This document shows, piece after piece, positions 1-64,000 of a stretch of 64,000 nucleotides of DNA (positions are counted from its first letter, which is position 1; every line of letters starts with the position of its first letter). This DNA comes from Candidatus Hydrogenedentota bacterium. GTDB taxonomy: Bacteria > Hydrogenedentota > Hydrogenedentia > Hydrogenedentales > CAILVY01. The DNA is taken from the NCBI GenBank assembly GCA_903837785.1, contig CAILVY010000392.1, forward strand, positions 1,140 through 65,139, written 5' to 3'. The notes beneath the pieces were generated by a model. That model was not told the origin of the DNA, ran no database searches, and saw nothing but the letters and a program-made list of their open reading frames with translations. The position numbers and the translations under genes were made by a program.

Positions 1-1344
1 GCGCTTCAACCCCTCATCGGCACCGCGCCCCGCAAGGCGGGCGGCGGCGGGCCGGCGGGCGGCGGCGCGGCCGCGGCGGGTCAGGCCTCCGAAGTCCAGC
101 CCTTCGAACAGAAGGTGCAGATAGCCCGCTACGATCAGACGAACTCCCTGCTCGTCGTGGCCTCGCCCCAGGACTACAAAGTACTGGAATCCTTCATCGC
201 CCGGCTCGACGTGCCGCAGCGCCAGGTGGCCGTCGAGGCGGTCATCATGAAGGTGAACATGAACAACGATTTCAACCTGACGGTGAATTCGGCGGCCATT
301 GGCGGCAACGACGGGTTCGGCATGTTCAACACGGCGACCCTGAATCAGTTGGCGGCGAGCCAGTCCACGACCACGCCCTCGACCACGACGAAGTCGGCCT
401 ACGACGGCCTCCTGAACGTGGCGAAAGCCGCGAGCACTCTGACGAGCAGCAGCCCGCAGGCGGCCTTGTTCTCGAGCGTGCTCAACCTGGGCAGCGGCGG
501 CGGCGTGACAACGGGTGTGTATGACGACGTCACTATCCGCGATCCCAACACGGGCGCCAAGTACAAGATCCCGTTTGTCCCACTGCTCTTCCAGGCGATT
601 GAATCCGTCAGCGAGGCGGAGGTGCTCTCGCAGCCGAGCCTGGTGACCGTGGACAACGAGGAAGCCTCGATCGTCGACGGCAATGAAGTGCCGTTCATCA
701 CGAGCCAGAGCCGCGGCGCCACGGGCACCACGCAGAATGCCGCAACGAACCCGTACTACGGCTACACGCGGGTCGAGCGCCAGGAAGTCGGCATCAAGCT
801 CAAGGTCAAGCCGCAGATCAGCGAAGGCGAAAACGTCCTGCTCGAGCTCGAGATCGAGGACTCTTCGCTGGTCAAGAATCCGCTGGCGGCGGGCAGCGTG
901 GATCCCAATATTGCCGGTCCCACGACGGACAAGTCGCTCGTGAAGAATAAAATCGTCGTCAAGGACGGTTCCACTGTTGTGATAGCCGGACTTATCAAGG
1001 ACTCTAAGAACCGCACCCGCAGTCAACCCCCTATCCTGGGCGACATTCCGCTGGTCGGGTGGATTTTCGGGACGCGGAGCAACACATTCAACAAGAAAAA
1101 TCTGGTCGTGCTGGTTACGCCCCACATCGTGAAGGAAGGGACGGACCTGGATCGCATCAGCCGCTACAAGCTGGGCGAGTACCACGATCCCAACATCGAC
1201 CGGCTCTTTGACGAAGGCTTTTTCAAGAAGATCAAGATTAAACGGCAACTGCGAAAACAGCGTCATCCGACCTTTGATCGCGTCGATGCGATCACTCAGG
1301 AGGGCACGGAACCCGCGTTCAGCAAAGGCGAAATCAAGAGGTAG
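1..1344 (+). CDS. gspD: Secretin (GspD/PilQ family), 5' end cut by window edge
   Basis: Frame 1 is open from base 1, with no stop before the ORF-track start at 115. Secretin core motifs: LSQPSLVTVDNEEASIVDGNEVPF, VVIAGLIKD, PILGDIPLVGWIFG, LVVLVTPHIV. It heads a gspE-M array. Confidence 0.9.
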   Translation, partial: ALQPLIGTAPRKAGGGGPAGGGAAAAGQASEVQPFEQKVQIARYDQTNSLLVVASPQDYKVLESFIARLDVPQRQVAVEAVIMKVNMNNDFNLTVNSAAIGGNDGFGMFNTATLNQLAASQSTTTPSTTTKSAYDGLLNVAKAASTLTSSSPQAALFSSVLNLGSGGGVTTGVYDDVTIRDPNTGAKYKIPFVPLLFQAIESVSEAEVLSQPSLVTVDNEEASIVDGNEVPFITSQSRGATGTTQNAATNPYYGYTRVERQEVGIKLKVKPQISEGENVLLELEIEDSSLVKNPLAAGSVDPNIAGPTTDKSLVKNKIVVKDGSTVVIAGLIKDSKNRTRSQPPILGDIPLVGWIFGTRSNTFNKKNLVVLVTPHIVKEGTDLDRISRYKLGEYHDPNIDRLFDEGFFKKIKIKRQLRKQRHPTFDRVDAITQEGTEPAFSKGEIKR

Positions 1345-1346
1345 GC

Positions 1347-3086
1347 ATGCGGGACGCCCAGGACCGGCAACTCTGCGAGATTCTTCTCCTCAAGGGATAC
1401 ATCCATCCCGAGCAGGTGTCCGAAGCGCTGGAATTGCAGAAACTCCGCCCCAAACGCGTGGGCGAGATTCTGCTGGATCTCGGCTATTGCGAAGAGGAGC
1501 ATGTCCTCGAGGCCCTGAGCGAGCAGTTCAGCATTCCCGTCGAGTTGAACCTGCGGGATCAGATTGACGCCGCCCTCACTACGAAGGTGCCCATCAACTT
1601 CATCCGCGAGTACTACATGGTGCCGTTCCGGCAGAACGGTTCCGCGTACTATGTCGCGATCAACGATCCCGTCAACCTGCTCCCGCTGGATGATCTTCGC
1701 CTGCTCCTGGGCGGTCCGGTGCAGCCGGTCTTGTGCCGCAAGTCGGACATACAGCGCATCCTCGACACGTACTTCGAGCAGCAGGGCGAGAACGCGGCGG
1801 AGATGATCGACAGCATCACGATGGCGGAGGGCGACGAAGAAGACGGCGTGGTGCATACGCTCGACGGCGCGGAATCCGAGCGTGATCTGCTGGACCTTGC
1901 CAACGAAGCCCCAATCATCAAGCTGATCAACCTCGTCATCACCGGCGCGGTGAAGGAGCGCACGTCGGATATTCACATCGAGCCGTTCGAGCGCGATGTG
2001 CGCATCCGGTACCGGGTGGACGGCATCCTCTACGAGAAGTTCGTCGTGCCCAAGTCGCAACAGGCGGCGGTCATTTCGCGCGTGAAGATCATGGCGAACC
2101 TGAACATCGCCGAACACCGCCTGCCGCAGGACGGCCGCATCAAGATCCGGCTCAGCGGCAAAGAAATCGACATCCGCGTCTCCATCATCCCGGTCGCCCA
2201 CGGCGAGCGCGTGGTCATGCGTATTCTCGAGAAGGGCAACTTCCTGTTCAGCCTCGAACAGCTCGGCATGGACGAGCACGATCACAAGTTGATGGACCGG
2301 CTCATCGCGACGTCCCACGGCATCATTCTGGTGACCGGCCCGACCGGTTCCGGCAAATCCACCACGCTCTACGCCGCCCTTCAGAAGGTGAATTCGCCCG
2401 ACAAGAACATCATCACGGTCGAGGATCCGATTGAATACCTCATCCCGGGCATCGGCCAGATGCAGGTCCGGCCGAAGGTCGGCCTCAGTTTCGCATCGGG
2501 ACTGCGGAGCATCGTGCGCCAGGACCCGGACGTCATCCTCGTCGGCGAAATCCGCGACCACGAAACCGCCGAGATGGCGGTGCAGGCTTCGCTCACCGGC
2601 CACCTGGTTTTCGCCACGCTGCACACGAACGACAGCGCGGGCGCCATCACGCGCCTCATCAACATGGGCATCGAGCCGTTCCTGGTCACCTCCTCGACCA
2701 TCGCTATCCAGGCGCAGCGCCTGGTGCGCCGGATCTGCGACAGCTGCAAGGTGGAGTATGTGCCCGAGTTGAAGAATCTCAAGGAAATCACCCTCCGCGA
2801 CGCGGACAAGATTCGTGTGCTCTGGCGCGGCACGGGCTGCGACAAGTGCGCGAACCGCGGGTACTACGGGCGCACCGGCATCTTCGAACTGCTGGTGATG
2901 AACCCCACGATCCAGGACATGGTGCTGCGCAATGTCGACTCGAACATCATCAAGCGCGAAGCGCGGAAGTTCGGCATGCGCACCCTGCGCGAGGACGGCG
3001 CCCAGAAGATGCTCCGCGGGTATACGACGCTGGAAGAGGTGTTGCGTGTGACCCGCGAAGATATGGAAGAAGATGTGATCGAGTAA
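1347..3086 (+). CDS. gspE: Type II secretion / type IV pilus assembly ATPase (GspE/PilB family)
   Basis: Walker [11 protein letters not shown], Asp box [12 protein letters not shown], His box TGHLVFATLHTN, tetra-Cys CDSC...CDKC. The N-terminus has two MshEN-like motifs (RQLCEILLLKGYIHPEQVSEALELQ and KRVGEILLDLGYCEEEHVLEALSEQ). The ATG lies 2 nt after the gspD stop. Confidence 0.93.
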   Translation: MRDAQDRQLCEILLLKGYIHPEQVSEALELQKLRPKRVGEILLDLGYCEEEHVLEALSEQFSIPVELNLRDQIDAALTTKVPINFIREYYMVPFRQNGSAYYVAINDPVNLLPLDDLRLLLGGPVQPVLCRKSDIQRILDTYFEQQGENAAEMIDSITMAEGDEEDGVVHTLDGAESERDLLDLANEAPIIKLINLVITGAVKERTSDIHIEPFERDVRIRYRVDGILYEKFVVPKSQQAAVISRVKIMANLNIAEHRLPQDGRIKIRLSGKEIDIRVSIIPVAHGERVVMRILEKGNFLFSLEQLGMDEHDHKLMDRLIATSHGIILVTGPTGSGKSTTLYAALQKVNSPDKNIITVEDPIEYLIPGIGQMQVRPKVGLSFASGLRSIVRQDPDVILVGEIRDHETAEMAVQASLTGHLVFATLHTNDSAGAITRLINMGIEPFLVTSSTIAIQAQRLVRRICDSCKVEYVPELKNLKEITLRDADKIRVLWRGTGCDKCANRGYYGRTGIFELLVMNPTIQDMVLRNVDSNIIKREARKFGMRTLREDGAQKMLRGYTTLEEVLRVTREDMEEDVIE

Positions 3087-3254
3087 GAGGCAGCCAGGAG
3101 CCGGCAGTCAGGAGCGGGCATTCCGAAGTGCCTGGAAGCATTGTTTCTGGCTCACGCGGACCTGCTGCGCACGCTTCGGTAATACACGCGGATCGGTTTC
3201 GCGGAGGCGCAGCCCGGACGCTGGATGCCGGGTTTCCCAACTTCAGAGAAGCTC

Positions 3255-4499
3255 ATGGCGGTTTACGAATACAAAGCGCTTATCAAGTCCACCGGAAAGA
3301 CGACTAAAGGGGTCATCGACGCGGACAACCCCACGCAGGCCCGCCGGAAACTGCGCGAGCTGGAGTTGTACCCCACCACGCTCTCCGAGAGCCGTGACGC
3401 TGGCTACAGCGCGGTCACGCAGGGAAAGGCCGCCAAACGCCGCGGCGGCATCCGGGGACGCATCTCGGTGCGCGATGTCGCCCTGCTGACCCGCCAGTTC
3501 GGCGTGCTGCTGCACGCGGGCATGCCGCTGGTCGAGTCGCTGGGCGCCCTTCTGGAACAGACGAGCAAGCCCCGGCTTCAGGCCGCCATCTACGAGATCC
3601 GCGACAAGGTCAACAGCGGCGCCAACCTGGCCGACGCCATGGGCGAGCATCCCCGCATCTTCACGCCGCTCTATGTCAACATGGTGCGCGCGGGAGAGGT
3701 GAGCGGCGCCCTGGAAGGCGTGCTGCTCCGCCTGGCCGAAATCCTTGAACGACAGGCCAAGCTCAAGGCGCAGATGATATCGACCCTGGCCTACCCCGCC
3801 TTCATGAGCTGCTTTGCCCTGGGCGTCATTGTCTTCCTCATGATGGTGATCATGCCGCGCATCATCAAGATCTTCGAGAAGCAGCACGCCAAACTGCCCT
3901 TCATTACGGAGATGATGATTAGCCTGAGCACCTTTGTCGGGCGCTACTGGATTCTTATCGTCTTTGCCATCTTTGGCCTCTATGCCCTCTGGCGCTTCTG
4001 GGTCTCCCGGGAAGAGGGGCGCCGCCGCTGGGACCGCATGAAACTGCGCTTTCCGATATACGGCGGCCTGCATCTCAAACTCGTGTGCGCGCGGTTCTCG
4101 CGCACGCTGGGCACGATGCTCCAGAGCGGATTGACGATGCTGCCGGCCCTTGAAGTGGTGAATACGATCCTGGACAACCGCCATATCCAATCGCACATGG
4201 ACGACGTGAAGGCGGGGGTACGGCGCGGGCGCGACCTGGCCGTGCCGCTCAAAGAGACGGGCCTCTTTCCGCCCATGCTGATCCACATGATTGAGCTGGG
4301 CCAGCGCAGTGGCGAGATCGAGGACATGCTCATCCGGGTTGCCGACACGTATGATGATGATGTCCGCGTCACCCTGGATGCCATCGTTGCGCTCGTCGAG
4401 CCCGTTATTATTATCGTGATGGGTATTTTCGTGGGATTGCTCGTCTTGGCGATCCTGCTGCCGATCCTGACCATGAGCACGAACATACGAGGACACTGA
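3255..4499 (+). CDS. gspF: Inner-membrane platform protein (GspF/PilC family)
   Basis: Family-typical N-terminus MAVYEYKALIKSTGKTTKG, duplicated T2SF-type cytoplasmic domains and three TM segments. I chose ATG 3255 over the ORF-track start 3225 because it gives the canonical N-terminus. Confidence 0.9.
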   Translation: MAVYEYKALIKSTGKTTKGVIDADNPTQARRKLRELELYPTTLSESRDAGYSAVTQGKAAKRRGGIRGRISVRDVALLTRQFGVLLHAGMPLVESLGALLEQTSKPRLQAAIYEIRDKVNSGANLADAMGEHPRIFTPLYVNMVRAGEVSGALEGVLLRLAEILERQAKLKAQMISTLAYPAFMSCFALGVIVFLMMVIMPRIIKIFEKQHAKLPFITEMMISLSTFVGRYWILIVFAIFGLYALWRFWVSREEGRRRWDRMKLRFPIYGGLHLKLVCARFSRTLGTMLQSGLTMLPALEVVNTILDNRHIQSHMDDVKAGVRRGRDLAVPLKETGLFPPMLIHMIELGQRSGEIEDMLIRVADTYDDDVRVTLDAIVALVEPVIIIVMGIFVGLLVLAILLPILTMSTNIRGH

Positions 4500-4501
4500 G
4501 G

Positions 4502-4933
4502 ATGAGCACGCAAAAGAGAGAACGGCGCTACAGGGGAACGGCCGGCTTTACGCTGGTGGAACTGATGGTGGTGGTCTCGATCATCGCCATTCTGGCCACG
4601 ACGGTCGGGGTGTACGTGCTGGGCGCGATGGATGCGGGCGATCAAGCCAAGGCGCAGTCCGAGATCCGGACGCTGATGACCGCGGTCGAGATGTACCGAA
4701 TGAAGTTCAAGCAGTATCCGGAGTCGCTGGAAGCGTTGGTGAACAACCCCAAGGGGGTGAAGTTCCTGGATCAGGAGAAGATTCCCCTGGATCCCTGGAA
4801 CAATCCCTATGTGTACACGCTGCAGGGCCCGCGCGAATACACGATTGCCTCTTACGGCGCGGACGGCCGTTCGGGCGGCTCGGGCTATGAAGCCGATATC
4901 ACGAGCACGAACCTGAGGGGCGACGAGAAGTAG
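4502..4933 (+). CDS. gspG: Major pseudopilin GspG (copy 1)
   Basis: Prepilin signal ...GTAG/FTLVELMVVVSIIAILA with Glu5. GspG-type globular domain (IPLDPWNNPYVY, SYGADGRSGG). ATG lies 2 nt after the gspF stop. Confidence 0.9.
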   Translation: MSTQKRERRYRGTAGFTLVELMVVVSIIAILATTVGVYVLGAMDAGDQAKAQSEIRTLMTAVEMYRMKFKQYPESLEALVNNPKGVKFLDQEKIPLDPWNNPYVYTLQGPREYTIASYGADGRSGGSGYEADITSTNLRGDEK

Positions 4934-5003
4934 GGTGCGCCTCGCGCATGAAACGCCTTGCGTGTGGAACGTTGCAGCGAGCGTAAAGGCGCGCGTGAAG
5001 AAG

Positions 5004-5396
5004 ATGGCGCAGGTGCTGACATGCGTTTTGCTGATTGTCCTCACAATGCTTGTGTTGTGGGGAAGAACGAAGGTTGTTCCGCCTGAGGCGCTGTTGCGGG
5101 GGCCGCGGGTGAAAGCAACGGAGGAGATACGGACGCTGATGACCGCGGTCGAGATGTACCGCATGACATTCGGACAGAATCCAGAATCGTTGGAAGCCCT
5201 GATGAACAATCCCAAGGGAGTGCGGTTCCTGGCTCAGGAGACGATTCCCCTGGATCCCTGGAACAATTCCTATGTGTATACACTGCAAGGCCCGAACGAG
5301 CGCGCGATTGTCTCTTACGGCGCGGATGGCCGTTCGGGCGGCTCAGGCAATGAAGCCGACATCAATAGCGCAAACTTGAAAGTTGACAAGCGATAG
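5004..5396 (+). CDS. GspG-like paralog lacking the prepilin G/FTLxE signal (degenerate duplicate or non-canonical anchor)
   Basis: The globular part is near-identical to copy 1 (EIRTLMTAVEMYRM..., IPLDPWNNSYVYTLQGP, SYGADGRSGGSG) and shares exact DNA runs of 25-32 nt. The N-terminus is an unrelated hydrophobic segment, MAQVLTCVLLIVLTMLVLWG. The frame is also open from GTG 4935. Confidence 0.5.
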   Translation: MAQVLTCVLLIVLTMLVLWGRTKVVPPEALLRGPRVKATEEIRTLMTAVEMYRMTFGQNPESLEALMNNPKGVRFLAQETIPLDPWNNSYVYTLQGPNERAIVSYGADGRSGGSGNEADINSANLKVDKR

Positions 5397-5516
5397 GGTG
5401 TGCCGCACGCCATTAGAGGCGCTTCGTCACCCGTACTCGGCATTTCTTCGTTCTAATGACACTGTGGTGTCTTCAGGACTGGAAAGCGCAATCACGCACC
5501 GAGGAGGGCAACGAGG

Positions 5517-5999
5517 ATGGGCACGCACTATGGGCCGCGACGGCCGCAGCAGGCGGCGGGTTTCACGCTGGTGGAATTGATGGTGGTGGTTTCCATCATC
5601 GCGATTCTGGCCACGACGGTTGGATTCTATGTGATGACTGTAGTGGACAAGGCAGACCAGACAAAGGTCCAGCATGAAATCCGGACGCTGATGGGCGCGC
5701 TCGAAATGTACCGCCTGGACTTCAAGCAGTACCCGGAGTCTTTGGAGGGTCTGGTCAACAATGCGAAGCGGGTCAGGTATCTGGACCAGGGAAAGATTCC
5801 CCTGGACTCCTGGAGGAAGCCCTACGTGTACAGCGTCCAGAGCAGCCGCGAATATACGCTTGTCTCCTATGGCGCCGACGGCAAACCGGGCGGCGAGGGG
5901 TACGACGCGGACATCAGCAGCATTAACCTGAAAGGCGACGAGAAACAAGGTGCGCCGGGCGCGCCAAACCAGGGAAATGAACACGCACGCACGACATAA
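5517..5999 (+). CDS. gspG: Major pseudopilin GspG (copy 3)
   Basis: QQAAG/FTLVELMVVVSIIAILATT, with the DNA of the helix nearly identical to copy 1. GGAGG lies 9 nt upstream of the ATG. The stop codon seen in copies 1 and 2 is CAA here, giving a 17-aa C-terminal extension that overlaps the next gene. Confidence 0.88.
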   Translation: MGTHYGPRRPQQAAGFTLVELMVVVSIIAILATTVGFYVMTVVDKADQTKVQHEIRTLMGALEMYRLDFKQYPESLEGLVNNAKRVRYLDQGKIPLDSWRKPYVYSVQSSREYTLVSYGADGKPGGEGYDADISSINLKGDEKQGAPGAPNQGNEHARTT

Positions 6000-6843
6000 C
6001 GCCCGGCTGGGCGGTTTTACGCTGCTGGAACTCACGGTCGTGATCTTCCTTATTGCGATCATGGCCGCGCTGGCATTTCCGCGCCTGGTTGACGTGATGT
6101 CCTTCAGCGAACTAGAAGGCGAGGCGCGTCACCTGGCGGCCTATGGCCGTGCGGCCGTGGCGGAAGCCTCGCTGTTCCGCGAAGACGTGGTCGTCCGCTT
6201 TGACCTGGACCGGCAGGAATACTGGTCGGTGAAGCTGGTCTACCCGGAACCGGAATCAGGCGAGGGGGAGGGCGAGCAGCCGCCGGATCAGATGGAGCTG
6301 CTCTCGAAGATGCGCGGGCAGAGCGGCATGTCGGGCGCGGACCTCAGCGGGATGCTCACGGCGGCCCGGATGAAAGCGGCCGCTTCGCCGGGCGGCAAGC
6401 TGGACGGGATGCCGGACGGATTTGATGACGAGGCCGCGAATACGCAGATGGGCGACAAGTTCGATCGTTTTGCCCGGCGGGTGCTCGAAGAGCGGGCGAA
6501 GAACGTCAAACAAGACCAGGGGTTGCTGGATGAAATCGGGCCGCTCTTTGACAAGCAGGACAAGTTTCATCTCTCGCTGGATGAAGAGGAGCCGGAAGAG
6601 GTTGAATTGGCCGATGCGACGCTTCAGCGGGTTCTGCTGACGGAGGGCGTCCGGATCGAGTCCGTGATTATTGACGGCGCCGCGTCGAACCGGGGCACGG
6701 TTGAGGTGCGCTTGTCGCCCTTGGGCCTGTCCTCGGAAATCGGGTTCTACGTCGTCAATGACGACGGCGATTACTATACAGTCGTGTGGGATCCGGTCAC
6801 CGGCGGCACGAATATCTACGACGGCAAACAGAATGTCGGCTAA
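5977..6843 (+). CDS. gspH: Minor pseudopilin, GspH-like, with ~120-aa acidic insertion
   Basis: MNTHARHNARLGG/FTLLELTVVIFLIAIMAALAFPRL. It occupies the position after gspG. The start was taken at ATG 5977 to give a short basic leader. Confidence 0.75.
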   Translation: MNTHARHNARLGGFTLLELTVVIFLIAIMAALAFPRLVDVMSFSELEGEARHLAAYGRAAVAEASLFREDVVVRFDLDRQEYWSVKLVYPEPESGEGEGEQPPDQMELLSKMRGQSGMSGADLSGMLTAARMKAAASPGGKLDGMPDGFDDEAANTQMGDKFDRFARRVLEERAKNVKQDQGLLDEIGPLFDKQDKFHLSLDEEEPEEVELADATLQRVLLTEGVRIESVIIDGAASNRGTVEVRLSPLGLSSEIGFYVVNDDGDYYTVVWDPVTGGTNIYDGKQNVG

Positions 6844-7366
6844 TCATGACATGCGAAGAGCGGGGTTCACCCTCATCGAGGTGATGGCGGCCCTAGCCAT
6901 CCTGGGCACGGCCTTGTTCGTGCTTCTGGATGCCCATTACGCGGCCTTGCGCATGAGCAGCCTGATGTCTGAAGAAATTAACATGCGCCAGTTCGTCGAG
7001 AGCGTGGCGTCCTGGGCGGAGGTGGAAGTCGCCGCGGGCAACCTCTCCGGGGCCGGGGACTTCGGGAAGCGCAACCCGGACTATAGCTGGGAATTCACTG
7101 CCACGCCCGAGGGCGACTCCGAGGACGTGCTGCTCTATTCCGTGGAGGCGAAAGTGTCGGGCGCCGGCGAGGAGCGCGTGCTCAAATTCTATGTCTATGC
7201 CACCGGTTCGCTGGAGGACACGGACAAGCAGGGCATGGGCGACAAGAGCAAGAAATCGAGCACGAGCAGCAGCCGTAACAAGAGCGGCAGCCAGCCCAGG
7301 CCACGCGGTGGCCAAGGCCGGGGCCGAGGCGACCTGTTTGACGACGGATTCAGCGGAGCGACATGA
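6833..7366 (+). CDS. gspI: Minor pseudopilin, GspI-like
   Basis: MSANHDMRRAG/FTLIEVMAALAILGTALFVLL with a small globular domain and a basic S/G/R-rich tail. An alternative start is ATG 6851. Confidence 0.75.
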   Translation: MSANHDMRRAGFTLIEVMAALAILGTALFVLLDAHYAALRMSSLMSEEINMRQFVESVASWAEVEVAAGNLSGAGDFGKRNPDYSWEFTATPEGDSEDVLLYSVEAKVSGAGEERVLKFYVYATGSLEDTDKQGMGDKSKKSSTSSSRNKSGSQPRPRGGQGRGRGDLFDDGFSGAT

Positions 7367-8283
7367 GGTTCAGGGCTTGGACATATCGGCGCCGCGGCGG
7401 TTTCACGATCGTGGAGCTGCTGGTCGCGATCTCCGTGCTCAGCGTCGTAGTGGCCATCGTCTATGAGAGCTTCACCTCGGTGATCGATTCGACTGAACTG
7501 GCCCGCGATCAGGCGGAGCAACTGCGGTTCCGGCAATTCCTGTGGCGGCATCTCACCGAGACCCTCGCCTCGGTCTACTCCGATCCTGCGTGCATGTCCA
7601 CCGAGTATCAGTTTCTCGGCGCGGATGAGGACGGGGCGTACGGGCCGGCGGATACGTTGCGGTTCTGCACGTCCATGCCGATGTCCGGACCGCAGGCCCT
7701 GCCGGGGATACTCAAGGTCATTTCGTATGAGGTGACGTCGGACTACAGCGAGGACGAGGGCGCCACGATCGGGAAGGCGGCCATAGATCAGACGGCGGAG
7801 GATGCGGAGGAGCGGCCGCTGATGCTCGTGATCCGCGAGGAACCGCTGGTGCTCGAGAGCGCGGAGAACGATGCCGAGCCGGAAGAGGTGGACCTGCCGG
7901 TGAGCGTCCGCAAGGTGCCGGTGGCGAGCATGGACCTGCAGTTTTACGATGGCGACACAGACGAGTGGCGCACCGAATGGGACTCCGTGGCCGAAGGCCG
8001 GCTGCCGTGGGCGGTGCAGGTGCGCATCAATTTCCAGCACAGCGAAGAGGAACTGCAGGCGAACTACCAGATGGGGATCAACCCGCAGGACGAGCCTGAC
8101 CTGAATCTCACGATTCCCCTGCCGTCCGGAGTGGGCGTGAAGGATCAGTTCATGGACATGAACCACAAGCGGAACACGGGCGAGGAGGATGTCAGCAAGG
8201 GCGACCTCTTCGGCAAGGGCGTGGACACGCGAAAGACCAAGGGGGACAAGAGCCCCCGGCAGACGCGCGGCGGCGAGGAATGA
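7363..8283 (+). CDS. gspJ: Minor pseudopilin, GspJ-like
   Basis: RRRGG/FTIVELLVAISVLSVVVAIVYESF. ATGA overlap with the preceding gene. The size and position match GspJ. Confidence 0.75.
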   Translation: MRFRAWTYRRRGGFTIVELLVAISVLSVVVAIVYESFTSVIDSTELARDQAEQLRFRQFLWRHLTETLASVYSDPACMSTEYQFLGADEDGAYGPADTLRFCTSMPMSGPQALPGILKVISYEVTSDYSEDEGATIGKAAIDQTAEDAEERPLMLVIREEPLVLESAENDAEPEEVDLPVSVRKVPVASMDLQFYDGDTDEWRTEWDSVAEGRLPWAVQVRINFQHSEEELQANYQMGINPQDEPDLNLTIPLPSGVGVKDQFMDMNHKRNTGEEDVSKGDLFGKGVDTRKTKGDKSPRQTRGGEE

Positions 8284-9971
8284 ACCGGATGCGTGGAAGC
8301 AGGCAGAGAAATGACGGCGTGGCGCTGATTCTGGCGCTGCTCTTCATTGCGTTGCTGACAGTGCTGATCGTCGAGTTCAGTTTCGAGTCTCAGGTGGAAG
8401 GCTCCTATGCCGCGAACCAGGGCAGCGATTTTGGGGCATATCTTGCCGCGAAATCCGCCATCGCCAAGTCGCTGGGACTGCTGGAATCCGACATCGTGGC
8501 CATGGACATGGCCGGCGGCACGACGGTGAGCGGTTCTTCCACCACCCCCACCTCGCCCAACCGGAACACGATCAAGAACACGACGGCCGGGAACAATGCG
8601 GTGATGGACATGGGGCCGCCCGTGGACAGCCTCATGGATCCGTGGGCCATGGGGGTGCCCTTCGAACCGCTGAACGAAGACGCCACGATGCGGGGCTCCA
8701 TTTCCGACGAATACGGCAAGATTAACCTGAACGCGCTGCTGGATATCAGCCAGGACACGCCCAAGGAACGACCCTTTGTCGTGGAAGCGCTGCGCGCCTT
8801 CTTCCGGGACCGCACGGACGACTCGGAGAAGGCCGCCGACATGATCGTGGACTCCATCCTGGACTGGGTGGACTACAACGATGACGACCAGGAACACACG
8901 GAAGGCGCGGAGAACGACTACTACAACGGCCTGGAGAGCCCGTTTCCGTGCAAGAACGGGCCCATGGACACGATCGAGGAACTGCTTCTCATCAAGGGGA
9001 TGACGCCGGACATCTACTTTGGCGATCCGGAGCGCGAACAGCTGCCGCTCTCGGAGTATCTCACGGTTCATGGGGACTGGCTCGGCCGTGTCAACATAAA
9101 CACGGCCCTGCCCGAGGTGATTGCCTCGTTCATGGCGGCGAATCCGCAGGGCGGCGACTTTGATTATTCACAGGCCGAGCAGATCCACGAAGAAGTGCAG
9201 GAACAGCCCATCGTGGACCAGAGCGAGTTGTCGCGCTATCCCGGCACGCAAGGCCTGATGATCTCGGGCGACGGCGCGCCGGTGCCGGGCGCGCCGGGCA
9301 CGGTGCAAGGCGGCGGAGGCTTCTCGCAGGATCGGCGGCGGGGCAATGACAGCCTTTTCGACGAGGACAACCGCAATCGCGACCGGAAACCGGGCACGAA
9401 CACGAAACCGTCGCCGGGCACGCAGCCCGGGCGCACCCGGCCGCGCTCCCAATCCGGCGGGCTCTTCGGCAAGGCTGATTTCCTGGATGCGGCCAAGCCG
9501 CCCGAGACGATGGCGTCGTTGGCGCCGCTGGTGCTCGAAAGCACGCTCGGGCAGGCCGGAAGTGGCGGAAGCAGCGGCGGCGTGAATAGCGGCGGCGTGA
9601 ACAGCGGCGGCGTGAACAGCGGCGGCGTAAACAGCGGCGGCGTAAACAGCGGCGGCGTGAATAACGGCGGCGTGGGAGGAGCGCAACCGGGGAATATTTC
9701 CGCGTGGCGGACGACGAGCAACGTGTTTCGGATTTATGGCGACGGGATGGAAGGCGACGTCATGGTCCGGATTGAGGCCTATGTGTGGCGGACGCCGCTC
9801 GAGCCGGACGAGACGATGATGGCGATGGAACAGATGGGCGGCGCACAGGCCAACCCCCAAGTCCGGGACCAGACAAGCAAAGTCACGACGGATGCGAATG
9901 AATTGCCGATGGAAGCGACCACGATGCCGGCGGAGACATTTCGTATTCTGGACTGGAAGATCATAAGATAG
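8280..9971 (+). CDS. gspK: Minor pseudopilin GspK-like (563 aa)
   Basis: GspK-type N-terminal anchor without Glu5 (GVALILALLFIALLTVLIVEF). Signature motifs SISDEYGKINLNAL and GRVNINTA. ATGA overlap with gspJ. Confidence 0.85.
   Translation: MNRMRGSRQRNDGVALILALLFIALLTVLIVEFSFESQVEGSYAANQGSDFGAYLAAKSAIAKSLGLLESDIVAMDMAGGTTVSGSSTTPTSPNRNTIKNTTAGNNAVMDMGPPVDSLMDPWAMGVPFEPLNEDATMRGSISDEYGKINLNALLDISQDTPKERPFVVEALRAFFRDRTDDSEKAADMIVDSILDWVDYNDDDQEHTEGAENDYYNGLESPFPCKNGPMDTIEELLLIKGMTPDIYFGDPEREQLPLSEYLTVHGDWLGRVNINTALPEVIASFMAANPQGGDFDYSQAEQIHEEVQEQPIVDQSELSRYPGTQGLMISGDGAPVPGAPGTVQGGGGFSQDRRRGNDSLFDEDNRNRDRKPGTNTKPSPGTQPGRTRPRSQSGGLFGKADFLDAAKPPETMASLAPLVLESTLGQAGSGGSSGGVNSGGVNSGGVNSGGVNSGGVNSGGVNNGGVGGAQPGNISAWRTTSNVFRIYGDGMEGDVMVRIEAYVWRTPLEPDETMMAMEQMGGAQANPQVRDQTSKVTTDANELPMEATTMPAETFRILDWKIIR
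9576..9673 (+). repeat. 15-bp in-frame tandem repeat (GGCGGCGTGAAYAGC) x6.5, encoding (GGVNS)n inside gspK
   Basis: Read directly from the DNA. Units start at 9576, 9591, 9606, 9621, 9636 and 9651, and differ only at synonymous or near-synonymous positions. Confidence 0.95.
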
Positions 9972-10015
9972 GCGGCAACTGCTGCCCGGAGAAGCAACCC
10001 GATGGGAGCGCGTGA

Positions 10016-11476
10016 ATGTTCTTGAAAACGAAAGTGGCCGCGATCGAATTCGCGGGCGACGAGGTGCGGGTCGCCGTCGTGAAGACCGGCGGCAAGCTGC
10101 CTAAGGTACTCGAGTTGGTTTCGCGCCGCGCACATTACGAGTTGCCGGACGCGCGATTCGATGCGCTCGTGGCGGCGTTGGACGAGGCGTTGAACCAGCT
10201 CAGGGTCCGCCCCTCGGCCTATGTGCTGTGTGAGAGCTCGATGTTCTGCATCGTGCGCACGCTGACGATCCCGTTCCGGGGCAGCCGCCGCGTCGCGTCG
10301 GCGGTGCCGTTCGAGCTCGAGCCCCATCTTGCGCTGCCGCTGGAAGACCTGCTGCTGGACTACAACGTCGTCACGGAGATTGAGGGCGAAACCGAAGTCC
10401 TCGCGATGGGGATGCGCCGCAATCAGATTGAAGACCGCCTGGCGATTCTGTCGGCGGCCGGCGTCGAGGCCGAAGCGGTTACGCTGGATACCGTGGCACT
10501 CACCGGATTGTGGCAGGCGGGCCGAAAGAAGCAGAAAGGGCTGGCCGCCGTGCTGCACGCGCGGGACGCCTGCTCGAGCGTGGCCATCCTGTTCAACGGG
10601 AAACTGGCCTATTTCCGGCATCTGGCCTGCACCGCCCAACAGGTTCAGGACGAGCCCGTGGCCGTGGCGCGCGAAGTGCAGAACAGCATCCGGGGTTTCC
10701 TCGCCAAGTGGCGCGGGGAAGGCGAAATCGCCGAGCTGCAGGTTACGGGCGTGGAATTCAGCCCGGAGGAACGCCAGGCGTTCAGCGAGGCGGTGCGGCT
10801 TCCCGTTCAGGATTCGGTGCTTGTCGCGTCGTTGAAGGGGAACGAGGCGGTGCTGGAGGAGGGCGCCCCCGCGGCCCGGCACAACACGTGGGAGGCGGCT
10901 ATCGGCGCGGCACACGGCGCGGCCGGCGGCGCCTACGCCATCGATTTCCGCCATGCCGAGCAGGAATGGCAGGGCGCGGCCCGGGGCGTGATTACGCATC
11001 TGTTGTTTACGGCGTGCCTCGGCCTGATGCTCCTGGCCGGTTGGGCACTTTATTACTACGAAGGCACCGCCCGGAACGAGGCGGAACTCGTGCGTATCGA
11101 GAAGCAGATCGGCGATTTGAAGGCTGAGATTCAGGGCATGCAGGACAAGGGGCTTGGCGCGGACGTAAACACCGACATGTTCAGCGACCCCTCGTTGCTG
11201 GATGTTTTGAAGGAGCTTGCAGGGAATCTGCCTGACGGCGGAAGCGTGATTCTGACGGATCTGAAGATTGCCCCGCCCGAGGCCGAGAACTGGTGGATGC
11301 GGATCTCGGGTTCGGGTCCTGACGCCGCCCAGGTCAACCAGTTTCTCGAGAAACTGAAGGGCGCCAAGCTCTTCCGGGTGGACGAACAGCCCGACTTGAA
11401 CGTAAGCGGCAGCCTGACCACCTTCACCGTGAAGGCGTTTCGCGCGAACGGAGGCAAGAATGAAGCTGGAGCTTGA
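10016..11476 (+). CDS. gspL: GspL-like bitopic assembly protein (PilM-type actin-like domain + TM + PilN-like periplasmic part)
   Basis: N-terminal PilM-like domain (MFLKTKVAAIEFAGDEVRVAVVK...). A single TM (VITHLLFTACLGLMLLAGWALYYY) is followed by a coiled coil. GGGAG lies upstream of the ATG. Confidence 0.75.
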   Translation: MFLKTKVAAIEFAGDEVRVAVVKTGGKLPKVLELVSRRAHYELPDARFDALVAALDEALNQLRVRPSAYVLCESSMFCIVRTLTIPFRGSRRVASAVPFELEPHLALPLEDLLLDYNVVTEIEGETEVLAMGMRRNQIEDRLAILSAAGVEAEAVTLDTVALTGLWQAGRKKQKGLAAVLHARDACSSVAILFNGKLAYFRHLACTAQQVQDEPVAVAREVQNSIRGFLAKWRGEGEIAELQVTGVEFSPEERQAFSEAVRLPVQDSVLVASLKGNEAVLEEGAPAARHNTWEAAIGAAHGAAGGAYAIDFRHAEQEWQGAARGVITHLLFTACLGLMLLAGWALYYYEGTARNEAELVRIEKQIGDLKAEIQGMQDKGLGADVNTDMFSDPSLLDVLKELAGNLPDGGSVILTDLKIAPPEAENWWMRISGSGPDAAQVNQFLEKLKGAKLFRVDEQPDLNVSGSLTTFTVKAFRANGGKNEAGA

Positions 11477-11981
11477 TCGCAGAGAACGCGTGGCGATGGT
11501 TTGCGCCTTTCTCGCGCTGTGGATGTGTTTCGCTCTCGTGCTCTTCATCCCCATGAAGCCGCAGGCGAAGTACCGGGACTCCCGGATGCGGCTCGACGAG
11601 AAGAAGCGCGAACTGCAGATGACCACGATGATGAAGGCGGAAGAGGAAGAGCGGCTCCGGAGCCAGGAGAAGGTCATGGAACTGCTCAACAAGCGGGCCA
11701 AAGATTTCGACCTCTTGTCCTTTGTCAATGACCGGCTGAAAGAGTCCAATCTGACCGGCCAGTTCGTTCTGGAGAACTACCGCGCGCGCCAGTTGAGTCC
11801 CAAGCAGCCCATGGTTCAGCTCGAGTTGAAGAACATCTCGCTCGCACAACTGGTTGATTTCCTGCACAAGGTCTACGCCGGAAACAACCTGGTCGTCATG
11901 TACAAGCTCGAACGGATGCATCCCGCCTCCAGCAGCAAAGGGCTCGACTGCGAGATCATCTTCGCCACAGTCCGCGCCTGA
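11460..11981 (+). CDS. gspM: GspM/PilO-like bitopic protein
   Basis: N-terminal TM (VAMVCAFLALWMCFALVLFIP) plus a ~120-aa periplasmic domain. It overlaps gspL by 17 nt and is the last gene of the operon. Confidence 0.65.
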   Translation: MKLELDRRERVAMVCAFLALWMCFALVLFIPMKPQAKYRDSRMRLDEKKRELQMTTMMKAEEEERLRSQEKVMELLNKRAKDFDLLSFVNDRLKESNLTGQFVLENYRARQLSPKQPMVQLELKNISLAQLVDFLHKVYAGNNLVVMYKLERMHPASSSKGLDCEIIFATVRA

Positions 11982-12114
11982 TCCGGCCAGTGATCCTGCC
12001 ATGCGCCCGGACCTCGAGGGTCTCTTGCCCGCCTGGGCGTGCCCTGGGAGAACTCGGCAAGCGGCGCTCTGGCACGGGACGTTCCGGCTGCTCTCCGGGC
12101 AGTCACGCTCGCTC

Positions 12115-12238
12115 GTAGACGCGGCGTCCGCGCCGTTTCCTCGGTAGGCCGTTTCGTCCCGAGGAGGCCGTCACTCTCCTGCCCGGGTCGAGGACGACCC
12201 GGCCTACTCCGCGTCTTTCACCCGTAGACGCGGCGTCC
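12115..12238. repeat. Two copies of 15-nt direct repeat GTAGACGCGGCGTCC (12115-12129, 12224-12238) bracketing an 8-bp-stem hairpin (12183-12202); REP-like intergenic element
   Basis: Read directly from the DNA. It lies in a 1.15-kb region with no credible ORF. Confidence 0.7.
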
Positions 12239-12500
12239 TCGTCGCGTCCGGCAGAGCGCCCAAGGCGCGTAGAGTCCGGAGCGCCGAAGGCGCGGCAAGA
12301 AACCAGCCCGGGGCAAGGGCCGAGTGCAGCGAAGGACCGCCGCCCCGGGTACCCGGCCCCCGAACCGAAGCGCTGAAAGTGCGAGAGAACGCGCACACAC
12401 CCATTCGGACGCAACGGGACGAGTCACATCTCCCCGCCTGTATTTCGCGCGGCGCTCCGTCTCTCGCCCCTATAGGGCTGTGATGATGGGAGAATGCTGA

Positions 12501-12560
12501 CCCAGGGCGGCGTCGCGCATTGTGCGCCTTGCCCTGGGCTGATTTCTCTTGCGTTTTCAA
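12501..12560 (+). terminator. Compound GC hairpin (CCCAGGGC...GCCCTGGG with inner GCGCA/TGCGC) followed by a U-rich stretch
   Basis: The 8-bp outer stem pairs 12501-12508 with 12531-12538. The downstream sequence is CTGATTTCTCTTGCGTTTTC. It is unclear what transcript it would terminate, since it sits 520 nt after the gspM stop. Confidence 0.3.
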
Positions 12561-12674
12561 CGCAACGGACTGTCCCACCGCGTATGGGGGTAGGAGGACT
12601 GGGGATTGCTTCGCTTCGCTCGCAATGACGGCCCCAACCCGCCGGGTACGGTCAGGATCCCGTGACAAAATCCC

Positions 12675-12703
12675 TTGACAACGATGCGCCGGTAAGGGAG
12701 AAT
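12675..12703 (+). promoter_or_regulatory. Weak sigma70-like element TTGACA-N17-GAGAAT
   Basis: Read from the DNA. It is one of three TTGACA(A/T) boxes in 12675-12927. Confidence 0.25.
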
Positions 12704-12921
12704 ACACGCCGTTGGCAGTCATTTATACGCTTCGGAGGACGGCTGGACGCATGGATGACCGGGCGTTGTCGCGTGTCCCGAATCCCACAGGTATCCGGGG
12801 GCGGATCCTGTTGGTCTATCCCTTGGGGTGTTGGCCTCGGGGCGGGTTTCGGGGCTCGGTAAATTATTGACAATCATACCCATAAGTCCAGTTCCATCAA
12901 TGCTTCATTACATTATTCACA

Positions 12922-12950
12922 TTGACATTTCGTGTAGGCTCTGGTAAAGT
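12922..12950 (+). promoter_or_regulatory. Sigma70-like promoter TTGACA-N17-TAAAGT for the pilB-pilT-... operon
   Basis: It lies in a conspicuous AT-rich island (about 12860-12960) in otherwise GC-rich DNA, ~180 nt upstream of the pilB ATG. Confidence 0.5.
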
Positions 12951-12966
12951 TGTTATGTGTGCAAAA

Positions 12967-12993
12967 CGGATCTTCGACGGCAGTGAAGATCCG
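12967..12993 (+). other. Perfect 9-bp stem / 9-nt loop hairpin (CGGATCTTC...GAAGATCCG) in the predicted pilB 5' leader
   Basis: Read from the DNA. It starts ~17 nt downstream of the predicted -10 box (12945-12950). Confidence 0.5.
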
Positions 12994-13133
12994 GATGGAA
13001 GACTGCGAAGGGCCTGCTGTGCAGCCGTGCGGGAAGGCGCGGCGCGCAGGAGTCACCGAGGGAGTCAGACGAATGCAGGGTGCAGTCGTTGTGTCTCCGG
13101 TGTCCGGCGTGTCTTCCTAACGGAGATGTGGCG

Positions 13134-14987
13134 ATGACAACTTCGTACTCGTTGTTCGGCAAGCGCCTGGTGGATCGCGGCATCATCACGCAACACCAGC
13201 TTGAAGAAGCGATGCACAAGCAGCAGACGACGATGGGGCATCGCAAGCTGGGCGAGATCCTGGTGCGGCTGGGCTACATCAGCAAGAGCCACATCACCGA
13301 AGGCCTCGCGGATCAGTTGGGCATTCCCATCGTGAAGCTGACGGACCGCGAGATTCCCGAGCGCATCCGGAGCATGGTGGACGGGGGCATCGCGACGCTG
13401 TACCGCGTCATACCCGTGGAAGAGCAGGGGCGGACGCTGGTGGTGGCGACGGCGGACCCCACGAACATCAACAACCTGGACAATCTCTCGCGGCTTCTGG
13501 ATCGGCCGGTGGACCCGGTGCTGACGACGCCGGAGGAAATCGCGTTCGCGCTGAACAAGTACTACGGCCTGCAGGAGAACACGGTCGAGACGATGCTTTC
13601 AACCGTGAGCAGCGCCAGCAGCATGAGCACGCTGAGCACGATGTCAAACCTGAGTTCGCTGGACAGTTCGCTGAGCAGCCTCGGCAGCATGAGCGCCAGC
13701 GACATCAGCATGAGCAGCATCAGCATTGACGGGGTGGATCTCGATGATTCGCCGACGCAGATGTCGACGGCGACGGACGACGAGGACGACGCGAACAATC
13801 CGGTGGTCCGCTACGTGCACCAGATGATTCTCGAAGCGTTCCGGCTGCGGGCCAGCGATATTCACGTGGAGCCGGGCAAGACCGATGTGAAGGTGCGCTA
13901 CCGGGTTGACGGCGTGCTCCAGCTGATGCCGATTCCTCCCAAGCGCGCGCAACCGGCCATCATTTCGCGCCTGAAGATCATGTCGGGCATGGACATTTCG
14001 GAGAAGCGGGTGCCGCAGGACGGCCGCATCAAGATGATGCTGGGCACGAAGATGGTGGACCTGCGCGTGAGCGCGCTGCCGGGCGTCTACGGCGAAAGCG
14101 TCGTCATGCGTATCCTGGACAAGAGCGGGCTGATGCTGGGCCTGGGGCAGTTGGGGTTCGCGCCCGAGATGCAGCGGACGTGGGAGCAGTTGCTGCACCA
14201 CGCGACCGGGGTGGTGCTCGTGACGGGCCCGACCGGTTCCGGCAAGACGACCACGCTGTATGCGTCGCTGCACACGCTGAACCAGCCCGACCGCAAGATC
14301 ATCACGGTCGAGGACCCGGTCGAGTATCAGTTGACGGGCATCAACCAGGTGCAGATAAATCACGACATTGGCTGGGACTTCGCCCGGGCGCTGCGCGCCA
14401 TCTTCCGCCAGGACCCGGACATTGTGATGGTGGGCGAGATCCGCGACCGGGAAACGGCGGAGATCGCCATCAAGGCGGCGCTCACCGGCCACCTGGTGTT
14501 TTCGACGCTGCACACGAACGACACGTCGAGTTCGTTCATCCGCATGGTGGACATCGGGATCAAGCCGTTCCTCGTGGCGTCCGGCGTGAAGGCGATCCTG
14601 GCGCAGCGGCTGGTGCGCACGATTTGCACGGCGTGCAAGGAGGTTTGCGTCCCGTCGGACTATGAGATCAAGCGGCTGGGCTTCGAGGTGGATTTGTCGA
14701 AGTCCACGCTGTACCATGGGGCGGGATGCGACAACTGCAACAAGACCGGTCATCAGGGGCGGCTTGGGGTCTATGAACTGCTCCTGACGACGGACAAGAT
14801 CCGGCAAATGCTGATGCGGAACGAGTCGGCGGCGGCGATTCGGCGCCAGGCGCGCCTGGACGGCATGTGGACGATGCGTGATGACGCATGGCGCAAGGCG
14901 CTGAACGGCATCACGACCGTGGAAGAAGTGAACCGTCGCACCCGTTCCGATGACCCGCTCCACCGCAAGATGGCCGAAGTGGTATAG
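13134..14987 (+). CDS. pilB: Type IV pilus assembly ATPase PilB (MshEN N-domain, Ser-rich linker)
   Basis: Walker [35 protein letters not shown], tetra-Cys CTAC...CDNC. Two MshEN-like motifs at the N-terminus. GGAG lies 8 nt upstream of ATG 13134. The ORF-track start at 13080 was rejected. Confidence 0.92.
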
Positions 14988-14998
14988 GAGAACGCACG

Positions 14999-16105
14999 AT
15001 GGCGTACGAAATGGTGAGTCTGCTGCGCATGCTTATTGACCGCGACGGGTCCGACTTGCACCTCGCGGTCGAGAATCCTCCCGTCGGGCGCGTCCACGGG
15101 CACCTGCATTACTTCGGCGACGACCCGCTGACGCCTGAGGACACCGAGCGCCTCATGAAGAGCATTGCGTCGGTGGACAACCAGCAGGAGCTTCAGGAAG
15201 TGGGCGGCGCGGACTTCGGATTCGCGTTCGAAGACATCGCCCGGTTCCGCGTGTCGATCTTCAAGCAGCGCGGCTATGTCGGCCTGGTGCTGCGCCTGAT
15301 TCCGCGCAAGATCCTCACGTTCGATGAACTCGGCCTGCCGGAGGTGATCAAGAAGCTGCTGGTGCTTCCCCGCGGATTGATCCTGGTGACGGGTCCGACC
15401 GGGTCCGGGAAATCCACGACGCTGGCCACGATGATCGACTGGATCAACACGAACCTGGACCAGCACATCATCACGATTGAAGACCCGATCGAATATTATC
15501 ACAACCACAAGAAGGGCATCGTGAACCAGCGCGAAGTCGGCGTGGACGTGCCCACTTTCGCCGAGGCCATCCGGCGCGCGCTGCGCCAGGATCCCGACGT
15601 GATTCTCGTCGGGGAAATGCGCGACCTCGAGACGATCGAGGCGGCGGTCACCGCGGCCGAAACCGGCCACTTGGTTTTCGGCACCCTGCACACGACGGGC
15701 GCGGTGCGCACGATTGACCGAATCGTGGACGCGTTTCCGACGAACCAGCAGGAACAGATCCGGACCCAGCTCGCGGGCAACCTGAAGTCGGTGATCTCGC
15801 AGACGCTCGTTCCGCGCAAGAGCGGCTTCGGCCGCGTGGCGGCCTTCGAGATCATGATCTCGACGCCGGCCATCCAGAACCTCATCCGCGAGAACAAGTC
15901 GTACCGCATCACGTCCGCGATTCAGACGGGGCACAAGTACGGCATGAACCTCCTGGACGAGCATCTGCTCGCCCTGTACCGCAAGGGCATCTGCAAGTAC
16001 GACGATGTATCGCTGAAGGCGCAGATGCCCGAGGAATTTGAGGCGAACGCGCGGACGCTCGGCCTTGAGGACGGGCCGAAACCGCCCACAACCGAAGCCG
16101 CATAG
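14999..16105 (+). CDS. pilT: Twitching-motility retraction ATPase PilT
   Basis: 368 aa with no N-terminal extension. [35 protein letters not shown], and the PilT signature [10 protein letters not shown] (AIRNLIRE motif). AGGAG lies 8 nt upstream. Confidence 0.93.
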
Positions 16106-16116
16106 GAACGTAAGGC

Positions 16117-17874
16117 ATGGCCGTGGCACGGCAAGAGAAGACGCCCGAGCGCAAACTCGGTGACATCCTGGTCGAACAGGGTGTGCTGACGCCCCTGCAG
16201 CTGGACGAAGCGCTCCAGCGGCAGCGGCTCACCGGGGACATGCTGGGCCGCGTGCTGGTCACGATGGGGCTGTGCGAAGAGCAGGACATCATCGAGGCGC
16301 TGGGCGTCCAGACCGGCATGGAACGGGTGGATATCTCGCGCATTAAGATCAACGAGAGCATCATCCGCAAGATCTCCGCGGACGTGGCCAAGTTCTACAA
16401 CATCATCCCGATCCGCGAGACCGACGGCACGCTGATCGTGGCGATGGCGGACCCGCTCAACATCCAGATCCTCGACGATCTCCGCCAGATTACGGGGCAG
16501 AACGTGCGCGGCGCCGTCAGCAATGCGACGGACGTGGCCCAGGCCTGGAAGGCCAACTACTCGTTCGAGACCGACTCGATTCACGAGATGTTGATCGATC
16601 TGCAGAACCGCGTGGGCATGGAGGACCTCAGCCTCGCGGAACTCGGCCAGCAGGAAGTGGTGGGCGACGTGGACAACCTCGTCGAACTCGCCCAGCAGCC
16701 TGAAGTCATCAAGATCGTGAACCTGGTTTTCCTCGAGGCCGTGCAGAAGCGTTCGTCCGACATTCACTTCGAGGTCTACGAGGAAACCTTCCGCATCCGC
16801 ATCCGCATTGACGGCGTGCTGCACGAGATCGTGAGCCCGCCCAAAATGCTGGCGCTGGCGCTGGTTTCGCGCGTGAAGATCATCTGCAACATGGACATCG
16901 GCGAACGCCGCCTGCCGCAGGACTCGCGTATTGAACTCAAGGTAGGCGACACGATCATCGACATCCGCGTGGCCACGCTCCCGACGCTCTACGGCGAAGG
17001 CGTGGTGATGCGCATTCTCGACCGCACGGCCATCAAGATCGATCTGGAAAAGATGGGCTTCGCCAAGGACGTGCTCGAGAAGATCCGGCTGGTGATTGCG
17101 CAGCCAAACGGCATTCTGCTCGTGACCGGCCCCACCGGCTCCGGCAAGACGACCACGCTGTACGGGTGCCTCAACGAGCTCAACACCGTGGACGTGAAGA
17201 TCATCACCACGGAAGACCCGGTGGAACTCCAGATCGACCGGCTGGTCCAGGTCCACGTGCATGAGGAAATCGGGTTGACTTTCGCCGCGTGCCTGCGCGC
17301 CATTCTGCGCCAGGACCCGGACATCATCATGGTCGGTGAAATCCGCGACTTGGAGACTGCCCAGATCGCCATCGAGGCTTCGCTGACGGGCCACCTGGTC
17401 CTCAGCACGCTGCACACGAACAGCGCCCCCGAGACGATCACCCGTCTGCTCGATATGGATGTCGAGCCGTTCCTCATCACGGCGTCGCTCGAGGGCGTGG
17501 TGGCGCAACGGCTGCTGCGCGTGCTTTGCCGCCACTGCCGGGCGCCGTACCGGCCCACGGAAGAGGAAATGGAGAACATGGGCCTGCCCAAGCACTGGCG
17601 GCAGGATCCGAAACTGCGCATGTTCAAGGCCAAGGGCTGCCCGGCGTGCGATTACATCGGTTACATGGGCCGCACCGGCCTTTTCGAATTCCTGGAAATC
17701 GACGAGACAGTGGCCGAAATGATCCTGGACCGGGCGATGGCGTTCGACCTCCGGCGCTACGCCCGCAAGAAACAAGGCATGCGAACCCTGCGCGAAGAAG
17801 GACTCATGAAGTGCGTGCAGGGCGTCACGAGCGCCGAGGAAGTCATCGCGCACACGGACAAGTACGAAGATTAA
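16117..17874 (+). CDS. Second PilB/GspE-family assembly ATPase
   Basis: [34 protein letters not shown], tetra-Cys CRHC...CPAC. N-terminal MshEN-like motifs RKLGDILVEQGVLTPLQLDEALQRQ and DMLGRVLVTMGLCEEQDIIEALGVQ. Confidence 0.9.
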   Translation: MAVARQEKTPERKLGDILVEQGVLTPLQLDEALQRQRLTGDMLGRVLVTMGLCEEQDIIEALGVQTGMERVDISRIKINESIIRKISADVAKFYNIIPIRETDGTLIVAMADPLNIQILDDLRQITGQNVRGAVSNATDVAQAWKANYSFETDSIHEMLIDLQNRVGMEDLSLAELGQQEVVGDVDNLVELAQQPEVIKIVNLVFLEAVQKRSSDIHFEVYEETFRIRIRIDGVLHEIVSPPKMLALALVSRVKIICNMDIGERRLPQDSRIELKVGDTIIDIRVATLPTLYGEGVVMRILDRTAIKIDLEKMGFAKDVLEKIRLVIAQPNGILLVTGPTGSGKTTTLYGCLNELNTVDVKIITTEDPVELQIDRLVQVHVHEEIGLTFAACLRAILRQDPDIIMVGEIRDLETAQIAIEASLTGHLVLSTLHTNSAPETITRLLDMDVEPFLITASLEGVVAQRLLRVLCRHCRAPYRPTEEEMENMGLPKHWRQDPKLRMFKAKGCPACDYIGYMGRTGLFEFLEIDETVAEMILDRAMAFDLRRYARKKQGMRTLREEGLMKCVQGVTSAEEVIAHTDKYED

Positions 17875-17918
17875 CGCGCCCGCGCCCGTGCGCGTGCGCC
17901 GGATAAGGAGACTGGCTC

Positions 17919-19163
17919 ATGCCAAAGTACGCTTATCGCGCCCTGAACAAGGAAGGCAAGGAAGTCTTCGGGATCGTGCAAGCGGAAAGCCAGGCGCTCG
18001 CCATCAATGACGTGCGCACGCTTGGGTTGTACCCGACCCATGTCCGCGAGGCCAAGAAGAGCGATGAGCGCCGGGCCCGCCGCGACAAGCGCGGGATCAA
18101 CGAGCTGTATTTCGGCGGCGTCAAGAACAAGCAGATCGTGGTGATGACGCGCCAGCTCGCCACGCTGATCGACGCCGGCCTGCCGCTCCTGCGCAGCCTC
18201 AATGTGCTGATCAACCAGTTGAAGCCCTGCAAGCTGCGCGATATTCTGCGCGAGGTGTCGAGCGACATCCAGTCCGGCTCGACTTTCTCCGAGGCCCTGG
18301 CGAAACACCCCAAACAGTTCGACCGCCTCTTCGTCAACATGGTTCGCGCGGGCGAGGTCGGCGGTATGCTCGAAGTCGTGCTGAACCGGCTCGCGGTGTT
18401 CATGGAGCGCCGCGAATCCCTTCGCCGCCGCGTCAAGGGCGCCATGATCTACCCGGTCGCGGTCGTGATCATCGCCTCGAGCATCGTGGCCTTCCTGCTC
18501 ACCCGCGTCGTGCCGGTCTTCGCCGACATCTTCAAGGAATTCGGCGGGCAGCTTCCCTGGCCCACGCAGTTCCTGATCTCCTGCGGCGATTTCATGGTTT
18601 ACAAGGGCATCTGGGCGATCCCGGCCACGATCGGCTGGTCCATCATCGGGCTCAAGTTCTTCTTCAAGATCCATTCCGTCCGCCGCGTCCGCGACCGGCT
18701 CGTGCTCAAGATCCCCCTGGTCGGCGACCTTATCACAAAGGTGGCCGTCGCCCGTTTCGCGCGCACACTCGGCACCCTCATCACGTCCGGCGTGCCCATC
18801 CTGCAGGCCCTCAAGATCACGAAGGAAACCATCAGCAACGAGATCATCCAGGACGCCGTCGACAAGGTTCACGACAGCATCAAGGAAGGCGACACGATCG
18901 CCGCGCCGCTCGATTCGACCAAGGTCTTTCCCACGATGGTGGTCAACATGATCGACGTCGGCGAGGAAACCGGCAGCCTCGATCAGATGCTCATGAAGGT
19001 CGCGGACATTTACGACGCCGAAGTCGAGATGGCGGTCGAGGCCATGCTGCGCCTCATGGAACCCGCCATCATCATCGTCCTCGGCGGCGTCATCGGGTTC
19101 ATCGTCGTATCGCTCTATCTCCCCATCTTCACCCTGGGCGACACGATCAACGGCAGCCAGTGA
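17919..19163 (+). CDS. pilC: Platform protein PilC/GspF family
   Basis: MPKYAYRALNKEGKEVFG..., duplicated T2SF domains and three TM segments. AAGGAG RBS. Confidence 0.9.
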   Translation: MPKYAYRALNKEGKEVFGIVQAESQALAINDVRTLGLYPTHVREAKKSDERRARRDKRGINELYFGGVKNKQIVVMTRQLATLIDAGLPLLRSLNVLINQLKPCKLRDILREVSSDIQSGSTFSEALAKHPKQFDRLFVNMVRAGEVGGMLEVVLNRLAVFMERRESLRRRVKGAMIYPVAVVIIASSIVAFLLTRVVPVFADIFKEFGGQLPWPTQFLISCGDFMVYKGIWAIPATIGWSIIGLKFFFKIHSVRRVRDRLVLKIPLVGDLITKVAVARFARTLGTLITSGVPILQALKITKETISNEIIQDAVDKVHDSIKEGDTIAAPLDSTKVFPTMVVNMIDVGEETGSLDQMLMKVADIYDAEVEMAVEAMLRLMEPAIIIVLGGVIGFIVVSLYLPIFTLGDTINGSQ

Positions 19164-19268
19164 TTCTGCGCGCGGCGCGCGCTCGCAATACATCAGTTTA
19201 ACCGAGGCAGAAGGCAGCAGAAGTGGATAGGCACCCAAGATTAACGGGGGTGTGAAAAAGGAGGTCGT

Positions 19269-20168
19269 ATGACTCGTCTGAGAAAGAGCAAACAAGGGTT
19301 CACCCTGGTGGAACTCCTGGTCGTGATGGCCATCATCGCCATCCTGACCGCCATCGTCGTGCCCAACGTCGTCAAGTACATCCGCAAGGGCCGCGTGACC
19401 CGCGCCCAGGCCGAGGTCAAGAGCATCGAGCTCTCGCTCGTGCGCATGATCACGGATGCGGATCGCAACAATCTTTCGCATTTGTTCAATCCGGGCGGCG
19501 TGGATGTGTTCCTTTCGCGTTTCGGCGATCCGATCACCGATGCGGCCGCCCGCATGGAGGCGGCGCAGTACCTGTACACCAACACCTTCTATGCGCTGCT
19601 GCGCGAAGGCCGTGCGGCCCTCACCGATTCCTTCGTGTCGCCGGACATTCCGGATTCGGATAAGCTCCGGTGGACCATCACCTTCGGCGACGTTCTGGAC
19701 GGCAACGTCGTGAAGAAGCTCGGCACCAGTTACCTGGCCGACATCCGCACGGACCCCTGGGGCAACCTCTATCAGATTTATCCCGGCCCCTGGCCCGCCC
19801 GCATGCGGCTCACCGATCTCTCCATTTCGGACAACCCGAACATGTTCCGCATTTACCAGGTGGAGAAGCAGGAGAATCTGCCCGGCTCGAAGGGCGGCGG
19901 GCGTCCGGACGCGCTCACGCTGGTCGATCGGCTTGACAGTGAAACCGGCCTGACCGAGACCTTCGGCTATGCCGCGCCGCGGGACAGTGTGGCGTTCATC
20001 TGGTCCATCGGCGAAAACATGGTCTCCGGACAGGTGCTCTACAACAATGTAGGCTACATCGCCAACGATGAAGGCCAGTATCCTGAGCAGGACCTGTTTT
20101 ACAAGGGCGGCGGCGACGACATCAACAACTGGGACAGCGGCCGGAGTTGGGAGCGTCTGTATAACTAA
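19269..20168 (+). CDS. Major prepilin/pseudopilin, GspG-like N-terminal region with an enlarged (299 aa) globular domain
   Basis: Leader MTRLRKSKQG/FTLVELLVVMAIIAILTAIVVPNVVKYIRKGRVTRAQAEV. Very strong RBS (AAAAAGGAGG-N5-ATG). First of four consecutive prepilin genes. Confidence 0.85.
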   Translation: MTRLRKSKQGFTLVELLVVMAIIAILTAIVVPNVVKYIRKGRVTRAQAEVKSIELSLVRMITDADRNNLSHLFNPGGVDVFLSRFGDPITDAAARMEAAQYLYTNTFYALLREGRAALTDSFVSPDIPDSDKLRWTITFGDVLDGNVVKKLGTSYLADIRTDPWGNLYQIYPGPWPARMRLTDLSISDNPNMFRIYQVEKQENLPGSKGGGRPDALTLVDRLDSETGLTETFGYAAPRDSVAFIWSIGENMVSGQVLYNNVGYIANDEGQYPEQDLFYKGGGDDINNWDSGRSWERLYN

Positions 20169-20203
20169 CCGCGAGCCCCGCTCGGCGCAGAGGAGTATGT
20201 GAC

Positions 20204-21091
20204 GTGTTGAGGCGAGGCAATTCGAAAGCGGCCGGTTTCAGCCTCGTGGAACTGATCGTGGTGATGACCATCTTCGTCATTCTGGCGGCGATGGCCGTCG
20301 CCGGCTTTGCCCGCCTCCCCATCTTTTCCCGAAACGAACTCAACAACACGGCGCAGGAACTCCACTCGCTGCTCGTTGCGGCCAACGTGTATGCCTCGGC
20401 CCAGCACGTCAACACGGCCGTGGTGTACGAAATCGACAATTTCGGCGCCATGACGAAGCCAATCGTCGATAGCGTGACCCAGCAGCCGTTGCGCGTTCTC
20501 CAGAGCGCGGCCATGATGTATCAGCTTCCCTCGGGGCCGAACAAGGGGGCGTACGCCTCGGTGCCCACAGACGACGGCAATTTCCGGAAGTTTCCCGGCG
20601 GCATGGTTGTTTTCCTTTGGGAAATGGAACCACGACGATGGGACGGAACAGAGCCGGTCAACCTGTTGATGCCGTACTACAGCGATCCGGACGCGGGGTT
20701 TGATGCGAGCGCGACGAACTGCGCCCCCGCCTCGGAGGCGGAGCGGCATGTCCAGATGCTGGGGCGCCTGGGCATGAACATCATCAGTGTGTTCGACGAG
20801 AACCGGGGTGCCGGCGTGCTGATGCCCGCCCACGTGTTTACCCCGTCCAACAGGATTGATGTCGCCGCGGTGACGGCCTGTGGGGCGGCCGGGACGGACT
20901 CGATGCGTGAGCGCTACCGCATTTATGTCGGCCCCAGTCCGGACACGGCACCCGATGCCCGGTTGGTGAATAATGAGACGACAGAGCCGCTGGTCCGGGT
21001 GAAGGAGGCGGACGACTTCCTTTACCCGAACCTCGTGGCCATCCCCATCGACCTCCATGCCTCAACCGGCCGCGTGAGGATCGGATCATGA
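20204..21091 (+). CDS. Minor prepilin, GspH/FimT-like
   Basis: NSKAAG/FSLVELIVVMTIFVILAAMAVAGF. GTG start with AGGAG 8 nt upstream. Confidence 0.75.
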   Translation: MLRRGNSKAAGFSLVELIVVMTIFVILAAMAVAGFARLPIFSRNELNNTAQELHSLLVAANVYASAQHVNTAVVYEIDNFGAMTKPIVDSVTQQPLRVLQSAAMMYQLPSGPNKGAYASVPTDDGNFRKFPGGMVVFLWEMEPRRWDGTEPVNLLMPYYSDPDAGFDASATNCAPASEAERHVQMLGRLGMNIISVFDENRGAGVLMPAHVFTPSNRIDVAAVTACGAAGTDSMRERYRIYVGPSPDTAPDARLVNNETTEPLVRVKEADDFLYPNLVAIPIDLHASTGRVRIGS

Positions 21092-21516
21092 AACAGCAGA
21101 AAGCAATACGAAGGCTGGGCTTCACGCTGCTCGAAGTGCTCGTGGCGATGACCATTCTGGGCGTGGCCATCATCGCGGTCATGCGATTGTTCCCGATCTC
21201 GCTGCAGAACACGCATCGTGCGGCGGAGCAGACCACCGTGGCGTCGCTCGCGCGGATGGAACTGGGCCGGGCGCGTGCGAGCGGGGTGTACAACCAGGAC
21301 AATTTCCAGCCGTGGATGCAGAACTGGGCGCAGCAGAACGCCCTGCGCATGCTGACGGAAGCCCAGCGCGCCTACACGCTTTACGACAGTTGGCGCAGTT
21401 CGGTGCAGCGCGTCGGCGGCGGCCCCTCGGGCGTCGATCTGTACCGGATCACCTTCTCGGTGAAACTACTGGATGGGCGCCAGGAGAAGTTCGTGACTTA
21501 CGTGACAGAGTTATAG
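21088..21516 (+). CDS. Minor prepilin, GspI/PilV-like
   Basis: MKQQKAIRRLG/FTLLEVLVAMTILGVAIIAVMRLFP. 142 aa. ATGA overlap with the preceding gene. Confidence 0.78.
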   Translation: MKQQKAIRRLGFTLLEVLVAMTILGVAIIAVMRLFPISLQNTHRAAEQTTVASLARMELGRARASGVYNQDNFQPWMQNWAQQNALRMLTEAQRAYTLYDSWRSSVQRVGGGPSGVDLYRITFSVKLLDGRQEKFVTYVTEL

Positions 21517-21632
21517 TCAAACGCGCGAAGCGAAACAGAGAAACCAAGAATCAGAAACCCCGAACTGAAATCAACGCCGTGAACGCAAGATCCCAAACAA
21601 ACGCGCCGAAGCCGCCCTCTCGCAAGGGTGAT

Positions 21633-23189
21633 GTGCGCATTCCCCGCTCGCGGCGCGCCGGCTTGACGATGGCGGAGCTGCTGGTGGCCATGGCCATCTT
21701 CGCGGTGCTTGTCGCGGGAATTGCCACGCTGTTCACCGCGGCGATTGGCTCGGCGCGCAATGCGCGCGAAGTGAGCAAGGCCTACGAACAGGGGCGCGTC
21801 GCGCTGGGCATCATGGAACGGGATCTGACGGCGGCGTTTACTGCGCGCGAGCAGGCGCAGACGCAGCAGTTCTACGGGCAACCCGACGGCTACATGTTCG
21901 TGGGCCGGCTCGAGGCCACCTCTTCCGGGAGCGGCAGCACCGGCCTGTGCCGCAGCACTTTTGTGATCCATCCCTCGATCAGCACCGAGGTCTTCGAAAC
22001 GCAACTCGTGGAGGCGTGGGGGGTGCTTCGCGGCCATGTCCAGGAACAGGCGAGGCACCGGGCGGAAATTGCGGGCGCCGATGCGGAGGCGGCGATGACG
22101 GATGCCCGGGCGCTCTTTGACGCCATGTACCCGCTTCCCGCCGGGGGCGACAACGGCGTCATCGAGGTTCCGGTGCGGGTCACCACGAACGCGCTGCTGC
22201 ACATCGTCGAACCCGGCAAGTCGGATCTGGAAGACTTCGACCTACCCAAACTTCCCTCGTCCCCGGCAACGGCTCCCGTGTACCTGGAGTGGCCGTACAT
22301 CAGCCTCGAATTGCCGTCGAGCAATTACGAGACGGCCGACAACTTCGTCTTCAGCCAGGCGAACAATCCGAGCCTGTCCGATGAGGACAAGAATGTGGCC
22401 GCCGCCATCAAGTATGCGCTCTATCTGGAATTGATTTCCGCCATCAATCCGAGCGCAAAGACGCAGACCCCGGGCACGCCTGCGTTCTTCGCCTATGACC
22501 TGCGCCGGCTCATCTGGGCGGTTCCGGGGCTGAATACGTTGGGGACGGACGCGATCCAGAGCCTCCTGGCCGCGAAGAAACGGGAGATTTGGATTCGCAT
22601 TCTGTCGGAAGACCCGACACTTCTTTACGGATCGGCCGGGGCGCAGGCTGTAATCGGCAACACCTGCTGGATCATGTGGGGCGCGCAAGGGCGGCAAGTC
22701 GGCGATTTCGTCCTGGCCGAGCGCATCCTTCGCACCGCGCAGATTCTCGATTCCCGCACCGGGGATCCCGTCTGGATGCCGCCGGTGCCGGGGAATCCGC
22801 TGCTGGAGCCGATGGATGCCCTGTACCTCCCGGGGATCTTCCAGTATGGGAACGGGAACGAGCAGTTTGACCTGTACTTCAACGACTGCATGAACGTCAA
22901 TGCGCCTTCGAGCGGCGGCCTGAGCCATCTGCAATACGCGCGGATCGCGCAGCCCACCGCGGCGAACGTCCAGAGTTTCGACAAGACCTTGACGGAGATG
23001 AAGCAGGATCAGGCGGTGACGCAGGTCCTGGGCTCGCCGATGGATCCGCGTTTGCCCTATCTGGTTTCGCAGCAATTCTACGTGATGTCCGAACGGCCCT
23101 TGGCGGGTTCCTCTGACGTCCGAAAGTGGTTTTCGCAAGTCATCACGTTGCCGAGTGGATTTAGCCGGAGCGCGAATAGCGGGGGTTAA
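21633..23189 (+). CDS. Minor prepilin, GspJ/PilW-like (about 518 aa)
   Basis: Prepilin-like ...RSRRAG/LTMAELLVAMAIFAVLVAGIATLF followed by a GspJ-like ...GRVALGIMERDLTAAF. The start is uncertain: GTG 21633 gives an 11-aa leader and GTG 21579 gives 29 aa. The ORF-track start 21312 overlaps the previous gene and was rejected. Confidence 0.7.
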   Translation: MRIPRSRRAGLTMAELLVAMAIFAVLVAGIATLFTAAIGSARNAREVSKAYEQGRVALGIMERDLTAAFTAREQAQTQQFYGQPDGYMFVGRLEATSSGSGSTGLCRSTFVIHPSISTEVFETQLVEAWGVLRGHVQEQARHRAEIAGADAEAAMTDARALFDAMYPLPAGGDNGVIEVPVRVTTNALLHIVEPGKSDLEDFDLPKLPSSPATAPVYLEWPYISLELPSSNYETADNFVFSQANNPSLSDEDKNVAAAIKYALYLELISAINPSAKTQTPGTPAFFAYDLRRLIWAVPGLNTLGTDAIQSLLAAKKREIWIRILSEDPTLLYGSAGAQAVIGNTCWIMWGAQGRQVGDFVLAERILRTAQILDSRTGDPVWMPPVPGNPLLEPMDALYLPGIFQYGNGNEQFDLYFNDCMNVNAPSSGGLSHLQYARIAQPTAANVQSFDKTLTEMKQDQAVTQVLGSPMDPRLPYLVSQQFYVMSERPLAGSSDVRKWFSQVITLPSGFSRSANSGG

Positions 23190-23363
23190 TAGGAGTGAGA
23201 AAGGGATTAGCGATCGTAGTTTTCGGAACCGGGATGTGACAGTGTCGTTGACGGTTCGGGTTCTCTTGCCGGCGGGCGGCGGGGGATGCGCCCTCTCCCC
23301 GGCCGGGTGGACAACGGACAGTCAAAGCATCCACAATCTGGGTTACGGAAGCCAGGATCGCCA

Positions 23364-26300
23364 ATGAGGCATATTATGAGACGCAGAAACGACTCCGGCG
23401 CGGCGCTTATCATCGCTATCGGCATTATGGTGATCCTGTTGGCCATTGCGCTGACCTTCTTCGCCGTGAGCCGCCTGGAACTGACCACCGCCACGAATGT
23501 CACGAACGCCGTGCGCGCCGACAACATCGCGGACGCCGCCAACGCCATCGCGATCCACGGCCTGAACAACGAGTTCATCCGCCACCCGAACGTCACCTCG
23601 ACCGACCACGCGTGGCGCACCTACTTCAACGGGGCGGCCTTCGCGGGCAAGCCTTGGGCGATGCGCAATGGCGTGCCGCTGCAGGCGGGGGGCGTTCCGC
23701 TGATCGATTTGAGCAAGTTCGATTTGGCCTCGACGCTGTTTGTCCGTTTTCCAGACAATTACGTCGAGCCGCTGTATCGCGGCGAACGCACGATGAACTG
23801 GCTCTACATCCCCCGGTTCGAGGGGGGCGTCCCGGTCTTCTACAGCCAGGCCACCCTGGAATACGCGAACGGCGCCGTGGTCTCCGTGCCCTATGCCCCG
23901 TTCAATGCGTTGAACAACCCCTTCGTCACGTCAGATTATTACGGCAGGCCCTCGGTCAACAACAGTCCCCTGTTTGGCGTGCCGCCGAACGAGGACGACG
24001 GGCTGCAGTACCCGACCGAGCAGATTGACGCCTGGACGGACGTGGACAACGACGGGGACGGCCTGCGCGATTCGCTGTGGCTGCCGATCCCGGCGGACCT
24101 CTTCTTCCCGAGCGACGGGGTGGACAACAATCTCAACGGGCTGATGGATGAGAGCCAGGAAAACACGTTCAACCAGGGCGGCGATGAGGACGGCGACGGG
24201 TATATCGGGTGGTACCGCGAGAGCGAAATTCTGGGCCGCCGGCTCGACCCGAGTCTTCCCGGCGACCGCGACACGCTGCCCAATGGCAATTTCGATCCGG
24301 ACGAGGCCATGGAAGCCGGCGTCTTCGTGTATAACGGCCTGGGCGAACCCGTGGACCTGGGCGACGGCGTTCCGAAACGCTTCGGCGACGGCCTGGACAA
24401 TGACGGGAACGGCCAGGTGGACGAAGCGGCCGAAGACCGGCTCTTTCTTTCCGCGCCGCTGCCGGGCATCTGGATTCCGGTGGATTTCAACGCGGACGGC
24501 ATTCCGGGCGATCTCGTGCCCGACGCCACCGGGCAGGCCAAGCCCCTCCGGGTGAAGGTTCCCGACACGATCCGGGTGCTGCTGGCGGGCGGGGCGGTGG
24601 CCACGGTGGGTGTCGCGGATGTGGACAAGCTGGACAACGACTTCGACCTCTTCGTCAACAACTACAGCACGTATGCCTACGTGGGCCCGAACACGCACAA
24701 CGCCGAGGCGTACCCGCCGTACCGTCTACGCGGCTACCGCTACCTCGGCAGCGACGGCACGAACCAGTTCTGGGATACGCAGGAAGACCCCTCGGCGATC
24801 AATTCGAATCTGCCCGCCGGCGACCTGTTCTATACCGCCGCGTGGATCTTGCCGGGCAACTGGAACGTGAAGGATCTGGACCTCTACGCGCTGCCGCGTT
24901 CGCGCGCCTATCGCGACATCAACCTCCAGACTTCCTTTGGCGGCGTTGCCGGGCTCGTCTTCGATCCGCCGATCGGGGACTATCAGAAGCTCAACGCGGA
25001 CGGGACCATGACCGCGGTGCACGTGGATTACGCCACGCTCGTGGCGCAGAGCCTCCGCATTACGCATTCCGGCGAGCCCGTCTGCGAACTGGCCGGCCGC
25101 ATGGCCGTCCTCATCACCGACGAGGCCAGCAAGGCCAGCCTCAACGCGGACGGCGGCCACAGTTACCGGGAAGGTCCCGATACGATGGCACGGGCGCTTA
25201 ACGAGGGCGCCTCGGCCGCCGAATACGACACCCGCGTGCTCCCCGATTTCGGCGTGGGGCGCTCCGCACAGGCCTGGAGCGTGCTCACCGGTTCGCCGGA
25301 CGGCACCGGCATCCTGCCGGCCGACAAGACGCCCTACGGCTATGACAAGAGCTTTCCGGGCTACGGGCGCACTGACGACAACAGCAATCTGTTCCTGCTT
25401 GCGTTCAATGGCCGCGACGACGACGGCGACGGCCTGGTCGACGAAGGGCTGCGCATTCCGCAGCCCGGCGACCCGGATTATCCGGGCAAGTGGTTCGAAT
25501 ACATCCAGCAACTGGGGTTCTTCGAGGGCATTGACGAACCGCAGGAACTCCAGCGGAGTGCGCCGCTCCGCAACGAGATCGCCGAGCGCCAGTTCAACGA
25601 AATCGGGAGCCTGGGCGATCGCCAGTTGAACGACATTGACCAGATCAAGCAGGTCAACGGTATCGGCGACACGATTTTTGACCGGCTGCGCAACCTGATC
25701 ACCGTGCACAGCACGGACCGGAACGTCGCCTATGTTCAGGACGCGTTCGGCAACCACCGCGCGGCCCACCGGCTCGACTTCAATTATGCGGGCGCCAAGC
25801 AGATTGCCGCGCAACTGCTCACCTACGGGGATTTCGCGCCGGCCACGCGCCGCTCGGACCTATTCACGAATTTCGACAATGCCATGCCGCCCGGCCCCGC
25901 GACGCAGCCGTTCTTCACGCAGGTGAACAGCGCGGCCGCCTTCGCCGAAGGGCTCCGGCAGAACGGCGCCCGGCTTTCCGCGCCCCCGATACATCCGGTG
26001 GCCGCGGGCGCCGATCTCGTGACGCAACTTGAAAGCGGCGGCGGGGGCTTCCTGCACGTGTTGGACCCCGGGAGCGAGTACATTCCGGTCACCAATCCGG
26101 CCACGCAGCACGCCTTCCCGGCCGACCCGTTCCTCGAAGCGCTGCAGATCGCCACGGACGTCGTGGATAACCGCGATTTCGACCACGCCCGCACCACGCT
26201 CACCACCGAGAAACTCGACATTCTTCCCGTCAACAACATCGGCGTGCCCTGGCCGGCGAGCCTGAACGACCGCGAGGCCGTGCCCGATGCCCAGGTGCTC

Positions 26301-29300
26301 CCCACGGAGGAAATCGACCAGAGCATCACTTCAACGCTCGGCAGCGAGAAGGGGCTGGCCGCCGTCGACAAGTGGTGGGCGCGCGTCAATCCCAAAGACC
26401 CGGACAGCAGCCCCTCCAGCACGCCCTCGAATATCCGCGTGGCCACCGACGACCCCAAGAATCCCGGCGCACTCGCACCCGAAGAGCGCCGCATCAGTTA
26501 TACCGCCGCGGGCAACGAGGCCATCAAGATCAACGAACTCATGGTCCGCGCCGTCCGCCGCGTCGAAGCGGAAGCCGTCACGCACCAGCCGCATATCGGC
26601 GTGCGCAGATCCTTGAGCTACATCCGCCTGAATGACTTCTCGGCCTACACCAACCTGATGGCAATGGCCGACATCCGGAACTATTACCCCTCGCCGTCCC
26701 AGGGCCTGCCCGAGTTTGACCTGGATGTGTTGCCATTGGGCGGCTGGACCAACCCGCGCGTGGCCAATCATGTGCTCGGCCCCAATCCCGCCTTTGGCAA
26801 TATGAACCCGGCCTTCTGGACCGGTAATTCAGACAATGTCATTCAGTTCATCTTCCTGCCTTCGTCAGGATTGCCGGAAGGCCGTTACTTCCTGACGCTG
26901 AATACGTTAAATGAGCAGAACCAGCCCACGATCACCGGGCCGGATCAAATGCAGTACGCAATCAAGTATGTGGATGTGGATGCCAACGGTACGCCGCTGC
27001 CCACCAGTACCACCATTCTCGGCGATATTGCCGCCGCAGCAACCCCTGCCGCGCTTGCCGCGTACTACGACCTCAACTGGGCGTCGGTTTCCTCGGAAGA
27101 GGTGGGATGTCGGCCCGGCGAGCCGAAAGGTTGGGTCTTTCTCGATGGCACTCCCATTCCCGGGGTATTCCCCAACCTCAATCTGGCTCCCAATCAGGCC
27201 CCGTTGAGCGATTACTACCTCGACGGCGGCGGCGCCGCCGGGGCCCCGCTGGCCTACCCCACGCACACGGTTACGATCCCCCCCGTTGCGAGCGGGAGGG
27301 CGCTGTGTGTTGCCTTGCGCATGAGTCCCAACCACCCGAATCCGTTGCGGGGCTTTGCCGTCAACTTCTTTGACTTCAGTCAGGAGCCGGACCACGAGTG
27401 GGTCGAGCTGGTGAACGTGTCGGATCAGCCGGTGGATATCGGAGGCTGGGATCTCGAAATCGGCATTCCGAACCCGCAGAACAAGCCCGATACGAACACG
27501 GACCCCTTCAAGTCCCGGTGGTCCGTGCCCGCGGGAACCAAGATTGGGCCGAACGGCCACGTGCTCCTGAGTTTCGAGTCCGAGAGGAACCATCCAACGG
27601 ACTCGAAGTTCGACAAGTTCCAGTTGGCCACGTTGCTGCCGAATGTCCTGAATGTGGACGGGATCGGGCTGGAGCGATGCGCGACCGAATTGTGCAATGT
27701 CGCCGACCCCGCCCAGGCCCTGAGCTTCCTGAACAACGTAACCGTCCCGCCCCTCTTTGACCAGTCCCGGTATTGGGGGGCGGAGCCGCTCTATGGCGAT
27801 GCTTCCGGCACGCTCACGATCTTCGGCGACCTCAGCGGAAGCGTTTTCGAGCGGAATTACCTCTGCGGCACGACTTTGCCGCCGCAGAAGGATCGCCGGG
27901 ACTACTTCATCGATTACATTGACAACAACGGCGACGGCGTGTCGTCCGCGTTCATGGTCCAGGCGCAGCAGGTGCCGCCCCTGCAGGATTTCGCGGACGA
28001 CCGGCGCACGGACAACGCCTATACGGAGAACGGCCAGCGCATCGACCCGAATCAGCCGGATGCGGCAACGAACGGCGTTCAATCAACTCCTTTGGATTTC
28101 CCGGGGCAACTGCTCAGCGATGCCGCGTTCATCACCTACGTCGACAACGATCATATTCCGCTGGCCGCGAAGCCGTGGGACCGGATTGTCAGCCTCGAAA
28201 ACAAGGTCCTCTGGCGCGAGAATGGGCAGAATCCGAAATCCACGCCGGTCACCCTCTATGATCAGGCGTTCGACCCCCTGGCCTCGGTGGGCAACCCTTA
28301 CCTGCCCGTGGCCAATCTCGCGCGAATCGTGCTCCAGGGCGGGTTCCTGCCCGACTATCCCGAACGCGACGGCATCGACAATGACGGCGACGGCGCCTAT
28401 CTGAACTGGGGCATCGACCCCATCACGGCCCTGCCCAGTCCCGTCGAATACATTCCCGGAACGCTCGACAAGGACGGCGTGGACAATGACCTCGACGGTC
28501 TGATCGACGAGCGCAGCGACGGCCAGGACGTGAACAAGAATTCTGACATTGTTCAGGACGGGGGCGACCTTCCCCGCGGCTTGTACGGAAGCGAGGGCGT
28601 GGACGAAGGGCGCTATGTCGGCGCGGGCGAGTATCGTCCCGCACCGCTGCCGGCGATCTTCCTCAACAACCACCACCAGGACAATCTTGCCGACGACAAC
28701 CCGGACGGCGTGTACCCGACGGACGTGCAGTGGCCGCTGCTCGAGGTGCCGGGCGAGAATGCCCTCGCGCCGGATGCTTACCCCTTCTGGTTCCGAAATC
28801 CCGCGCTGTTTGCGATGGACCCGGCCGGATGGTCTGACCCACTTGCGGTCGCTTTGTTCACCGATGTAGACGGGCTCCCGTCTCTGGCCATCAATGTAAC
28901 CCTTCCCCAACTCTCCGCCACGCTTTCTTATCCTTCGGTCGATCTGGTGCCAGGGGCAAGATACCGCATCGAGTGCACGCTGAGTCTTCCTTTCAACGAC
29001 AACCTGACTATCCAACTGGGGGATGGCGGTCCGTCCAGCCGCCTCGTGATTCCACCCACGGCCGCGGGCGGCGCGTTTGTTGCCGAACTCGTTTGCACTG
29101 TCAATACGGAAGCCTTCCTCCGCATCACGGTGGACGATGTGGGTCCGCCCGCTGGTGCGGTCTGTAACATCACCCGCTTGCGTGTGACGGCGCTGGACGA
29201 GTTCTACAAGGCCATCGACGTTCGTCATAACCCTGCAGGCTGTCTGTCTCCCTGTACTTCGGTGGAGTGCTGCAATTTCGTCTCGCGCCTCGGTGACAGC

Positions 29301-32300
29301 CGTCCCGGAATCTTGGCCGCGTGGAGCTGGCTGCATCCGGAATGGGCGGCCTGGTTCACCTTCGACCCGACCGGCACCCTGGTTAACACGCCCATTGAAG
29401 ACACGCCTTATCTGGGGATGGAGAAGGATCCCCCGGATTGGCGGGCCTTCCTGGAGCGGCGCTGGTACCCCGGCGACAACGTTATCGTGACGTTGTATGC
29501 GGGCAGCGCCGACACGGGCAAGGTGGCGGACCGGGTGACGTACCGCGAGTACGACGTGACGAACCGCGCTATCGACGACATGCTGCCCTGCCCGTACTTC
29601 CTGGACGGGATCGACCTGCAGGATCCCACGGTGGCCTATAACCCGAACCCCGGCGAGCGGGATCCGCTTGAAGTGCCGTCGCTGAATCCGGGCGTGTACA
29701 ACTCGTGGTGGCAGCCGGATCAGATGGCCTTTGACTTCTATCGATCGCTGGAGCGCAAGGATCCGCTGTACAACGGCGATCGTTTCGGCACGTCGAACCG
29801 GTGGGAAGCCACGGACGGCAATTACGACGACTGGGCCGAAAGCCTGACCCTGGCCACGGCCGGGATTCCCATGGATACGTTCCCGTACAAGATTACTGAC
29901 GGGAATTCGGACGGCGTGCACATCCTCAACCGTTTCGCCGTCGGGGACCTCACGCAACAGCGGGACACCGCGCGCCTGTTGCTGCACTGCTTCAGTGCCT
30001 CGCCCCTGCGTATGAACTATGCCGCGCGGGTGCGCTCGAATCCGCTGGACCTGGTGCGCCTGCGCGCGCCTTCCATGAGCGTGATCGTGCCGCAGCAGGT
30101 CGACCGTCCGCTGGCGCAGTTCAACGCCCGCGAGAATCTCGACCTGCAGTACCTGAACGGCGCGTCGTACCCCATCATTAACTACGACTGGGCGGCGCGC
30201 CATGTGCCGGAGACCGATCTGGTCAATCCGCCGGACGCTGCGGACATTCATCACCTGCCATCGGCCGGGGCGATCGTGCATGACCGGCCGTTCCGCAGTG
30301 ACGCCGGGCTCGCGCGCCTGCCGCACCTCACCTTCGACCACCGCATGCTGAACGTGGCGGCGGCCTACAACTTTAACCCGTTCTTCGCAGATGGCAGCTT
30401 CCTCTACGACATGAGCCACCTGAATCTGGGCGTGTTCAAGAATTACTCGACCTACAATGTCGAAACGCTCGGGTTCCAGGACGTGGCCCTGCGCGGCGCG
30501 GTGCTCGGCCAGGACGAAACGAACCTGAAGACCGTGGGCAACACGCTTCACGAGTCCAGCGACATCATGTCGCTGAATCCGATCGTATTGACGGTCGGCA
30601 CGGCGGAATTCACGCCGATCCGGCCCAGCCCTTCAAACAGCCTCGGCGGCGACCCTGTGCTGGTCTATCCCGCGGGGCAGGATTTCCAGGATCTCATGAG
30701 CTGGTTCGGACCCGGCGGGAACGTGGTGGCGCCCGCCGCCTGGATGCCCGTCTTCCTCTTCGAGCTGCCCTCGGACATGCAACTGCTCACGGTGGACAAC
30801 CTGCCCAAGCTGCCGAATCAGTACCCGTACTATCCGCCGTATCCGGACGGGTATAACCTCTACGCGGGCATGGGCCTGCTCACCTCGCCGCAGTTCATGC
30901 TGGACCCGGACTTCCTCAATGTGGGCGCCGGGATGAAGTTCGCCGGGGCGATGGCGCGGGACGACCTGGCGCGGCGCTGGCCGCTCGAAAAGCGCGCGTT
31001 CATGTACGTCAGCGAAGTGCGGCAGGGCGTCAACAACGACGTGGTCGTGAACAACGTCAAGAAATCGATTCACCGGCCCGAAGCCCTGTTTTCGTGGGAT
31101 GCGGCCGACGGGCTCGAGAACGGCGAGTACTACGTCTTCGTCGGCACGTACATCCCGGAATTCAAGAAGTGCTTCGACCAGGCCGCGGCGGTCGAGCCGT
31201 TGTTCAGCCTGCCGACGATGCTGCTTACGGGCACGCCCACGGGATTCTCGCCACAATTGCTCCTGAGCCTCGATCCGACGCAAAACGTGGTGCCGCAACA
31301 TCTGTTTGAACCGCGCCTGGCGCTCGAAGTCATCACGGACCGGACCCGCGCGCAAGGCCAGGCCCTGCAAGGGGCCGGCGGCGACGTGCCGGGCCTCGTC
31401 TATCCCTCTGACTGGAATCCGTCCGAGGAATACCGCCCGGATTCGGATGGAATCATTGCCTATGGTTCGACCGCCCAAACGAGCTGGCAGCCGCAGGTCG
31501 TGCGCGTGACCGACCACTTCCTGGCCTTGCGCGTGCGGAACATGGGCGATCCGGGGCAGGTGGCGGCCGTCACGCAGGTGGTGCTCGCCCCGCGCAAGCG
31601 CCTGCCCGGCAAGGTCAACCTGAACACGGTTCAGAACCGGATTATCCGAAGCGGCACGGCGGATCGCCTCTTCAATCCGCTGCTCGGGCTTCCGGGTGTC
31701 GTCGATGTGATGACCACGCTGATTGATCCGAATCCGGTCTACCCGACGCCGAACGACAAGACGCCGCGGGCCATGGGCTCGCCCATCCTGGCCAACGACG
31801 ACCTGGGCTTCCCGACGGCGACGGCGGCAGGTCCGACCGCGCCGTGGTCCGCGCCTAGTGCCTGCGCCGCAGGCCTTGCGATGCCGCCCGTGGCCAATGA
31901 GGTCACGGCCACCACCCCGAACGGGACAGACCTGCTGGCGGGGGCCTATTCGACGGCCGCGCGGCCCGAGGACGAAATCGCCGCGCTGCGGCTCAGCGCG
32001 CTGATGATGAACGGGCGCCAGGAACACGCGGACGGACGCTATTACGAGAGTATCGCGGATCTGCTCCGGGACGCCCTGGCCAAGCCATACACGGAAGCTG
32101 CCACGGGCGTGGTCAAGCGGGTCTATCCGCTGAGCAACGATGCGTCCGGCGAGCGGCGATTCGACGAGGCGGTGGCGCGTTTCCAACGCATGGCCAATCT
32201 GATCACGGTGCGTTCGGACGTGTTCGAGATCATCGCCACGGTGCAGTCCGGTTACGGCATCGACTATGACGGCGATGGCTGGGTCAATTACCGCAGTCCG

Positions 32301-32396
32301 GAATTCGTGACCACGGCGGAGAGCAAAGGCCGGCTGGTGTATGAGCGGCGAACGCCCGCGGCCCAGGCCGGCCAGCCCATGAAAAACAAGAAATAA
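23364..32396 (+). CDS. Giant (3,010 aa) GspK/PilX-class pseudopilin-like protein with Ca-loop motifs and a lamin-tail-domain-like core
   Basis: Uninterrupted 9-kb ORF. It carries five GspK landmarks, collinear with the 563-aa gspK: an anchor GAALIIAIGIMVILLAIALTFF without Glu5; VLITDEASKASLNA (25107-25148); an HhH-like LNDIDQIKQVNGIGDTIFDRL (about 25624-25704); GKVNLNTV (31608-31631); and NLITVRSDVFEIIATVQ (32196-32246). ATG 23364 has AGGA upstream. Confidence 0.8.
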   Translation: MRHIMRRRNDSGAALIIAIGIMVILLAIALTFFAVSRLELTTATNVTNAVRADNIADAANAIAIHGLNNEFIRHPNVTSTDHAWRTYFNGAAFAGKPWAMRNGVPLQAGGVPLIDLSKFDLASTLFVRFPDNYVEPLYRGERTMNWLYIPRFEGGVPVFYSQATLEYANGAVVSVPYAPFNALNNPFVTSDYYGRPSVNNSPLFGVPPNEDDGLQYPTEQIDAWTDVDNDGDGLRDSLWLPIPADLFFPSDGVDNNLNGLMDESQENTFNQGGDEDGDGYIGWYRESEILGRRLDPSLPGDRDTLPNGNFDPDEAMEAGVFVYNGLGEPVDLGDGVPKRFGDGLDNDGNGQVDEAAEDRLFLSAPLPGIWIPVDFNADGIPGDLVPDATGQAKPLRVKVPDTIRVLLAGGAVATVGVADVDKLDNDFDLFVNNYSTYAYVGPNTHNAEAYPPYRLRGYRYLGSDGTNQFWDTQEDPSAINSNLPAGDLFYTAAWILPGNWNVKDLDLYALPRSRAYRDINLQTSFGGVAGLVFDPPIGDYQKLNADGTMTAVHVDYATLVAQSLRITHSGEPVCELAGRMAVLITDEASKASLNADGGHSYREGPDTMARALNEGASAAEYDTRVLPDFGVGRSAQAWSVLTGSPDGTGILPADKTPYGYDKSFPGYGRTDDNSNLFLLAFNGRDDDGDGLVDEGLRIPQPGDPDYPGKWFEYIQQLGFFEGIDEPQELQRSAPLRNEIAERQFNEIGSLGDRQLNDIDQIKQVNGIGDTIFDRLRNLITVHSTDRNVAYVQDAFGNHRAAHRLDFNYAGAKQIAAQLLTYGDFAPATRRSDLFTNFDNAMPPGPATQPFFTQVNSAAAFAEGLRQNGARLSAPPIHPVAAGADLVTQLESGGGGFLHVLDPGSEYIPVTNPATQHAFPADPFLEALQIATDVVDNRDFDHARTTLTTEKLDILPVNNIGVPWPASLNDREAVPDAQVLPTEEIDQSITSTLGSEKGLAAVDKWWARVNPKDPDSSPSSTPSNIRVATDDPKNPGALAPEERRISYTAAGNEAIKINELMVRAVRRVEAEAVTHQPHIGVRRSLSYIRLNDFSAYTNLMAMADIRNYYPSPSQGLPEFDLDVLPLGGWTNPRVANHVLGPNPAFGNMNPAFWTGNSDNVIQFIFLPSSGLPEGRYFLTLNTLNEQNQPTITGPDQMQYAIKYVDVDANGTPLPTSTTILGDIAAAATPAALAAYYDLNWASVSSEEVGCRPGEPKGWVFLDGTPIPGVFPNLNLAPNQAPLSDYYLDGGGAAGAPLAYPTHTVTIPPVASGRALCVALRMSPNHPNPLRGFAVNFFDFSQEPDHEWVELVNVSDQPVDIGGWDLEIGIPNPQNKPDTNTDPFKSRWSVPAGTKIGPNGHVLLSFESERNHPTDSKFDKFQLATLLPNVLNVDGIGLERCATELCNVADPAQALSFLNNVTVPPLFDQSRYWGAEPLYGDASGTLTIFGDLSGSVFERNYLCGTTLPPQKDRRDYFIDYIDNNGDGVSSAFMVQAQQVPPLQDFADDRRTDNAYTENGQRIDPNQPDAATNGVQSTPLDFPGQLLSDAAFITYVDNDHIPLAAKPWDRIVSLENKVLWRENGQNPKSTPVTLYDQAFDPLASVGNPYLPVANLARIVLQGGFLPDYPERDGIDNDGDGAYLNWGIDPITALPSPVEYIPGTLDKDGVDNDLDGLIDERSDGQDVNKNSDIVQDGGDLPRGLYGSEGVDEGRYVGAGEYRPAPLPAIFLNNHHQDNLADDNPDGVYPTDVQWPLLEVPGENALAPDAYPFWFRNPALFAMDPAGWSDPLAVALFTDVDGLPSLAINVTLPQLSATLSYPSVDLVPGARYRIECTLSLPFNDNLTIQLGDGGPSSRLVIPPTAAGGAFVAELVCTVNTEAFLRITVDDVGPPAGAVCNITRLRVTALDEFYKAIDVRHNPAGCLSPCTSVECCNFVSRLGDSRPGILAAWSWLHPEWAAWFTFDPTGTLVNTPIEDTPYLGMEKDPPDWRAFLERRWYPGDNVIVTLYAGSADTGKVADRVTYREYDVTNRAIDDMLPCPYFLDGIDLQDPTVAYNPNPGERDPLEVPSLNPGVYNSWWQPDQMAFDFYRSLERKDPLYNGDRFGTSNRWEATDGNYDDWAESLTLATAGIPMDTFPYKITDGNSDGVHILNRFAVGDLTQQRDTARLLLHCFSASPLRMNYAARVRSNPLDLVRLRAPSMSVIVPQQVDRPLAQFNARENLDLQYLNGASYPIINYDWAARHVPETDLVNPPDAADIHHLPSAGAIVHDRPFRSDAGLARLPHLTFDHRMLNVAAAYNFNPFFADGSFLYDMSHLNLGVFKNYSTYNVETLGFQDVALRGAVLGQDETNLKTVGNTLHESSDIMSLNPIVLTVGTAEFTPIRPSPSNSLGGDPVLVYPAGQDFQDLMSWFGPGGNVVAPAAWMPVFLFELPSDMQLLTVDNLPKLPNQYPYYPPYPDGYNLYAGMGLLTSPQFMLDPDFLNVGAGMKFAGAMARDDLARRWPLEKRAFMYVSEVRQGVNNDVVVNNVKKSIHRPEALFSWDAADGLENGEYYVFVGTYIPEFKKCFDQAAAVEPLFSLPTMLLTGTPTGFSPQLLLSLDPTQNVVPQHLFEPRLALEVITDRTRAQGQALQGAGGDVPGLVYPSDWNPSEEYRPDSDGIIAYGSTAQTSWQPQVVRVTDHFLALRVRNMGDPGQVAAVTQVVLAPRKRLPGKVNLNTVQNRIIRSGTADRLFNPLLGLPGVVDVMTTLIDPNPVYPTPNDKTPRAMGSPILANDDLGFPTATAAGPTAPWSAPSACAAGLAMPPVANEVTATTPNGTDLLAGAYSTAARPEDEIAALRLSALMMNGRQEHADGRYYESIADLLRDALAKPYTEAATGVVKRVYPLSNDASGERRFDEAVARFQRMANLITVRSDVFEIIATVQSGYGIDYDGDGWVNYRSPEFVTTAESKGRLVYERRTPAAQAGQPMKNKK

Positions 32397-32400
32397 TGCG

Positions 32401-32423
32401 GCGCGGATCCTGCCGGTCCGCGC
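32401..32423 (+). terminator. 7-bp GC stem hairpin (GCGCGGA-N9-TCCGCGC) followed by TT, 5 nt after the giant gene stop
   Basis: Read from the DNA. The U-tract is weak, so this may be an attenuator or RNA-stability element rather than a full terminator. Confidence 0.3.
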
Positions 32424-32577
32424 TTCCATACGGTACAATAGAGACGGAGAGACAGTAGAAGGCGTCCGGTTTGCGCCCTGGGCCTCGGACAAGCACCTGT
32501 CCCGGCGACCGCACTAATGGTATTATCTTTGACGGCTGTTCACGGGGGTCGTGGCTAGCGTTAGAGGAGATTGCAGC

Positions 32578-35500
32578 ATGAGAGGCTCACACGCGGGGCA
32601 GCGCACCGGCGCGCGTCACGTTAGCATACCCCCATCCGGCGGCCCGTCGTGGTTTCACACCGCGGCACTGCTCGTTCTGTGCGCGGTGATGGGTGCCGGG
32701 GCGTCGGCCCAAACCTGTCTGCTCCTGAACGACGGCTTCGAGTCCGGGCATCAGGACTGGACCGAGCAGACGGACTCGCTCGGGACCGAGGCCATCATCA
32801 CGCAGGACACCACGGCCGCCAGCAGCGGAGACTGGCTCAGCATCTTCCGCGGCGGCGCGGACGTGGGCATCGATGACGGCTTTCTCTCACAGACGGTCAA
32901 CGCCGTATGGAGCGGCATTGATCAAACCCTTATCCACCCCGGAATCGTCGTGCCCACAGGCGGGGCCGGCCTGAGCCTGCGCCAGAGCCTGCCGCTGCCC
33001 GCGGCGATTCCCGGTGCCTCGGTGCATCTGGACTACAACGGACCGGTGGCCTTCTCGGGCGCCAATGTGGTTGCGTTTGACCTGTCCGTGCTTTCCGGTG
33101 GCGATGCCGGAGACACCCTGAGCCTCCTGATCGGCGGGACGGCCGTATTCACCGTGGGCGGAAATGGGGTTGTTCAACTGGGTCCTGCCGGACCGGTATT
33201 CGGCGCCACCTATACCACCGTTACCCTGCCCGTCGTGGCCTCGGGCGACCAGACCGTGAGCTTCGAATGCGCGCAGAATGTCGGGGCGAGCGTCTTCTAT
33301 GTGGACAATGTCAAAGTCGATGGCATGCCGCTCGGGATGCCGGGCGGCTTCGAAGAGACGCCTTCAGTCTGGACCGCAACGCCTGCGGTGGCGCAGGTGA
33401 TTGTGGCGGAACATGCGTCCGAAGGAACGCATGCGGCGAAGTTCGGCTCAAGCCTCAGCCTGGGTTTCCACTTGAAGATCTTCCCCCTGGGCACCGGCTC
33501 TTCTTCCCTGCAGTTTCTGTTGAATGGCGCGGTTCAGGTCGAGATCTTCGACAACGACCTTTACTACACCGGTTATCGGCTCGTCTCCATTCCGTTGCGG
33601 CGTGCGCTCGCGGGGACTTCGCCCGCGGTTGAACTCAGGCTTCAGGGTTCGGGGGCCGGAGTTTTCTATGTGGATGATTTCAGCCTGGATACCCCGGTAG
33701 GTTCGATTGCATTTCCCGGGGGATGCGACGGCCTCGACTGCGCCAGCAGCAACTGGGTGGAATCCAGCGCCAACAGCATCATTGTAGACACGCCTGAAGC
33801 GCGGAGCGCACCCAAGGCGGCCCGCTTCGGCGGATTCCCGTTGACGCTCGAGTGCAGCCTCAACGTTGTTCGTGCCAGCGGCAATGGCCTTGACACTATG
33901 AGGGTGATTCTGGGAGGAGACGAAATCTTCTCCGTGGATTCCAACGGTTCCGTCAGCTCCGCGTATCTGACCGGCCAGTCCGGCGGTCCCTACAGCCTGC
34001 TGGTCTTCGATCTGACCGCGCTCGGTTTGGCCGGCTCGGTCGATCTCGAAGTAAGGAGTCATATCGAGGGGGACAGCATTTTCCGCCTCGACGATTTCTG
34101 CCTGCGGGGCATTACGGACTGCCTTACGGGGAATGCCATCGTCAACGGAAACTTCGAAGGCGGTCCGGCGCCCTGGACGCAGATTCCTGCCGCGCCCGCC
34201 CTGATTGTGCCGGAGCCGGACGGTACCCTTGGCAAGGGCAATGTGGCCAGTTTCGGTTCTGATCCGGTTGCGACGTTTTCGTTCTGGCTGAAGATCGCAG
34301 GCGCCGGCCTTGCGACCGACTCGTTGACCGCAACGCTGGACAACACAACCACCCTCTTCCGCGTCCAGGGCGACGGCACGGACAGTGGAGGAGCCACGGT
34401 CGATTACACGCAGGGCTATGTGCAGGTCCAGGTGACCCGGCCGCTCGTCGATTTCCTGGGATCCCATACCCTGAGATTTGACGCCTCCGTGCACCGCAGC
34501 ATCGGCGCGACGGTCTTTCTGGTCGACGATATCCGCCTCTTCTTCCGCGATCTCAATTCCGGGACCGAGTCGGACTTTGTCCTCAACGGCAGTTTCGAGA
34601 CCGGCGCCACGCCAGAGTCGAACTGGAACACCTCTTCCGCGCAGGTTATCGTGACCGAGGGCGGGAGCAATGGCGCGGCCCATAGCGCGACGCACATGGC
34701 ACGGTTCAGCGCCGGGGTGCCCACCACGGAGAAATCGACCCTGGCGCAGGAGGTGCTCCATGTGCCCCCGTTCCGCGCGCTGACCTTTGACCTGCGCATT
34801 GCGCAGCAGAACCCGGATATCGGCGCCGGCATCGCCAACACGGATGTCCTGCGTGTTTCGGTGACGAGCGAGTCGACCACAACGGAACTCCAGACGATCC
34901 TTGCGTCCGACGCCACCTACGCCAAGGCCGCGTATACCTCGGTCAGCATTCCCCTCATGTCGGCCACCAGCATCTGGAACGACTTCGGTGCACATGACAC
35001 GACGGTCACCTTTGCCAGCGACATCGCCAACGGCGCCGCGACCTCGCAGTTCTACCTCGATAATGTATGCCTGAAATCCGCGGGGGGCTATGCCAATCTC
35101 TCCTGGAACACCTGCGACGTGACGCCTTCGGCGGTCAACTCGAATGCTCTGCGCGTGGTGCAACACAGCGCCGCGAACCAATTCAGCATATCCGCCAACG
35201 TGACCGGTCTCTTTGGCAATGTGCCCATCCGGCTGATCGTGCAGCCCCAGCTCTCGTCTGCAACGGATTTCTCCGATGTGCCCGCTGCCTTCGTCGTGGA
35301 CACGACCTCCACCGGCGACCTGGTGACCGCGACCTTCCCGCTGCCGGCGCTTCCCTTCGTGGCCGCGCCCTCGGGCACCGTGTGCACGGACGGCCTCGCG
35401 ACGGTCCACCTGTTGCTCCTCGGCCCCACGGATTCCGCCGAAGTGGGGTTTGAAGGTCTCGCGGGAGGGAATCAGTTCATCCTCGATACTGTACAACCGG

Positions 35501-37122
35501 CATTCCGCGCGGCCGTGAGTCCCCTTGCGAGCGGCTACATCTCGACTACGAATGACACTATTGCCGCGGCCTCCGGCCAGGCATTCCCCCTGGGCTGGCC
35601 GGGTGTGTTGATTCTGCCGGCGAGCCAGGTGCCGCTCCTGGGTGCATCGACCTCCGAAGGCGCGCAGGTCTTCTTCAATACGAAGTCCAATCCGCTCGGT
35701 TTCGGCGTCCATCTCGAATTCCAGGATGTGCCCCCCTCCGACCTGAGCGGGAACGTGTACGGCACCGTGATCGTCGGCGGCTTTGTGCCGCCGGTGAGTA
35801 ACGTGGCCGGTGTTGGTGCCGATCCGAGCCTGCCCGCCAACTTCAGCACGGCGATGTGGGACGACATTACGCTGTCGCCCGTCACCAGCCTGAGCCTGAA
35901 CGGCGGCGCAGATCTCATGTCGGCCGACTGGGCCGTGAGCAACGTGCCGCTGCAACCCGTCTATGTGGAGGCGTCGGGCAAGATCTTTGTGTCTGACCTC
36001 GCCGGGAACACGGCGTCCACGCCAAACGCGCTGCACACCTGGTGGATGCGCGAGGCGGCGGCGGCGTTCACGGGCGCCTCGCAGTCCGTCTCCTCGACCC
36101 CGACGTTTGTCTGGGATCTTGTCCGGCCCGGATCGGCGCCGACGAATGCGGCTCCCTGCGCGCCCGTCGCCCAGTTCCGGCTCTGGATCGCCGATGATCA
36201 GTCCAGCCCGAGCACCTCTCAATATACGGCGCTGACGGACTGGAGTTCCTGGACCAGCGAAAAGTCCATTGACCGGGACAAGTATCCGGACCTCAACACC
36301 ATCATCAATCAGTACCCCGACACGCACCTGATGATCACGGTGGCCGGCGCTGACGAAGCCGGGAACGTGCAGGACACCAGCGCCGCCGGCGACGTGATTG
36401 CGAGCCCGGCGCTCTGCCCGGTCTCCTACAGGCTCTGGAAGACGAGCGGCTCGGCGCTCGCGCTCGAGACCACGATCCGGGCGCAGCTCTGGTACAACTT
36501 GCTGGATACTGTGCCCGAACCCGAGACCAATGGAGTTCCTCATAACACGTCCGTACCGGGTGACCTGCGGGGTGTGCGCCGCTGCAGTCTGGACGAATTG
36601 AACTTCGGATCGAGCACGCGCGTGCCGCTGACGCCGCTCGAGCCGTGCTTGCAGCGGGTCGAGGCGCAGTTCACCGTGAACCCGGGCGCGAACGCGCCGT
36701 CAATCCCGGGGGGCTGGAAAGTGTGCTGGCAACTCCACGAGGACAACCGGCTCGTGGCGCAGGGCGTCAAGGCATACGCGAACCTCGGCAACAGCCTGCC
36801 GGAGGCGGTGATTACGATTCCCTCGGATTTGATCGACGATCCGACGCTTGTGGTGGCGGATTTCCTGAACAAGTCGCCGCGAAACTGCGGCTGCACGGGG
36901 GACCGCCTCGGGGACGACGGCGCTGCGGACGCCAATCAGAGCTGCGACGGGCAGAAGCACCGCCGCCGCGAGGTGCTTTACCGCTTCACCGCGCGGACCG
37001 TGGCCACCGATTGCCAAGGCACACAGCCCGAGGACGTCACGCCCGCGACGTTCAGCTTTTCCGTATATACGACCGAGGCGTTCAAGGATGAGCAGCCGGT
37101 GAAAGTGTTCACGCGCGAGTAA
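32578..37122 (+). CDS. Secreted 1,514-aa protein with five tandem CBM-like beta-sandwich modules plus a ~680-aa C-terminal region of unknown fold
   Basis: Signal peptide ...AALLVLCAVMGAGASA/Q. Five modules each open with an NG-FE-x-W type motif (LNDGFESGHQDW, PGGFEETPSVW, CASSNWVES, VNGNFEGGPAPW, LNGSFETGATPESNW). Each closes with aromatic-x-(V/L)-D-(D/N) (VFYVDNV, VFYVDDF, IFRLDDF, VFLVDDI, QFYLDNV). Confidence 0.75.
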   Translation: MRGSHAGQRTGARHVSIPPSGGPSWFHTAALLVLCAVMGAGASAQTCLLLNDGFESGHQDWTEQTDSLGTEAIITQDTTAASSGDWLSIFRGGADVGIDDGFLSQTVNAVWSGIDQTLIHPGIVVPTGGAGLSLRQSLPLPAAIPGASVHLDYNGPVAFSGANVVAFDLSVLSGGDAGDTLSLLIGGTAVFTVGGNGVVQLGPAGPVFGATYTTVTLPVVASGDQTVSFECAQNVGASVFYVDNVKVDGMPLGMPGGFEETPSVWTATPAVAQVIVAEHASEGTHAAKFGSSLSLGFHLKIFPLGTGSSSLQFLLNGAVQVEIFDNDLYYTGYRLVSIPLRRALAGTSPAVELRLQGSGAGVFYVDDFSLDTPVGSIAFPGGCDGLDCASSNWVESSANSIIVDTPEARSAPKAARFGGFPLTLECSLNVVRASGNGLDTMRVILGGDEIFSVDSNGSVSSAYLTGQSGGPYSLLVFDLTALGLAGSVDLEVRSHIEGDSIFRLDDFCLRGITDCLTGNAIVNGNFEGGPAPWTQIPAAPALIVPEPDGTLGKGNVASFGSDPVATFSFWLKIAGAGLATDSLTATLDNTTTLFRVQGDGTDSGGATVDYTQGYVQVQVTRPLVDFLGSHTLRFDASVHRSIGATVFLVDDIRLFFRDLNSGTESDFVLNGSFETGATPESNWNTSSAQVIVTEGGSNGAAHSATHMARFSAGVPTTEKSTLAQEVLHVPPFRALTFDLRIAQQNPDIGAGIANTDVLRVSVTSESTTTELQTILASDATYAKAAYTSVSIPLMSATSIWNDFGAHDTTVTFASDIANGAATSQFYLDNVCLKSAGGYANLSWNTCDVTPSAVNSNALRVVQHSAANQFSISANVTGLFGNVPIRLIVQPQLSSATDFSDVPAAFVVDTTSTGDLVTATFPLPALPFVAAPSGTVCTDGLATVHLLLLGPTDSAEVGFEGLAGGNQFILDTVQPAFRAAVSPLASGYISTTNDTIAAASGQAFPLGWPGVLILPASQVPLLGASTSEGAQVFFNTKSNPLGFGVHLEFQDVPPSDLSGNVYGTVIVGGFVPPVSNVAGVGADPSLPANFSTAMWDDITLSPVTSLSLNGGADLMSADWAVSNVPLQPVYVEASGKIFVSDLAGNTASTPNALHTWWMREAAAAFTGASQSVSSTPTFVWDLVRPGSAPTNAAPCAPVAQFRLWIADDQSSPSTSQYTALTDWSSWTSEKSIDRDKYPDLNTIINQYPDTHLMITVAGADEAGNVQDTSAAGDVIASPALCPVSYRLWKTSGSALALETTIRAQLWYNLLDTVPEPETNGVPHNTSVPGDLRGVRRCSLDELNFGSSTRVPLTPLEPCLQRVEAQFTVNPGANAPSIPGGWKVCWQLHEDNRLVAQGVKAYANLGNSLPEAVITIPSDLIDDPTLVVADFLNKSPRNCGCTGDRLGDDGAADANQSCDGQKHRRREVLYRFTARTVATDCQGTQPEDVTPATFSFSVYTTEAFKDEQPVKVFTRE

Positions 37123-37280
37123 CCTTGCGGAAATGCGCCGGATCGTGTTAAATAGAGTTCCGATCGCCTCGGCGTACTGCCGGGGCGCTTGAAATACGTC
37201 GAGATCCCCAGTGAGGCGGATGCGCGCCGGGATTGCCCGAGATCGGGCATGCCGGCCTGGACGGTGGAAGGCCAGGACGA

Positions 37281-38660
37281 ATGGGGAGCGAAGGAGAGAG
37301 AAAACGGCCATGGGGGGGCTGGCTGGGTGTGATGGCGTTGCTGCTGCTCGCGGCGGGCTGCAGCGATCGCGTCGTTGTCCCCAAGACCCGCATCACGATT
37401 GACAGCGCGCCCGAGCAGGGTGCGTCGGTGATGGTCGAGGGCGTCGAACGCGGCGTAACACCGGTGGTCATTGACGGGCTCGAACCGGGTTGGGTCGAAG
37501 TGCTGCTCAAGAAGGAGCGGTACCGGCGCGCGGTGGACCGGGTGCAGGTGAAGGCGGGCGTCCAGGAGAAGTTCACGATACAGATGGAGCCGCTGGTCGG
37601 TTTCCTGACGGTCGAGACCGAACCCCTGGGCGCCGAGGTCGTGCTGAGCACGGGCAAGAGCCTGGGGCAGACGCCGGTGGTCCATGTGCCGCTGCCGGTG
37701 GGTGAGTACAGCTTCGACGTGAAGCTGGCGAATCATTACCCGCAGCAGGAATCGCTCACGATTCAGGAAGATTTCCAGTACGAGCGCAAGTACATCCTCA
37801 AGCCGATGGAAGCCCGGCTCTCGGTGTTTTCGCAACCCACCGGCGCCACGATCCGGCTGAACAATCACGAGCAGGAGAAGAAGAGTCCGGCCAAGTTCAG
37901 CCTCCCGCCGGGGATCTACCGGGTCAGCGTGTACTCGCGGGGGTTTGTCGAGGCGGAACAGACCGTCGAGCTGCAACCGAATCAGGAAGCCACGGTCAGC
38001 CTGAAGATGGAGCAGGGCGAGGTCCCGCCGGGCATGGTTCTGGTGCCGGCCGGTCCTTTCATCTTTGGGGAAGAGGGCCGGGCTCCCGACGAGAGCCCAA
38101 AACGCCAGGAAACCCTCGACGCGTTTTACATGGACAAATACGAGGTGACGAACGAGGCCTACAAGGCCGTTTTCCCGGATTACGATTTTCCAAAGGGTCA
38201 GGAACAGTTTCCCGCCCACGGGGTGTCGTGGGAACGTGCGAGCAAGTATGCTCAGGCCGTCGGCAAGCGTCTGCCCTCGGAAGCGGAGTGGGAGAAGGCG
38301 GCGCGCGGGGAAGGCGGCGAGGAATATCCGTGGGGCGCGGAGTTCAACCCGGAATTCTGCAACACGAAAGAGGCCGACCACGGCGGCCCCGTCGCCGTCG
38401 GCAAGTATCTCGGCGGGGCGTCGCCCTACGGCTGCGCCGACATGGCGGGGAATGTGTATGAATGGGTGCACAACTGGTACGAAGCGTATCCCGGCAACAA
38501 GCTGGTGACGCGCGACTATGGCCAGATCTACCGGGTCCTGCGGGGCGGATCCTACACGGCGGACCGCTTCTACGCCCGCTGTGCGCGGCGGCATTTCGAC
38601 CGGATGGACGCCACCCGGGCAGACTACGGGTTCCGCTGTGCGAAGGATGTCCCGAAGTGA
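37281..38660 (+). CDS. Lipoprotein: PEGA-like repeats + FGE/SUMF1-fold domain lacking the catalytic cysteine pair
   Basis: Lipobox LLLAAG/C. PEGA-like beta modules (SAPEQGASVMVEG, TEPLGAEVVL, SQPTGATIRL). FGE-fold motifs (MVLVPAGPFIFG, YMDKYEVTNEAY, LPSEAEWEKAARG, GNVYEWV, RVLRGGSY, YGFRCAKD). Confidence 0.8.
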   Translation: MGSEGERKRPWGGWLGVMALLLLAAGCSDRVVVPKTRITIDSAPEQGASVMVEGVERGVTPVVIDGLEPGWVEVLLKKERYRRAVDRVQVKAGVQEKFTIQMEPLVGFLTVETEPLGAEVVLSTGKSLGQTPVVHVPLPVGEYSFDVKLANHYPQQESLTIQEDFQYERKYILKPMEARLSVFSQPTGATIRLNNHEQEKKSPAKFSLPPGIYRVSVYSRGFVEAEQTVELQPNQEATVSLKMEQGEVPPGMVLVPAGPFIFGEEGRAPDESPKRQETLDAFYMDKYEVTNEAYKAVFPDYDFPKGQEQFPAHGVSWERASKYAQAVGKRLPSEAEWEKAARGEGGEEYPWGAEFNPEFCNTKEADHGGPVAVGKYLGGASPYGCADMAGNVYEWVHNWYEAYPGNKLVTRDYGQIYRVLRGGSYTADRFYARCARRHFDRMDATRADYGFRCAKDVPK

Positions 38661-38682
38661 CGGTTCGCCGAATGGGAAAATA

Positions 38683-38711
38683 CTTGTCAAAACACTTTTA
38701 GTCTTGACAAG
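38683..38711. promoter_or_regulatory. Perfect 8-bp inverted repeat CTTGTCAA-N13-TTGACAAG (candidate operator) overlapping the -35 box
   Basis: Read from the DNA. The right arm contains the TTGACA of the promoter below. Confidence 0.4.
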
Positions 38712-38732
38712 GCAAAGGAAGTTTATTACAAT
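38704..38732 (+). promoter_or_regulatory. Near-consensus sigma70 promoter TTGACA-N17-TACAAT for the pilMNOPQ operon
   Basis: Read from the DNA. It lies in an AT-rich island in the 219-nt gap upstream of pilM. Confidence 0.6.
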
Positions 38733-38879
38733 AACCTGCAAGGGTTTATGAAAATCGGGTAGATGCGCGTCTTCACAGTTTTCACCGTGTTCGAGGGTGG
38801 CCGAGTGTGCGCACAGACTGAGCGCTGCGTGGCAGCTTGGCGTTCGTGACCGAAGTGGACGGGGTAGAGTAGCGAACGT

Positions 38880-41096
38880 ATGGCGAAGTTAATGCGAGGC
38901 CGCAAGAAACGGCTGATTCTCGACATCGGCACGAGCGCCATTCGCCTTTGCGAACTTTCGCATACGAAGACCGGTTACCAACTCACCAAGTACCTCCAGC
39001 GCGAGTATAATTCGGATCCGCAAGTCGAAGACGAGGTGCGGAAGAACCTGCGGCGCAAGACGCTACAGCAACTGCTGAAGGACGCCAAGGTCCGCTCGCG
39101 CCGGACCATCTTTGCGGTGCCGGGCCAGTCGGTGTTCACGCGGTGTCGCGCGCTGCCGCCCGTGCCGGAATACAAAGTCACCCAGATCGTCAAGTACGAA
39201 ATCCAGCAGCAGATTCCGTTCTCCCTCGACCAAATTGCCATGGATTATCAGGTCCTGGATCGCACCGAGGCCGGCGGCTATGACGTAATGATGGCGGCGA
39301 TCAAGACGGATGTCGTGGACAAACACATCGACATTATCCTCGACGCCAAGCGCTCCATCGACATCGTTGATGTCAGCCCGCTGGCCGCCTACAACTGGCT
39401 CAAGCACACGGGGGAATTTGGCGAAACCGGCGAGTGCGTTGCGCTGATCGACCTCGGCGCCACCACCACCGATATCGTCATTGAACGCGACAACCAGTTC
39501 CGTTTCACCCGGCCATTGAACATCGGCGGGAATGACGTGACGCTCGGGCTGGCCTCCGCGCTGAACATGAGTTTTGTCGATGCCGAACGGCTCAAGCGCG
39601 AGCGGGGGTTTGCGCCCACGGGCGATCCCAAGAAGGACGGCAAGGGCGGCGAGATCATCGGACAGGTGCTTCAGCGCCTCGTCTCCGAGATCATGCGCTC
39701 TTTTTCCTACTTCCGCTCCCTTCCCGGCGGCGGCCAGGTCAACCGTGTCATTCTCTGTGGCGGCGGCGCATGCCTGCGGGGGATAATCCCCTTCCTGCAG
39801 CGGCAATTGGGCGTGGAAGTGCGCATTGCGCAACCGTTGGCGGGCCTGGCCATCGCGCCGGCCGCGCAACAAGTGAGCGATCGCCCCGAACAGGCGTGTA
39901 TCGTGCTCGGACTCGCCTTGCGCTGCCGCGAGACCGTGCCCATTGAAATCAATCTGATTCCGCCGCGCATCGTCGAATTGGCCCGCCGCAAGGAGCAAGC
40001 CCTGTACTGGGCCTTGTCGTTGACGGCGGTGGCGTTCATCATGGCCTCGATCATTCCGGTGAGCGCAAACGAGAACAAACTGGTGCGGCAACGCATCGAC
40101 GCATTGAAGATGACGATTGGGGCCTACGACCCCGAATTGAAGCAGAAGATCCGTCCGGATACTGTCACGGTGCCCGACTCCGGCTACAAGGCGCTTTTTC
40201 AGGAAGCCAAGCGCTCCGTCGCCGTTCTGGAGAAGGATGTGCAGCGCCTGGATGAGTACCGCATCGGACGGAATTTCTGGCTGGAAGAGCTCACCTTAAT
40301 TAACGAACTGCGCCCCACCACCGGGGGCATCTGGATCAGCGCCTACGAAACCGTCACGGTGGGGCAGTCGGGCGGCGAGGCACCGCCGGGCCGCCCCGGA
40401 TCCCCTGGCCCCCCTGGACCGGGCCTGCGATCTCGAGGCATGGTCGGCGGACGAAGCGCCGTGGGTGGCATGCCTGTCGCCGGTTTCCCGGGGATTGAGG
40501 CCCGTGGGATGGTGGGAGGCGGCGGCCGCCTGGGAGGCCGGCGCGAAGCGGGCCCGCGCCCCGGCTCACCGGGACCCGGAGCCGGACCCGGCGGAGCCGC
40601 TGCGCCGCCCATTCAACCGCTTCCCAAGCCGAACGGCATCCGCATTTTCGGCTTTGCCGAATCTGACATGGTCATCAAGGAATACGTTGCGGCGATTCAG
40701 AAGGCGGAGAAGACCTTGACGGACGGGCGTCTCCTGAAGGTCAAGCAGGTGCTTTTCAGCGAAGCCAGTGTTCAGAAGTTCCCTTGGGACATCCTGATGA
40801 ATGCCCCGCTGGATGACAATGGCGCGCGCGGCGGCGGCATGCCGTCTGACCGCAGCGTCTTTTCGTTTACCCTGGTCATCCAATTCACCGGCATAGGCCA
40901 GCAGGAAGCGGCCCCTGCCGAAGGTCCTCCGCCCGGAGCACCGCCGGGTCCCCCCGGCCCGCCGGGACCGCCGGGACCGCCCCCCGGCCCGCCGGGAGCC
41001 GGTCCAAATGCGGGGCCGCCCGGAAGTCCGGATGCGGCGCCGCCCCGGCCGCCCTTCGCCAGACGCAACGCAGCTGAGGACACCGCGGCGCCATGA
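38880..41096 (+). CDS. pilM: PilM-PilN fusion protein with long Gly/Pro/Met-rich low-complexity regions
   Basis: Actin-like PilM domain (LILDIGTSAIRLCEL..., IDLGATTTDIVI, LCGGGA). TM ALYWALSLTAVAFIMASIIPV followed by a PilN-like coiled coil. Tracts RGMVGG... and PPGPPGPPGPPGPPPGPPG. Confidence 0.85.
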   Translation: MAKLMRGRKKRLILDIGTSAIRLCELSHTKTGYQLTKYLQREYNSDPQVEDEVRKNLRRKTLQQLLKDAKVRSRRTIFAVPGQSVFTRCRALPPVPEYKVTQIVKYEIQQQIPFSLDQIAMDYQVLDRTEAGGYDVMMAAIKTDVVDKHIDIILDAKRSIDIVDVSPLAAYNWLKHTGEFGETGECVALIDLGATTTDIVIERDNQFRFTRPLNIGGNDVTLGLASALNMSFVDAERLKRERGFAPTGDPKKDGKGGEIIGQVLQRLVSEIMRSFSYFRSLPGGGQVNRVILCGGGACLRGIIPFLQRQLGVEVRIAQPLAGLAIAPAAQQVSDRPEQACIVLGLALRCRETVPIEINLIPPRIVELARRKEQALYWALSLTAVAFIMASIIPVSANENKLVRQRIDALKMTIGAYDPELKQKIRPDTVTVPDSGYKALFQEAKRSVAVLEKDVQRLDEYRIGRNFWLEELTLINELRPTTGGIWISAYETVTVGQSGGEAPPGRPGSPGPPGPGLRSRGMVGGRSAVGGMPVAGFPGIEARGMVGGGGRLGGRREAGPRPGSPGPGAGPGGAAAPPIQPLPKPNGIRIFGFAESDMVIKEYVAAIQKAEKTLTDGRLLKVKQVLFSEASVQKFPWDILMNAPLDDNGARGGGMPSDRSVFSFTLVIQFTGIGQQEAAPAEGPPPGAPPGPPGPPGPPGPPPGPPGAGPNAGPPGSPDAAPPRPPFARRNAAEDTAAP

Positions 41097-42088
41097 ATAA
41101 AGCACGCATCATATACGCCTTGGCGCTATGTACCGTGCTGGGCATTTTCTTTGGGGTGTACCAGTTTTACTTCAAGGAGAAACTGGCCGCCTATCAGCGC
41201 GACGCCGTCTTGTGCCAGAAGCTGGAAGAGCGCCTCAAGGACTTGGAGGAATTCTTCCAGAAGTCTGACCCGGATACGATTGTGCGGGAATGGCGCAGCC
41301 AAGTCGTGCCCTGGACCGAAGCGATTATCGACCGGGCGAAGTTCTTCACGTTTGGCGACTGGTACGAGCATGAGAAGCCGCCCAAGGAAGGCGGCGGCAT
41401 TCTCAAGTTCTGGTACGACGAGCAGGCGAACAAGCTCGTCTATGACCTGTACCAGAAGGTCGGCGAGCGGATGGGGCGTTACGACCTCTTTCCGCCGGAC
41501 ATTCGCCAGGCCATGGGCGCGCCCACTCTCGACGACCTCGCCTCCACGGACGTGAACGAGGAGGATGTCAATTTGTGGCTGGGCCGCCTGGTCTTTGGGA
41601 TCAAAGCCTGCGAAATGCTTCTGGAGGCCAAAGCCTCCAGCATCAGCCAGGTCAGCCTCTGGTCCATGCGCCGGGACGATGAACTGATGCTCATGCAGAC
41701 GGTCGGGTGTTCTTTCACCATGACGATGCGGGACCTGGTCAAGCTGCTTGAGGACAATCTAAGCTGTGCGGAGCGTTATTTCAACGTCAATGCAATACGA
41801 ATAACGTATCCTTACATCGGTTACAACATCGAGCCGCAACTCAATGTCGAGATGGTGCTGACGCAGGAAGCCTTCAAGCAGGTTCGCCTGAACGCGTTGG
41901 CCGAGGGGAATATACCGGGCGTGGGCGGACCGGGGCAAGGGCCGACAGCGGCGCCTGGCGCCCGGGACGCGTACCGCACGTCCGGGATGGACCGGAGCCG
42001 GGGCGCGGGACAGACGCCCGCGGCCGAGCCCGGGTTCTTTGGGAAAGCCTGGAAACTGTTTAAACGCTACATACTGTATACCAATTAG
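41093..42088 (+). CDS. PilO-like bitopic protein (enlarged, 331 aa)
   Basis: TM IIYALALCTVLGIFFGVYQFYF plus a coiled coil (KLEERLKDLEEFF). ATGA overlap with pilMN. It sits between pilN and the secretin. Confidence 0.55.
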   Translation: MNKARIIYALALCTVLGIFFGVYQFYFKEKLAAYQRDAVLCQKLEERLKDLEEFFQKSDPDTIVREWRSQVVPWTEAIIDRAKFFTFGDWYEHEKPPKEGGGILKFWYDEQANKLVYDLYQKVGERMGRYDLFPPDIRQAMGAPTLDDLASTDVNEEDVNLWLGRLVFGIKACEMLLEAKASSISQVSLWSMRRDDELMLMQTVGCSFTMTMRDLVKLLEDNLSCAERYFNVNAIRITYPYIGYNIEPQLNVEMVLTQEAFKQVRLNALAEGNIPGVGGPGQGPTAAPGARDAYRTSGMDRSRGAGQTPAAEPGFFGKAWKLFKRYILYTN

Positions 42089-42106
42089 GCCATCGGATGG
42101 TGGTGC

Positions 42107-42616
42107 ATGCTGGATAAGCTTCTCAACATAGGCAGATTGATCTGGTACAACAAGGAGCGCATGGTGCTCCTGGTGGTGATGGTGGTGCTTTTTTACCGGA
42201 TCTATGTTGTGTTCAATCCGCCGGAGCATGCCGCGGAGGCCCCGCCAGCCCTGCCCCATAAAGAGGTGCCCGAGGAACTCCAGCCGCCCTCGCCTTCGCC
42301 GCGGCCGCCCTTGAAGGTGCCCGCGAACTTTTCGGGGCTATACAACAAGAATCCGTTCTGGTACTATAGTGGCTCGGGAGGAGCCAACGACAAGAAGGAA
42401 GTCAAGGAGTCAGACCTGGGCATCACCTTGCACGCGATTCGGGACGTGGGGGGGAAACTGCGCGCGCAGTTGAGCACGACCTCCGTGCCGAAGCGGTGGT
42501 ATGACCAGAATGAGAAGTTTGAACAGTTCGAGCTGGTGGAAGTCAATCCGGAAGACAACACGGTCGTAGTTTACTCGGAGCAATACGCAAGGCGCTTCAC
42601 CCTCCATATGAAGTAA
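42107..42616 (+). CDS. PilP/GspC-like small TM-anchored periplasmic protein
   Basis: TM MVLLVVMVVLFYRIYVVF, a Pro-rich linker, and a ~70-aa beta domain (ITLHAIRDVGGKLRAQL...FELVEVNPEDNTVVV). It lies immediately upstream of the secretin. Confidence 0.5.
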   Translation: MLDKLLNIGRLIWYNKERMVLLVVMVVLFYRIYVVFNPPEHAAEAPPALPHKEVPEELQPPSPSPRPPLKVPANFSGLYNKNPFWYYSGSGGANDKKEVKESDLGITLHAIRDVGGKLRAQLSTTSVPKRWYDQNEKFEQFELVEVNPEDNTVVVYSEQYARRFTLHMK

Positions 42617-42684
42617 CGGAGGAGTTGAGTCGTTTGCGTCCTTTTGGGTATAGTTCCGGGAAACAGCGGGAGGAAGATACTGTA

Positions 42685-46002
<3,318 letters not shown>

Positions 46003-46023
46003 CCTATCCATGAATTGGGAACT

Positions 46024-46049
46024 GGGCGGCCCACACTGCGGGGCCGCCC
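46024..46049 (+). terminator. 8-bp GC stem hairpin (GGGCGGCC...GGCCGCCC) 21 nt after the pilQ stop
   Basis: Read from the DNA. There is no clear U-tract, and waaA follows 88 nt later. Confidence 0.3.
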
Positions 46050-46136
46050 GTTGCATGTGCAGGCTTGGCTCCCGCCGTCCCGTCCATGGCGCGCCGAAAG
46101 GCCACGGGTGGGCCTGCGGATGGGTTGTGTGAACCA

Positions 46137-47411
46137 ATGTATGCGATCTACAACCTGGCATGGGCGGTGGCGGCGCCGGGATTGCGCGCATGGCTGCGCC
46201 GCCATCCCAGGCATGGCCCGCTTCTGGCCCGCTTTGACCCGGAGATCCCGGCGGACGCGGTGAGGCCCCTCTGGGTGCATGCGTGCAGCGTCGGCGAGGT
46301 GACCACGGCCAAGCCCATTTTGCAGGCGTTGCGACAGCGCTTTGCCGGCGCGCCAATCCTCCTCAGCACCTCCACGGCCACCGGGCGGGACTTGGCGGAC
46401 AGGACCTGCGCCGGCTGCCCGGTCACCTGGTTTCCTTTTGATGCTCCCGGGTCCGTCCGCCAATTCCTCGAGAAGGCCCAGCCCCGGATTCTGATCCTGA
46501 TCGAAACCGAGTTGTGGCCCAATGTGCTGCGCGAGTGCCGGCGCCGCGGCATTCCGGCCGTCATCGTGAACGGTCGCCTCAGCGACAAGCACTTTCCCCG
46601 ATACCGGCGCTGGCGCCCGTTCTTCCAGGCCGTCTTCGGGCAACTTACCGCGGTGGGTGTTCAGAACCAGGTGTACGCAGACCGCATGACCGCCCTGGGC
46701 GTGGATGCCGCCAAGGTGCATATCACGGGGAACACCAAGTTCGATGCGGTCGCTGCGGAGGTGGATGAGGCCAGGCGCGCCCGTCTGAAGGCTGAAAACG
46801 GCTTTCCGGAACAGGCGCCGATTCTCGTCTTCGGCAGTACGCGGCCCGGTGACGAGGCGCTGGCCGGGGCGTGCTGGCACACCTTGCGAACACAGTTTCC
46901 GGACCTTCGCCTGGTCGTGGCACCGCGGCACCTCGAACGGATGGACGAGGCGCTTCAGCCCTTCGACGAACCCGTGCTCCGGCGATCCGAAGTGAAACAA
47001 GGCCGGACGCCCAACGGCGAGCGCGTGTTCTTCCTCGACACGGTAGGCGAACTCGCCTTGTTCTATTCGTTGGGGAGCGTGGCGGTGGTCGGGGGGAGTT
47101 TCTTCCCCGGAGTCAATGGACACAACCCGCTCGAGCCTGCCGCGCTTGGCGTTCCAACCGTGTTCGGCCCGTACATGAGCAACTTCCCGGACCCGGCCGC
47201 AGTCCTGCTCGCCGCCAAGGGCGCGATTCAAGTTCCATCGCCCGAACGCCTGGGTGAAACGCTGGCGGCACTGTTGAACGACCCTGAGGAGAGCGCCCGT
47301 ATGGCGGCGCGGGGGCGTGACGCCATTCTGTCTGAACGCGGCGCGATTGAGCGAAACGTGGATCTCGTGGAAGCGGTGCTTCAGCATTCCAGCCCCCCGT
47401 CCGTGCGTTAG
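46137..47411 (+). CDS. waaA: 3-deoxy-D-manno-octulosonic acid (Kdo) transferase
   Basis: Family motifs LWVHACSVGEV, ILLSTSTATG, ILILIETELWPN, VFGSTRPGDE, GGSFFPGVNGHNPLEPAALG. Confidence 0.85.
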   Translation: MYAIYNLAWAVAAPGLRAWLRRHPRHGPLLARFDPEIPADAVRPLWVHACSVGEVTTAKPILQALRQRFAGAPILLSTSTATGRDLADRTCAGCPVTWFPFDAPGSVRQFLEKAQPRILILIETELWPNVLRECRRRGIPAVIVNGRLSDKHFPRYRRWRPFFQAVFGQLTAVGVQNQVYADRMTALGVDAAKVHITGNTKFDAVAAEVDEARRARLKAENGFPEQAPILVFGSTRPGDEALAGACWHTLRTQFPDLRLVVAPRHLERMDEALQPFDEPVLRRSEVKQGRTPNGERVFFLDTVGELALFYSLGSVAVVGGSFFPGVNGHNPLEPAALGVPTVFGPYMSNFPDPAAVLLAAKGAIQVPSPERLGETLAALLNDPEESARMAARGRDAILSERGAIERNVDLVEAVLQHSSPPSVR

Positions 47412-47447
47412 AGCGCCGCCGGGACAAGCGAAAGGCTGTTTACGAAC

Positions 47448-48440
47448 GTGCCTCAAATCATGGATAGCTTTCTGGCTTGGTTGGACGACCGCTTCGAACG
47501 GCGCCGGGCCCGCCGGAAGCGTGATGGATTGCTGGCAATGCTGTTGCTTGCGCCAGCCATGCTGCTCATGGGCGTTTTCGGCTTTGCACCCCTCCTCAGC
47601 GGCTTCTACATGAGTCTGTTTGCAGGCCGCTATGGGGAAGACCGCTTTGCCGGGCTGGACAATTACGTTCGCGCGTTCACGGATCCCGGTTTCTGGAGCA
47701 GCCTGCGAGTCACCATCTATTACGTCGCGGGCACTATTCCCGCGAGCCTGGCACTCAGTTTCTTCATCGCCTTCGGCCTGCATCGAATCCTTCGGGGGCG
47801 CGGTGCCTTGCGCACCCTCTACTTCCTGCCCTATGTCACCTCGGCCGTCGCGGCGGCGATGGTTTGGCGGGCCATATTCAACAGTCCTGACGGCGTCGCG
47901 AACCTGCTGCTGAGCCACGCTGGGTTTGGGCCGCAGCGCTGGGTGCTCGAAAGCAGGGGGGTGCTGCACCTGCTGAGCGGAGGATGGATTCCGCCGGGAG
48001 TGGGGCCGAGCCTTGCGCTGTGCTGCGTGATGCTCTTCGACATCTGGCACGACAGCGGATTCATGATAGTCGTCTTTCTCGCCGGGCTGAGCGCGATTCC
48101 GGCCGAGCTCGAGGAGGCCGCGCGAATCGACGGGGCCGGGCCGTGGCGGGTAATCCGGCACGTGGTGATTCCGTTGTTGTCGCCCACCATCCTCTTTCTG
48201 CTGGTCGCCAGCACCGTTCGGGCCTTCCAGGCCTTCAACAGCTTTTACGCCCTGACGCAGCAGCCTGACCAACCCCTTTTCGAGTCCACGACCAACCTGG
48301 TCATTTACATCTATGGCCAGCTGTATCGCTGGAACGACTACGGGTATGGCGCGGCGGTCGCCATGCTGTTCACCGGGGCGATCATGCTCGTCACTGCGCT
48401 TCAATGGCGTTATGTAGGCCGGAAGGTGCACTACTCATGA
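47448..48440 (+). CDS. Carbohydrate ABC transporter permease (MalF/UgpA-like)
   Basis: Six TM segments and an EAA loop (ELEEAARIDGAGPWRVIRHVVIPLLSP). GTG 47448 or ATG 47460. Confidence 0.85.
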   Translation: MPQIMDSFLAWLDDRFERRRARRKRDGLLAMLLLAPAMLLMGVFGFAPLLSGFYMSLFAGRYGEDRFAGLDNYVRAFTDPGFWSSLRVTIYYVAGTIPASLALSFFIAFGLHRILRGRGALRTLYFLPYVTSAVAAAMVWRAIFNSPDGVANLLLSHAGFGPQRWVLESRGVLHLLSGGWIPPGVGPSLALCCVMLFDIWHDSGFMIVVFLAGLSAIPAELEEAARIDGAGPWRVIRHVVIPLLSPTILFLLVASTVRAFQAFNSFYALTQQPDQPLFESTTNLVIYIYGQLYRWNDYGYGAAVAMLFTGAIMLVTALQWRYVGRKVHYS

Positions 48441-49267
48441 ACCGGTTCAAGCGGCACCTGTGGAGTGCGTCGCTCTACATTCTGCTCGTCCTGGGCGGAT
48501 TCCTCACGGCTTGGCCTTTTCTGTGGATGCTCAGCACCGCGTTCAAGAGCCATATCGCGGCGCTCGAACCGTCGCTTTCGCTCTGGCCGGGGGAATGGCA
48601 TTGGGAGAATGTGCGCGACACGTTTGAGTCGGCCCCCTTCGCGCGATACTTTCTGAACTCATTGCTGGTTTCCGGCTCCGTGACCTGCTGTGTCGTGCTT
48701 ACCTCGGCCATGGCCGGGTATGCGTTCGCCCGGCTGACGTTCCGGGGCAAGGGCCTCCTTTTCGCCCTGGTCCTCGCCACGATGATGGTGCCCTTCGAGT
48801 TGACGCTGGTGCCGAACTTCGTGCTGATCCAACGGTTGGGGTGGTACAACACTTACGCGGCCCTCATTGTGCCGTGGTGCGCGAACGCCTTCTCGATCTT
48901 CCTCATGCGCCAGGCGTTCCTTGGACTTCCCGGGGATTACTTCGATGCGGCCCTGATTGATGGCTGCGGCCATCTGCGCTTTCTTGCGCGCATCGCCGTG
49001 CCGCTCGCCAAGCCGATCGTCGTCAGCGTGGCGCTCTTCGCGTTCCTTGGCAGCTATAACGCGTTGCTCTGGCCGCTGCTCGTGACCGCGGACGAGTCGA
49101 TGCGGGTGGTGCAGGTGGGGCTGACGTATTTCCGGGGTGATTTTGGCGTGCGTGTGAACCTGCTCATGTGCGCGTCGTCCATTGTCATCCTGCCAACCGT
49201 GTTGCTATACTTCTGCGCGCAGAGGTACTTCGTCGAAGCCGCGATCACCGCGGGGATCAAGGGTTAG
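48437..49267 (+). CDS. Carbohydrate ABC transporter permease (MalG/UgpE-like)
   Basis: EAA loop DYFDAALIDGCGHLRFLARIAVPLAKP. ATGA overlap with the upstream permease. Confidence 0.85.
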   Translation: MNRFKRHLWSASLYILLVLGGFLTAWPFLWMLSTAFKSHIAALEPSLSLWPGEWHWENVRDTFESAPFARYFLNSLLVSGSVTCCVVLTSAMAGYAFARLTFRGKGLLFALVLATMMVPFELTLVPNFVLIQRLGWYNTYAALIVPWCANAFSIFLMRQAFLGLPGDYFDAALIDGCGHLRFLARIAVPLAKPIVVSVALFAFLGSYNALLWPLLVTADESMRVVQVGLTYFRGDFGVRVNLLMCASSIVILPTVLLYFCAQRYFVEAAITAGIKG

Positions 49268-49272
49268 GCCCC

Positions 49273-50550
49273 ATGAAGAATGTGACGGCGCTGCTTGCCT
49301 GCGTACTGCTGGCCGGATGCGGTCCCAGGGGGCCGAAGGAGGGCTTTGCGCCCATTGATCCCGAAGCCGCGGTATTCTGGGATCGCCAGACCACCGAGAC
49401 GGCCGAGTTGCTGCAGCAGCTGGCGGCGGATTTCAATGCGTCGTGGAAGGAGGGCCCCCCGCTCAAAGTGGAGCGCTCCGGCGGGTACGACGAGATTTTC
49501 CGCAAGACCTCCGCCAGCATTCGTGCGCACGTCCTCCCGAGCATGGCGGTCTGCTACGAGAACATGACCGCGCAATACATTCCCACCGGCGCCGTGCGCG
49601 CGTTGGACGAGTACATGCGTGATGCGCAGACCGGCTTCTCCCAGTCCGAGCTGGATGATTTCTTTCCGGCAGTCCTCGAGACGAACCGCTATGCCGAGTT
49701 TGGCGGGAAGATGTATTCGTTCCCGTTCACCAAGAGCGTGCTCATGATGTACTTCAACAAGGCCGTCCTGGCGAAGGCGGGTTTCGACCGGCCCCCGGAC
49801 ACGTGGGACGAGTTCCTGGCACAGTGCCGCGCAGTGAAGGCCAAGACCGGCAAGTTCGCCTACGCGGTCAATCCCGATTGCAGCACGATCGACGGCATGA
49901 TCTTCAGCCGGGGCGGGGAAGTCTACGCGGATGGGAAGGCCCGCTTTGATTCTCCGGAGTCCATTGCGGTATTCGAGTTGTACGAGACGCTCGCGAAGGA
50001 GGGCCTGGCCTATCAAATCTCCGCGGCGTTTGACGATGAAATCGCCTTCTCCAAAGATGATGTCGCATTCACCTTCCGAACGGGCTCGGGACGGATTCAT
50101 GTTGCCGCGTTGATGCAGGACCGCATGGACCAGTGGGGCCTGGTTCGCATCCCTCAGGCGGATCCCGCCCATCCGCGCACGGTTCTTTACGGCGGCAACA
50201 TCTGCCTCTTCAACACCACCCCCGAGCAGGCCAGGACAGCCTGGGCGTTCGTCAAATACTTCACATCGAAAGAGACGATGGTTCGTTGGGCGCTGGGCAC
50301 CGGTTACCTGCCTTTCCGCAGGTCCGTGGCGGATGACCCTGCCGTGAAGGATTTGTGGGCGCAGTGGCCCTACAGCCGTGCCTCGTTTGACTGCCTGGAC
50401 TTCGCCCGTCCCGAACCCAACATCCGGGGCTGGCAGGAAGTGCGCGAAGTGGTGGCCAAAGCCCTGCGTCAAGTGCTGGACGGCAACCTGACGGGCCGGG
50501 AAGCCGCCGCAGCGCTGCAGCGGCAGACCGAGGAATTGCTCAAACGCTAG
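49273..50550 (+). CDS. Extracellular solute-binding lipoprotein (sugar ABC family 1)
   Basis: Lipobox VLLAG/C. Its size and its position next to two permeases support the call. The ORF-track start 49168 overlaps the permease and was rejected. Confidence 0.8.
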   Translation: MKNVTALLACVLLAGCGPRGPKEGFAPIDPEAAVFWDRQTTETAELLQQLAADFNASWKEGPPLKVERSGGYDEIFRKTSASIRAHVLPSMAVCYENMTAQYIPTGAVRALDEYMRDAQTGFSQSELDDFFPAVLETNRYAEFGGKMYSFPFTKSVLMMYFNKAVLAKAGFDRPPDTWDEFLAQCRAVKAKTGKFAYAVNPDCSTIDGMIFSRGGEVYADGKARFDSPESIAVFELYETLAKEGLAYQISAAFDDEIAFSKDDVAFTFRTGSGRIHVAALMQDRMDQWGLVRIPQADPAHPRTVLYGGNICLFNTTPEQARTAWAFVKYFTSKETMVRWALGTGYLPFRRSVADDPAVKDLWAQWPYSRASFDCLDFARPEPNIRGWQEVREVVAKALRQVLDGNLTGREAAAALQRQTEELLKR

Positions 50551-50554
50551 CGGC

Positions 50555-50788
50555 CTAGAGATGACCCTCGTGCTCTTCCGCGAATTCTTCCAGCGCGTCG
50601 TCAATCATCGCCTTGTGATCCCGCACCAGAATCTCCCGGTCCGCTTTGCGCCGGAAGAACTTCCGGCGGTCATGGTCGAACGGGTGCTTCTTGTGGCCGC
50701 GACGATCTTGAACCGACCGGCGATCCACCTGCCACTGGCCGTACTTGTCCCGGTAGTACCCTTCGCGGACTTCTTCTTGCTCTTTCAA
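50555..50788 (-). CDS. Small (77 aa) highly charged hypothetical protein
   Basis: TTG start with GGAGG 5 nt upstream (rc of 50795-50799). Lys/Arg/Glu/Asp/His-rich with no TM. Confidence 0.5.
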   Translation of the reverse strand: MKEQEEVREGYYRDKYGQWQVDRRSVQDRRGHKKHPFDHDRRKFFRRKADREILVRDHKAMIDDALEEFAEEHEGHL

Positions 50789-51011
50789 AGTATGCCTCCG
50801 CCCCTGTCAGGTCCATGTCCTGCGCCGTAGTATAGGCGCGCGGCACCAAATCGTCAAGATGGCATCGAACGGAAGACCGGAAGCGTCCCCGGGACCTGGC
50901 CGCATTCGCTATGCCCGAGAGGCGCCTGCTATACTCTGCCCGCCGGGTGCGCCACAACCAGGGGCGTGCCGAAAGGCGCAGAGGGACTGCACGAACGGAA
51001 GGAGCAGCAGC

Positions 51012-51626
51012 ATGGCCGACACGCAGAAAGCAACCAACATCACGTGGCATGAGGGGGACATCACCCGGGCGGATCGCGAGCGCGTCAACGGGCATCGTTC
51101 CGCCGTCATCTGGTATACGGGCCTCTCCGCCTCGGGCAAGTCCACACTGGCGCATGGCGTTCAGAATGCCCTCTTCGAGCGCGGATTCCGCTCTTACGTG
51201 CTCGATGGCGACAACATCCGCCATGGATTGAACAAGGACCTCGGATTCTCGCCCGAGGATCGCGAAGAGAATATCCGCCGCATCGGCGAAGTGGCCAAGC
51301 TGTTCACGGACGCAGGCGTGATCGCCATGACGGCGTTCATTTCGCCCTATCGCGGAGACCGCGACAAGGCACGGGCGCTGTGCCCGGAATCGTTCATCGA
51401 GGTCTACGTGAAATGCGATCTTGCCGTGTGCGAAGAGCGCGATCCCAAGGGCCTCTACAAGAAAGCCCGCGCCGGACTCGTTCCCGAGTTCACGGGCATC
51501 TCCGCCCCGTACGAAGAGCCGGAAAACGCCGAACTCGTTGTGAACACGTCCCACGAATCACTCGACGAATCCGTGGCCCGCGTTCTATCCTATCTGGAAT
51601 CGCGGGGGATCATTCCCGAAGCGTAG
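51012..51626 (+). CDS. cysC: Adenylyl-sulfate (APS) kinase
   Basis: P-loop WYTGLSASGKSTLA, LDGDNIRHGLNKDLGFS, RRIGEVAKLF, FISPYRGDR. GGAAGGAG RBS before ATG 51012. Confidence 0.92.
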   Translation: MADTQKATNITWHEGDITRADRERVNGHRSAVIWYTGLSASGKSTLAHGVQNALFERGFRSYVLDGDNIRHGLNKDLGFSPEDREENIRRIGEVAKLFTDAGVIAMTAFISPYRGDRDKARALCPESFIEVYVKCDLAVCEERDPKGLYKKARAGLVPEFTGISAPYEEPENAELVVNTSHESLDESVARVLSYLESRGIIPEA

Positions 51627-51641
51627 ACGGCGCCGCGTCTA
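51624..51641. terminator. 6-bp stem palindrome (TAGACG-N6-CGTCTA) whose arms contain the two convergent stop codons
   Basis: Read from the DNA. It lies between cysC (+) and the sulfotransferase (-) and is flanked by an exact 11-nt direct repeat. Confidence 0.35.
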
Positions 51642-52649
51642 TTCCCGAAGCAGCACGTCGCAGGTGAGCCGGCCTTTCTCGAGCAGCCGCCGGAAAGCTC
51701 CGCCGCGCTGCGCCCGTGCGCGAAGCCGGATGATCATCTTCCGCTTGAAGCGATAGCGGTCGAGCTTGGGTTTCACGGGCGCCGCGACCTGGCCGGCTTC
51801 TTCGAGCGGTTTCCATAGTTTCTCGGGCGGATAGCCGAGCAGCGCCAGATCCTCGGGGGCCAACTCGCTGATGACCTGGCGCATCAGGCTCAGCTTGGCC
51901 GGGTCGGAAGCGAGTTCCTGCACCCATTTCTTCACGGAGGCCGTGCTGGGCCGCGAATGCTGCTTGACGCCGATGGGATCCCCGAGGCCCTTGGGCCGTT
52001 CCTCTTCGCTCTTGCCGTAATCGATGGCTTCCTTTTCGAAGGGCACGCCGATGTACTCGCAGATTTTCGCAAACCAGGTTTCCGGATCCTTCACGAGATC
52101 CTCGTAGCGCACGTGGATCACCGGAACGTCCTTCTGTCGCAGGAAGGCCGCCAGCGCGGGCACATAGCGGTTCAGCAGCGGATTGTAGTTCTGGGCGACC
52201 TGATAATCGCCGTCGAAGAAGGAATTGGCGAAGGAGGAGAATGCGGCCAACGGATGCCGCGTGAGCACCACGTATCTGGCATCGGGAAATACCTTTGCAA
52301 TGAAGGGAAGGACCAGCGCATAGGCGGGTGTTTTGTCCAGGCAAATCGGCTTGGCGCCCTTGGATTCGAGATAACGTCCATAGAGCACGTCGCAGTAGGC
52401 GCGGCACGCATCCCAGTAATCCTGCTCCTTGTTTGGCAACTGATCCACGAACAGCTTTTGTGATTCCGCCGCGAGCACGTGATCGTACGGGGCCTTGTCC
52501 ACTTTGTCCCAGATGCCGAGATGGGCGAGGGGCGTAAGGAGATGCGGTTCGGGTCCGCCCTGAATCATTGAATGCGAGGACAGCATGCGTTCGAGCATGG
52601 TGGTGCCTGAACGCGGTGAACCGATGACGAACAACATCTTCACACTCAT
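51639..52649 (-). CDS. PAPS-dependent sulfotransferase
   Basis: 5'-PSB loop GSPRSGTTML and 3'-PB-like VVLTRHPLAAFSS. AAGGAG lies 7 nt upstream of ATG 52649. Confidence 0.85.
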   Translation of the reverse strand: MSVKMLFVIGSPRSGTTMLERMLSSHSMIQGGPEPHLLTPLAHLGIWDKVDKAPYDHVLAAESQKLFVDQLPNKEQDYWDACRAYCDVLYGRYLESKGAKPICLDKTPAYALVLPFIAKVFPDARYVVLTRHPLAAFSSFANSFFDGDYQVAQNYNPLLNRYVPALAAFLRQKDVPVIHVRYEDLVKDPETWFAKICEYIGVPFEKEAIDYGKSEEERPKGLGDPIGVKQHSRPSTASVKKWVQELASDPAKLSLMRQVISELAPEDLALLGYPPEKLWKPLEEAGQVAAPVKPKLDRYRFKRKMIIRLRARAQRGGAFRRLLEKGRLTCDVLLRE

Positions 52650-52804
52650 CGCAGGACTCCTTGTGTGGTACACCGATTGTTGGGTTACCTTATCCAGCCG
52701 GGGGGCGGCTTGTCAACCATCTCCGGGGCTGTGCTATGCTTCGAGCCAATGTGAATGCGATTTCGTCAGGGTTTCGCGGATTACTTCACGCGCGAGGGTT
52801 TTAC

Positions 52805-55800
52805 GTGAGAAAGACCATCGGTTCCGTGCTTCAGACTATGGTTAAGGCGCTCAAGCTTCTGGCTACGCCGATGAAGATCCTGGTGACAGTCGGGCTCTTC
52901 GTGTTGTTGTTCCGGCCCGAGACCTATGGGCTGAACCCGAACTTGTTCGGCGGGGTGAAGCCTTGGGACATCGTGAACGAGATTCGCAAGGCAGGCGCGG
53001 CAAACGTCGTCTTCTGGCTGTTGCTGGCCGTCTTCATCAAGCTGGGAGGCATGTTTTGCGGGGTGCTGCGCTGGCGCCTGCTCCTGAAAGGCCAGGGGCT
53101 GAAGATCCCCTTCTGGTACATGGTTCAAAGCTGGTTCGTGGGGCGGAGCCTGGGCATATTCCTGCCGGGCACAGTCGGTCTCGACGGTTATCGCCTCTAC
53201 GATTCGGCCCTGTACACGGGCGAGGTCATCAAGTGCGCGACGGTCGTTGCCGTCGAGAAACTAATCGGTTTCATTGTGCTCTCGGCCCTGGTGTTTGTCA
53301 CGCTGCCGTTGGGGATGCGCCTGCCGCACCTGCAATTCCGCCTGCCCGTCCTTTTTGCCATTCTCAGCGTGCTGGGCACGCTCATCGTGGTGCTGTTCCT
53401 CCTCCTGCTCAATCCGCGCGTCATCCAGGTGCTCGTGGCGGTGGTCCCGACGCCCGCAGGCATTCGGAACAAGCTGAACAAGCTGGGCGCGGCCGCCACG
53501 GCCTACAGCAACAACCGCTCCGAGCTGATGCTGGCCGTGTTCTTCGGACTCATGGTGCATGTGGCGACCAGCTTGACCTTCTTCTGCACGATGATGGCGA
53601 TACGCGCCAGCAATACGAACTTCACGGACATCCTCTTCGCCGCGCCGCTCATGATCACCGCGACGGTCTTCGGCCCGTCCATCGGCGGGGAGGGCATTCG
53701 CGAGATCGTGTTTGTGGGCCTGCTAGGCGCCAGCAGCGGCGTGGCGGCGGCGGCCACCTTCTCGCATCTTGGCTGGTGGGTGGGCGACGTTGTCCCCTTC
53801 CTTATCGGGCTGCCCATCTTTGTGATGCGGAAACGGCCGGGCCGCACCCAGCTCCAGGCGGAGCTGGCGCAGACGCGCCGTGAAGCCGCCGCCGCGGAGT
53901 CGTATCTGCATCTTGCGCCGGAAACCGTGGCGGATTACCGGAGCAAAGTCTTCAGCGCCCTTTTCGCGGGGATCGCCGGAGGACTGCTGGCCGGCGCCAT
54001 CATCGGGCTGTGCGAGGCGGGCTGGATCTGGAAGACGCTCAGCGGACTCACGGAAACGCAGATGTTCCCCTGGGGCGCCGGCGTTTACGGCGTCCTCTTT
54101 GCCGGTCTGGGATTGGGTGTGGCCTCGGCCCTGCTTTTTCTTTACCTGCTTCTGGATCGTTTTGCCTCGGCCGCGCTGACCTTCGCGTTGAGCTGGGCCG
54201 CGGCACTTACTGCGGGCGGGCTGGTTATTGGCCTCTGGCGCTTGCAGCGTGATGTCTTGCAGCATCATGCGGGGTCCATGGCGCAATACGGACAGGTGGC
54301 GGCCTGGGTGATCGGCGCCGCATTGATCGCGTTCGTGTTCGCATTTGTGCTGGCAGAAGCGCTGGCCAAGACCTTGGGGCGCACGGGCATCGTGCTCTTG
54401 CCCTTTGTTCTGTTTCTGGGCCTGGTGGGAGTGGGAGAGGGGCTTTCGAAATGGACAGCCCCTTCGGCGCAGGCCCAAGCGTTCGCACCGCCGGTCAAGG
54501 CGGGCGGCCCGAACATCATTCTGATTGCCGCGGACGCGTTGCGCGCGGACTATCTGCCACAATACCGACCGGACGCCACGGCGAAGACACCGCACCTGGA
54601 AGCCTTCGCCAAGGACGCCGTCTTCTTCGAGAACATGTTTTCACAGGCCTCGTGGACGAAGCCCAGCTTTGCCACAATCTTCACGGGCTTGTATCCCGAT
54701 CTGCATACCGCCACAAGCCAGACGGCGGCGCTGCCCGGCAGTGTGGCTACGCTGGCCGGGGCCTTGACGGCGGGCGGCTACTATGCCAAGGGCTTTGCCA
54801 ACAATCCGAACATCGCTTCGCTCTTCAACTTCAACAAGGGTTTCTCCGACTACACGGACCTGCCCCCGCGGCGCTATTTCGGCGCGAGCATGTCGTCTTC
54901 GAAGCTGTCCATGTATGAAGTGCTCCGCAAGGGATTCCAGCGGGTGCGCGCGAAAGCGGGCCGTTTCCTGCCTTTCCTGGCCAGGTTCGAGATTCGCGAT
55001 TACTATCAACCCGGGGATGGGGTGACGAATTCCGCGCTCCAATGGATTGACGGACGGCCGGCCCCCGGGGAGTCGCCCTTCTTTCTCTTCCTGCATTATA
55101 TGGACACGCACGACCCCTTTGTGAATCACCGCACCGGCGCGGGATACGCACGGGCGGTGTTGGGCGACACGCCCGATCCCAGCCTTGAAGGACCCATGCG
55201 CGACGCCTACATCACGGACATCGAATTCCTGGACGGGGCGCTTCAAACACTTTTCCAGGGACTTCGGGAGCGGGGGCTTTATGAAAACGCCTTGATCGTC
55301 TTCACGGCAGATCATGGCGAGGAGTTCCTGGATCACGAGGGATTCTGGCACGGCTACACGCTTTACGACGAAATGTTGCGGGTGCCTTTGATCGTGAAAC
55401 TGCCCGGAAATGCCCATGGGGGCGAACGGAACGGCGGTTTCGCCCGGCATGTGGACCTGGCGCCCACGCTGCTGCTGGCCGCCGGACTGCCGCCAGTCCC
55501 TGCCATGAACGGGCAGCCGCTCTTCGATGCTGCGGGGAACTTCGCCAATGCGGACATCCGGTATTCCTACGCGCATAACGACTTTGAAGGCAACCAGTTG
55601 CATGCGGTTCGGACTTCCGCTTCGAAGCTCATTACAGCCAATCCCGACAATGTGCGCCACCTGGCGCCGCTCGAATTATACGACCTTGCGCAAGACCCCG
55701 GGGAGAAGAGCAACCTCGCGGGCGACCCCAATCGGGCAACCCAATTGGCCGACTTGCAGGAGGCCCTGAACCAATTGGAACGCGGCGTTCAGGTCCAGCC

Positions 55801-55867
55801 GGCCGAGACAGTCGCACCGACGGAAGACGCGCGGAGCCAACTGGAGTCCCTTGGCTACCTGAAGTAA
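52805..55867 (+). CDS. Polytopic membrane protein: flippase-like/LPG-synthase-type TM region + extra TM block + periplasmic alkaline-phosphatase-superfamily ('sulfatase-like') domain with Thr in the nucleophile position
   Basis: At least 12 predicted TM helices. AP-superfamily motifs: NIILIAADALRADY, WTKPSFATIFTGLYP, YMDTHDPF, FTADHGEEF. The start is uncertain: GTG 52805 has GAGGG upstream; ATG 52736 and 52838 are alternatives. Confidence 0.75.
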   Translation: MRKTIGSVLQTMVKALKLLATPMKILVTVGLFVLLFRPETYGLNPNLFGGVKPWDIVNEIRKAGAANVVFWLLLAVFIKLGGMFCGVLRWRLLLKGQGLKIPFWYMVQSWFVGRSLGIFLPGTVGLDGYRLYDSALYTGEVIKCATVVAVEKLIGFIVLSALVFVTLPLGMRLPHLQFRLPVLFAILSVLGTLIVVLFLLLLNPRVIQVLVAVVPTPAGIRNKLNKLGAAATAYSNNRSELMLAVFFGLMVHVATSLTFFCTMMAIRASNTNFTDILFAAPLMITATVFGPSIGGEGIREIVFVGLLGASSGVAAAATFSHLGWWVGDVVPFLIGLPIFVMRKRPGRTQLQAELAQTRREAAAAESYLHLAPETVADYRSKVFSALFAGIAGGLLAGAIIGLCEAGWIWKTLSGLTETQMFPWGAGVYGVLFAGLGLGVASALLFLYLLLDRFASAALTFALSWAAALTAGGLVIGLWRLQRDVLQHHAGSMAQYGQVAAWVIGAALIAFVFAFVLAEALAKTLGRTGIVLLPFVLFLGLVGVGEGLSKWTAPSAQAQAFAPPVKAGGPNIILIAADALRADYLPQYRPDATAKTPHLEAFAKDAVFFENMFSQASWTKPSFATIFTGLYPDLHTATSQTAALPGSVATLAGALTAGGYYAKGFANNPNIASLFNFNKGFSDYTDLPPRRYFGASMSSSKLSMYEVLRKGFQRVRAKAGRFLPFLARFEIRDYYQPGDGVTNSALQWIDGRPAPGESPFFLFLHYMDTHDPFVNHRTGAGYARAVLGDTPDPSLEGPMRDAYITDIEFLDGALQTLFQGLRERGLYENALIVFTADHGEEFLDHEGFWHGYTLYDEMLRVPLIVKLPGNAHGGERNGGFARHVDLAPTLLLAAGLPPVPAMNGQPLFDAAGNFANADIRYSYAHNDFEGNQLHAVRTSASKLITANPDNVRHLAPLELYDLAQDPGEKSNLAGDPNRATQLADLQEALNQLERGVQVQPAETVAPTEDARSQLESLGYLK

Positions 55868-55926
55868 TACCAGTAACTGTCACGGGCAGGCGCATTAGGC
55901 AACGGCTTCGACTCCGGAAAAAAGAC

Positions 55927-55955
55927 TTGGAATTCCGCGTCCGCCCTGCTATAAT
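55927..55955 (+). promoter_or_regulatory. Sigma70-like promoter TTGGAA-N17-TATAAT upstream of the PilZ gene
   Basis: Read from the DNA. It lies ~43 nt upstream of the ATG, with an AGGAG RBS between. Confidence 0.55.
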
Positions 55956-55997
55956 CCAAGAAAGGTTTGGGCACTTCATTTCTTAGGAGTGAATAGT

Positions 55998-56426
55998 ATG
56001 AAGGGACAGGGGGATCTGTCTCGTGGTGGTGGCGTATCGAGTCTGATCGAACGGCGCCAAAGCGAACGGGCAAGAATTGGGCTGAAGGTGCATATTCGCG
56101 CGGCACATCCCGTTAATCATGCGCCAGTCATTGGTCCGGCCATCACACATGACATCTCGTTGGGCGGCATCGCCCTTACCACGCGGCACACGCTCCGCGC
56201 GGGACAGGTGGTGGACGTTTCGATTCCCACGGAAGGCGTACCGGGTGAATTGGGTTTGCCGAACGAACTCGCGGGGCGGGCCATTGTGCGGCGGATTGAG
56301 ACGGACACGCAGGAGGCGCACCGGGTTTCCATGGCGTTCTTGCCTTCCTTGGCCAACAGCATGGAGCTGGCTTTCCTGATGGCGTACCTCCTGGGCGCCA
56401 CTGTGGAGCCCGCACTGGCTGGCTGA
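55998..56426 (+). CDS. PilZ-domain protein (c-di-GMP receptor candidate)
   Basis: RxxxR motif (ERRQSERAR) and D-x-S-x-x-G motif (HDISLGGIAL) at PilZ-typical spacing. AGGAG lies 9 nt upstream of ATG 55998. Confidence 0.8.
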   Translation: MKGQGDLSRGGGVSSLIERRQSERARIGLKVHIRAAHPVNHAPVIGPAITHDISLGGIALTTRHTLRAGQVVDVSIPTEGVPGELGLPNELAGRAIVRRIETDTQEAHRVSMAFLPSLANSMELAFLMAYLLGATVEPALAG

Positions 56427-56487
56427 GTTCGGGACGTGACGCGCCGGCGCTCTGGCCCGGAACGCTGTGGGCCACGGATTCAGGGAA

Positions 56488-59400
56488 TCACTTGCTTCCC
56501 TCGGGCGTGGCTGGCAGGGCGGGATAGAGTCCGAACTCGCGGATGCCCGGCGAATTGCCATAAGCGCCGGTAATCTTGAGTTCCACCACCTTGCAGTGCT
56601 GTGCCGGGAATTCGGCAACAAAGAGATTCTCACTGTAGGCCGCATCCTTCACGGACTTCACTGCGGCCCCGTCGCAAAGCACCTCGAAATCTCTGGGTGC
56701 GAAATCCTGATGCTTGTAGCCCATAATGCTGAGGGCGGCAATATCCTTCGCTTCCGGGAAGGTCACCACGAGCCGGTAAAGCGGACGGCCATCCGTTTCA
56801 TCCCAATACGTTTCCGGGTTTCCGTCGATGGCGGCGGCATCGCCCCCGGAACCGCCGTCCTTCTCCACGTCGTCCGGGCTGCTGGCCTGGCCTTGTCCCG
56901 CAATGTTGAGCGATAGCATCGCCTGCACGCGCAGCTTGCTGAGCAGCGCCTGGGCCTGTGCAACGGCCTTCTCGTCCTTGCAGGTTTCAAGCACTTTGTT
57001 GAGCGCGTTCTTGACGGCCTCGGGCTGCTCCGCGCCGAGCGTTTCGGCGGTCTTCAGCACGGCCAGGGCCGCTTCCGCCTGCACCTCCCTGTCGCCCAGC
57101 AGCGGCAAGGCGAGATCCAGCGCGGCGGGCGATTTGACGTTTCCGAGTCCGGCGAGCACCAGGCGTTTCCCCTCGGGCTGTTTCGCCAGTTTCAATGCCT
57201 CGCCGTAGTCGCGGGCCAGTTCGCCGGCCGGCCGGCCGGGTTCCGTGCCCAACAAGCGCACGTAGCCGCGCAAGGCAAGCACGCGCTGCGTCTCGGTCTT
57301 TCCGTCGCGCGCCAACGCGAACAGATCATTCCGTGCGGCGGCCGAAGGCCAGTTGGCAAGTGCCCGGGCGGCAGCGTCGCACACCTCTTGTTGCGGGTCT
57401 TTCAACGCACCGCGCACGGCCTCGAGGGAGGCGTTATCGCCCACTTTGCCCAGTACCGCAACGATCGCGCAGCGGCTAGCGGCTTCCGATTGCTTCGGCA
57501 AGGCCGCAAGCAGGGCGGCCGTGCGCTGTGCATCGTCCTTCACCCGCTGGGCGGCGCCCACAATGGCGGACTCGATGGCGGCGCGATCCGAGGGTTCGGG
57601 CTGCTTCACGAGCAAGTCCACGAGGCCGGCCAGTTGCTCCGCGCCGGCGAGCGTACCCAGGGCACTCAGGGCATCTGCACGCAACGCGGCGTCGGCGCCC
57701 TGCGCAAGGCCCATCAAGATGGGCGCAGCCTCCGCGGCTTGACGTGCCGCCAGGGCCTGAATAGCCTCCTTCTTGACCGCCGCATCGCCGCCTTGCATCG
57801 CCGAGATCAGCGCATCATTCACGCCGTCACCCCGGATGCGGGCAAGACTCTCCCGTGCGGCCGCACTCTCCTTTCCCCCGCCCGCGGCCGCTCCCAAGAG
57901 CATGGGCACGGCCGAGGCGTCGCCGATCAATCCCAGCGCGTTGCAGACTGCCTCGCGCACGTCCTCCGCAGGGTCCTTTACGGCTTCCAGCACGGCGGGC
58001 AACGCGGCCTTGTCGCCGCGATCCGCAAGCGCGGCCAGCAGCAGCGCTTTTTTCTCTCCATCTAGTGCCGGCAACAACGCCGCGCATTGCTTCGTCAGCT
58101 CCGTGCCGGGCAACTCCCGCACGAGGCGCAGCGCCATCGAGAAGCACTCCGGCGCATCCCCCTGGATGGCCTCGGCCAGCAGCGGCGCACCCGCCTCCCC
58201 GCGCGCGCGCACACGGCCGTTGAAGGCGGCGGCACGTATCGGGGCAATCTCCTTCCCGGCAAAGACCTCGTCGAAGATCTTGCCCGCTGCCGCGGACTGC
58301 CCTTGTTCGAGCAGCGTGGATGCGCAGGCGAGATAGGCCCGTGTTGCCGCCTCGCGCACGGCCGCGCTGCCGGCGGTCCGGCTCTTGGCCAGTGCCGAGA
58401 TCGCGGCTTCGCCGCCGATCTTGCCCAACGCGGCCGCGGCGGCCTCTGCCACGGCCTCGTCGGCCGCGCCCAACGCGGGGGCCAACGCCGAAACGTATTC
58501 CGGTTTGCGGCGCTCGCCCAGGCTGTTGATGATGCCCACCTTGAGCTTGTCAGGCGCCGGATCGAGGGATTTGAGCAGCGCGGCATCCACGGCGGCACCG
58601 GGAATGCGTTCGAGTCCGAGGCGGGCGATGTGTGACAGCGTTTCGTTGAGCAGCATGGGCGCGAGCGCCGGCACGGCCTTCTCCGAACCCACGCGCTGGA
58701 GCATCTTGCACACGAATTCCTTCGCGGCGAAGGACGTCTTGGCCTCCTGAAGCACCGCCAGCAGCCGATCCTCGATCGCCGGAAACCGGGCCGGATCCAC
58801 GGACTCGATCTCGCGTTCGACGGCGACAAGCGCCGCGCGGCTTTGCCCAAAGTCATAGGCGGCCAACTGCGCGTACGCGTCCGCCTCCGCTTCGCCCGAC
58901 GCGCCGTAAGTTTCGGCATCGATCGGCCGGATATACAGGTTTCGATAGGCCACTGGGCCGTGATCGCCCTGCAGCATGAGCGGTCCGGCGGGTTTCTCAT
59001 CCTCGAACAGCGCCGCACGGGTGGGGCCGCTGACGTCCTCGTTTTCGTGAATCAGCATGCCGTTGTGAATGACGGAGACAAATTGCGCGCTGGCGGTCTT
59101 GTGGCCGTTCGCATCAAAACGCGGCGCCCGGAAGATGATGTCAAAGCTTTGCCATTCGCCCGGTTTGCGCGAGGCATTCACTTTCGGCGCGCGGCCCTCG
59201 TAGCCGCGCTCTTCCTCCTTTAATCCCTTTTCCTCGTGCCAGCGTTGATAGATGCCGCCGCAATCACTGTACTTCGGGTGTTCCACGCCCCAACTGTCGA
59301 AAACCTGGATTTCGTAGCGGCCCTGCAAGTACACGCCCGAATTCGAGCCTTTGGGCACCAGAAACTCGATGTGGAGCTGGACGTCGCCGAACTCCGCTTT

Positions 59401-60315
59401 GGAAACCAGGTGTTTCGTGCGGCCATTGATGCCGTTCACGGCGATGCCTGAGCCGGCTGTCCACGCGAGCTTCTTCTCGTCCTGCGGGTCCAGCGTGACT
59501 TTTTCCGCCACGAGCCATTCCCCGACCGGTTCCTGGAAGGCGCTCAGGTCCTTGAAGTCGGCTTTAAGCCCGGGGGCGCCCTGTGCCACCCACCGGATCG
59601 CCTGCGCGAGCAATTGCTGAAAGTTCGCATCGACGAACGTTTGCGGCCCATGACCCGGTTGCAGATAGCAGATCCTGGCGTTGCGGTAGGTCTTCACATG
59701 CCCGAGGATCTTCGCGCTCTGCGGATGATCCGTAGTGATCAGCGCATGCACGTCCGGATCGAAATCATACGTGGCGTACGTCTCGTCGTGCAGGGGGAAA
59801 TCCTTGAGGCCCGCAGTGATGGGGTGACTCGGGTCTGCGACGTGCACGAGCAGGTCCATGTCATGCTGATAGGTGCCCTTCGGATGCTTAACGCCGTTGA
59901 TTTCCCGATCCTCGATGTAGTAGTGGCAACCCAGCATCGTCTGGAATTCCGGCCACTCCTGATAGGCGGCCACGGCGTGATGCAGCACGATCAGCCCGAC
60001 CCCCTTGTCGAGCAGGGCGAGGAGGTTCGCGCGGCGCTTCTCCGAGATGCGCTGGCTCATGTTGTACATGACAATCGCGTCGTACGGCCATGCGCTGACG
60101 TCCTCGAAGATCTCGCTGTCGTCCTTCTGTGGAAGGATCGAGACGTCCAGGTCCTTGTTCGGCTCGAAGAGCTTGGGAAACACGTCCTCTTCGAAGCTGT
60201 GGCCCCCGGTGAGCACGGCCACCTTGAGCGTTTTCGCGGGTTGGCTGGAAGCCGCGGCGTCCACCGCAGTCCACACGAACCCGAGGCATGCGATGAGAAG
60301 GGCTAGGCGCTTCAT
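56488..60315 (-). CDS. Secreted multidomain protein: ThuA-like + DUF1080 (3-keto-disaccharide hydrolase-like) + long HEAT-repeat region + C-terminal discoidin (F5/8 type C) domain
   Basis: Signal peptide MKRLALLIACLGFVWTAVDAAA. ThuA-like KVAVLTGGHSFEE...LIVLHHA. DUF1080-like FGDVQLHIEFLVPKGSNSGVYLQGRYEIQVFDSWG...LMLQGDHGPVAYRNLYIRPI. Many A/L-rich HEAT-like repeats. Discoidin AIDGNPETYWDE. Confidence 0.8.
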   Translation of the reverse strand: MKRLALLIACLGFVWTAVDAAASSQPAKTLKVAVLTGGHSFEEDVFPKLFEPNKDLDVSILPQKDDSEIFEDVSAWPYDAIVMYNMSQRISEKRRANLLALLDKGVGLIVLHHAVAAYQEWPEFQTMLGCHYYIEDREINGVKHPKGTYQHDMDLLVHVADPSHPITAGLKDFPLHDETYATYDFDPDVHALITTDHPQSAKILGHVKTYRNARICYLQPGHGPQTFVDANFQQLLAQAIRWVAQGAPGLKADFKDLSAFQEPVGEWLVAEKVTLDPQDEKKLAWTAGSGIAVNGINGRTKHLVSKAEFGDVQLHIEFLVPKGSNSGVYLQGRYEIQVFDSWGVEHPKYSDCGGIYQRWHEEKGLKEEERGYEGRAPKVNASRKPGEWQSFDIIFRAPRFDANGHKTASAQFVSVIHNGMLIHENEDVSGPTRAALFEDEKPAGPLMLQGDHGPVAYRNLYIRPIDAETYGASGEAEADAYAQLAAYDFGQSRAALVAVEREIESVDPARFPAIEDRLLAVLQEAKTSFAAKEFVCKMLQRVGSEKAVPALAPMLLNETLSHIARLGLERIPGAAVDAALLKSLDPAPDKLKVGIINSLGERRKPEYVSALAPALGAADEAVAEAAAAALGKIGGEAAISALAKSRTAGSAAVREAATRAYLACASTLLEQGQSAAAGKIFDEVFAGKEIAPIRAAAFNGRVRARGEAGAPLLAEAIQGDAPECFSMALRLVRELPGTELTKQCAALLPALDGEKKALLLAALADRGDKAALPAVLEAVKDPAEDVREAVCNALGLIGDASAVPMLLGAAAGGGKESAAARESLARIRGDGVNDALISAMQGGDAAVKKEAIQALAARQAAEAAPILMGLAQGADAALRADALSALGTLAGAEQLAGLVDLLVKQPEPSDRAAIESAIVGAAQRVKDDAQRTAALLAALPKQSEAASRCAIVAVLGKVGDNASLEAVRGALKDPQQEVCDAAARALANWPSAAARNDLFALARDGKTETQRVLALRGYVRLLGTEPGRPAGELARDYGEALKLAKQPEGKRLVLAGLGNVKSPAALDLALPLLGDREVQAEAALAVLKTAETLGAEQPEAVKNALNKVLETCKDEKAVAQAQALLSKLRVQAMLSLNIAGQGQASSPDDVEKDGGSGGDAAAIDGNPETYWDETDGRPLYRLVVTFPEAKDIAALSIMGYKHQDFAPRDFEVLCDGAAVKSVKDAAYSENLFVAEFPAQHCKVVELKITGAYGNSPGIREFGLYPALPATPEGSK

Positions 60316-60454
60316 GGCGATAGATCTCCCGTCTGGACACCCAGGACAATACAGAATGGACGCCGGGCACTTTCGGCTTCCGAAAACCCCGTAAAGCCAC
60401 AAGCGAAGACTATCCAAGAAAGCGGAGGGTGTCAAACCTGCCCGTGCGTCCGTA

Positions 60455-61165
60455 TCAGGGCGCCGGCGTTCCGTAGACCTCCACCTCGATGTAGTGATTC
60501 AGGTCGTTCGAGGTGTTCCCGTTGCTGTACAGCCGGATGAAACGCGTCTTTACCCCGGCCGCGTCGATCAGTTTCCCCTCGGCCGTGTCGATGTACTCCT
60601 TGTCCCTGCCCACGCCCAGGCCCGCGGAGTTGTCGTGATCGTTGTTGAAGAGGGTCTTCACGCCCAGGATGAAGTCGGCGTCGTCCGCCACTTTGGCCAC
60701 CACGTCAAAATAGGCGCGCGCTTCCATGTGGTAGTGCCAGACCACAATCGCGTGGACTTCGTGCGCCGCTCCAAGATCAATCTGTATGTATTGCACGCCC
60801 GAGTCGAGTTCTATGAAACTCCCGTCGGAGCCCTTCTTGTCGCCGTCGGTCACTTGCTTGAACCCGCCGATCTTCGGCTGGGTCATCGCGCTCGACACCG
60901 GCTTCCCGAGCGCGATGTTTTTCGTGCCTCTTGGCGCGAGGAACGGCTTGCGCGGCTGCCCGGTCACCGGCTCCAGATTCGGCGAGGACAGGTTCTTGGG
61001 CGTGCCCACGAACATGGGCGCGGGCAACTCGATCTTGAGCGGTTCCCAGCCGGGTTGCGCCGTGCTTGCGTTCAGGAACTCGGCCTTCGTGTCTTCGGCG
61101 CGCCCCCCCGTTGCGAACCCCGCGGCCACGGCGCCTATCAGCAAGACTCTGGAAAGCAAACGCAT
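60455..61165 (-). CDS. Secreted discoidin (F5/8 type C)-domain protein
   Basis: Signal peptide MRLLSRVLLIGAVAAGFATGGRA. VTDGDKKGSDGSFIELDSGVQYIQIDLG...FIRLYSNGN...YIEVEVYG. Confidence 0.7.
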   Translation of the reverse strand: MRLLSRVLLIGAVAAGFATGGRAEDTKAEFLNASTAQPGWEPLKIELPAPMFVGTPKNLSSPNLEPVTGQPRKPFLAPRGTKNIALGKPVSSAMTQPKIGGFKQVTDGDKKGSDGSFIELDSGVQYIQIDLGAAHEVHAIVVWHYHMEARAYFDVVAKVADDADFILGVKTLFNNDHDNSAGLGVGRDKEYIDTAEGKLIDAAGVKTRFIRLYSNGNTSNDLNHYIEVEVYGTPAP

Positions 61166-61293
61166 ACGGAACGGACTCCCTTGTCGATTCAGAGCATATC
61201 TTCTTCTCAGAATAGCATACAGACCACGCCAATCGAATTGCGCCGTCGGCCGCGGCCGTGCCCGGTCCTTCCTCGCACGTTCCGCCGCATCTT

Positions 61294-62970
61294 CTATTTG
61301 GGCGGGAAGAGCTGGAATTCCCAAATCGTCGGGCCGTCCGTGGCCTTGTGGAGATTAAGCCGCACTCTCTGCGCGGTGATCGGCGGAAAACTCAGCATGC
61401 GATCCGAGCCAAGCTTCTTGCCTTCGGCGAACTGCTTCCACTCCTTGCCGTCAAGATATTCGAGATCGAACGACTTCACCCGGTCCAGAGCTTCGCTGAT
61501 GCCGGCGCGGCCGATGGTCTCGGGTTTCCCGAGGTCCACTTCGAGCCAGGCATCGTGAACGCCCGCATCGGTTGCCCAGCGCGTGTTCGAGTCATCGTCG
61601 ACCGCCCTCTGCGGCCCGTGTTCCTGGTTCATGTTCTGATAGACATTGGAGGCCGTGGCCTTCTTGCCGGTCGTGAGCGAACCGGCCACGGACACGGGCA
61701 GGATGTCCGTGGCGGAGCCGTCCAGTTCAAGCGCCACAATCGTGTCCAGTTCCTTCCGATCGCCCTCGGGCACGCTGATCTCGATTCCCTGCTCGGACTG
61801 GGTCACGGTTGCCGTGCCGCCCGTCAACACGCTGTGCTTGACTATCTTTTTGGGCAGCGGCGGCAGGCTGAGCGTGGGTTCCGGCCACGACAGCAGATGC
61901 AGATAGGCCGTGTTCCCCTTGCTTGTGCAGGCGCCCCAGGGGCCGGGCTTGAACGGGCCGCCCCGCGTCCCATAGATCGTCTCGCCGTACGGCTTGAGCC
62001 AGGCGCCCATCTCCTTGAGGCGCTCCACCTGGCGAGGCTCGATTGCGCCCGTGGGCATGGGCCCGACGTTGAAGAGCAGGTTGCCGTCGCCGCCCGCGCA
62101 GCGGACCAGCGTGTCGATGCAGGTCTTCAACGATTTCATCGCGTCCCCCGGTTTCCAGGCCCACTGATTGCAGATCGTGATGCATGATTCCCACGGGCGC
62201 GTGTTCTGGAAGCGGCCTATCGTCTGCTCGGGCGTGTCAAAATCGGCCTCGAGACCGGCGCGGTTGTTGATGATCGTGTGCGGCTGAAGCTCCCGAATCA
62301 TCTTGAAGAGCGGTTCGGCATCCCAATCCTTCGCCGTGCCGCCCAATCCGTCGAACCAGACCACATCGAGCTGGCCATAATTGCTGCACAACTCGCGAAG
62401 CTGTCCGTGCAGATACTCGATGTAGCGCGCATGATTCGCCGTGAGGTAATCCGGATGATGCCAATCGGGCGGAGAGTAGTAGAATCCCAGGCGCAACCCG
62501 GCCTCGTGGCAGGCATCGGCCAGTTCCTTCACCACATCGCGGCCGAACGGCGAATTCGTGATCTTGTAGTCCGTCAATTTCGAATCGAACTCGCAGAAGC
62601 CATCGTGGTGTTTCGAAGTGAAAACCAGGTATTTCATTCCCGCGGCTTGCGCCAGCGCCACCCACTCCTTCGCATTGAACGCTGTGGGATTGAATTCCTT
62701 GTGCAGGTTGTCATACACGTCGACCGGGATCTCGCCTTTCCCGCCCGTGCCGCGGCGTTCCCCGCCCCGCGACCACCCGATTTCCGTGCCTTTCAGGCTG
62801 ACTGGACCCCAGTGAATGAAGAGGCCAAAGCGGGCCTCGCGCCACCACTGCATATCTTCGGGCGTTGCCTTCAGGTACGGCTTGCCGGCCGGCTGCGCAC
62901 ACAAGGCCCCGGCAAAGCACATGGCCAGCGCAAACAGGACGATTCTGCTCCCCGCTCCGTGACGATACAT
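61294..62970 (-). CDS. GH29 alpha-L-fucosidase with C-terminal discoidin domain
   Basis: WWREARFGLFIHWGPVS, KYLVFTSKHHDGFCEFDS, GLRLGFYYSPPDW. C-terminal AVDDDSNTRWATD...WLEVDLG. Signal peptide and a strong AAGGAGAGGGA RBS. Confidence 0.88.
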   Translation of the reverse strand: MYRHGAGSRIVLFALAMCFAGALCAQPAGKPYLKATPEDMQWWREARFGLFIHWGPVSLKGTEIGWSRGGERRGTGGKGEIPVDVYDNLHKEFNPTAFNAKEWVALAQAAGMKYLVFTSKHHDGFCEFDSKLTDYKITNSPFGRDVVKELADACHEAGLRLGFYYSPPDWHHPDYLTANHARYIEYLHGQLRELCSNYGQLDVVWFDGLGGTAKDWDAEPLFKMIRELQPHTIINNRAGLEADFDTPEQTIGRFQNTRPWESCITICNQWAWKPGDAMKSLKTCIDTLVRCAGGDGNLLFNVGPMPTGAIEPRQVERLKEMGAWLKPYGETIYGTRGGPFKPGPWGACTSKGNTAYLHLLSWPEPTLSLPPLPKKIVKHSVLTGGTATVTQSEQGIEISVPEGDRKELDTIVALELDGSATDILPVSVAGSLTTGKKATASNVYQNMNQEHGPQRAVDDDSNTRWATDAGVHDAWLEVDLGKPETIGRAGISEALDRVKSFDLEYLDGKEWKQFAEGKKLGSDRMLSFPPITAQRVRLNLHKATDGPTIWEFQLFPPK

Positions 62971-63069
62971 GTTCCCTCTCCTTAGTGTTGGCGCGAACGC
63001 CTTTCCAGCCTAGCATACTTTCCCGGGCCATGCTACACTCGAAGCCCAACAATCCGGGTCGGATGGCAG

Positions 63070-63942
63070 ATGAAACAGCATGGAGTCAAATGGTTCTTCG
63101 CGGCGGCCGCCGTGCTGTGCGCGGTGGGCGTAGTGGCGTTTCGGAACGTCCTGGGCACAGATGTTTCCGCCCTTCCCGAGCCGGAAGAAGCGGTGCGGAA
63201 CGCCATCGGGGCGCTGAAGGCGGATCCAGGCGCGTGGCTGGCCGCGACGCAGACGGCGGTGCGGGCGGCGGCCGTCTTGACGGAACGGGGCCTCGCGGAT
63301 TCCGCCGAAGCCTGGTTTGTGCTTGGGGTGCAGTATCAACGGGAAGAGAACCTCGCGGGGGCGGAGGGGATGTTCAAGCGGACGATTGGGCTGAAGCCGG
63401 ACTGGAGCTGGGCCTACTGCGGCCTGGGAAGCCTGCTCGGCCGGCACAGCATCGGCCGCAACGAGGAAGCCAAAGAGGCGTTGCGCAAAGCTATCGCAAT
63501 CGAGCCGGACTGGGCGCGCCCGCATCACGTGCTTGCCACGGTTCTGCGGCAGGAAGAACGTTTCGAGGAGGCCGAACAGGAGGCGTTGACGGCGTTGCGC
63601 CTGGACCCCGAGGACATCGCGGCGCACAACAACTATGCCAACCTGCTCGTGGAACAGTTGCGGTACGCTGAGGCCGAGGAACACTATCGCACCGCCATCG
63701 AACTGAATCCGGATCATCCAAAGCCCTACTACAACCTCGCGTGCCTGTGCAGCCTGTTGGACCGGCGGGAGGAAGCGCTCGCGTTTCTCGAAGAGGCATT
63801 CAGGCGCGCGCCTGTACTGCGCGCCGACGCCGTGAGCGATCCGGATTTTGCGCCCCTGCGCAAGGATGCCGCGTTTCGAACGCTGGTTTACGGCGAAGAT
63901 GCAGACGCGGCGGACACTCAGCCGCCGAGTTCGTCCAAGTAG
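63070..63942 (+). CDS. TPR-repeat protein with an N-terminal signal/anchor
   Basis: WFFAAAAVLCAVGVVAF followed by several 34-aa TPR-like units (AEGMFKRTIGLKPDWSWAY, EALRKAIAIEPDWARPH, AEQEALTALRLDPEDIAAH, AEEHYRTAIELNPDHPKPY). Confidence 0.8.
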   Translation: MKQHGVKWFFAAAAVLCAVGVVAFRNVLGTDVSALPEPEEAVRNAIGALKADPGAWLAATQTAVRAAAVLTERGLADSAEAWFVLGVQYQREENLAGAEGMFKRTIGLKPDWSWAYCGLGSLLGRHSIGRNEEAKEALRKAIAIEPDWARPHHVLATVLRQEERFEEAEQEALTALRLDPEDIAAHNNYANLLVEQLRYAEAEEHYRTAIELNPDHPKPYYNLACLCSLLDRREEALAFLEEAFRRAPVLRADAVSDPDFAPLRKDAAFRTLVYGEDADAADTQPPSSSK

Positions 63943-64000
63943 ACTTCGCGGTGCTCGTCGGAAGACTTGCGGAGCGCGAAGGCGAAGCGGAGTATCTCGC

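Follow-up and report, generated by a model that had tools for sequence, protein, structure and literature searches.

GspK/PilX proteins such as XcpX and PulK are substrates of prepilin peptidase, with Gly at position −1. In the GspK family, the invariants past the N-terminal helix comprise D-E-x-G-K-x-N-L-N, G-x-x-N-x-N-T-A, and S-x-x-F-R, and these hallmark motifs are also found in the solved XcpX and ETEC GspK. A framework has been described in which the sheet of PilK-type pilins is completed in cis or in trans, with PilC/PilY1 completing the PilK sheet (PMC13533445; bioRxiv 10.64898/2026.09.18.752573). We analyzed a stretch of 64,000 nucleotides from a Candidatus Hydrogenedentota contig (the window), in which a giant gene occupies the K position of a pilus operon; an ordinary GspK of 563 aa, belonging to a separate type II secretion system (T2SS) in the window, served as comparator (Table 1).

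Extent and conservation of the giant gene

From the start at 23364, the product comprises 3,010 aa (329 kDa). The open frame extends from a first ATG at 23286 (3,036 aa) to a stop codon, included, at 32396, and an alternative start at 23376 (MRRRNDSG...) corresponds to the beginning of the closest homologue, P0001; the exact start is uncertain by 4–26 codons. GC3 was 0.77–0.86 in each 1.5-kb slice of the ORF and alike in the neighbouring genes, and no meaningful tandem repeats were found in the ORF. P0001, which derives from another sample (3,008 aa, 54% identity), was colinear with the giant from end to end. The uninterrupted 9-kb ORF reported in an earlier note on this DNA is thus real. An assembly chimera or a sequencing-error fusion of several genes, a reading prompted solely by the extreme length and for which we found no supporting point, is highly improbable: many independent assemblies, some with contigs of 1.6–7.9 Mb, carried equal-length homologues with the same order of parts, the coding composition was uniform along the ORF, and the N- and C-terminal landmarks always lay on one ORF.

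A survey of gene size in related genomes, as the earlier note had proposed, yielded at least 100 homologues of 1,750–3,430 aa with landmarks and gene order in common. Related loci were present in 71 genomes, 47 of them labelled Hydrogenedentota, and chromosome-scale assemblies carried intact giant ORFs of 2,060–2,737 aa. Instead of a normal scaffold inflated in one genome, as had been supposed, the protein belongs to a conserved giant family, with members of 2,000–3,400 aa, in which the inserts are conserved as well.

Table 1. Features of the giant gene and its surroundings in the window
Feature	Coordinates	Strand	Basis
Ordinary GspK, 563 aa, of separate T2SS (comparator)	8280..9971	+	T2SSK_1st 66.7 bits; NCBIfam GspK 121.7 bits
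PilB-like ATPase, PilT-family ATPase, second PilB/GspE-like ATPase, PilC/GspF platform protein	13080..19163	+	Profile scores
G-like prepilin, 299 aa, likely major pilin	19269..20168	+	N_methyl 37.9 bits; KQG/FTLVELLVV
H-like minor pilin, 295 aa	20204..21091	+	
I-like minor pilin, 142 aa	21088..21516	+	
J-like minor pilin with GTG start at 21633, about 518 aa	21633..23189	+	GspJ N-terminal match
Giant K-position minor pilin gene (probable assignment)	23364..32396	+	Unbroken ORF, even GC3, colinear homologue, 100 homologues
Basic leader, last residue Gly(−1): MRHIMRRRNDSG	23364..23399	+	Read from sequence
Hydrophobic GspK/PilX-type N-terminal helix without Glu5, aa 13–86	23400..23621	+	NCBIfam GspK, PilX_N, hhalign, AlphaFold2
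Insertion 1, aa ~100–565, several DxDxDGxxD calcium-loop-like motifs	23661..25058	+	+444 aa vs GspK
Beta-strand with GspK hallmark I-x-D-E-x-x-K-x-N-L-N, here ITDEASKASLNA	25074..25148	+	Motif, hhalign, AlphaFold2
Helical region: HhH-like segment (aa 756–781), ..ITVHS, second N-x-N-like start (RLDFNYA)	25149..25853	+	Weak matches
Main insertion, aa ~831–2735, about 1,900 aa	25854..31568	+	Length vs GspK
Lamin-tail domain piece 1, aa 1046–1072, KINELMVR...	26499..26579	+	Spliced Pfam LTD match
Lamin-tail domain piece 2, aa 1336–1420, HEWVELVN...	27369..27623	+	Pfam LTD
Lamin-tail domain piece 3, aa 2026–2165	29439..29858	+	Conservation, spliced Pfam LTD
Beta-rich region, aa ~2400–2745	30561..31598	+	AlphaFold2, Foldseek
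Second GspK hallmark ..LAPRKRLPGKVNLNT.., then ..GLPGV	31584..31703	+	Motif, hhalign
C-terminal beta-hairpin ITVRSDVFEIIATVQ ... EFVTTAESKGRLVYERR	32202..32351	+	AlphaFold2 strands, GspK alignment
Secreted 1,523-aa protein in PilY1/MshQ position	32551..37122	+	
PEGA + FGE-like protein, 738-aa PilM, a pair of small unassigned genes, 1,125-aa secretin with TPR + STN	37233..46002	+	

N-terminal helix and GspK landmarks

The hydrophobic anchor (GAALIIAIGIMVILLAIAL at aa 12) is the sole strongly hydrophobic segment of the giant. NCBIfam GspK matched aa 11–86 (E 2e-6) and all 19 of the 19 family members searched (best E 6.9e-13), Pfam PilX_N matched 6 of the 19, and hhalign of the N-terminal 75 aa against a 30-sequence GspK alignment gave 94% (E 1e-7). 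The giant-family N-terminal profile gave 24 bits for the GspK of the window, compared with ≤11 bits for every other pilin, and AlphaFold2 modelled a helix at residues 11–73 of the spliced core (pLDDT 76–91). Three independent profile methods therefore agree in assigning the N-terminal 75 aa to the GspK/PilX type. The anchor lacks Glu5, as the earlier note had read, but its description as "uncleaved-type" was an interpretation and is unfounded: G12, the Gly(−1), is invariant as in GspK/PilX. G12 and A14 were both invariant in 55 giant-family members, and the leader is presumably cleaved by prepilin peptidase.

Past the helix, the GspK-family invariants fell, in unchanged order, on positions that are near-invariant in the giant family. 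The DE..K strand, at aa 584, matched the GspK family locally in hhalign (P 1e-3) and was modelled by AlphaFold2 as 13 residues. In DE..K.N.N, the giant carries S in place of an N of the family. GKVNLNT, at aa 2749, aligned to ..LTVHGDW-GRVNVNTA of the GspK family (hhalign P 2e-3), with G2749, N2752, N2754, and T2755 near-invariant in the giant family. The C-terminal hairpin, beginning at aa 2947 with strands modelled at pLDDT 76–85, aligned to the GspK S-x-N-x-F ... YV(F/W)R hairpin. The HhH-like segment gave a weak ComEA-HhH match (E 0.17) and an hhalign P of 0.03 to the GspK HhH region; T2SSK_1st matched the helical/HhH region in 1 of 19 family members (E 0.037), where AlphaFold2 confidence was low. 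Individually, the internal hhalign matches were weak (P 1e-3 to 0.075). When the whole window was translated in six frames (128,000 residues), the GspK-derived patterns G[RK].N.NT and S[ND].F.I occurred only in the ordinary GspK and the giant ORF, and nearly all of 100 homologues, at 27–54% identity, kept the landmarks. The five landmarks listed in the earlier note thus occur in the order and places given and are conserved across the family, the HhH one as a weak match only.

Neither Pfam T2SSK nor T2SSK_1st matched the giant, fragments included, and the spliced core, an artificial construct, returned nothing significant when searched against PDB profiles. The AlphaFold2 model of this construct had a mean pLDDT of 60 and a pTM of 0.5, and Foldseek gave no significant GspK match to it (3ci0_K at rank 25, E 2.5). 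A T2SK-like profile match was accordingly obtained for the N-terminal region (NCBIfam GspK, hhalign), and no T2SK-like profile or fold for the remainder (Pfam, PDB profiles, AlphaFold2 with Foldseek), with no significant match past the first ~75 residues.

Insertions between the landmarks

Relative to the 563-aa GspK, 444 added residues separate the helix from the DE..K motif, 83 lie ahead of the HhH, and 1,962 lie between ..ITVHS and GKVNLNT; the ~2,400 extra residues estimated previously were measured as about 2,450. The giant contains five DxDxDGxxD loops, including those of insertion 1 at aa 228, 254, and 345; D226, D228, and D236 were invariant in the family, and no Pfam family was found in this insertion. 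The main insertion consists of conserved blocks throughout, except for a lineage-specific stretch at aa 1771–2010. Within it lies a lamin-tail domain interrupted by two inserts of its own: the contiguous match in piece 2 was partial (24–30 bits), and the three pieces, once spliced, reached 38 bits over profile positions 4–108 of 109 (gathering score 34.3), which placed this domain, a search for which the earlier note had suggested, above threshold. The domain was present in 16 of 19 family members, and piece 3 is the most conserved block of the giant, with the invariant run ..GDRFGT.NRW.ATDGNYDDW. The beta-rich region was modelled at pLDDT 62–96, and its best Foldseek matches, none significant (E ≥ 0.02), were all CBM6/35/36/51, gingipain adhesin, laminin LF, or Eph ligand-binding domains; this region is possibly a jelly-roll binding module.

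Operon context

In the window and three related genomes (L001, L074, L075), the gene order was PilB-PilT-PilB'-PilC, four prepilins, the giant, a large secreted protein, PEGA/FGE, PilM, and secretin, whereas two further genomes (L073, L076) shared the genes from the ATPases to the large secreted protein and diverged beyond. The K slot directly after the G-, H-, I-, and J-like prepilins, pointed out in the earlier note, recurred in every genome examined, and no other K-type gene was found in the operons of the window, L001, and L073–L076. The J-like prepilin motif lies at aa 112–137 of a longer ORF starting at 21312. PilT scored 468 bits (cut-off 319) and PilM 167 (NCBIfam cut-off 133), the secretin is PilQ-like, and both long ATPases carry the MshE-type c-di-GMP motif (55 and 63 bits; cut-off 38). 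Upstream, a canonical complete T2SS (GspD–M) forms a separate cluster at 1–12000, and the family profile of its ordinary GspK matched the solved XcpX (E 3.9e-9) and ETEC GspK (E 2.5e-5).

C-terminus and the downstream secreted protein

The giant family ends 0–17 aa past ..YER, whereas GspKs continue for 14–123 aa to ..FRILDWKVIR; T2SS GspKs thus have a terminal beta-strand in cis, and the giant ends before that last strand. If its core is indeed one strand short of GspK, the sheet is probably completed in trans. A large signal-peptide protein of 1,100–1,520 aa followed the giant in 6 of 6 genomes checked. Its N-terminal parts are variable and its C-terminal ~400 aa conserved, with an invariant WW, DEAGN, and a QP 8–10 aa from the end. 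It had no Pfam or PDB match and no detectable similarity to PilY1, and its C-terminal residues were not clearly strand-like in every genome. This protein, encoded directly after the giant, is the obvious candidate donor that may complete the core sheet as PilC/PilY1 does for PilK; we regard the short core and its completion in trans, taken together, as tentative and somewhat short of an even chance.

Proposed role and comparison with known systems

These data suggest, with fair probability, that the giant serves as the K-position minor pilin (GspK/PilK/PilX class) in a retractile type IVa-like pilus conserved across Hydrogenedentota, an uncultured phylum. It is a modular protein, extreme in size for a K-type minor pilin, and probably forms the adhesive head of the retractable pilus. 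The short basic leader would be cut after the invariant Gly, the long helix without Glu5 would reside in the inner membrane, and a small pilin core would be assembled from sequence-distant parts, namely this helix, the strand bearing DE..K..N.N, and the hairpin at the C-terminus. Together with the I-like and J-like (plus H-like) minor pilins, this core would form a complex priming polymerisation of the 299-aa major pilin, and the giant would thereby be placed at the pilus tip. The ~2,450 inserted residues may protrude from the tip as a binding head comprising the calcium-loop-rich insertion 1, the split lamin-tail domain, and beta-sandwich modules resembling carbohydrate-binding or adhesin jelly-rolls, and PilT would retract the pilus against the head-bound target. 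Because both extension ATPases have N-domains that bind c-di-GMP, this second messenger probably controls assembly. Against this proposal, a tip subunit of 329 kDa, perhaps joined by a 160-kDa partner, would greatly exceed every tip component known to cross a secretin; how it might pass, as well as the harpoon and piston ideas of the earlier note, is speculation.

The giant could instead be no filament subunit, being an envelope or surface protein with a pilin-like N-terminal signal-anchor, co-transcribed as an accessory such as an adhesin, a matrix protein, or a substrate of the machine. Statistically solid pilin similarity is confined to the N-terminal helix, the fold test failed, about 80% of the giant is non-pilin, and NCBI names its relatives only "lamin tail domain-containing" or hypothetical. 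However, the K slot is fixed without an alternative K gene, Gly(−1) is invariant, the hallmarks past the helix are kept family-wide in the same order, and the hairpin conserved at the extreme C-terminus maps onto that of GspK, which renders this reading unlikely. We likewise consider it improbable that the giant caps a T2SS-type pseudopilus, as a periplasmic piston head or plug or as an exported secretion-system tip, with no surface pilus. Among named profiles, GspK indeed scores best on the N-terminus, and the size of the giant would count against easy passage through the secretin; yet PilX_N matches too, and the giant is without the cis terminal strand of T2SS GspKs. Among known systems, the host machinery resembles T2SS in its platform protein, which scores slightly higher against GspF than PilC, and in its long ATPases, whose scores against GspE come close to those against PilB. 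Against this, PilT and PilM exceed their cut-offs, the secretin is PilQ-like, and the true T2SS, with its own GspK, is encoded separately; the host system is therefore a retractile type IVa-like pilus rather than the T2SS assumed in the earlier note, and "minor pilin of a retractile pilus" fits the giant better than "pseudopilin".

Genomic context of the giant K-position protein

The window carries two separate filament systems. One is a canonical T2SS, which contains an ordinary GspK used here as comparator; its GspK family profile matched the solved structures of XcpX (E 3.9e-9) and ETEC GspK (E 2.5e-5). The other contains the giant, a candidate minor pilin in the K position, in a cluster whose PilT-family ATPase scored 468 bits (cut-off 319) and whose PilM scored 167 bits (cut-off 133). 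Both long ATPases of this cluster carry an N-terminal MshE-type c-di-GMP-binding motif scoring above the cut-off. The gene order was repeated in three homologous loci of other genomes (L001, L074, and L075), and in two more (L073 and L076) the order holds between the ATPases and the large protein that follows the giant, both included, and diverges beyond. The cluster encodes a retractile type IVa-like pilus system and not a T2SS. The earlier note had described the giant as a 'tip' pseudopilin of the GspK class; a T2SS-type host system does not fit, since the cluster encodes a PilT-family ATPase and PilM and the T2SS is a different cluster.

Several other genes of these systems were characterized. 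The G-like presumed major pilin and the J-like pilin are both large. The J-like gene was listed as an ORF from 21312 that overlaps the I-like gene, and we assigned its start to the GTG at 21633 because the prepilin motif supports it. The PEGA and FGE-sulfatase-domain protein inside the pilus operon is kept in L001, L074, and L075 and shows similarity to GldK/PorK, a ring lipoprotein of the T9SS (81.7 bits, below the cut-off); its role in the envelope may be structural and not enzymatic. The secretin is weakly similar to the Akkermansia pilus outer-membrane protein Amuc_1098, and PilM resembles Amuc_1101; these sequence likenesses suggest kinship with PVC-type pilus clusters. In the ordinary GspK of the T2SS, consecutive GGVNS repeats and an extended low-complexity region precede the C-terminal strands, which explains its length of 563 aa compared with about 400 aa in most relatives.

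Positions of the features discussed, in the window or in homologous loci of other genomes (L numbers)
Feature	Position	Strand	Description
Canonical T2SS	1-12000		Secretin, GspE, GspF, two GspG-type, H-/I-/J-like, GspK, L, M
Ordinary GspK	8280-9971	+	563 aa
GGVNS repeats and low-complexity stretch of ordinary GspK	~9600-9700	+	
Pilus cluster of the giant	13080-46002		PilB-like, PilT-family, and second PilB/GspE-like ATPases, PilC/GspF, four prepilins, giant; after the giant, 1,523-aa protein, PEGA + FGE-like protein, PilM, two small genes, secretin
PilB-like extension ATPases	13080-14987, 16117-17874	+	c-di-GMP motif; flank the PilT-family ATPase
G-like pilin	19269-20168	+	299 aa
J-like pilin	21633-23189	+	About 518 aa
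Giant	23364-32396	+	Candidate K-position minor pilin
Split lamin-tail domain	26499-29858	+	Within the giant
Neighbour	32551-37122	+	Secreted, 1,523 aa
PEGA + FGE-sulfatase-domain protein	37233-38660	+	
PilM	38880-41096		738 aa
Secretin	42625-46002	+	1,125 aa; N-terminal TPR + STN
Genes downstream of the cluster	47448-62970		
Homologues of the neighbour	L001 18316-22713, L073 17848-21819, L074 18424-22755, L075 17441-21370, L076 16633-19935		By synteny
Region homologous to the giant	L058 3001-9674		Longest frame 983 aa

Integrity and distribution of the giant gene

A single unbroken frame opens at 23286 and closes with the stop at 32396. Translated from the start at 23364, it yields a protein of 3,010 aa with a mass of 328.6 kDa and a pI of 4.5, and an alternative start at 23376 agrees with that of the closest homologue. 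This homologue, from another sample, comprises 3,008 aa and is colinear end to end at 54% identity. The unbroken 9-kb ORF with five GspK landmarks described in the earlier note was recovered, with all five landmarks where the note had placed them. An assembly artefact as the source of such length was rejected: composition was uniform (GC3 was steady at 0.77-0.86 along the ORF), no meaningful repeats were found in the giant, the 3,008-aa homologue is colinear, and intact giant ORFs of 2,060-2,737 aa were found on contigs of 1.6-7.9 Mb. Because of these large contigs, assembly chimerism is no serious option.

Among 5.8 billion proteins searched, at least 100 homologues of 1,750-3,430 aa with 27-54% identity were found. 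Where given, their names refer to Candidatus Hydrogenedentes or Hydrogenedentota, and their annotation reads 'hypothetical' or 'lamin tail domain-containing'. When one genome per species was scanned, 71 giant loci were located, 47 of them labelled Hydrogenedentota and the others bearing generic or conflicting labels. Labels of 'uncultured Nitrospirales/Nitrospiraceae' or 'Bathyarchaeia' were attached to L002, L005, L008, L019, L020, L024, L029, L038, L040, L042, L052, L057, L063, L064, L067, and L071 despite the giant gene, and these records are probably mislabelled or contaminated bins. The short frame in L058 may be due to a sequencing error, or the copy there may be frameshifted or a pseudogene.

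Conserved positions were spread along the entire giant, including most of the 'extra' sequence, and aa ~1771-2010 was the only lineage-specific stretch. A search of 1.84 billion representative proteins with the last 271 aa of the giant gave only 188 matches, all at the C-terminus of the matched protein. Eight short matches that we inspected begin mid-domain and resemble fragments of giants, and no ordinary-sized relative bridging the giant to GspK was found in this search.

Relationship to K-type minor pilins

The giant occupies the K slot, as the fourth core minor pilin gene behind the H/I/J equivalents. PilB, PilT, PilC, PilM, and a secretin are encoded in the same operon, which contains no second K gene. 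Its N-terminus (..NDSG followed by AALIIAIGIMVILL..) has Gly at -1, a hydrophobic helix, and Ile at +5; throughout the giant family, G12 and A14 are invariant and +5 is never Glu. The NCBIfam GspK profile matched aa 11-86 of the giant (E 2e-6) and all 19 profiled members of the giant family (best E 6.9e-13). The match was confined to aa 11-86 and did not reach the NF037980 cut-off of 130 bits, scoring 27.6 bits with the full giant and 34 bits with the spliced core, an artificial construct joining its distant pilin-like parts. Pfam PilX_N (PF14341) was detected in 6 of the 19 members (best E 8e-7) and not in the giant itself. Alignment by hhalign with a 30-sequence GspK alignment gave a probability of 94% (E 1e-7) across 70 columns at the N-terminus, and the N-terminal profile of the giant family scored 24 bits on the ordinary GspK versus 11 or less on the other pilins of the window.

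Beyond the helix, hhalign returned four local matches, all weak and ordered as in GspK, namely I.DE..K.NLN (P 1e-3), the HhH region (P 0.03), ..GRININTA (P 2e-3), and ..SDVFEI (P 0.075). These four sites correspond exactly to what is invariant in the GspK family, are also near-invariant among the giants, and occur in the solved GspKs; two patterns derived from GspK were absent elsewhere in the window (128,000 translated residues). Past residue ~86, each match was individually below significance, and HMMs of the internal and C-terminal segments of the family placed the motifs correctly on the ordinary GspK with scores near zero. T2SSK_1st (PF21687), which scored 66.7 bits on the ordinary GspK, gave no match in the giant at E <= 5, fragments included, and matched one of the 19 members (E 0.037). 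A Pfam search of the whole giant and seven fragments at E <= 5 returned a partial lamin-tail domain (LTD) alone, and the spliced-core profile matched none of the PDB sequences. An AlphaFold2 model of the spliced core (aa 1-150, 565-960, and 2690-3010) had a pLDDT of 60 and a pTM of 0.5, with the helix, the DE..K strand, and the C-terminal hairpin confident; a Foldseek search of this model against PDB yielded no significant match and ranked 3ci0_K 25th (E 2.5).

The assignment to the GspK class made in the earlier note thus stood in part: the N-terminal profile, the motif order, and the K slot agreed with it, whereas T2SSK_1st and a significant fold match were lacking. The giant is not a formal member of the GspK family. 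Weighing the evidence from N-terminus, motifs, and slot against the lack of any significant match past residue ~86, we consider it likely that the giant acts like a K-type minor pilin and evolved from one.

Nested insertions in the probable pilin core

Relative to the ordinary GspK, the giant is longer by 444 aa behind the helix, by 83 aa ahead of the HhH, and by 1,962 aa between ..ITVHS and GKVNLNT; the earlier note had estimated about 2,400 extra residues between the landmarks. The spacing from GKVNLNT to SDVF is preserved (202 aa in the giant versus 211 aa in the ordinary GspK). The first insertion includes several DxDxDGxxD loops with invariant aspartates, whose sequences resemble EF-hand-like calcium sites; PilY1 has an EF-hand-like calcium site.

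The LTD (PF00932) lies within the main insertion and is the sole Pfam domain of the giant. As a contiguous match, it scored 24-30 bits and covered only profile positions 21-92, and after splicing of aa 1046-1072, 1336-1420, and 2026-2165, it scored 38 bits over positions 4-108/109, above the gathering score of 34.3. The domain, for which the earlier note had proposed a profile search, was found in 16 of the 19 members. Since the LTD reaches the threshold once spliced, the domain is in turn broken up by two inserts of ~265 and ~605 aa, and its third piece is the most conserved block in the giant. Judged from these sequence features, the architecture is one of nested insertion and not of beads on a string. 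This LTD, which passes the Pfam threshold only after splicing, will routinely be under-called by domain callers.

An AlphaFold2 model of aa 2160-2745 was confident across ~2400-2745. Foldseek returned no significant match for this model (all E >= 0.02); the best neighbours were CBM6/35/36/51, gingipain adhesin, laminin LF, and Eph ligand-binding domains, all of which are jelly-roll binding modules, and this gives only a hint that the predicted fold of aa ~2400-2745 could be such a module.

C-terminus of the giant and its downstream neighbour

The C-terminal hairpin of the giant (..RSDVFEIIATVQ.. and ..EFVTTAESKGRLVYERR) aligned with ..SNVFRIYGDG.. and ..VRIEAYVWRTP of GspK. Ordinary Hydrogenedentota GspKs (n = 89) extend 14-123 aa further to a conserved last strand (..FRILDWKVIR), and ETEC GspK (3ci0_K) extends ~16 aa beyond the hairpin. 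The giants end 0-17 aa past ..YER, the second hairpin strand by alignment (within 2 aa in 33 of 87), with polar tails where these are present, and the alignment showed that the cis terminal beta-strand of GspK is missing from them. In current models, PilC/PilY1 provides the last strand to PilK in trans in type IVa systems, whereas GspK provides its own in cis (PMC13533445; 10.64898/2026.09.18.752573).

A signal-peptide protein of 1,100-1,523 aa follows the giant in all six genomes compared. These relatives of the neighbour were collected by synteny; a sequence search with the 1,523-aa protein returned itself alone. Their N-terminal parts differ (repeats in the window, Beta_helix or TIG in other genomes). 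The conserved part comprises the C-terminal ~400 aa, in which WW, DEAGN, and a QP 8-10 aa before the end are invariant. This conserved domain matched nothing in Pfam or PDB, and the PilY1 beta-propeller (PF05567) was absent from the 19 giant-family members and from the neighbour. We also considered whether the giant is a PilX-PilY1 fusion and rejected this explanation, as the giant has no PilY1 signature and a separate gene exists in the PilY1 position. The position and layout of the neighbour parallel those of PilY1 and MshQ, making it a candidate PilY1/MshQ analogue that could donate the strand that the giant lacks. Its position and C-terminal conservation tentatively suggest that it plugs the open sheet of the giant, a reading that we regard as possible and somewhat doubtful.

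Proposed function and implications

Tip complexes set what type IV filaments bind and whether assembly occurs. Two 2026 studies showed the K-type minor pilin to be the docking point, its sheet being completed by a strand in cis or in trans (PMC13533445; 10.64898/2026.09.18.752573). In the mechanism we consider most likely, the leader of the giant would be cleaved first, and its split pilin core would then pair with the I- and J-like pilins and prime assembly. The giant would thereby reach the pilus tip, where ~2,450 residues of putatively calcium-stabilised, beta-rich modules would constitute a binding head; PilT would pull on this head, and extension would be gated by c-di-GMP.

The genes downstream of the cluster encode a sugar ABC transporter, a sulfotransferase, a 1,068-aa membrane sulfatase fusion, a ThuA/3-keto-disaccharide hydrolase/HEAT protein, and an alpha-L-fucosidase with an F5/8 type C domain, and point to a glycan-degrading, possibly sulfated-glycan, lifestyle. 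More speculatively, the sulfatase, sulfotransferase, fucosidase, and sugar ABC transporter would fit a life on polysaccharide particles and, with it, the carbohydrate-binding-like modules.

In a further reading, which we consider improbable, the mature K pilin of 327 kDa, a 1,523-aa partner in its open sheet, and the H/I/J minor pilins would together form a tip of >0.5 MDa. Such a complex would be too bulky when folded for a PilQ-type secretin and would need a tip-biogenesis route not yet described. Options for such a route are stepwise threading, in which bead-like calcium-stabilised domains fold outside the cell; a far wider or remodelled secretin (the 1,125-aa protein with TPR and STN) together with the GldK-like PEGA/FGE ring protein; and a head permanently docked at the surface.

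If the giant is a K-type pilin, such pilins bear 2,000-3,000 residues of nested modules across a phylum, with a PilY1-like partner apparently retained. The family would then be a natural test of cargo tolerance at internal sites of the pilin core, of how so large a head exits the cell, and of what uncultured Hydrogenedentota grip, with polysaccharide particles suggested by the sulfatase, fucosidase, and sugar-transport genes nearby. The family would also receive a usable name in place of hypothetical or 'lamin tail domain-containing'.

Comparison with known systems

We found nothing relevant in the literature on giant K-type pilins, LTD pilins, or Hydrogenedentota pili. GspK (3CI0 from ETEC; XcpX, 5VTM, from P. 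aeruginosa) shares with the giant the slot after H/I/J, Gly(-1), the absence of Glu5, the motifs I.DE..K.NLN, G(R/K).N.NTA, and S..F..I in the same order, and an extra domain that lies inside the pilin fold and is not appended to it. Unlike GspK, the giant is six to ten times longer, scores 28-34 bits against a cut-off of 130, has no detectable T2SSK_1st, belongs to a PilT/PilM pilus operon, and stops short of the last strand of GspK.

Among type IVa components, PilK/PilX comprises about 200 aa, whereas in the giant the pilin itself bears ~2,450 aa of modules. PilC/PilY1 resembles the neighbour in being large, secreted, encoded next, and composed of a variable N-part and a conserved C-part, although the neighbour has no PilY1 beta-propeller signature; the giant differs from PilC/PilY1 in its pilin-type N-terminus. 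The PilK/PilX and PilC/PilY1 pair is nonetheless like the giant in the K slot of a retractile pilus operon, in the PilX_N of some giant-family members, and in a sheet that is apparently open at the C-terminus (PMC13533445; 10.64898/2026.09.18.752573).

Bacterial LTD proteins share the Pfam LTD with the giant, and 'lamin tail domain-containing protein' is the only name that NCBI gives to its relatives; in the giant, however, the LTD makes up ~4% of the length and is split by the two large inserts, and the name is silent on the pilin ends. Verru_Chthon cassette protein A (TIGR02600, profile length 1,296), the gene for which adjoins three prepilin-type genes in Verrucomicrobia, resembles the giant family at the N-terminus (17 of 19 members, best E 1.3e-10). 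The TIGR02600 cut-off of 332 bits was reached neither by the giant (12-15 bits) nor by any member, only the first ~56 profile positions matched in the giant, and the giants are longer by a factor of two to three.

With a pilin-type N-terminus and an LTD in one polypeptide, the giant is a modular pilin as defined by Raynaud et al. (2021). Modular pilins (S. sanguinis PilB/PilC, CofB, and ComZ) and TadG/CpaL likewise have a pilin module bearing functional modules for display at the tip (PMC8179133; PMC13533445). An InterPro survey listed >1,200 modular pilins, the longest of 860 aa (PMC8179133), and CpaL (~600 aa) builds a pilin-like sheet from its N-terminal and extreme C-terminal parts, the middle being dispensable (PMC13533445). 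In contrast to the C-terminal grafts of modular pilins, the insertions of the giant are nested, with the LTD in the core and inserts in the LTD. PilC/PilY1, at just over 100 kDa, has been called the largest T4aP component. The giant would be by far the largest of the pilin-like subunits that our search found, and it is new in its nested internal insertions, its phylum-wide conservation, and its apparent separate partner in the PilY1 position.
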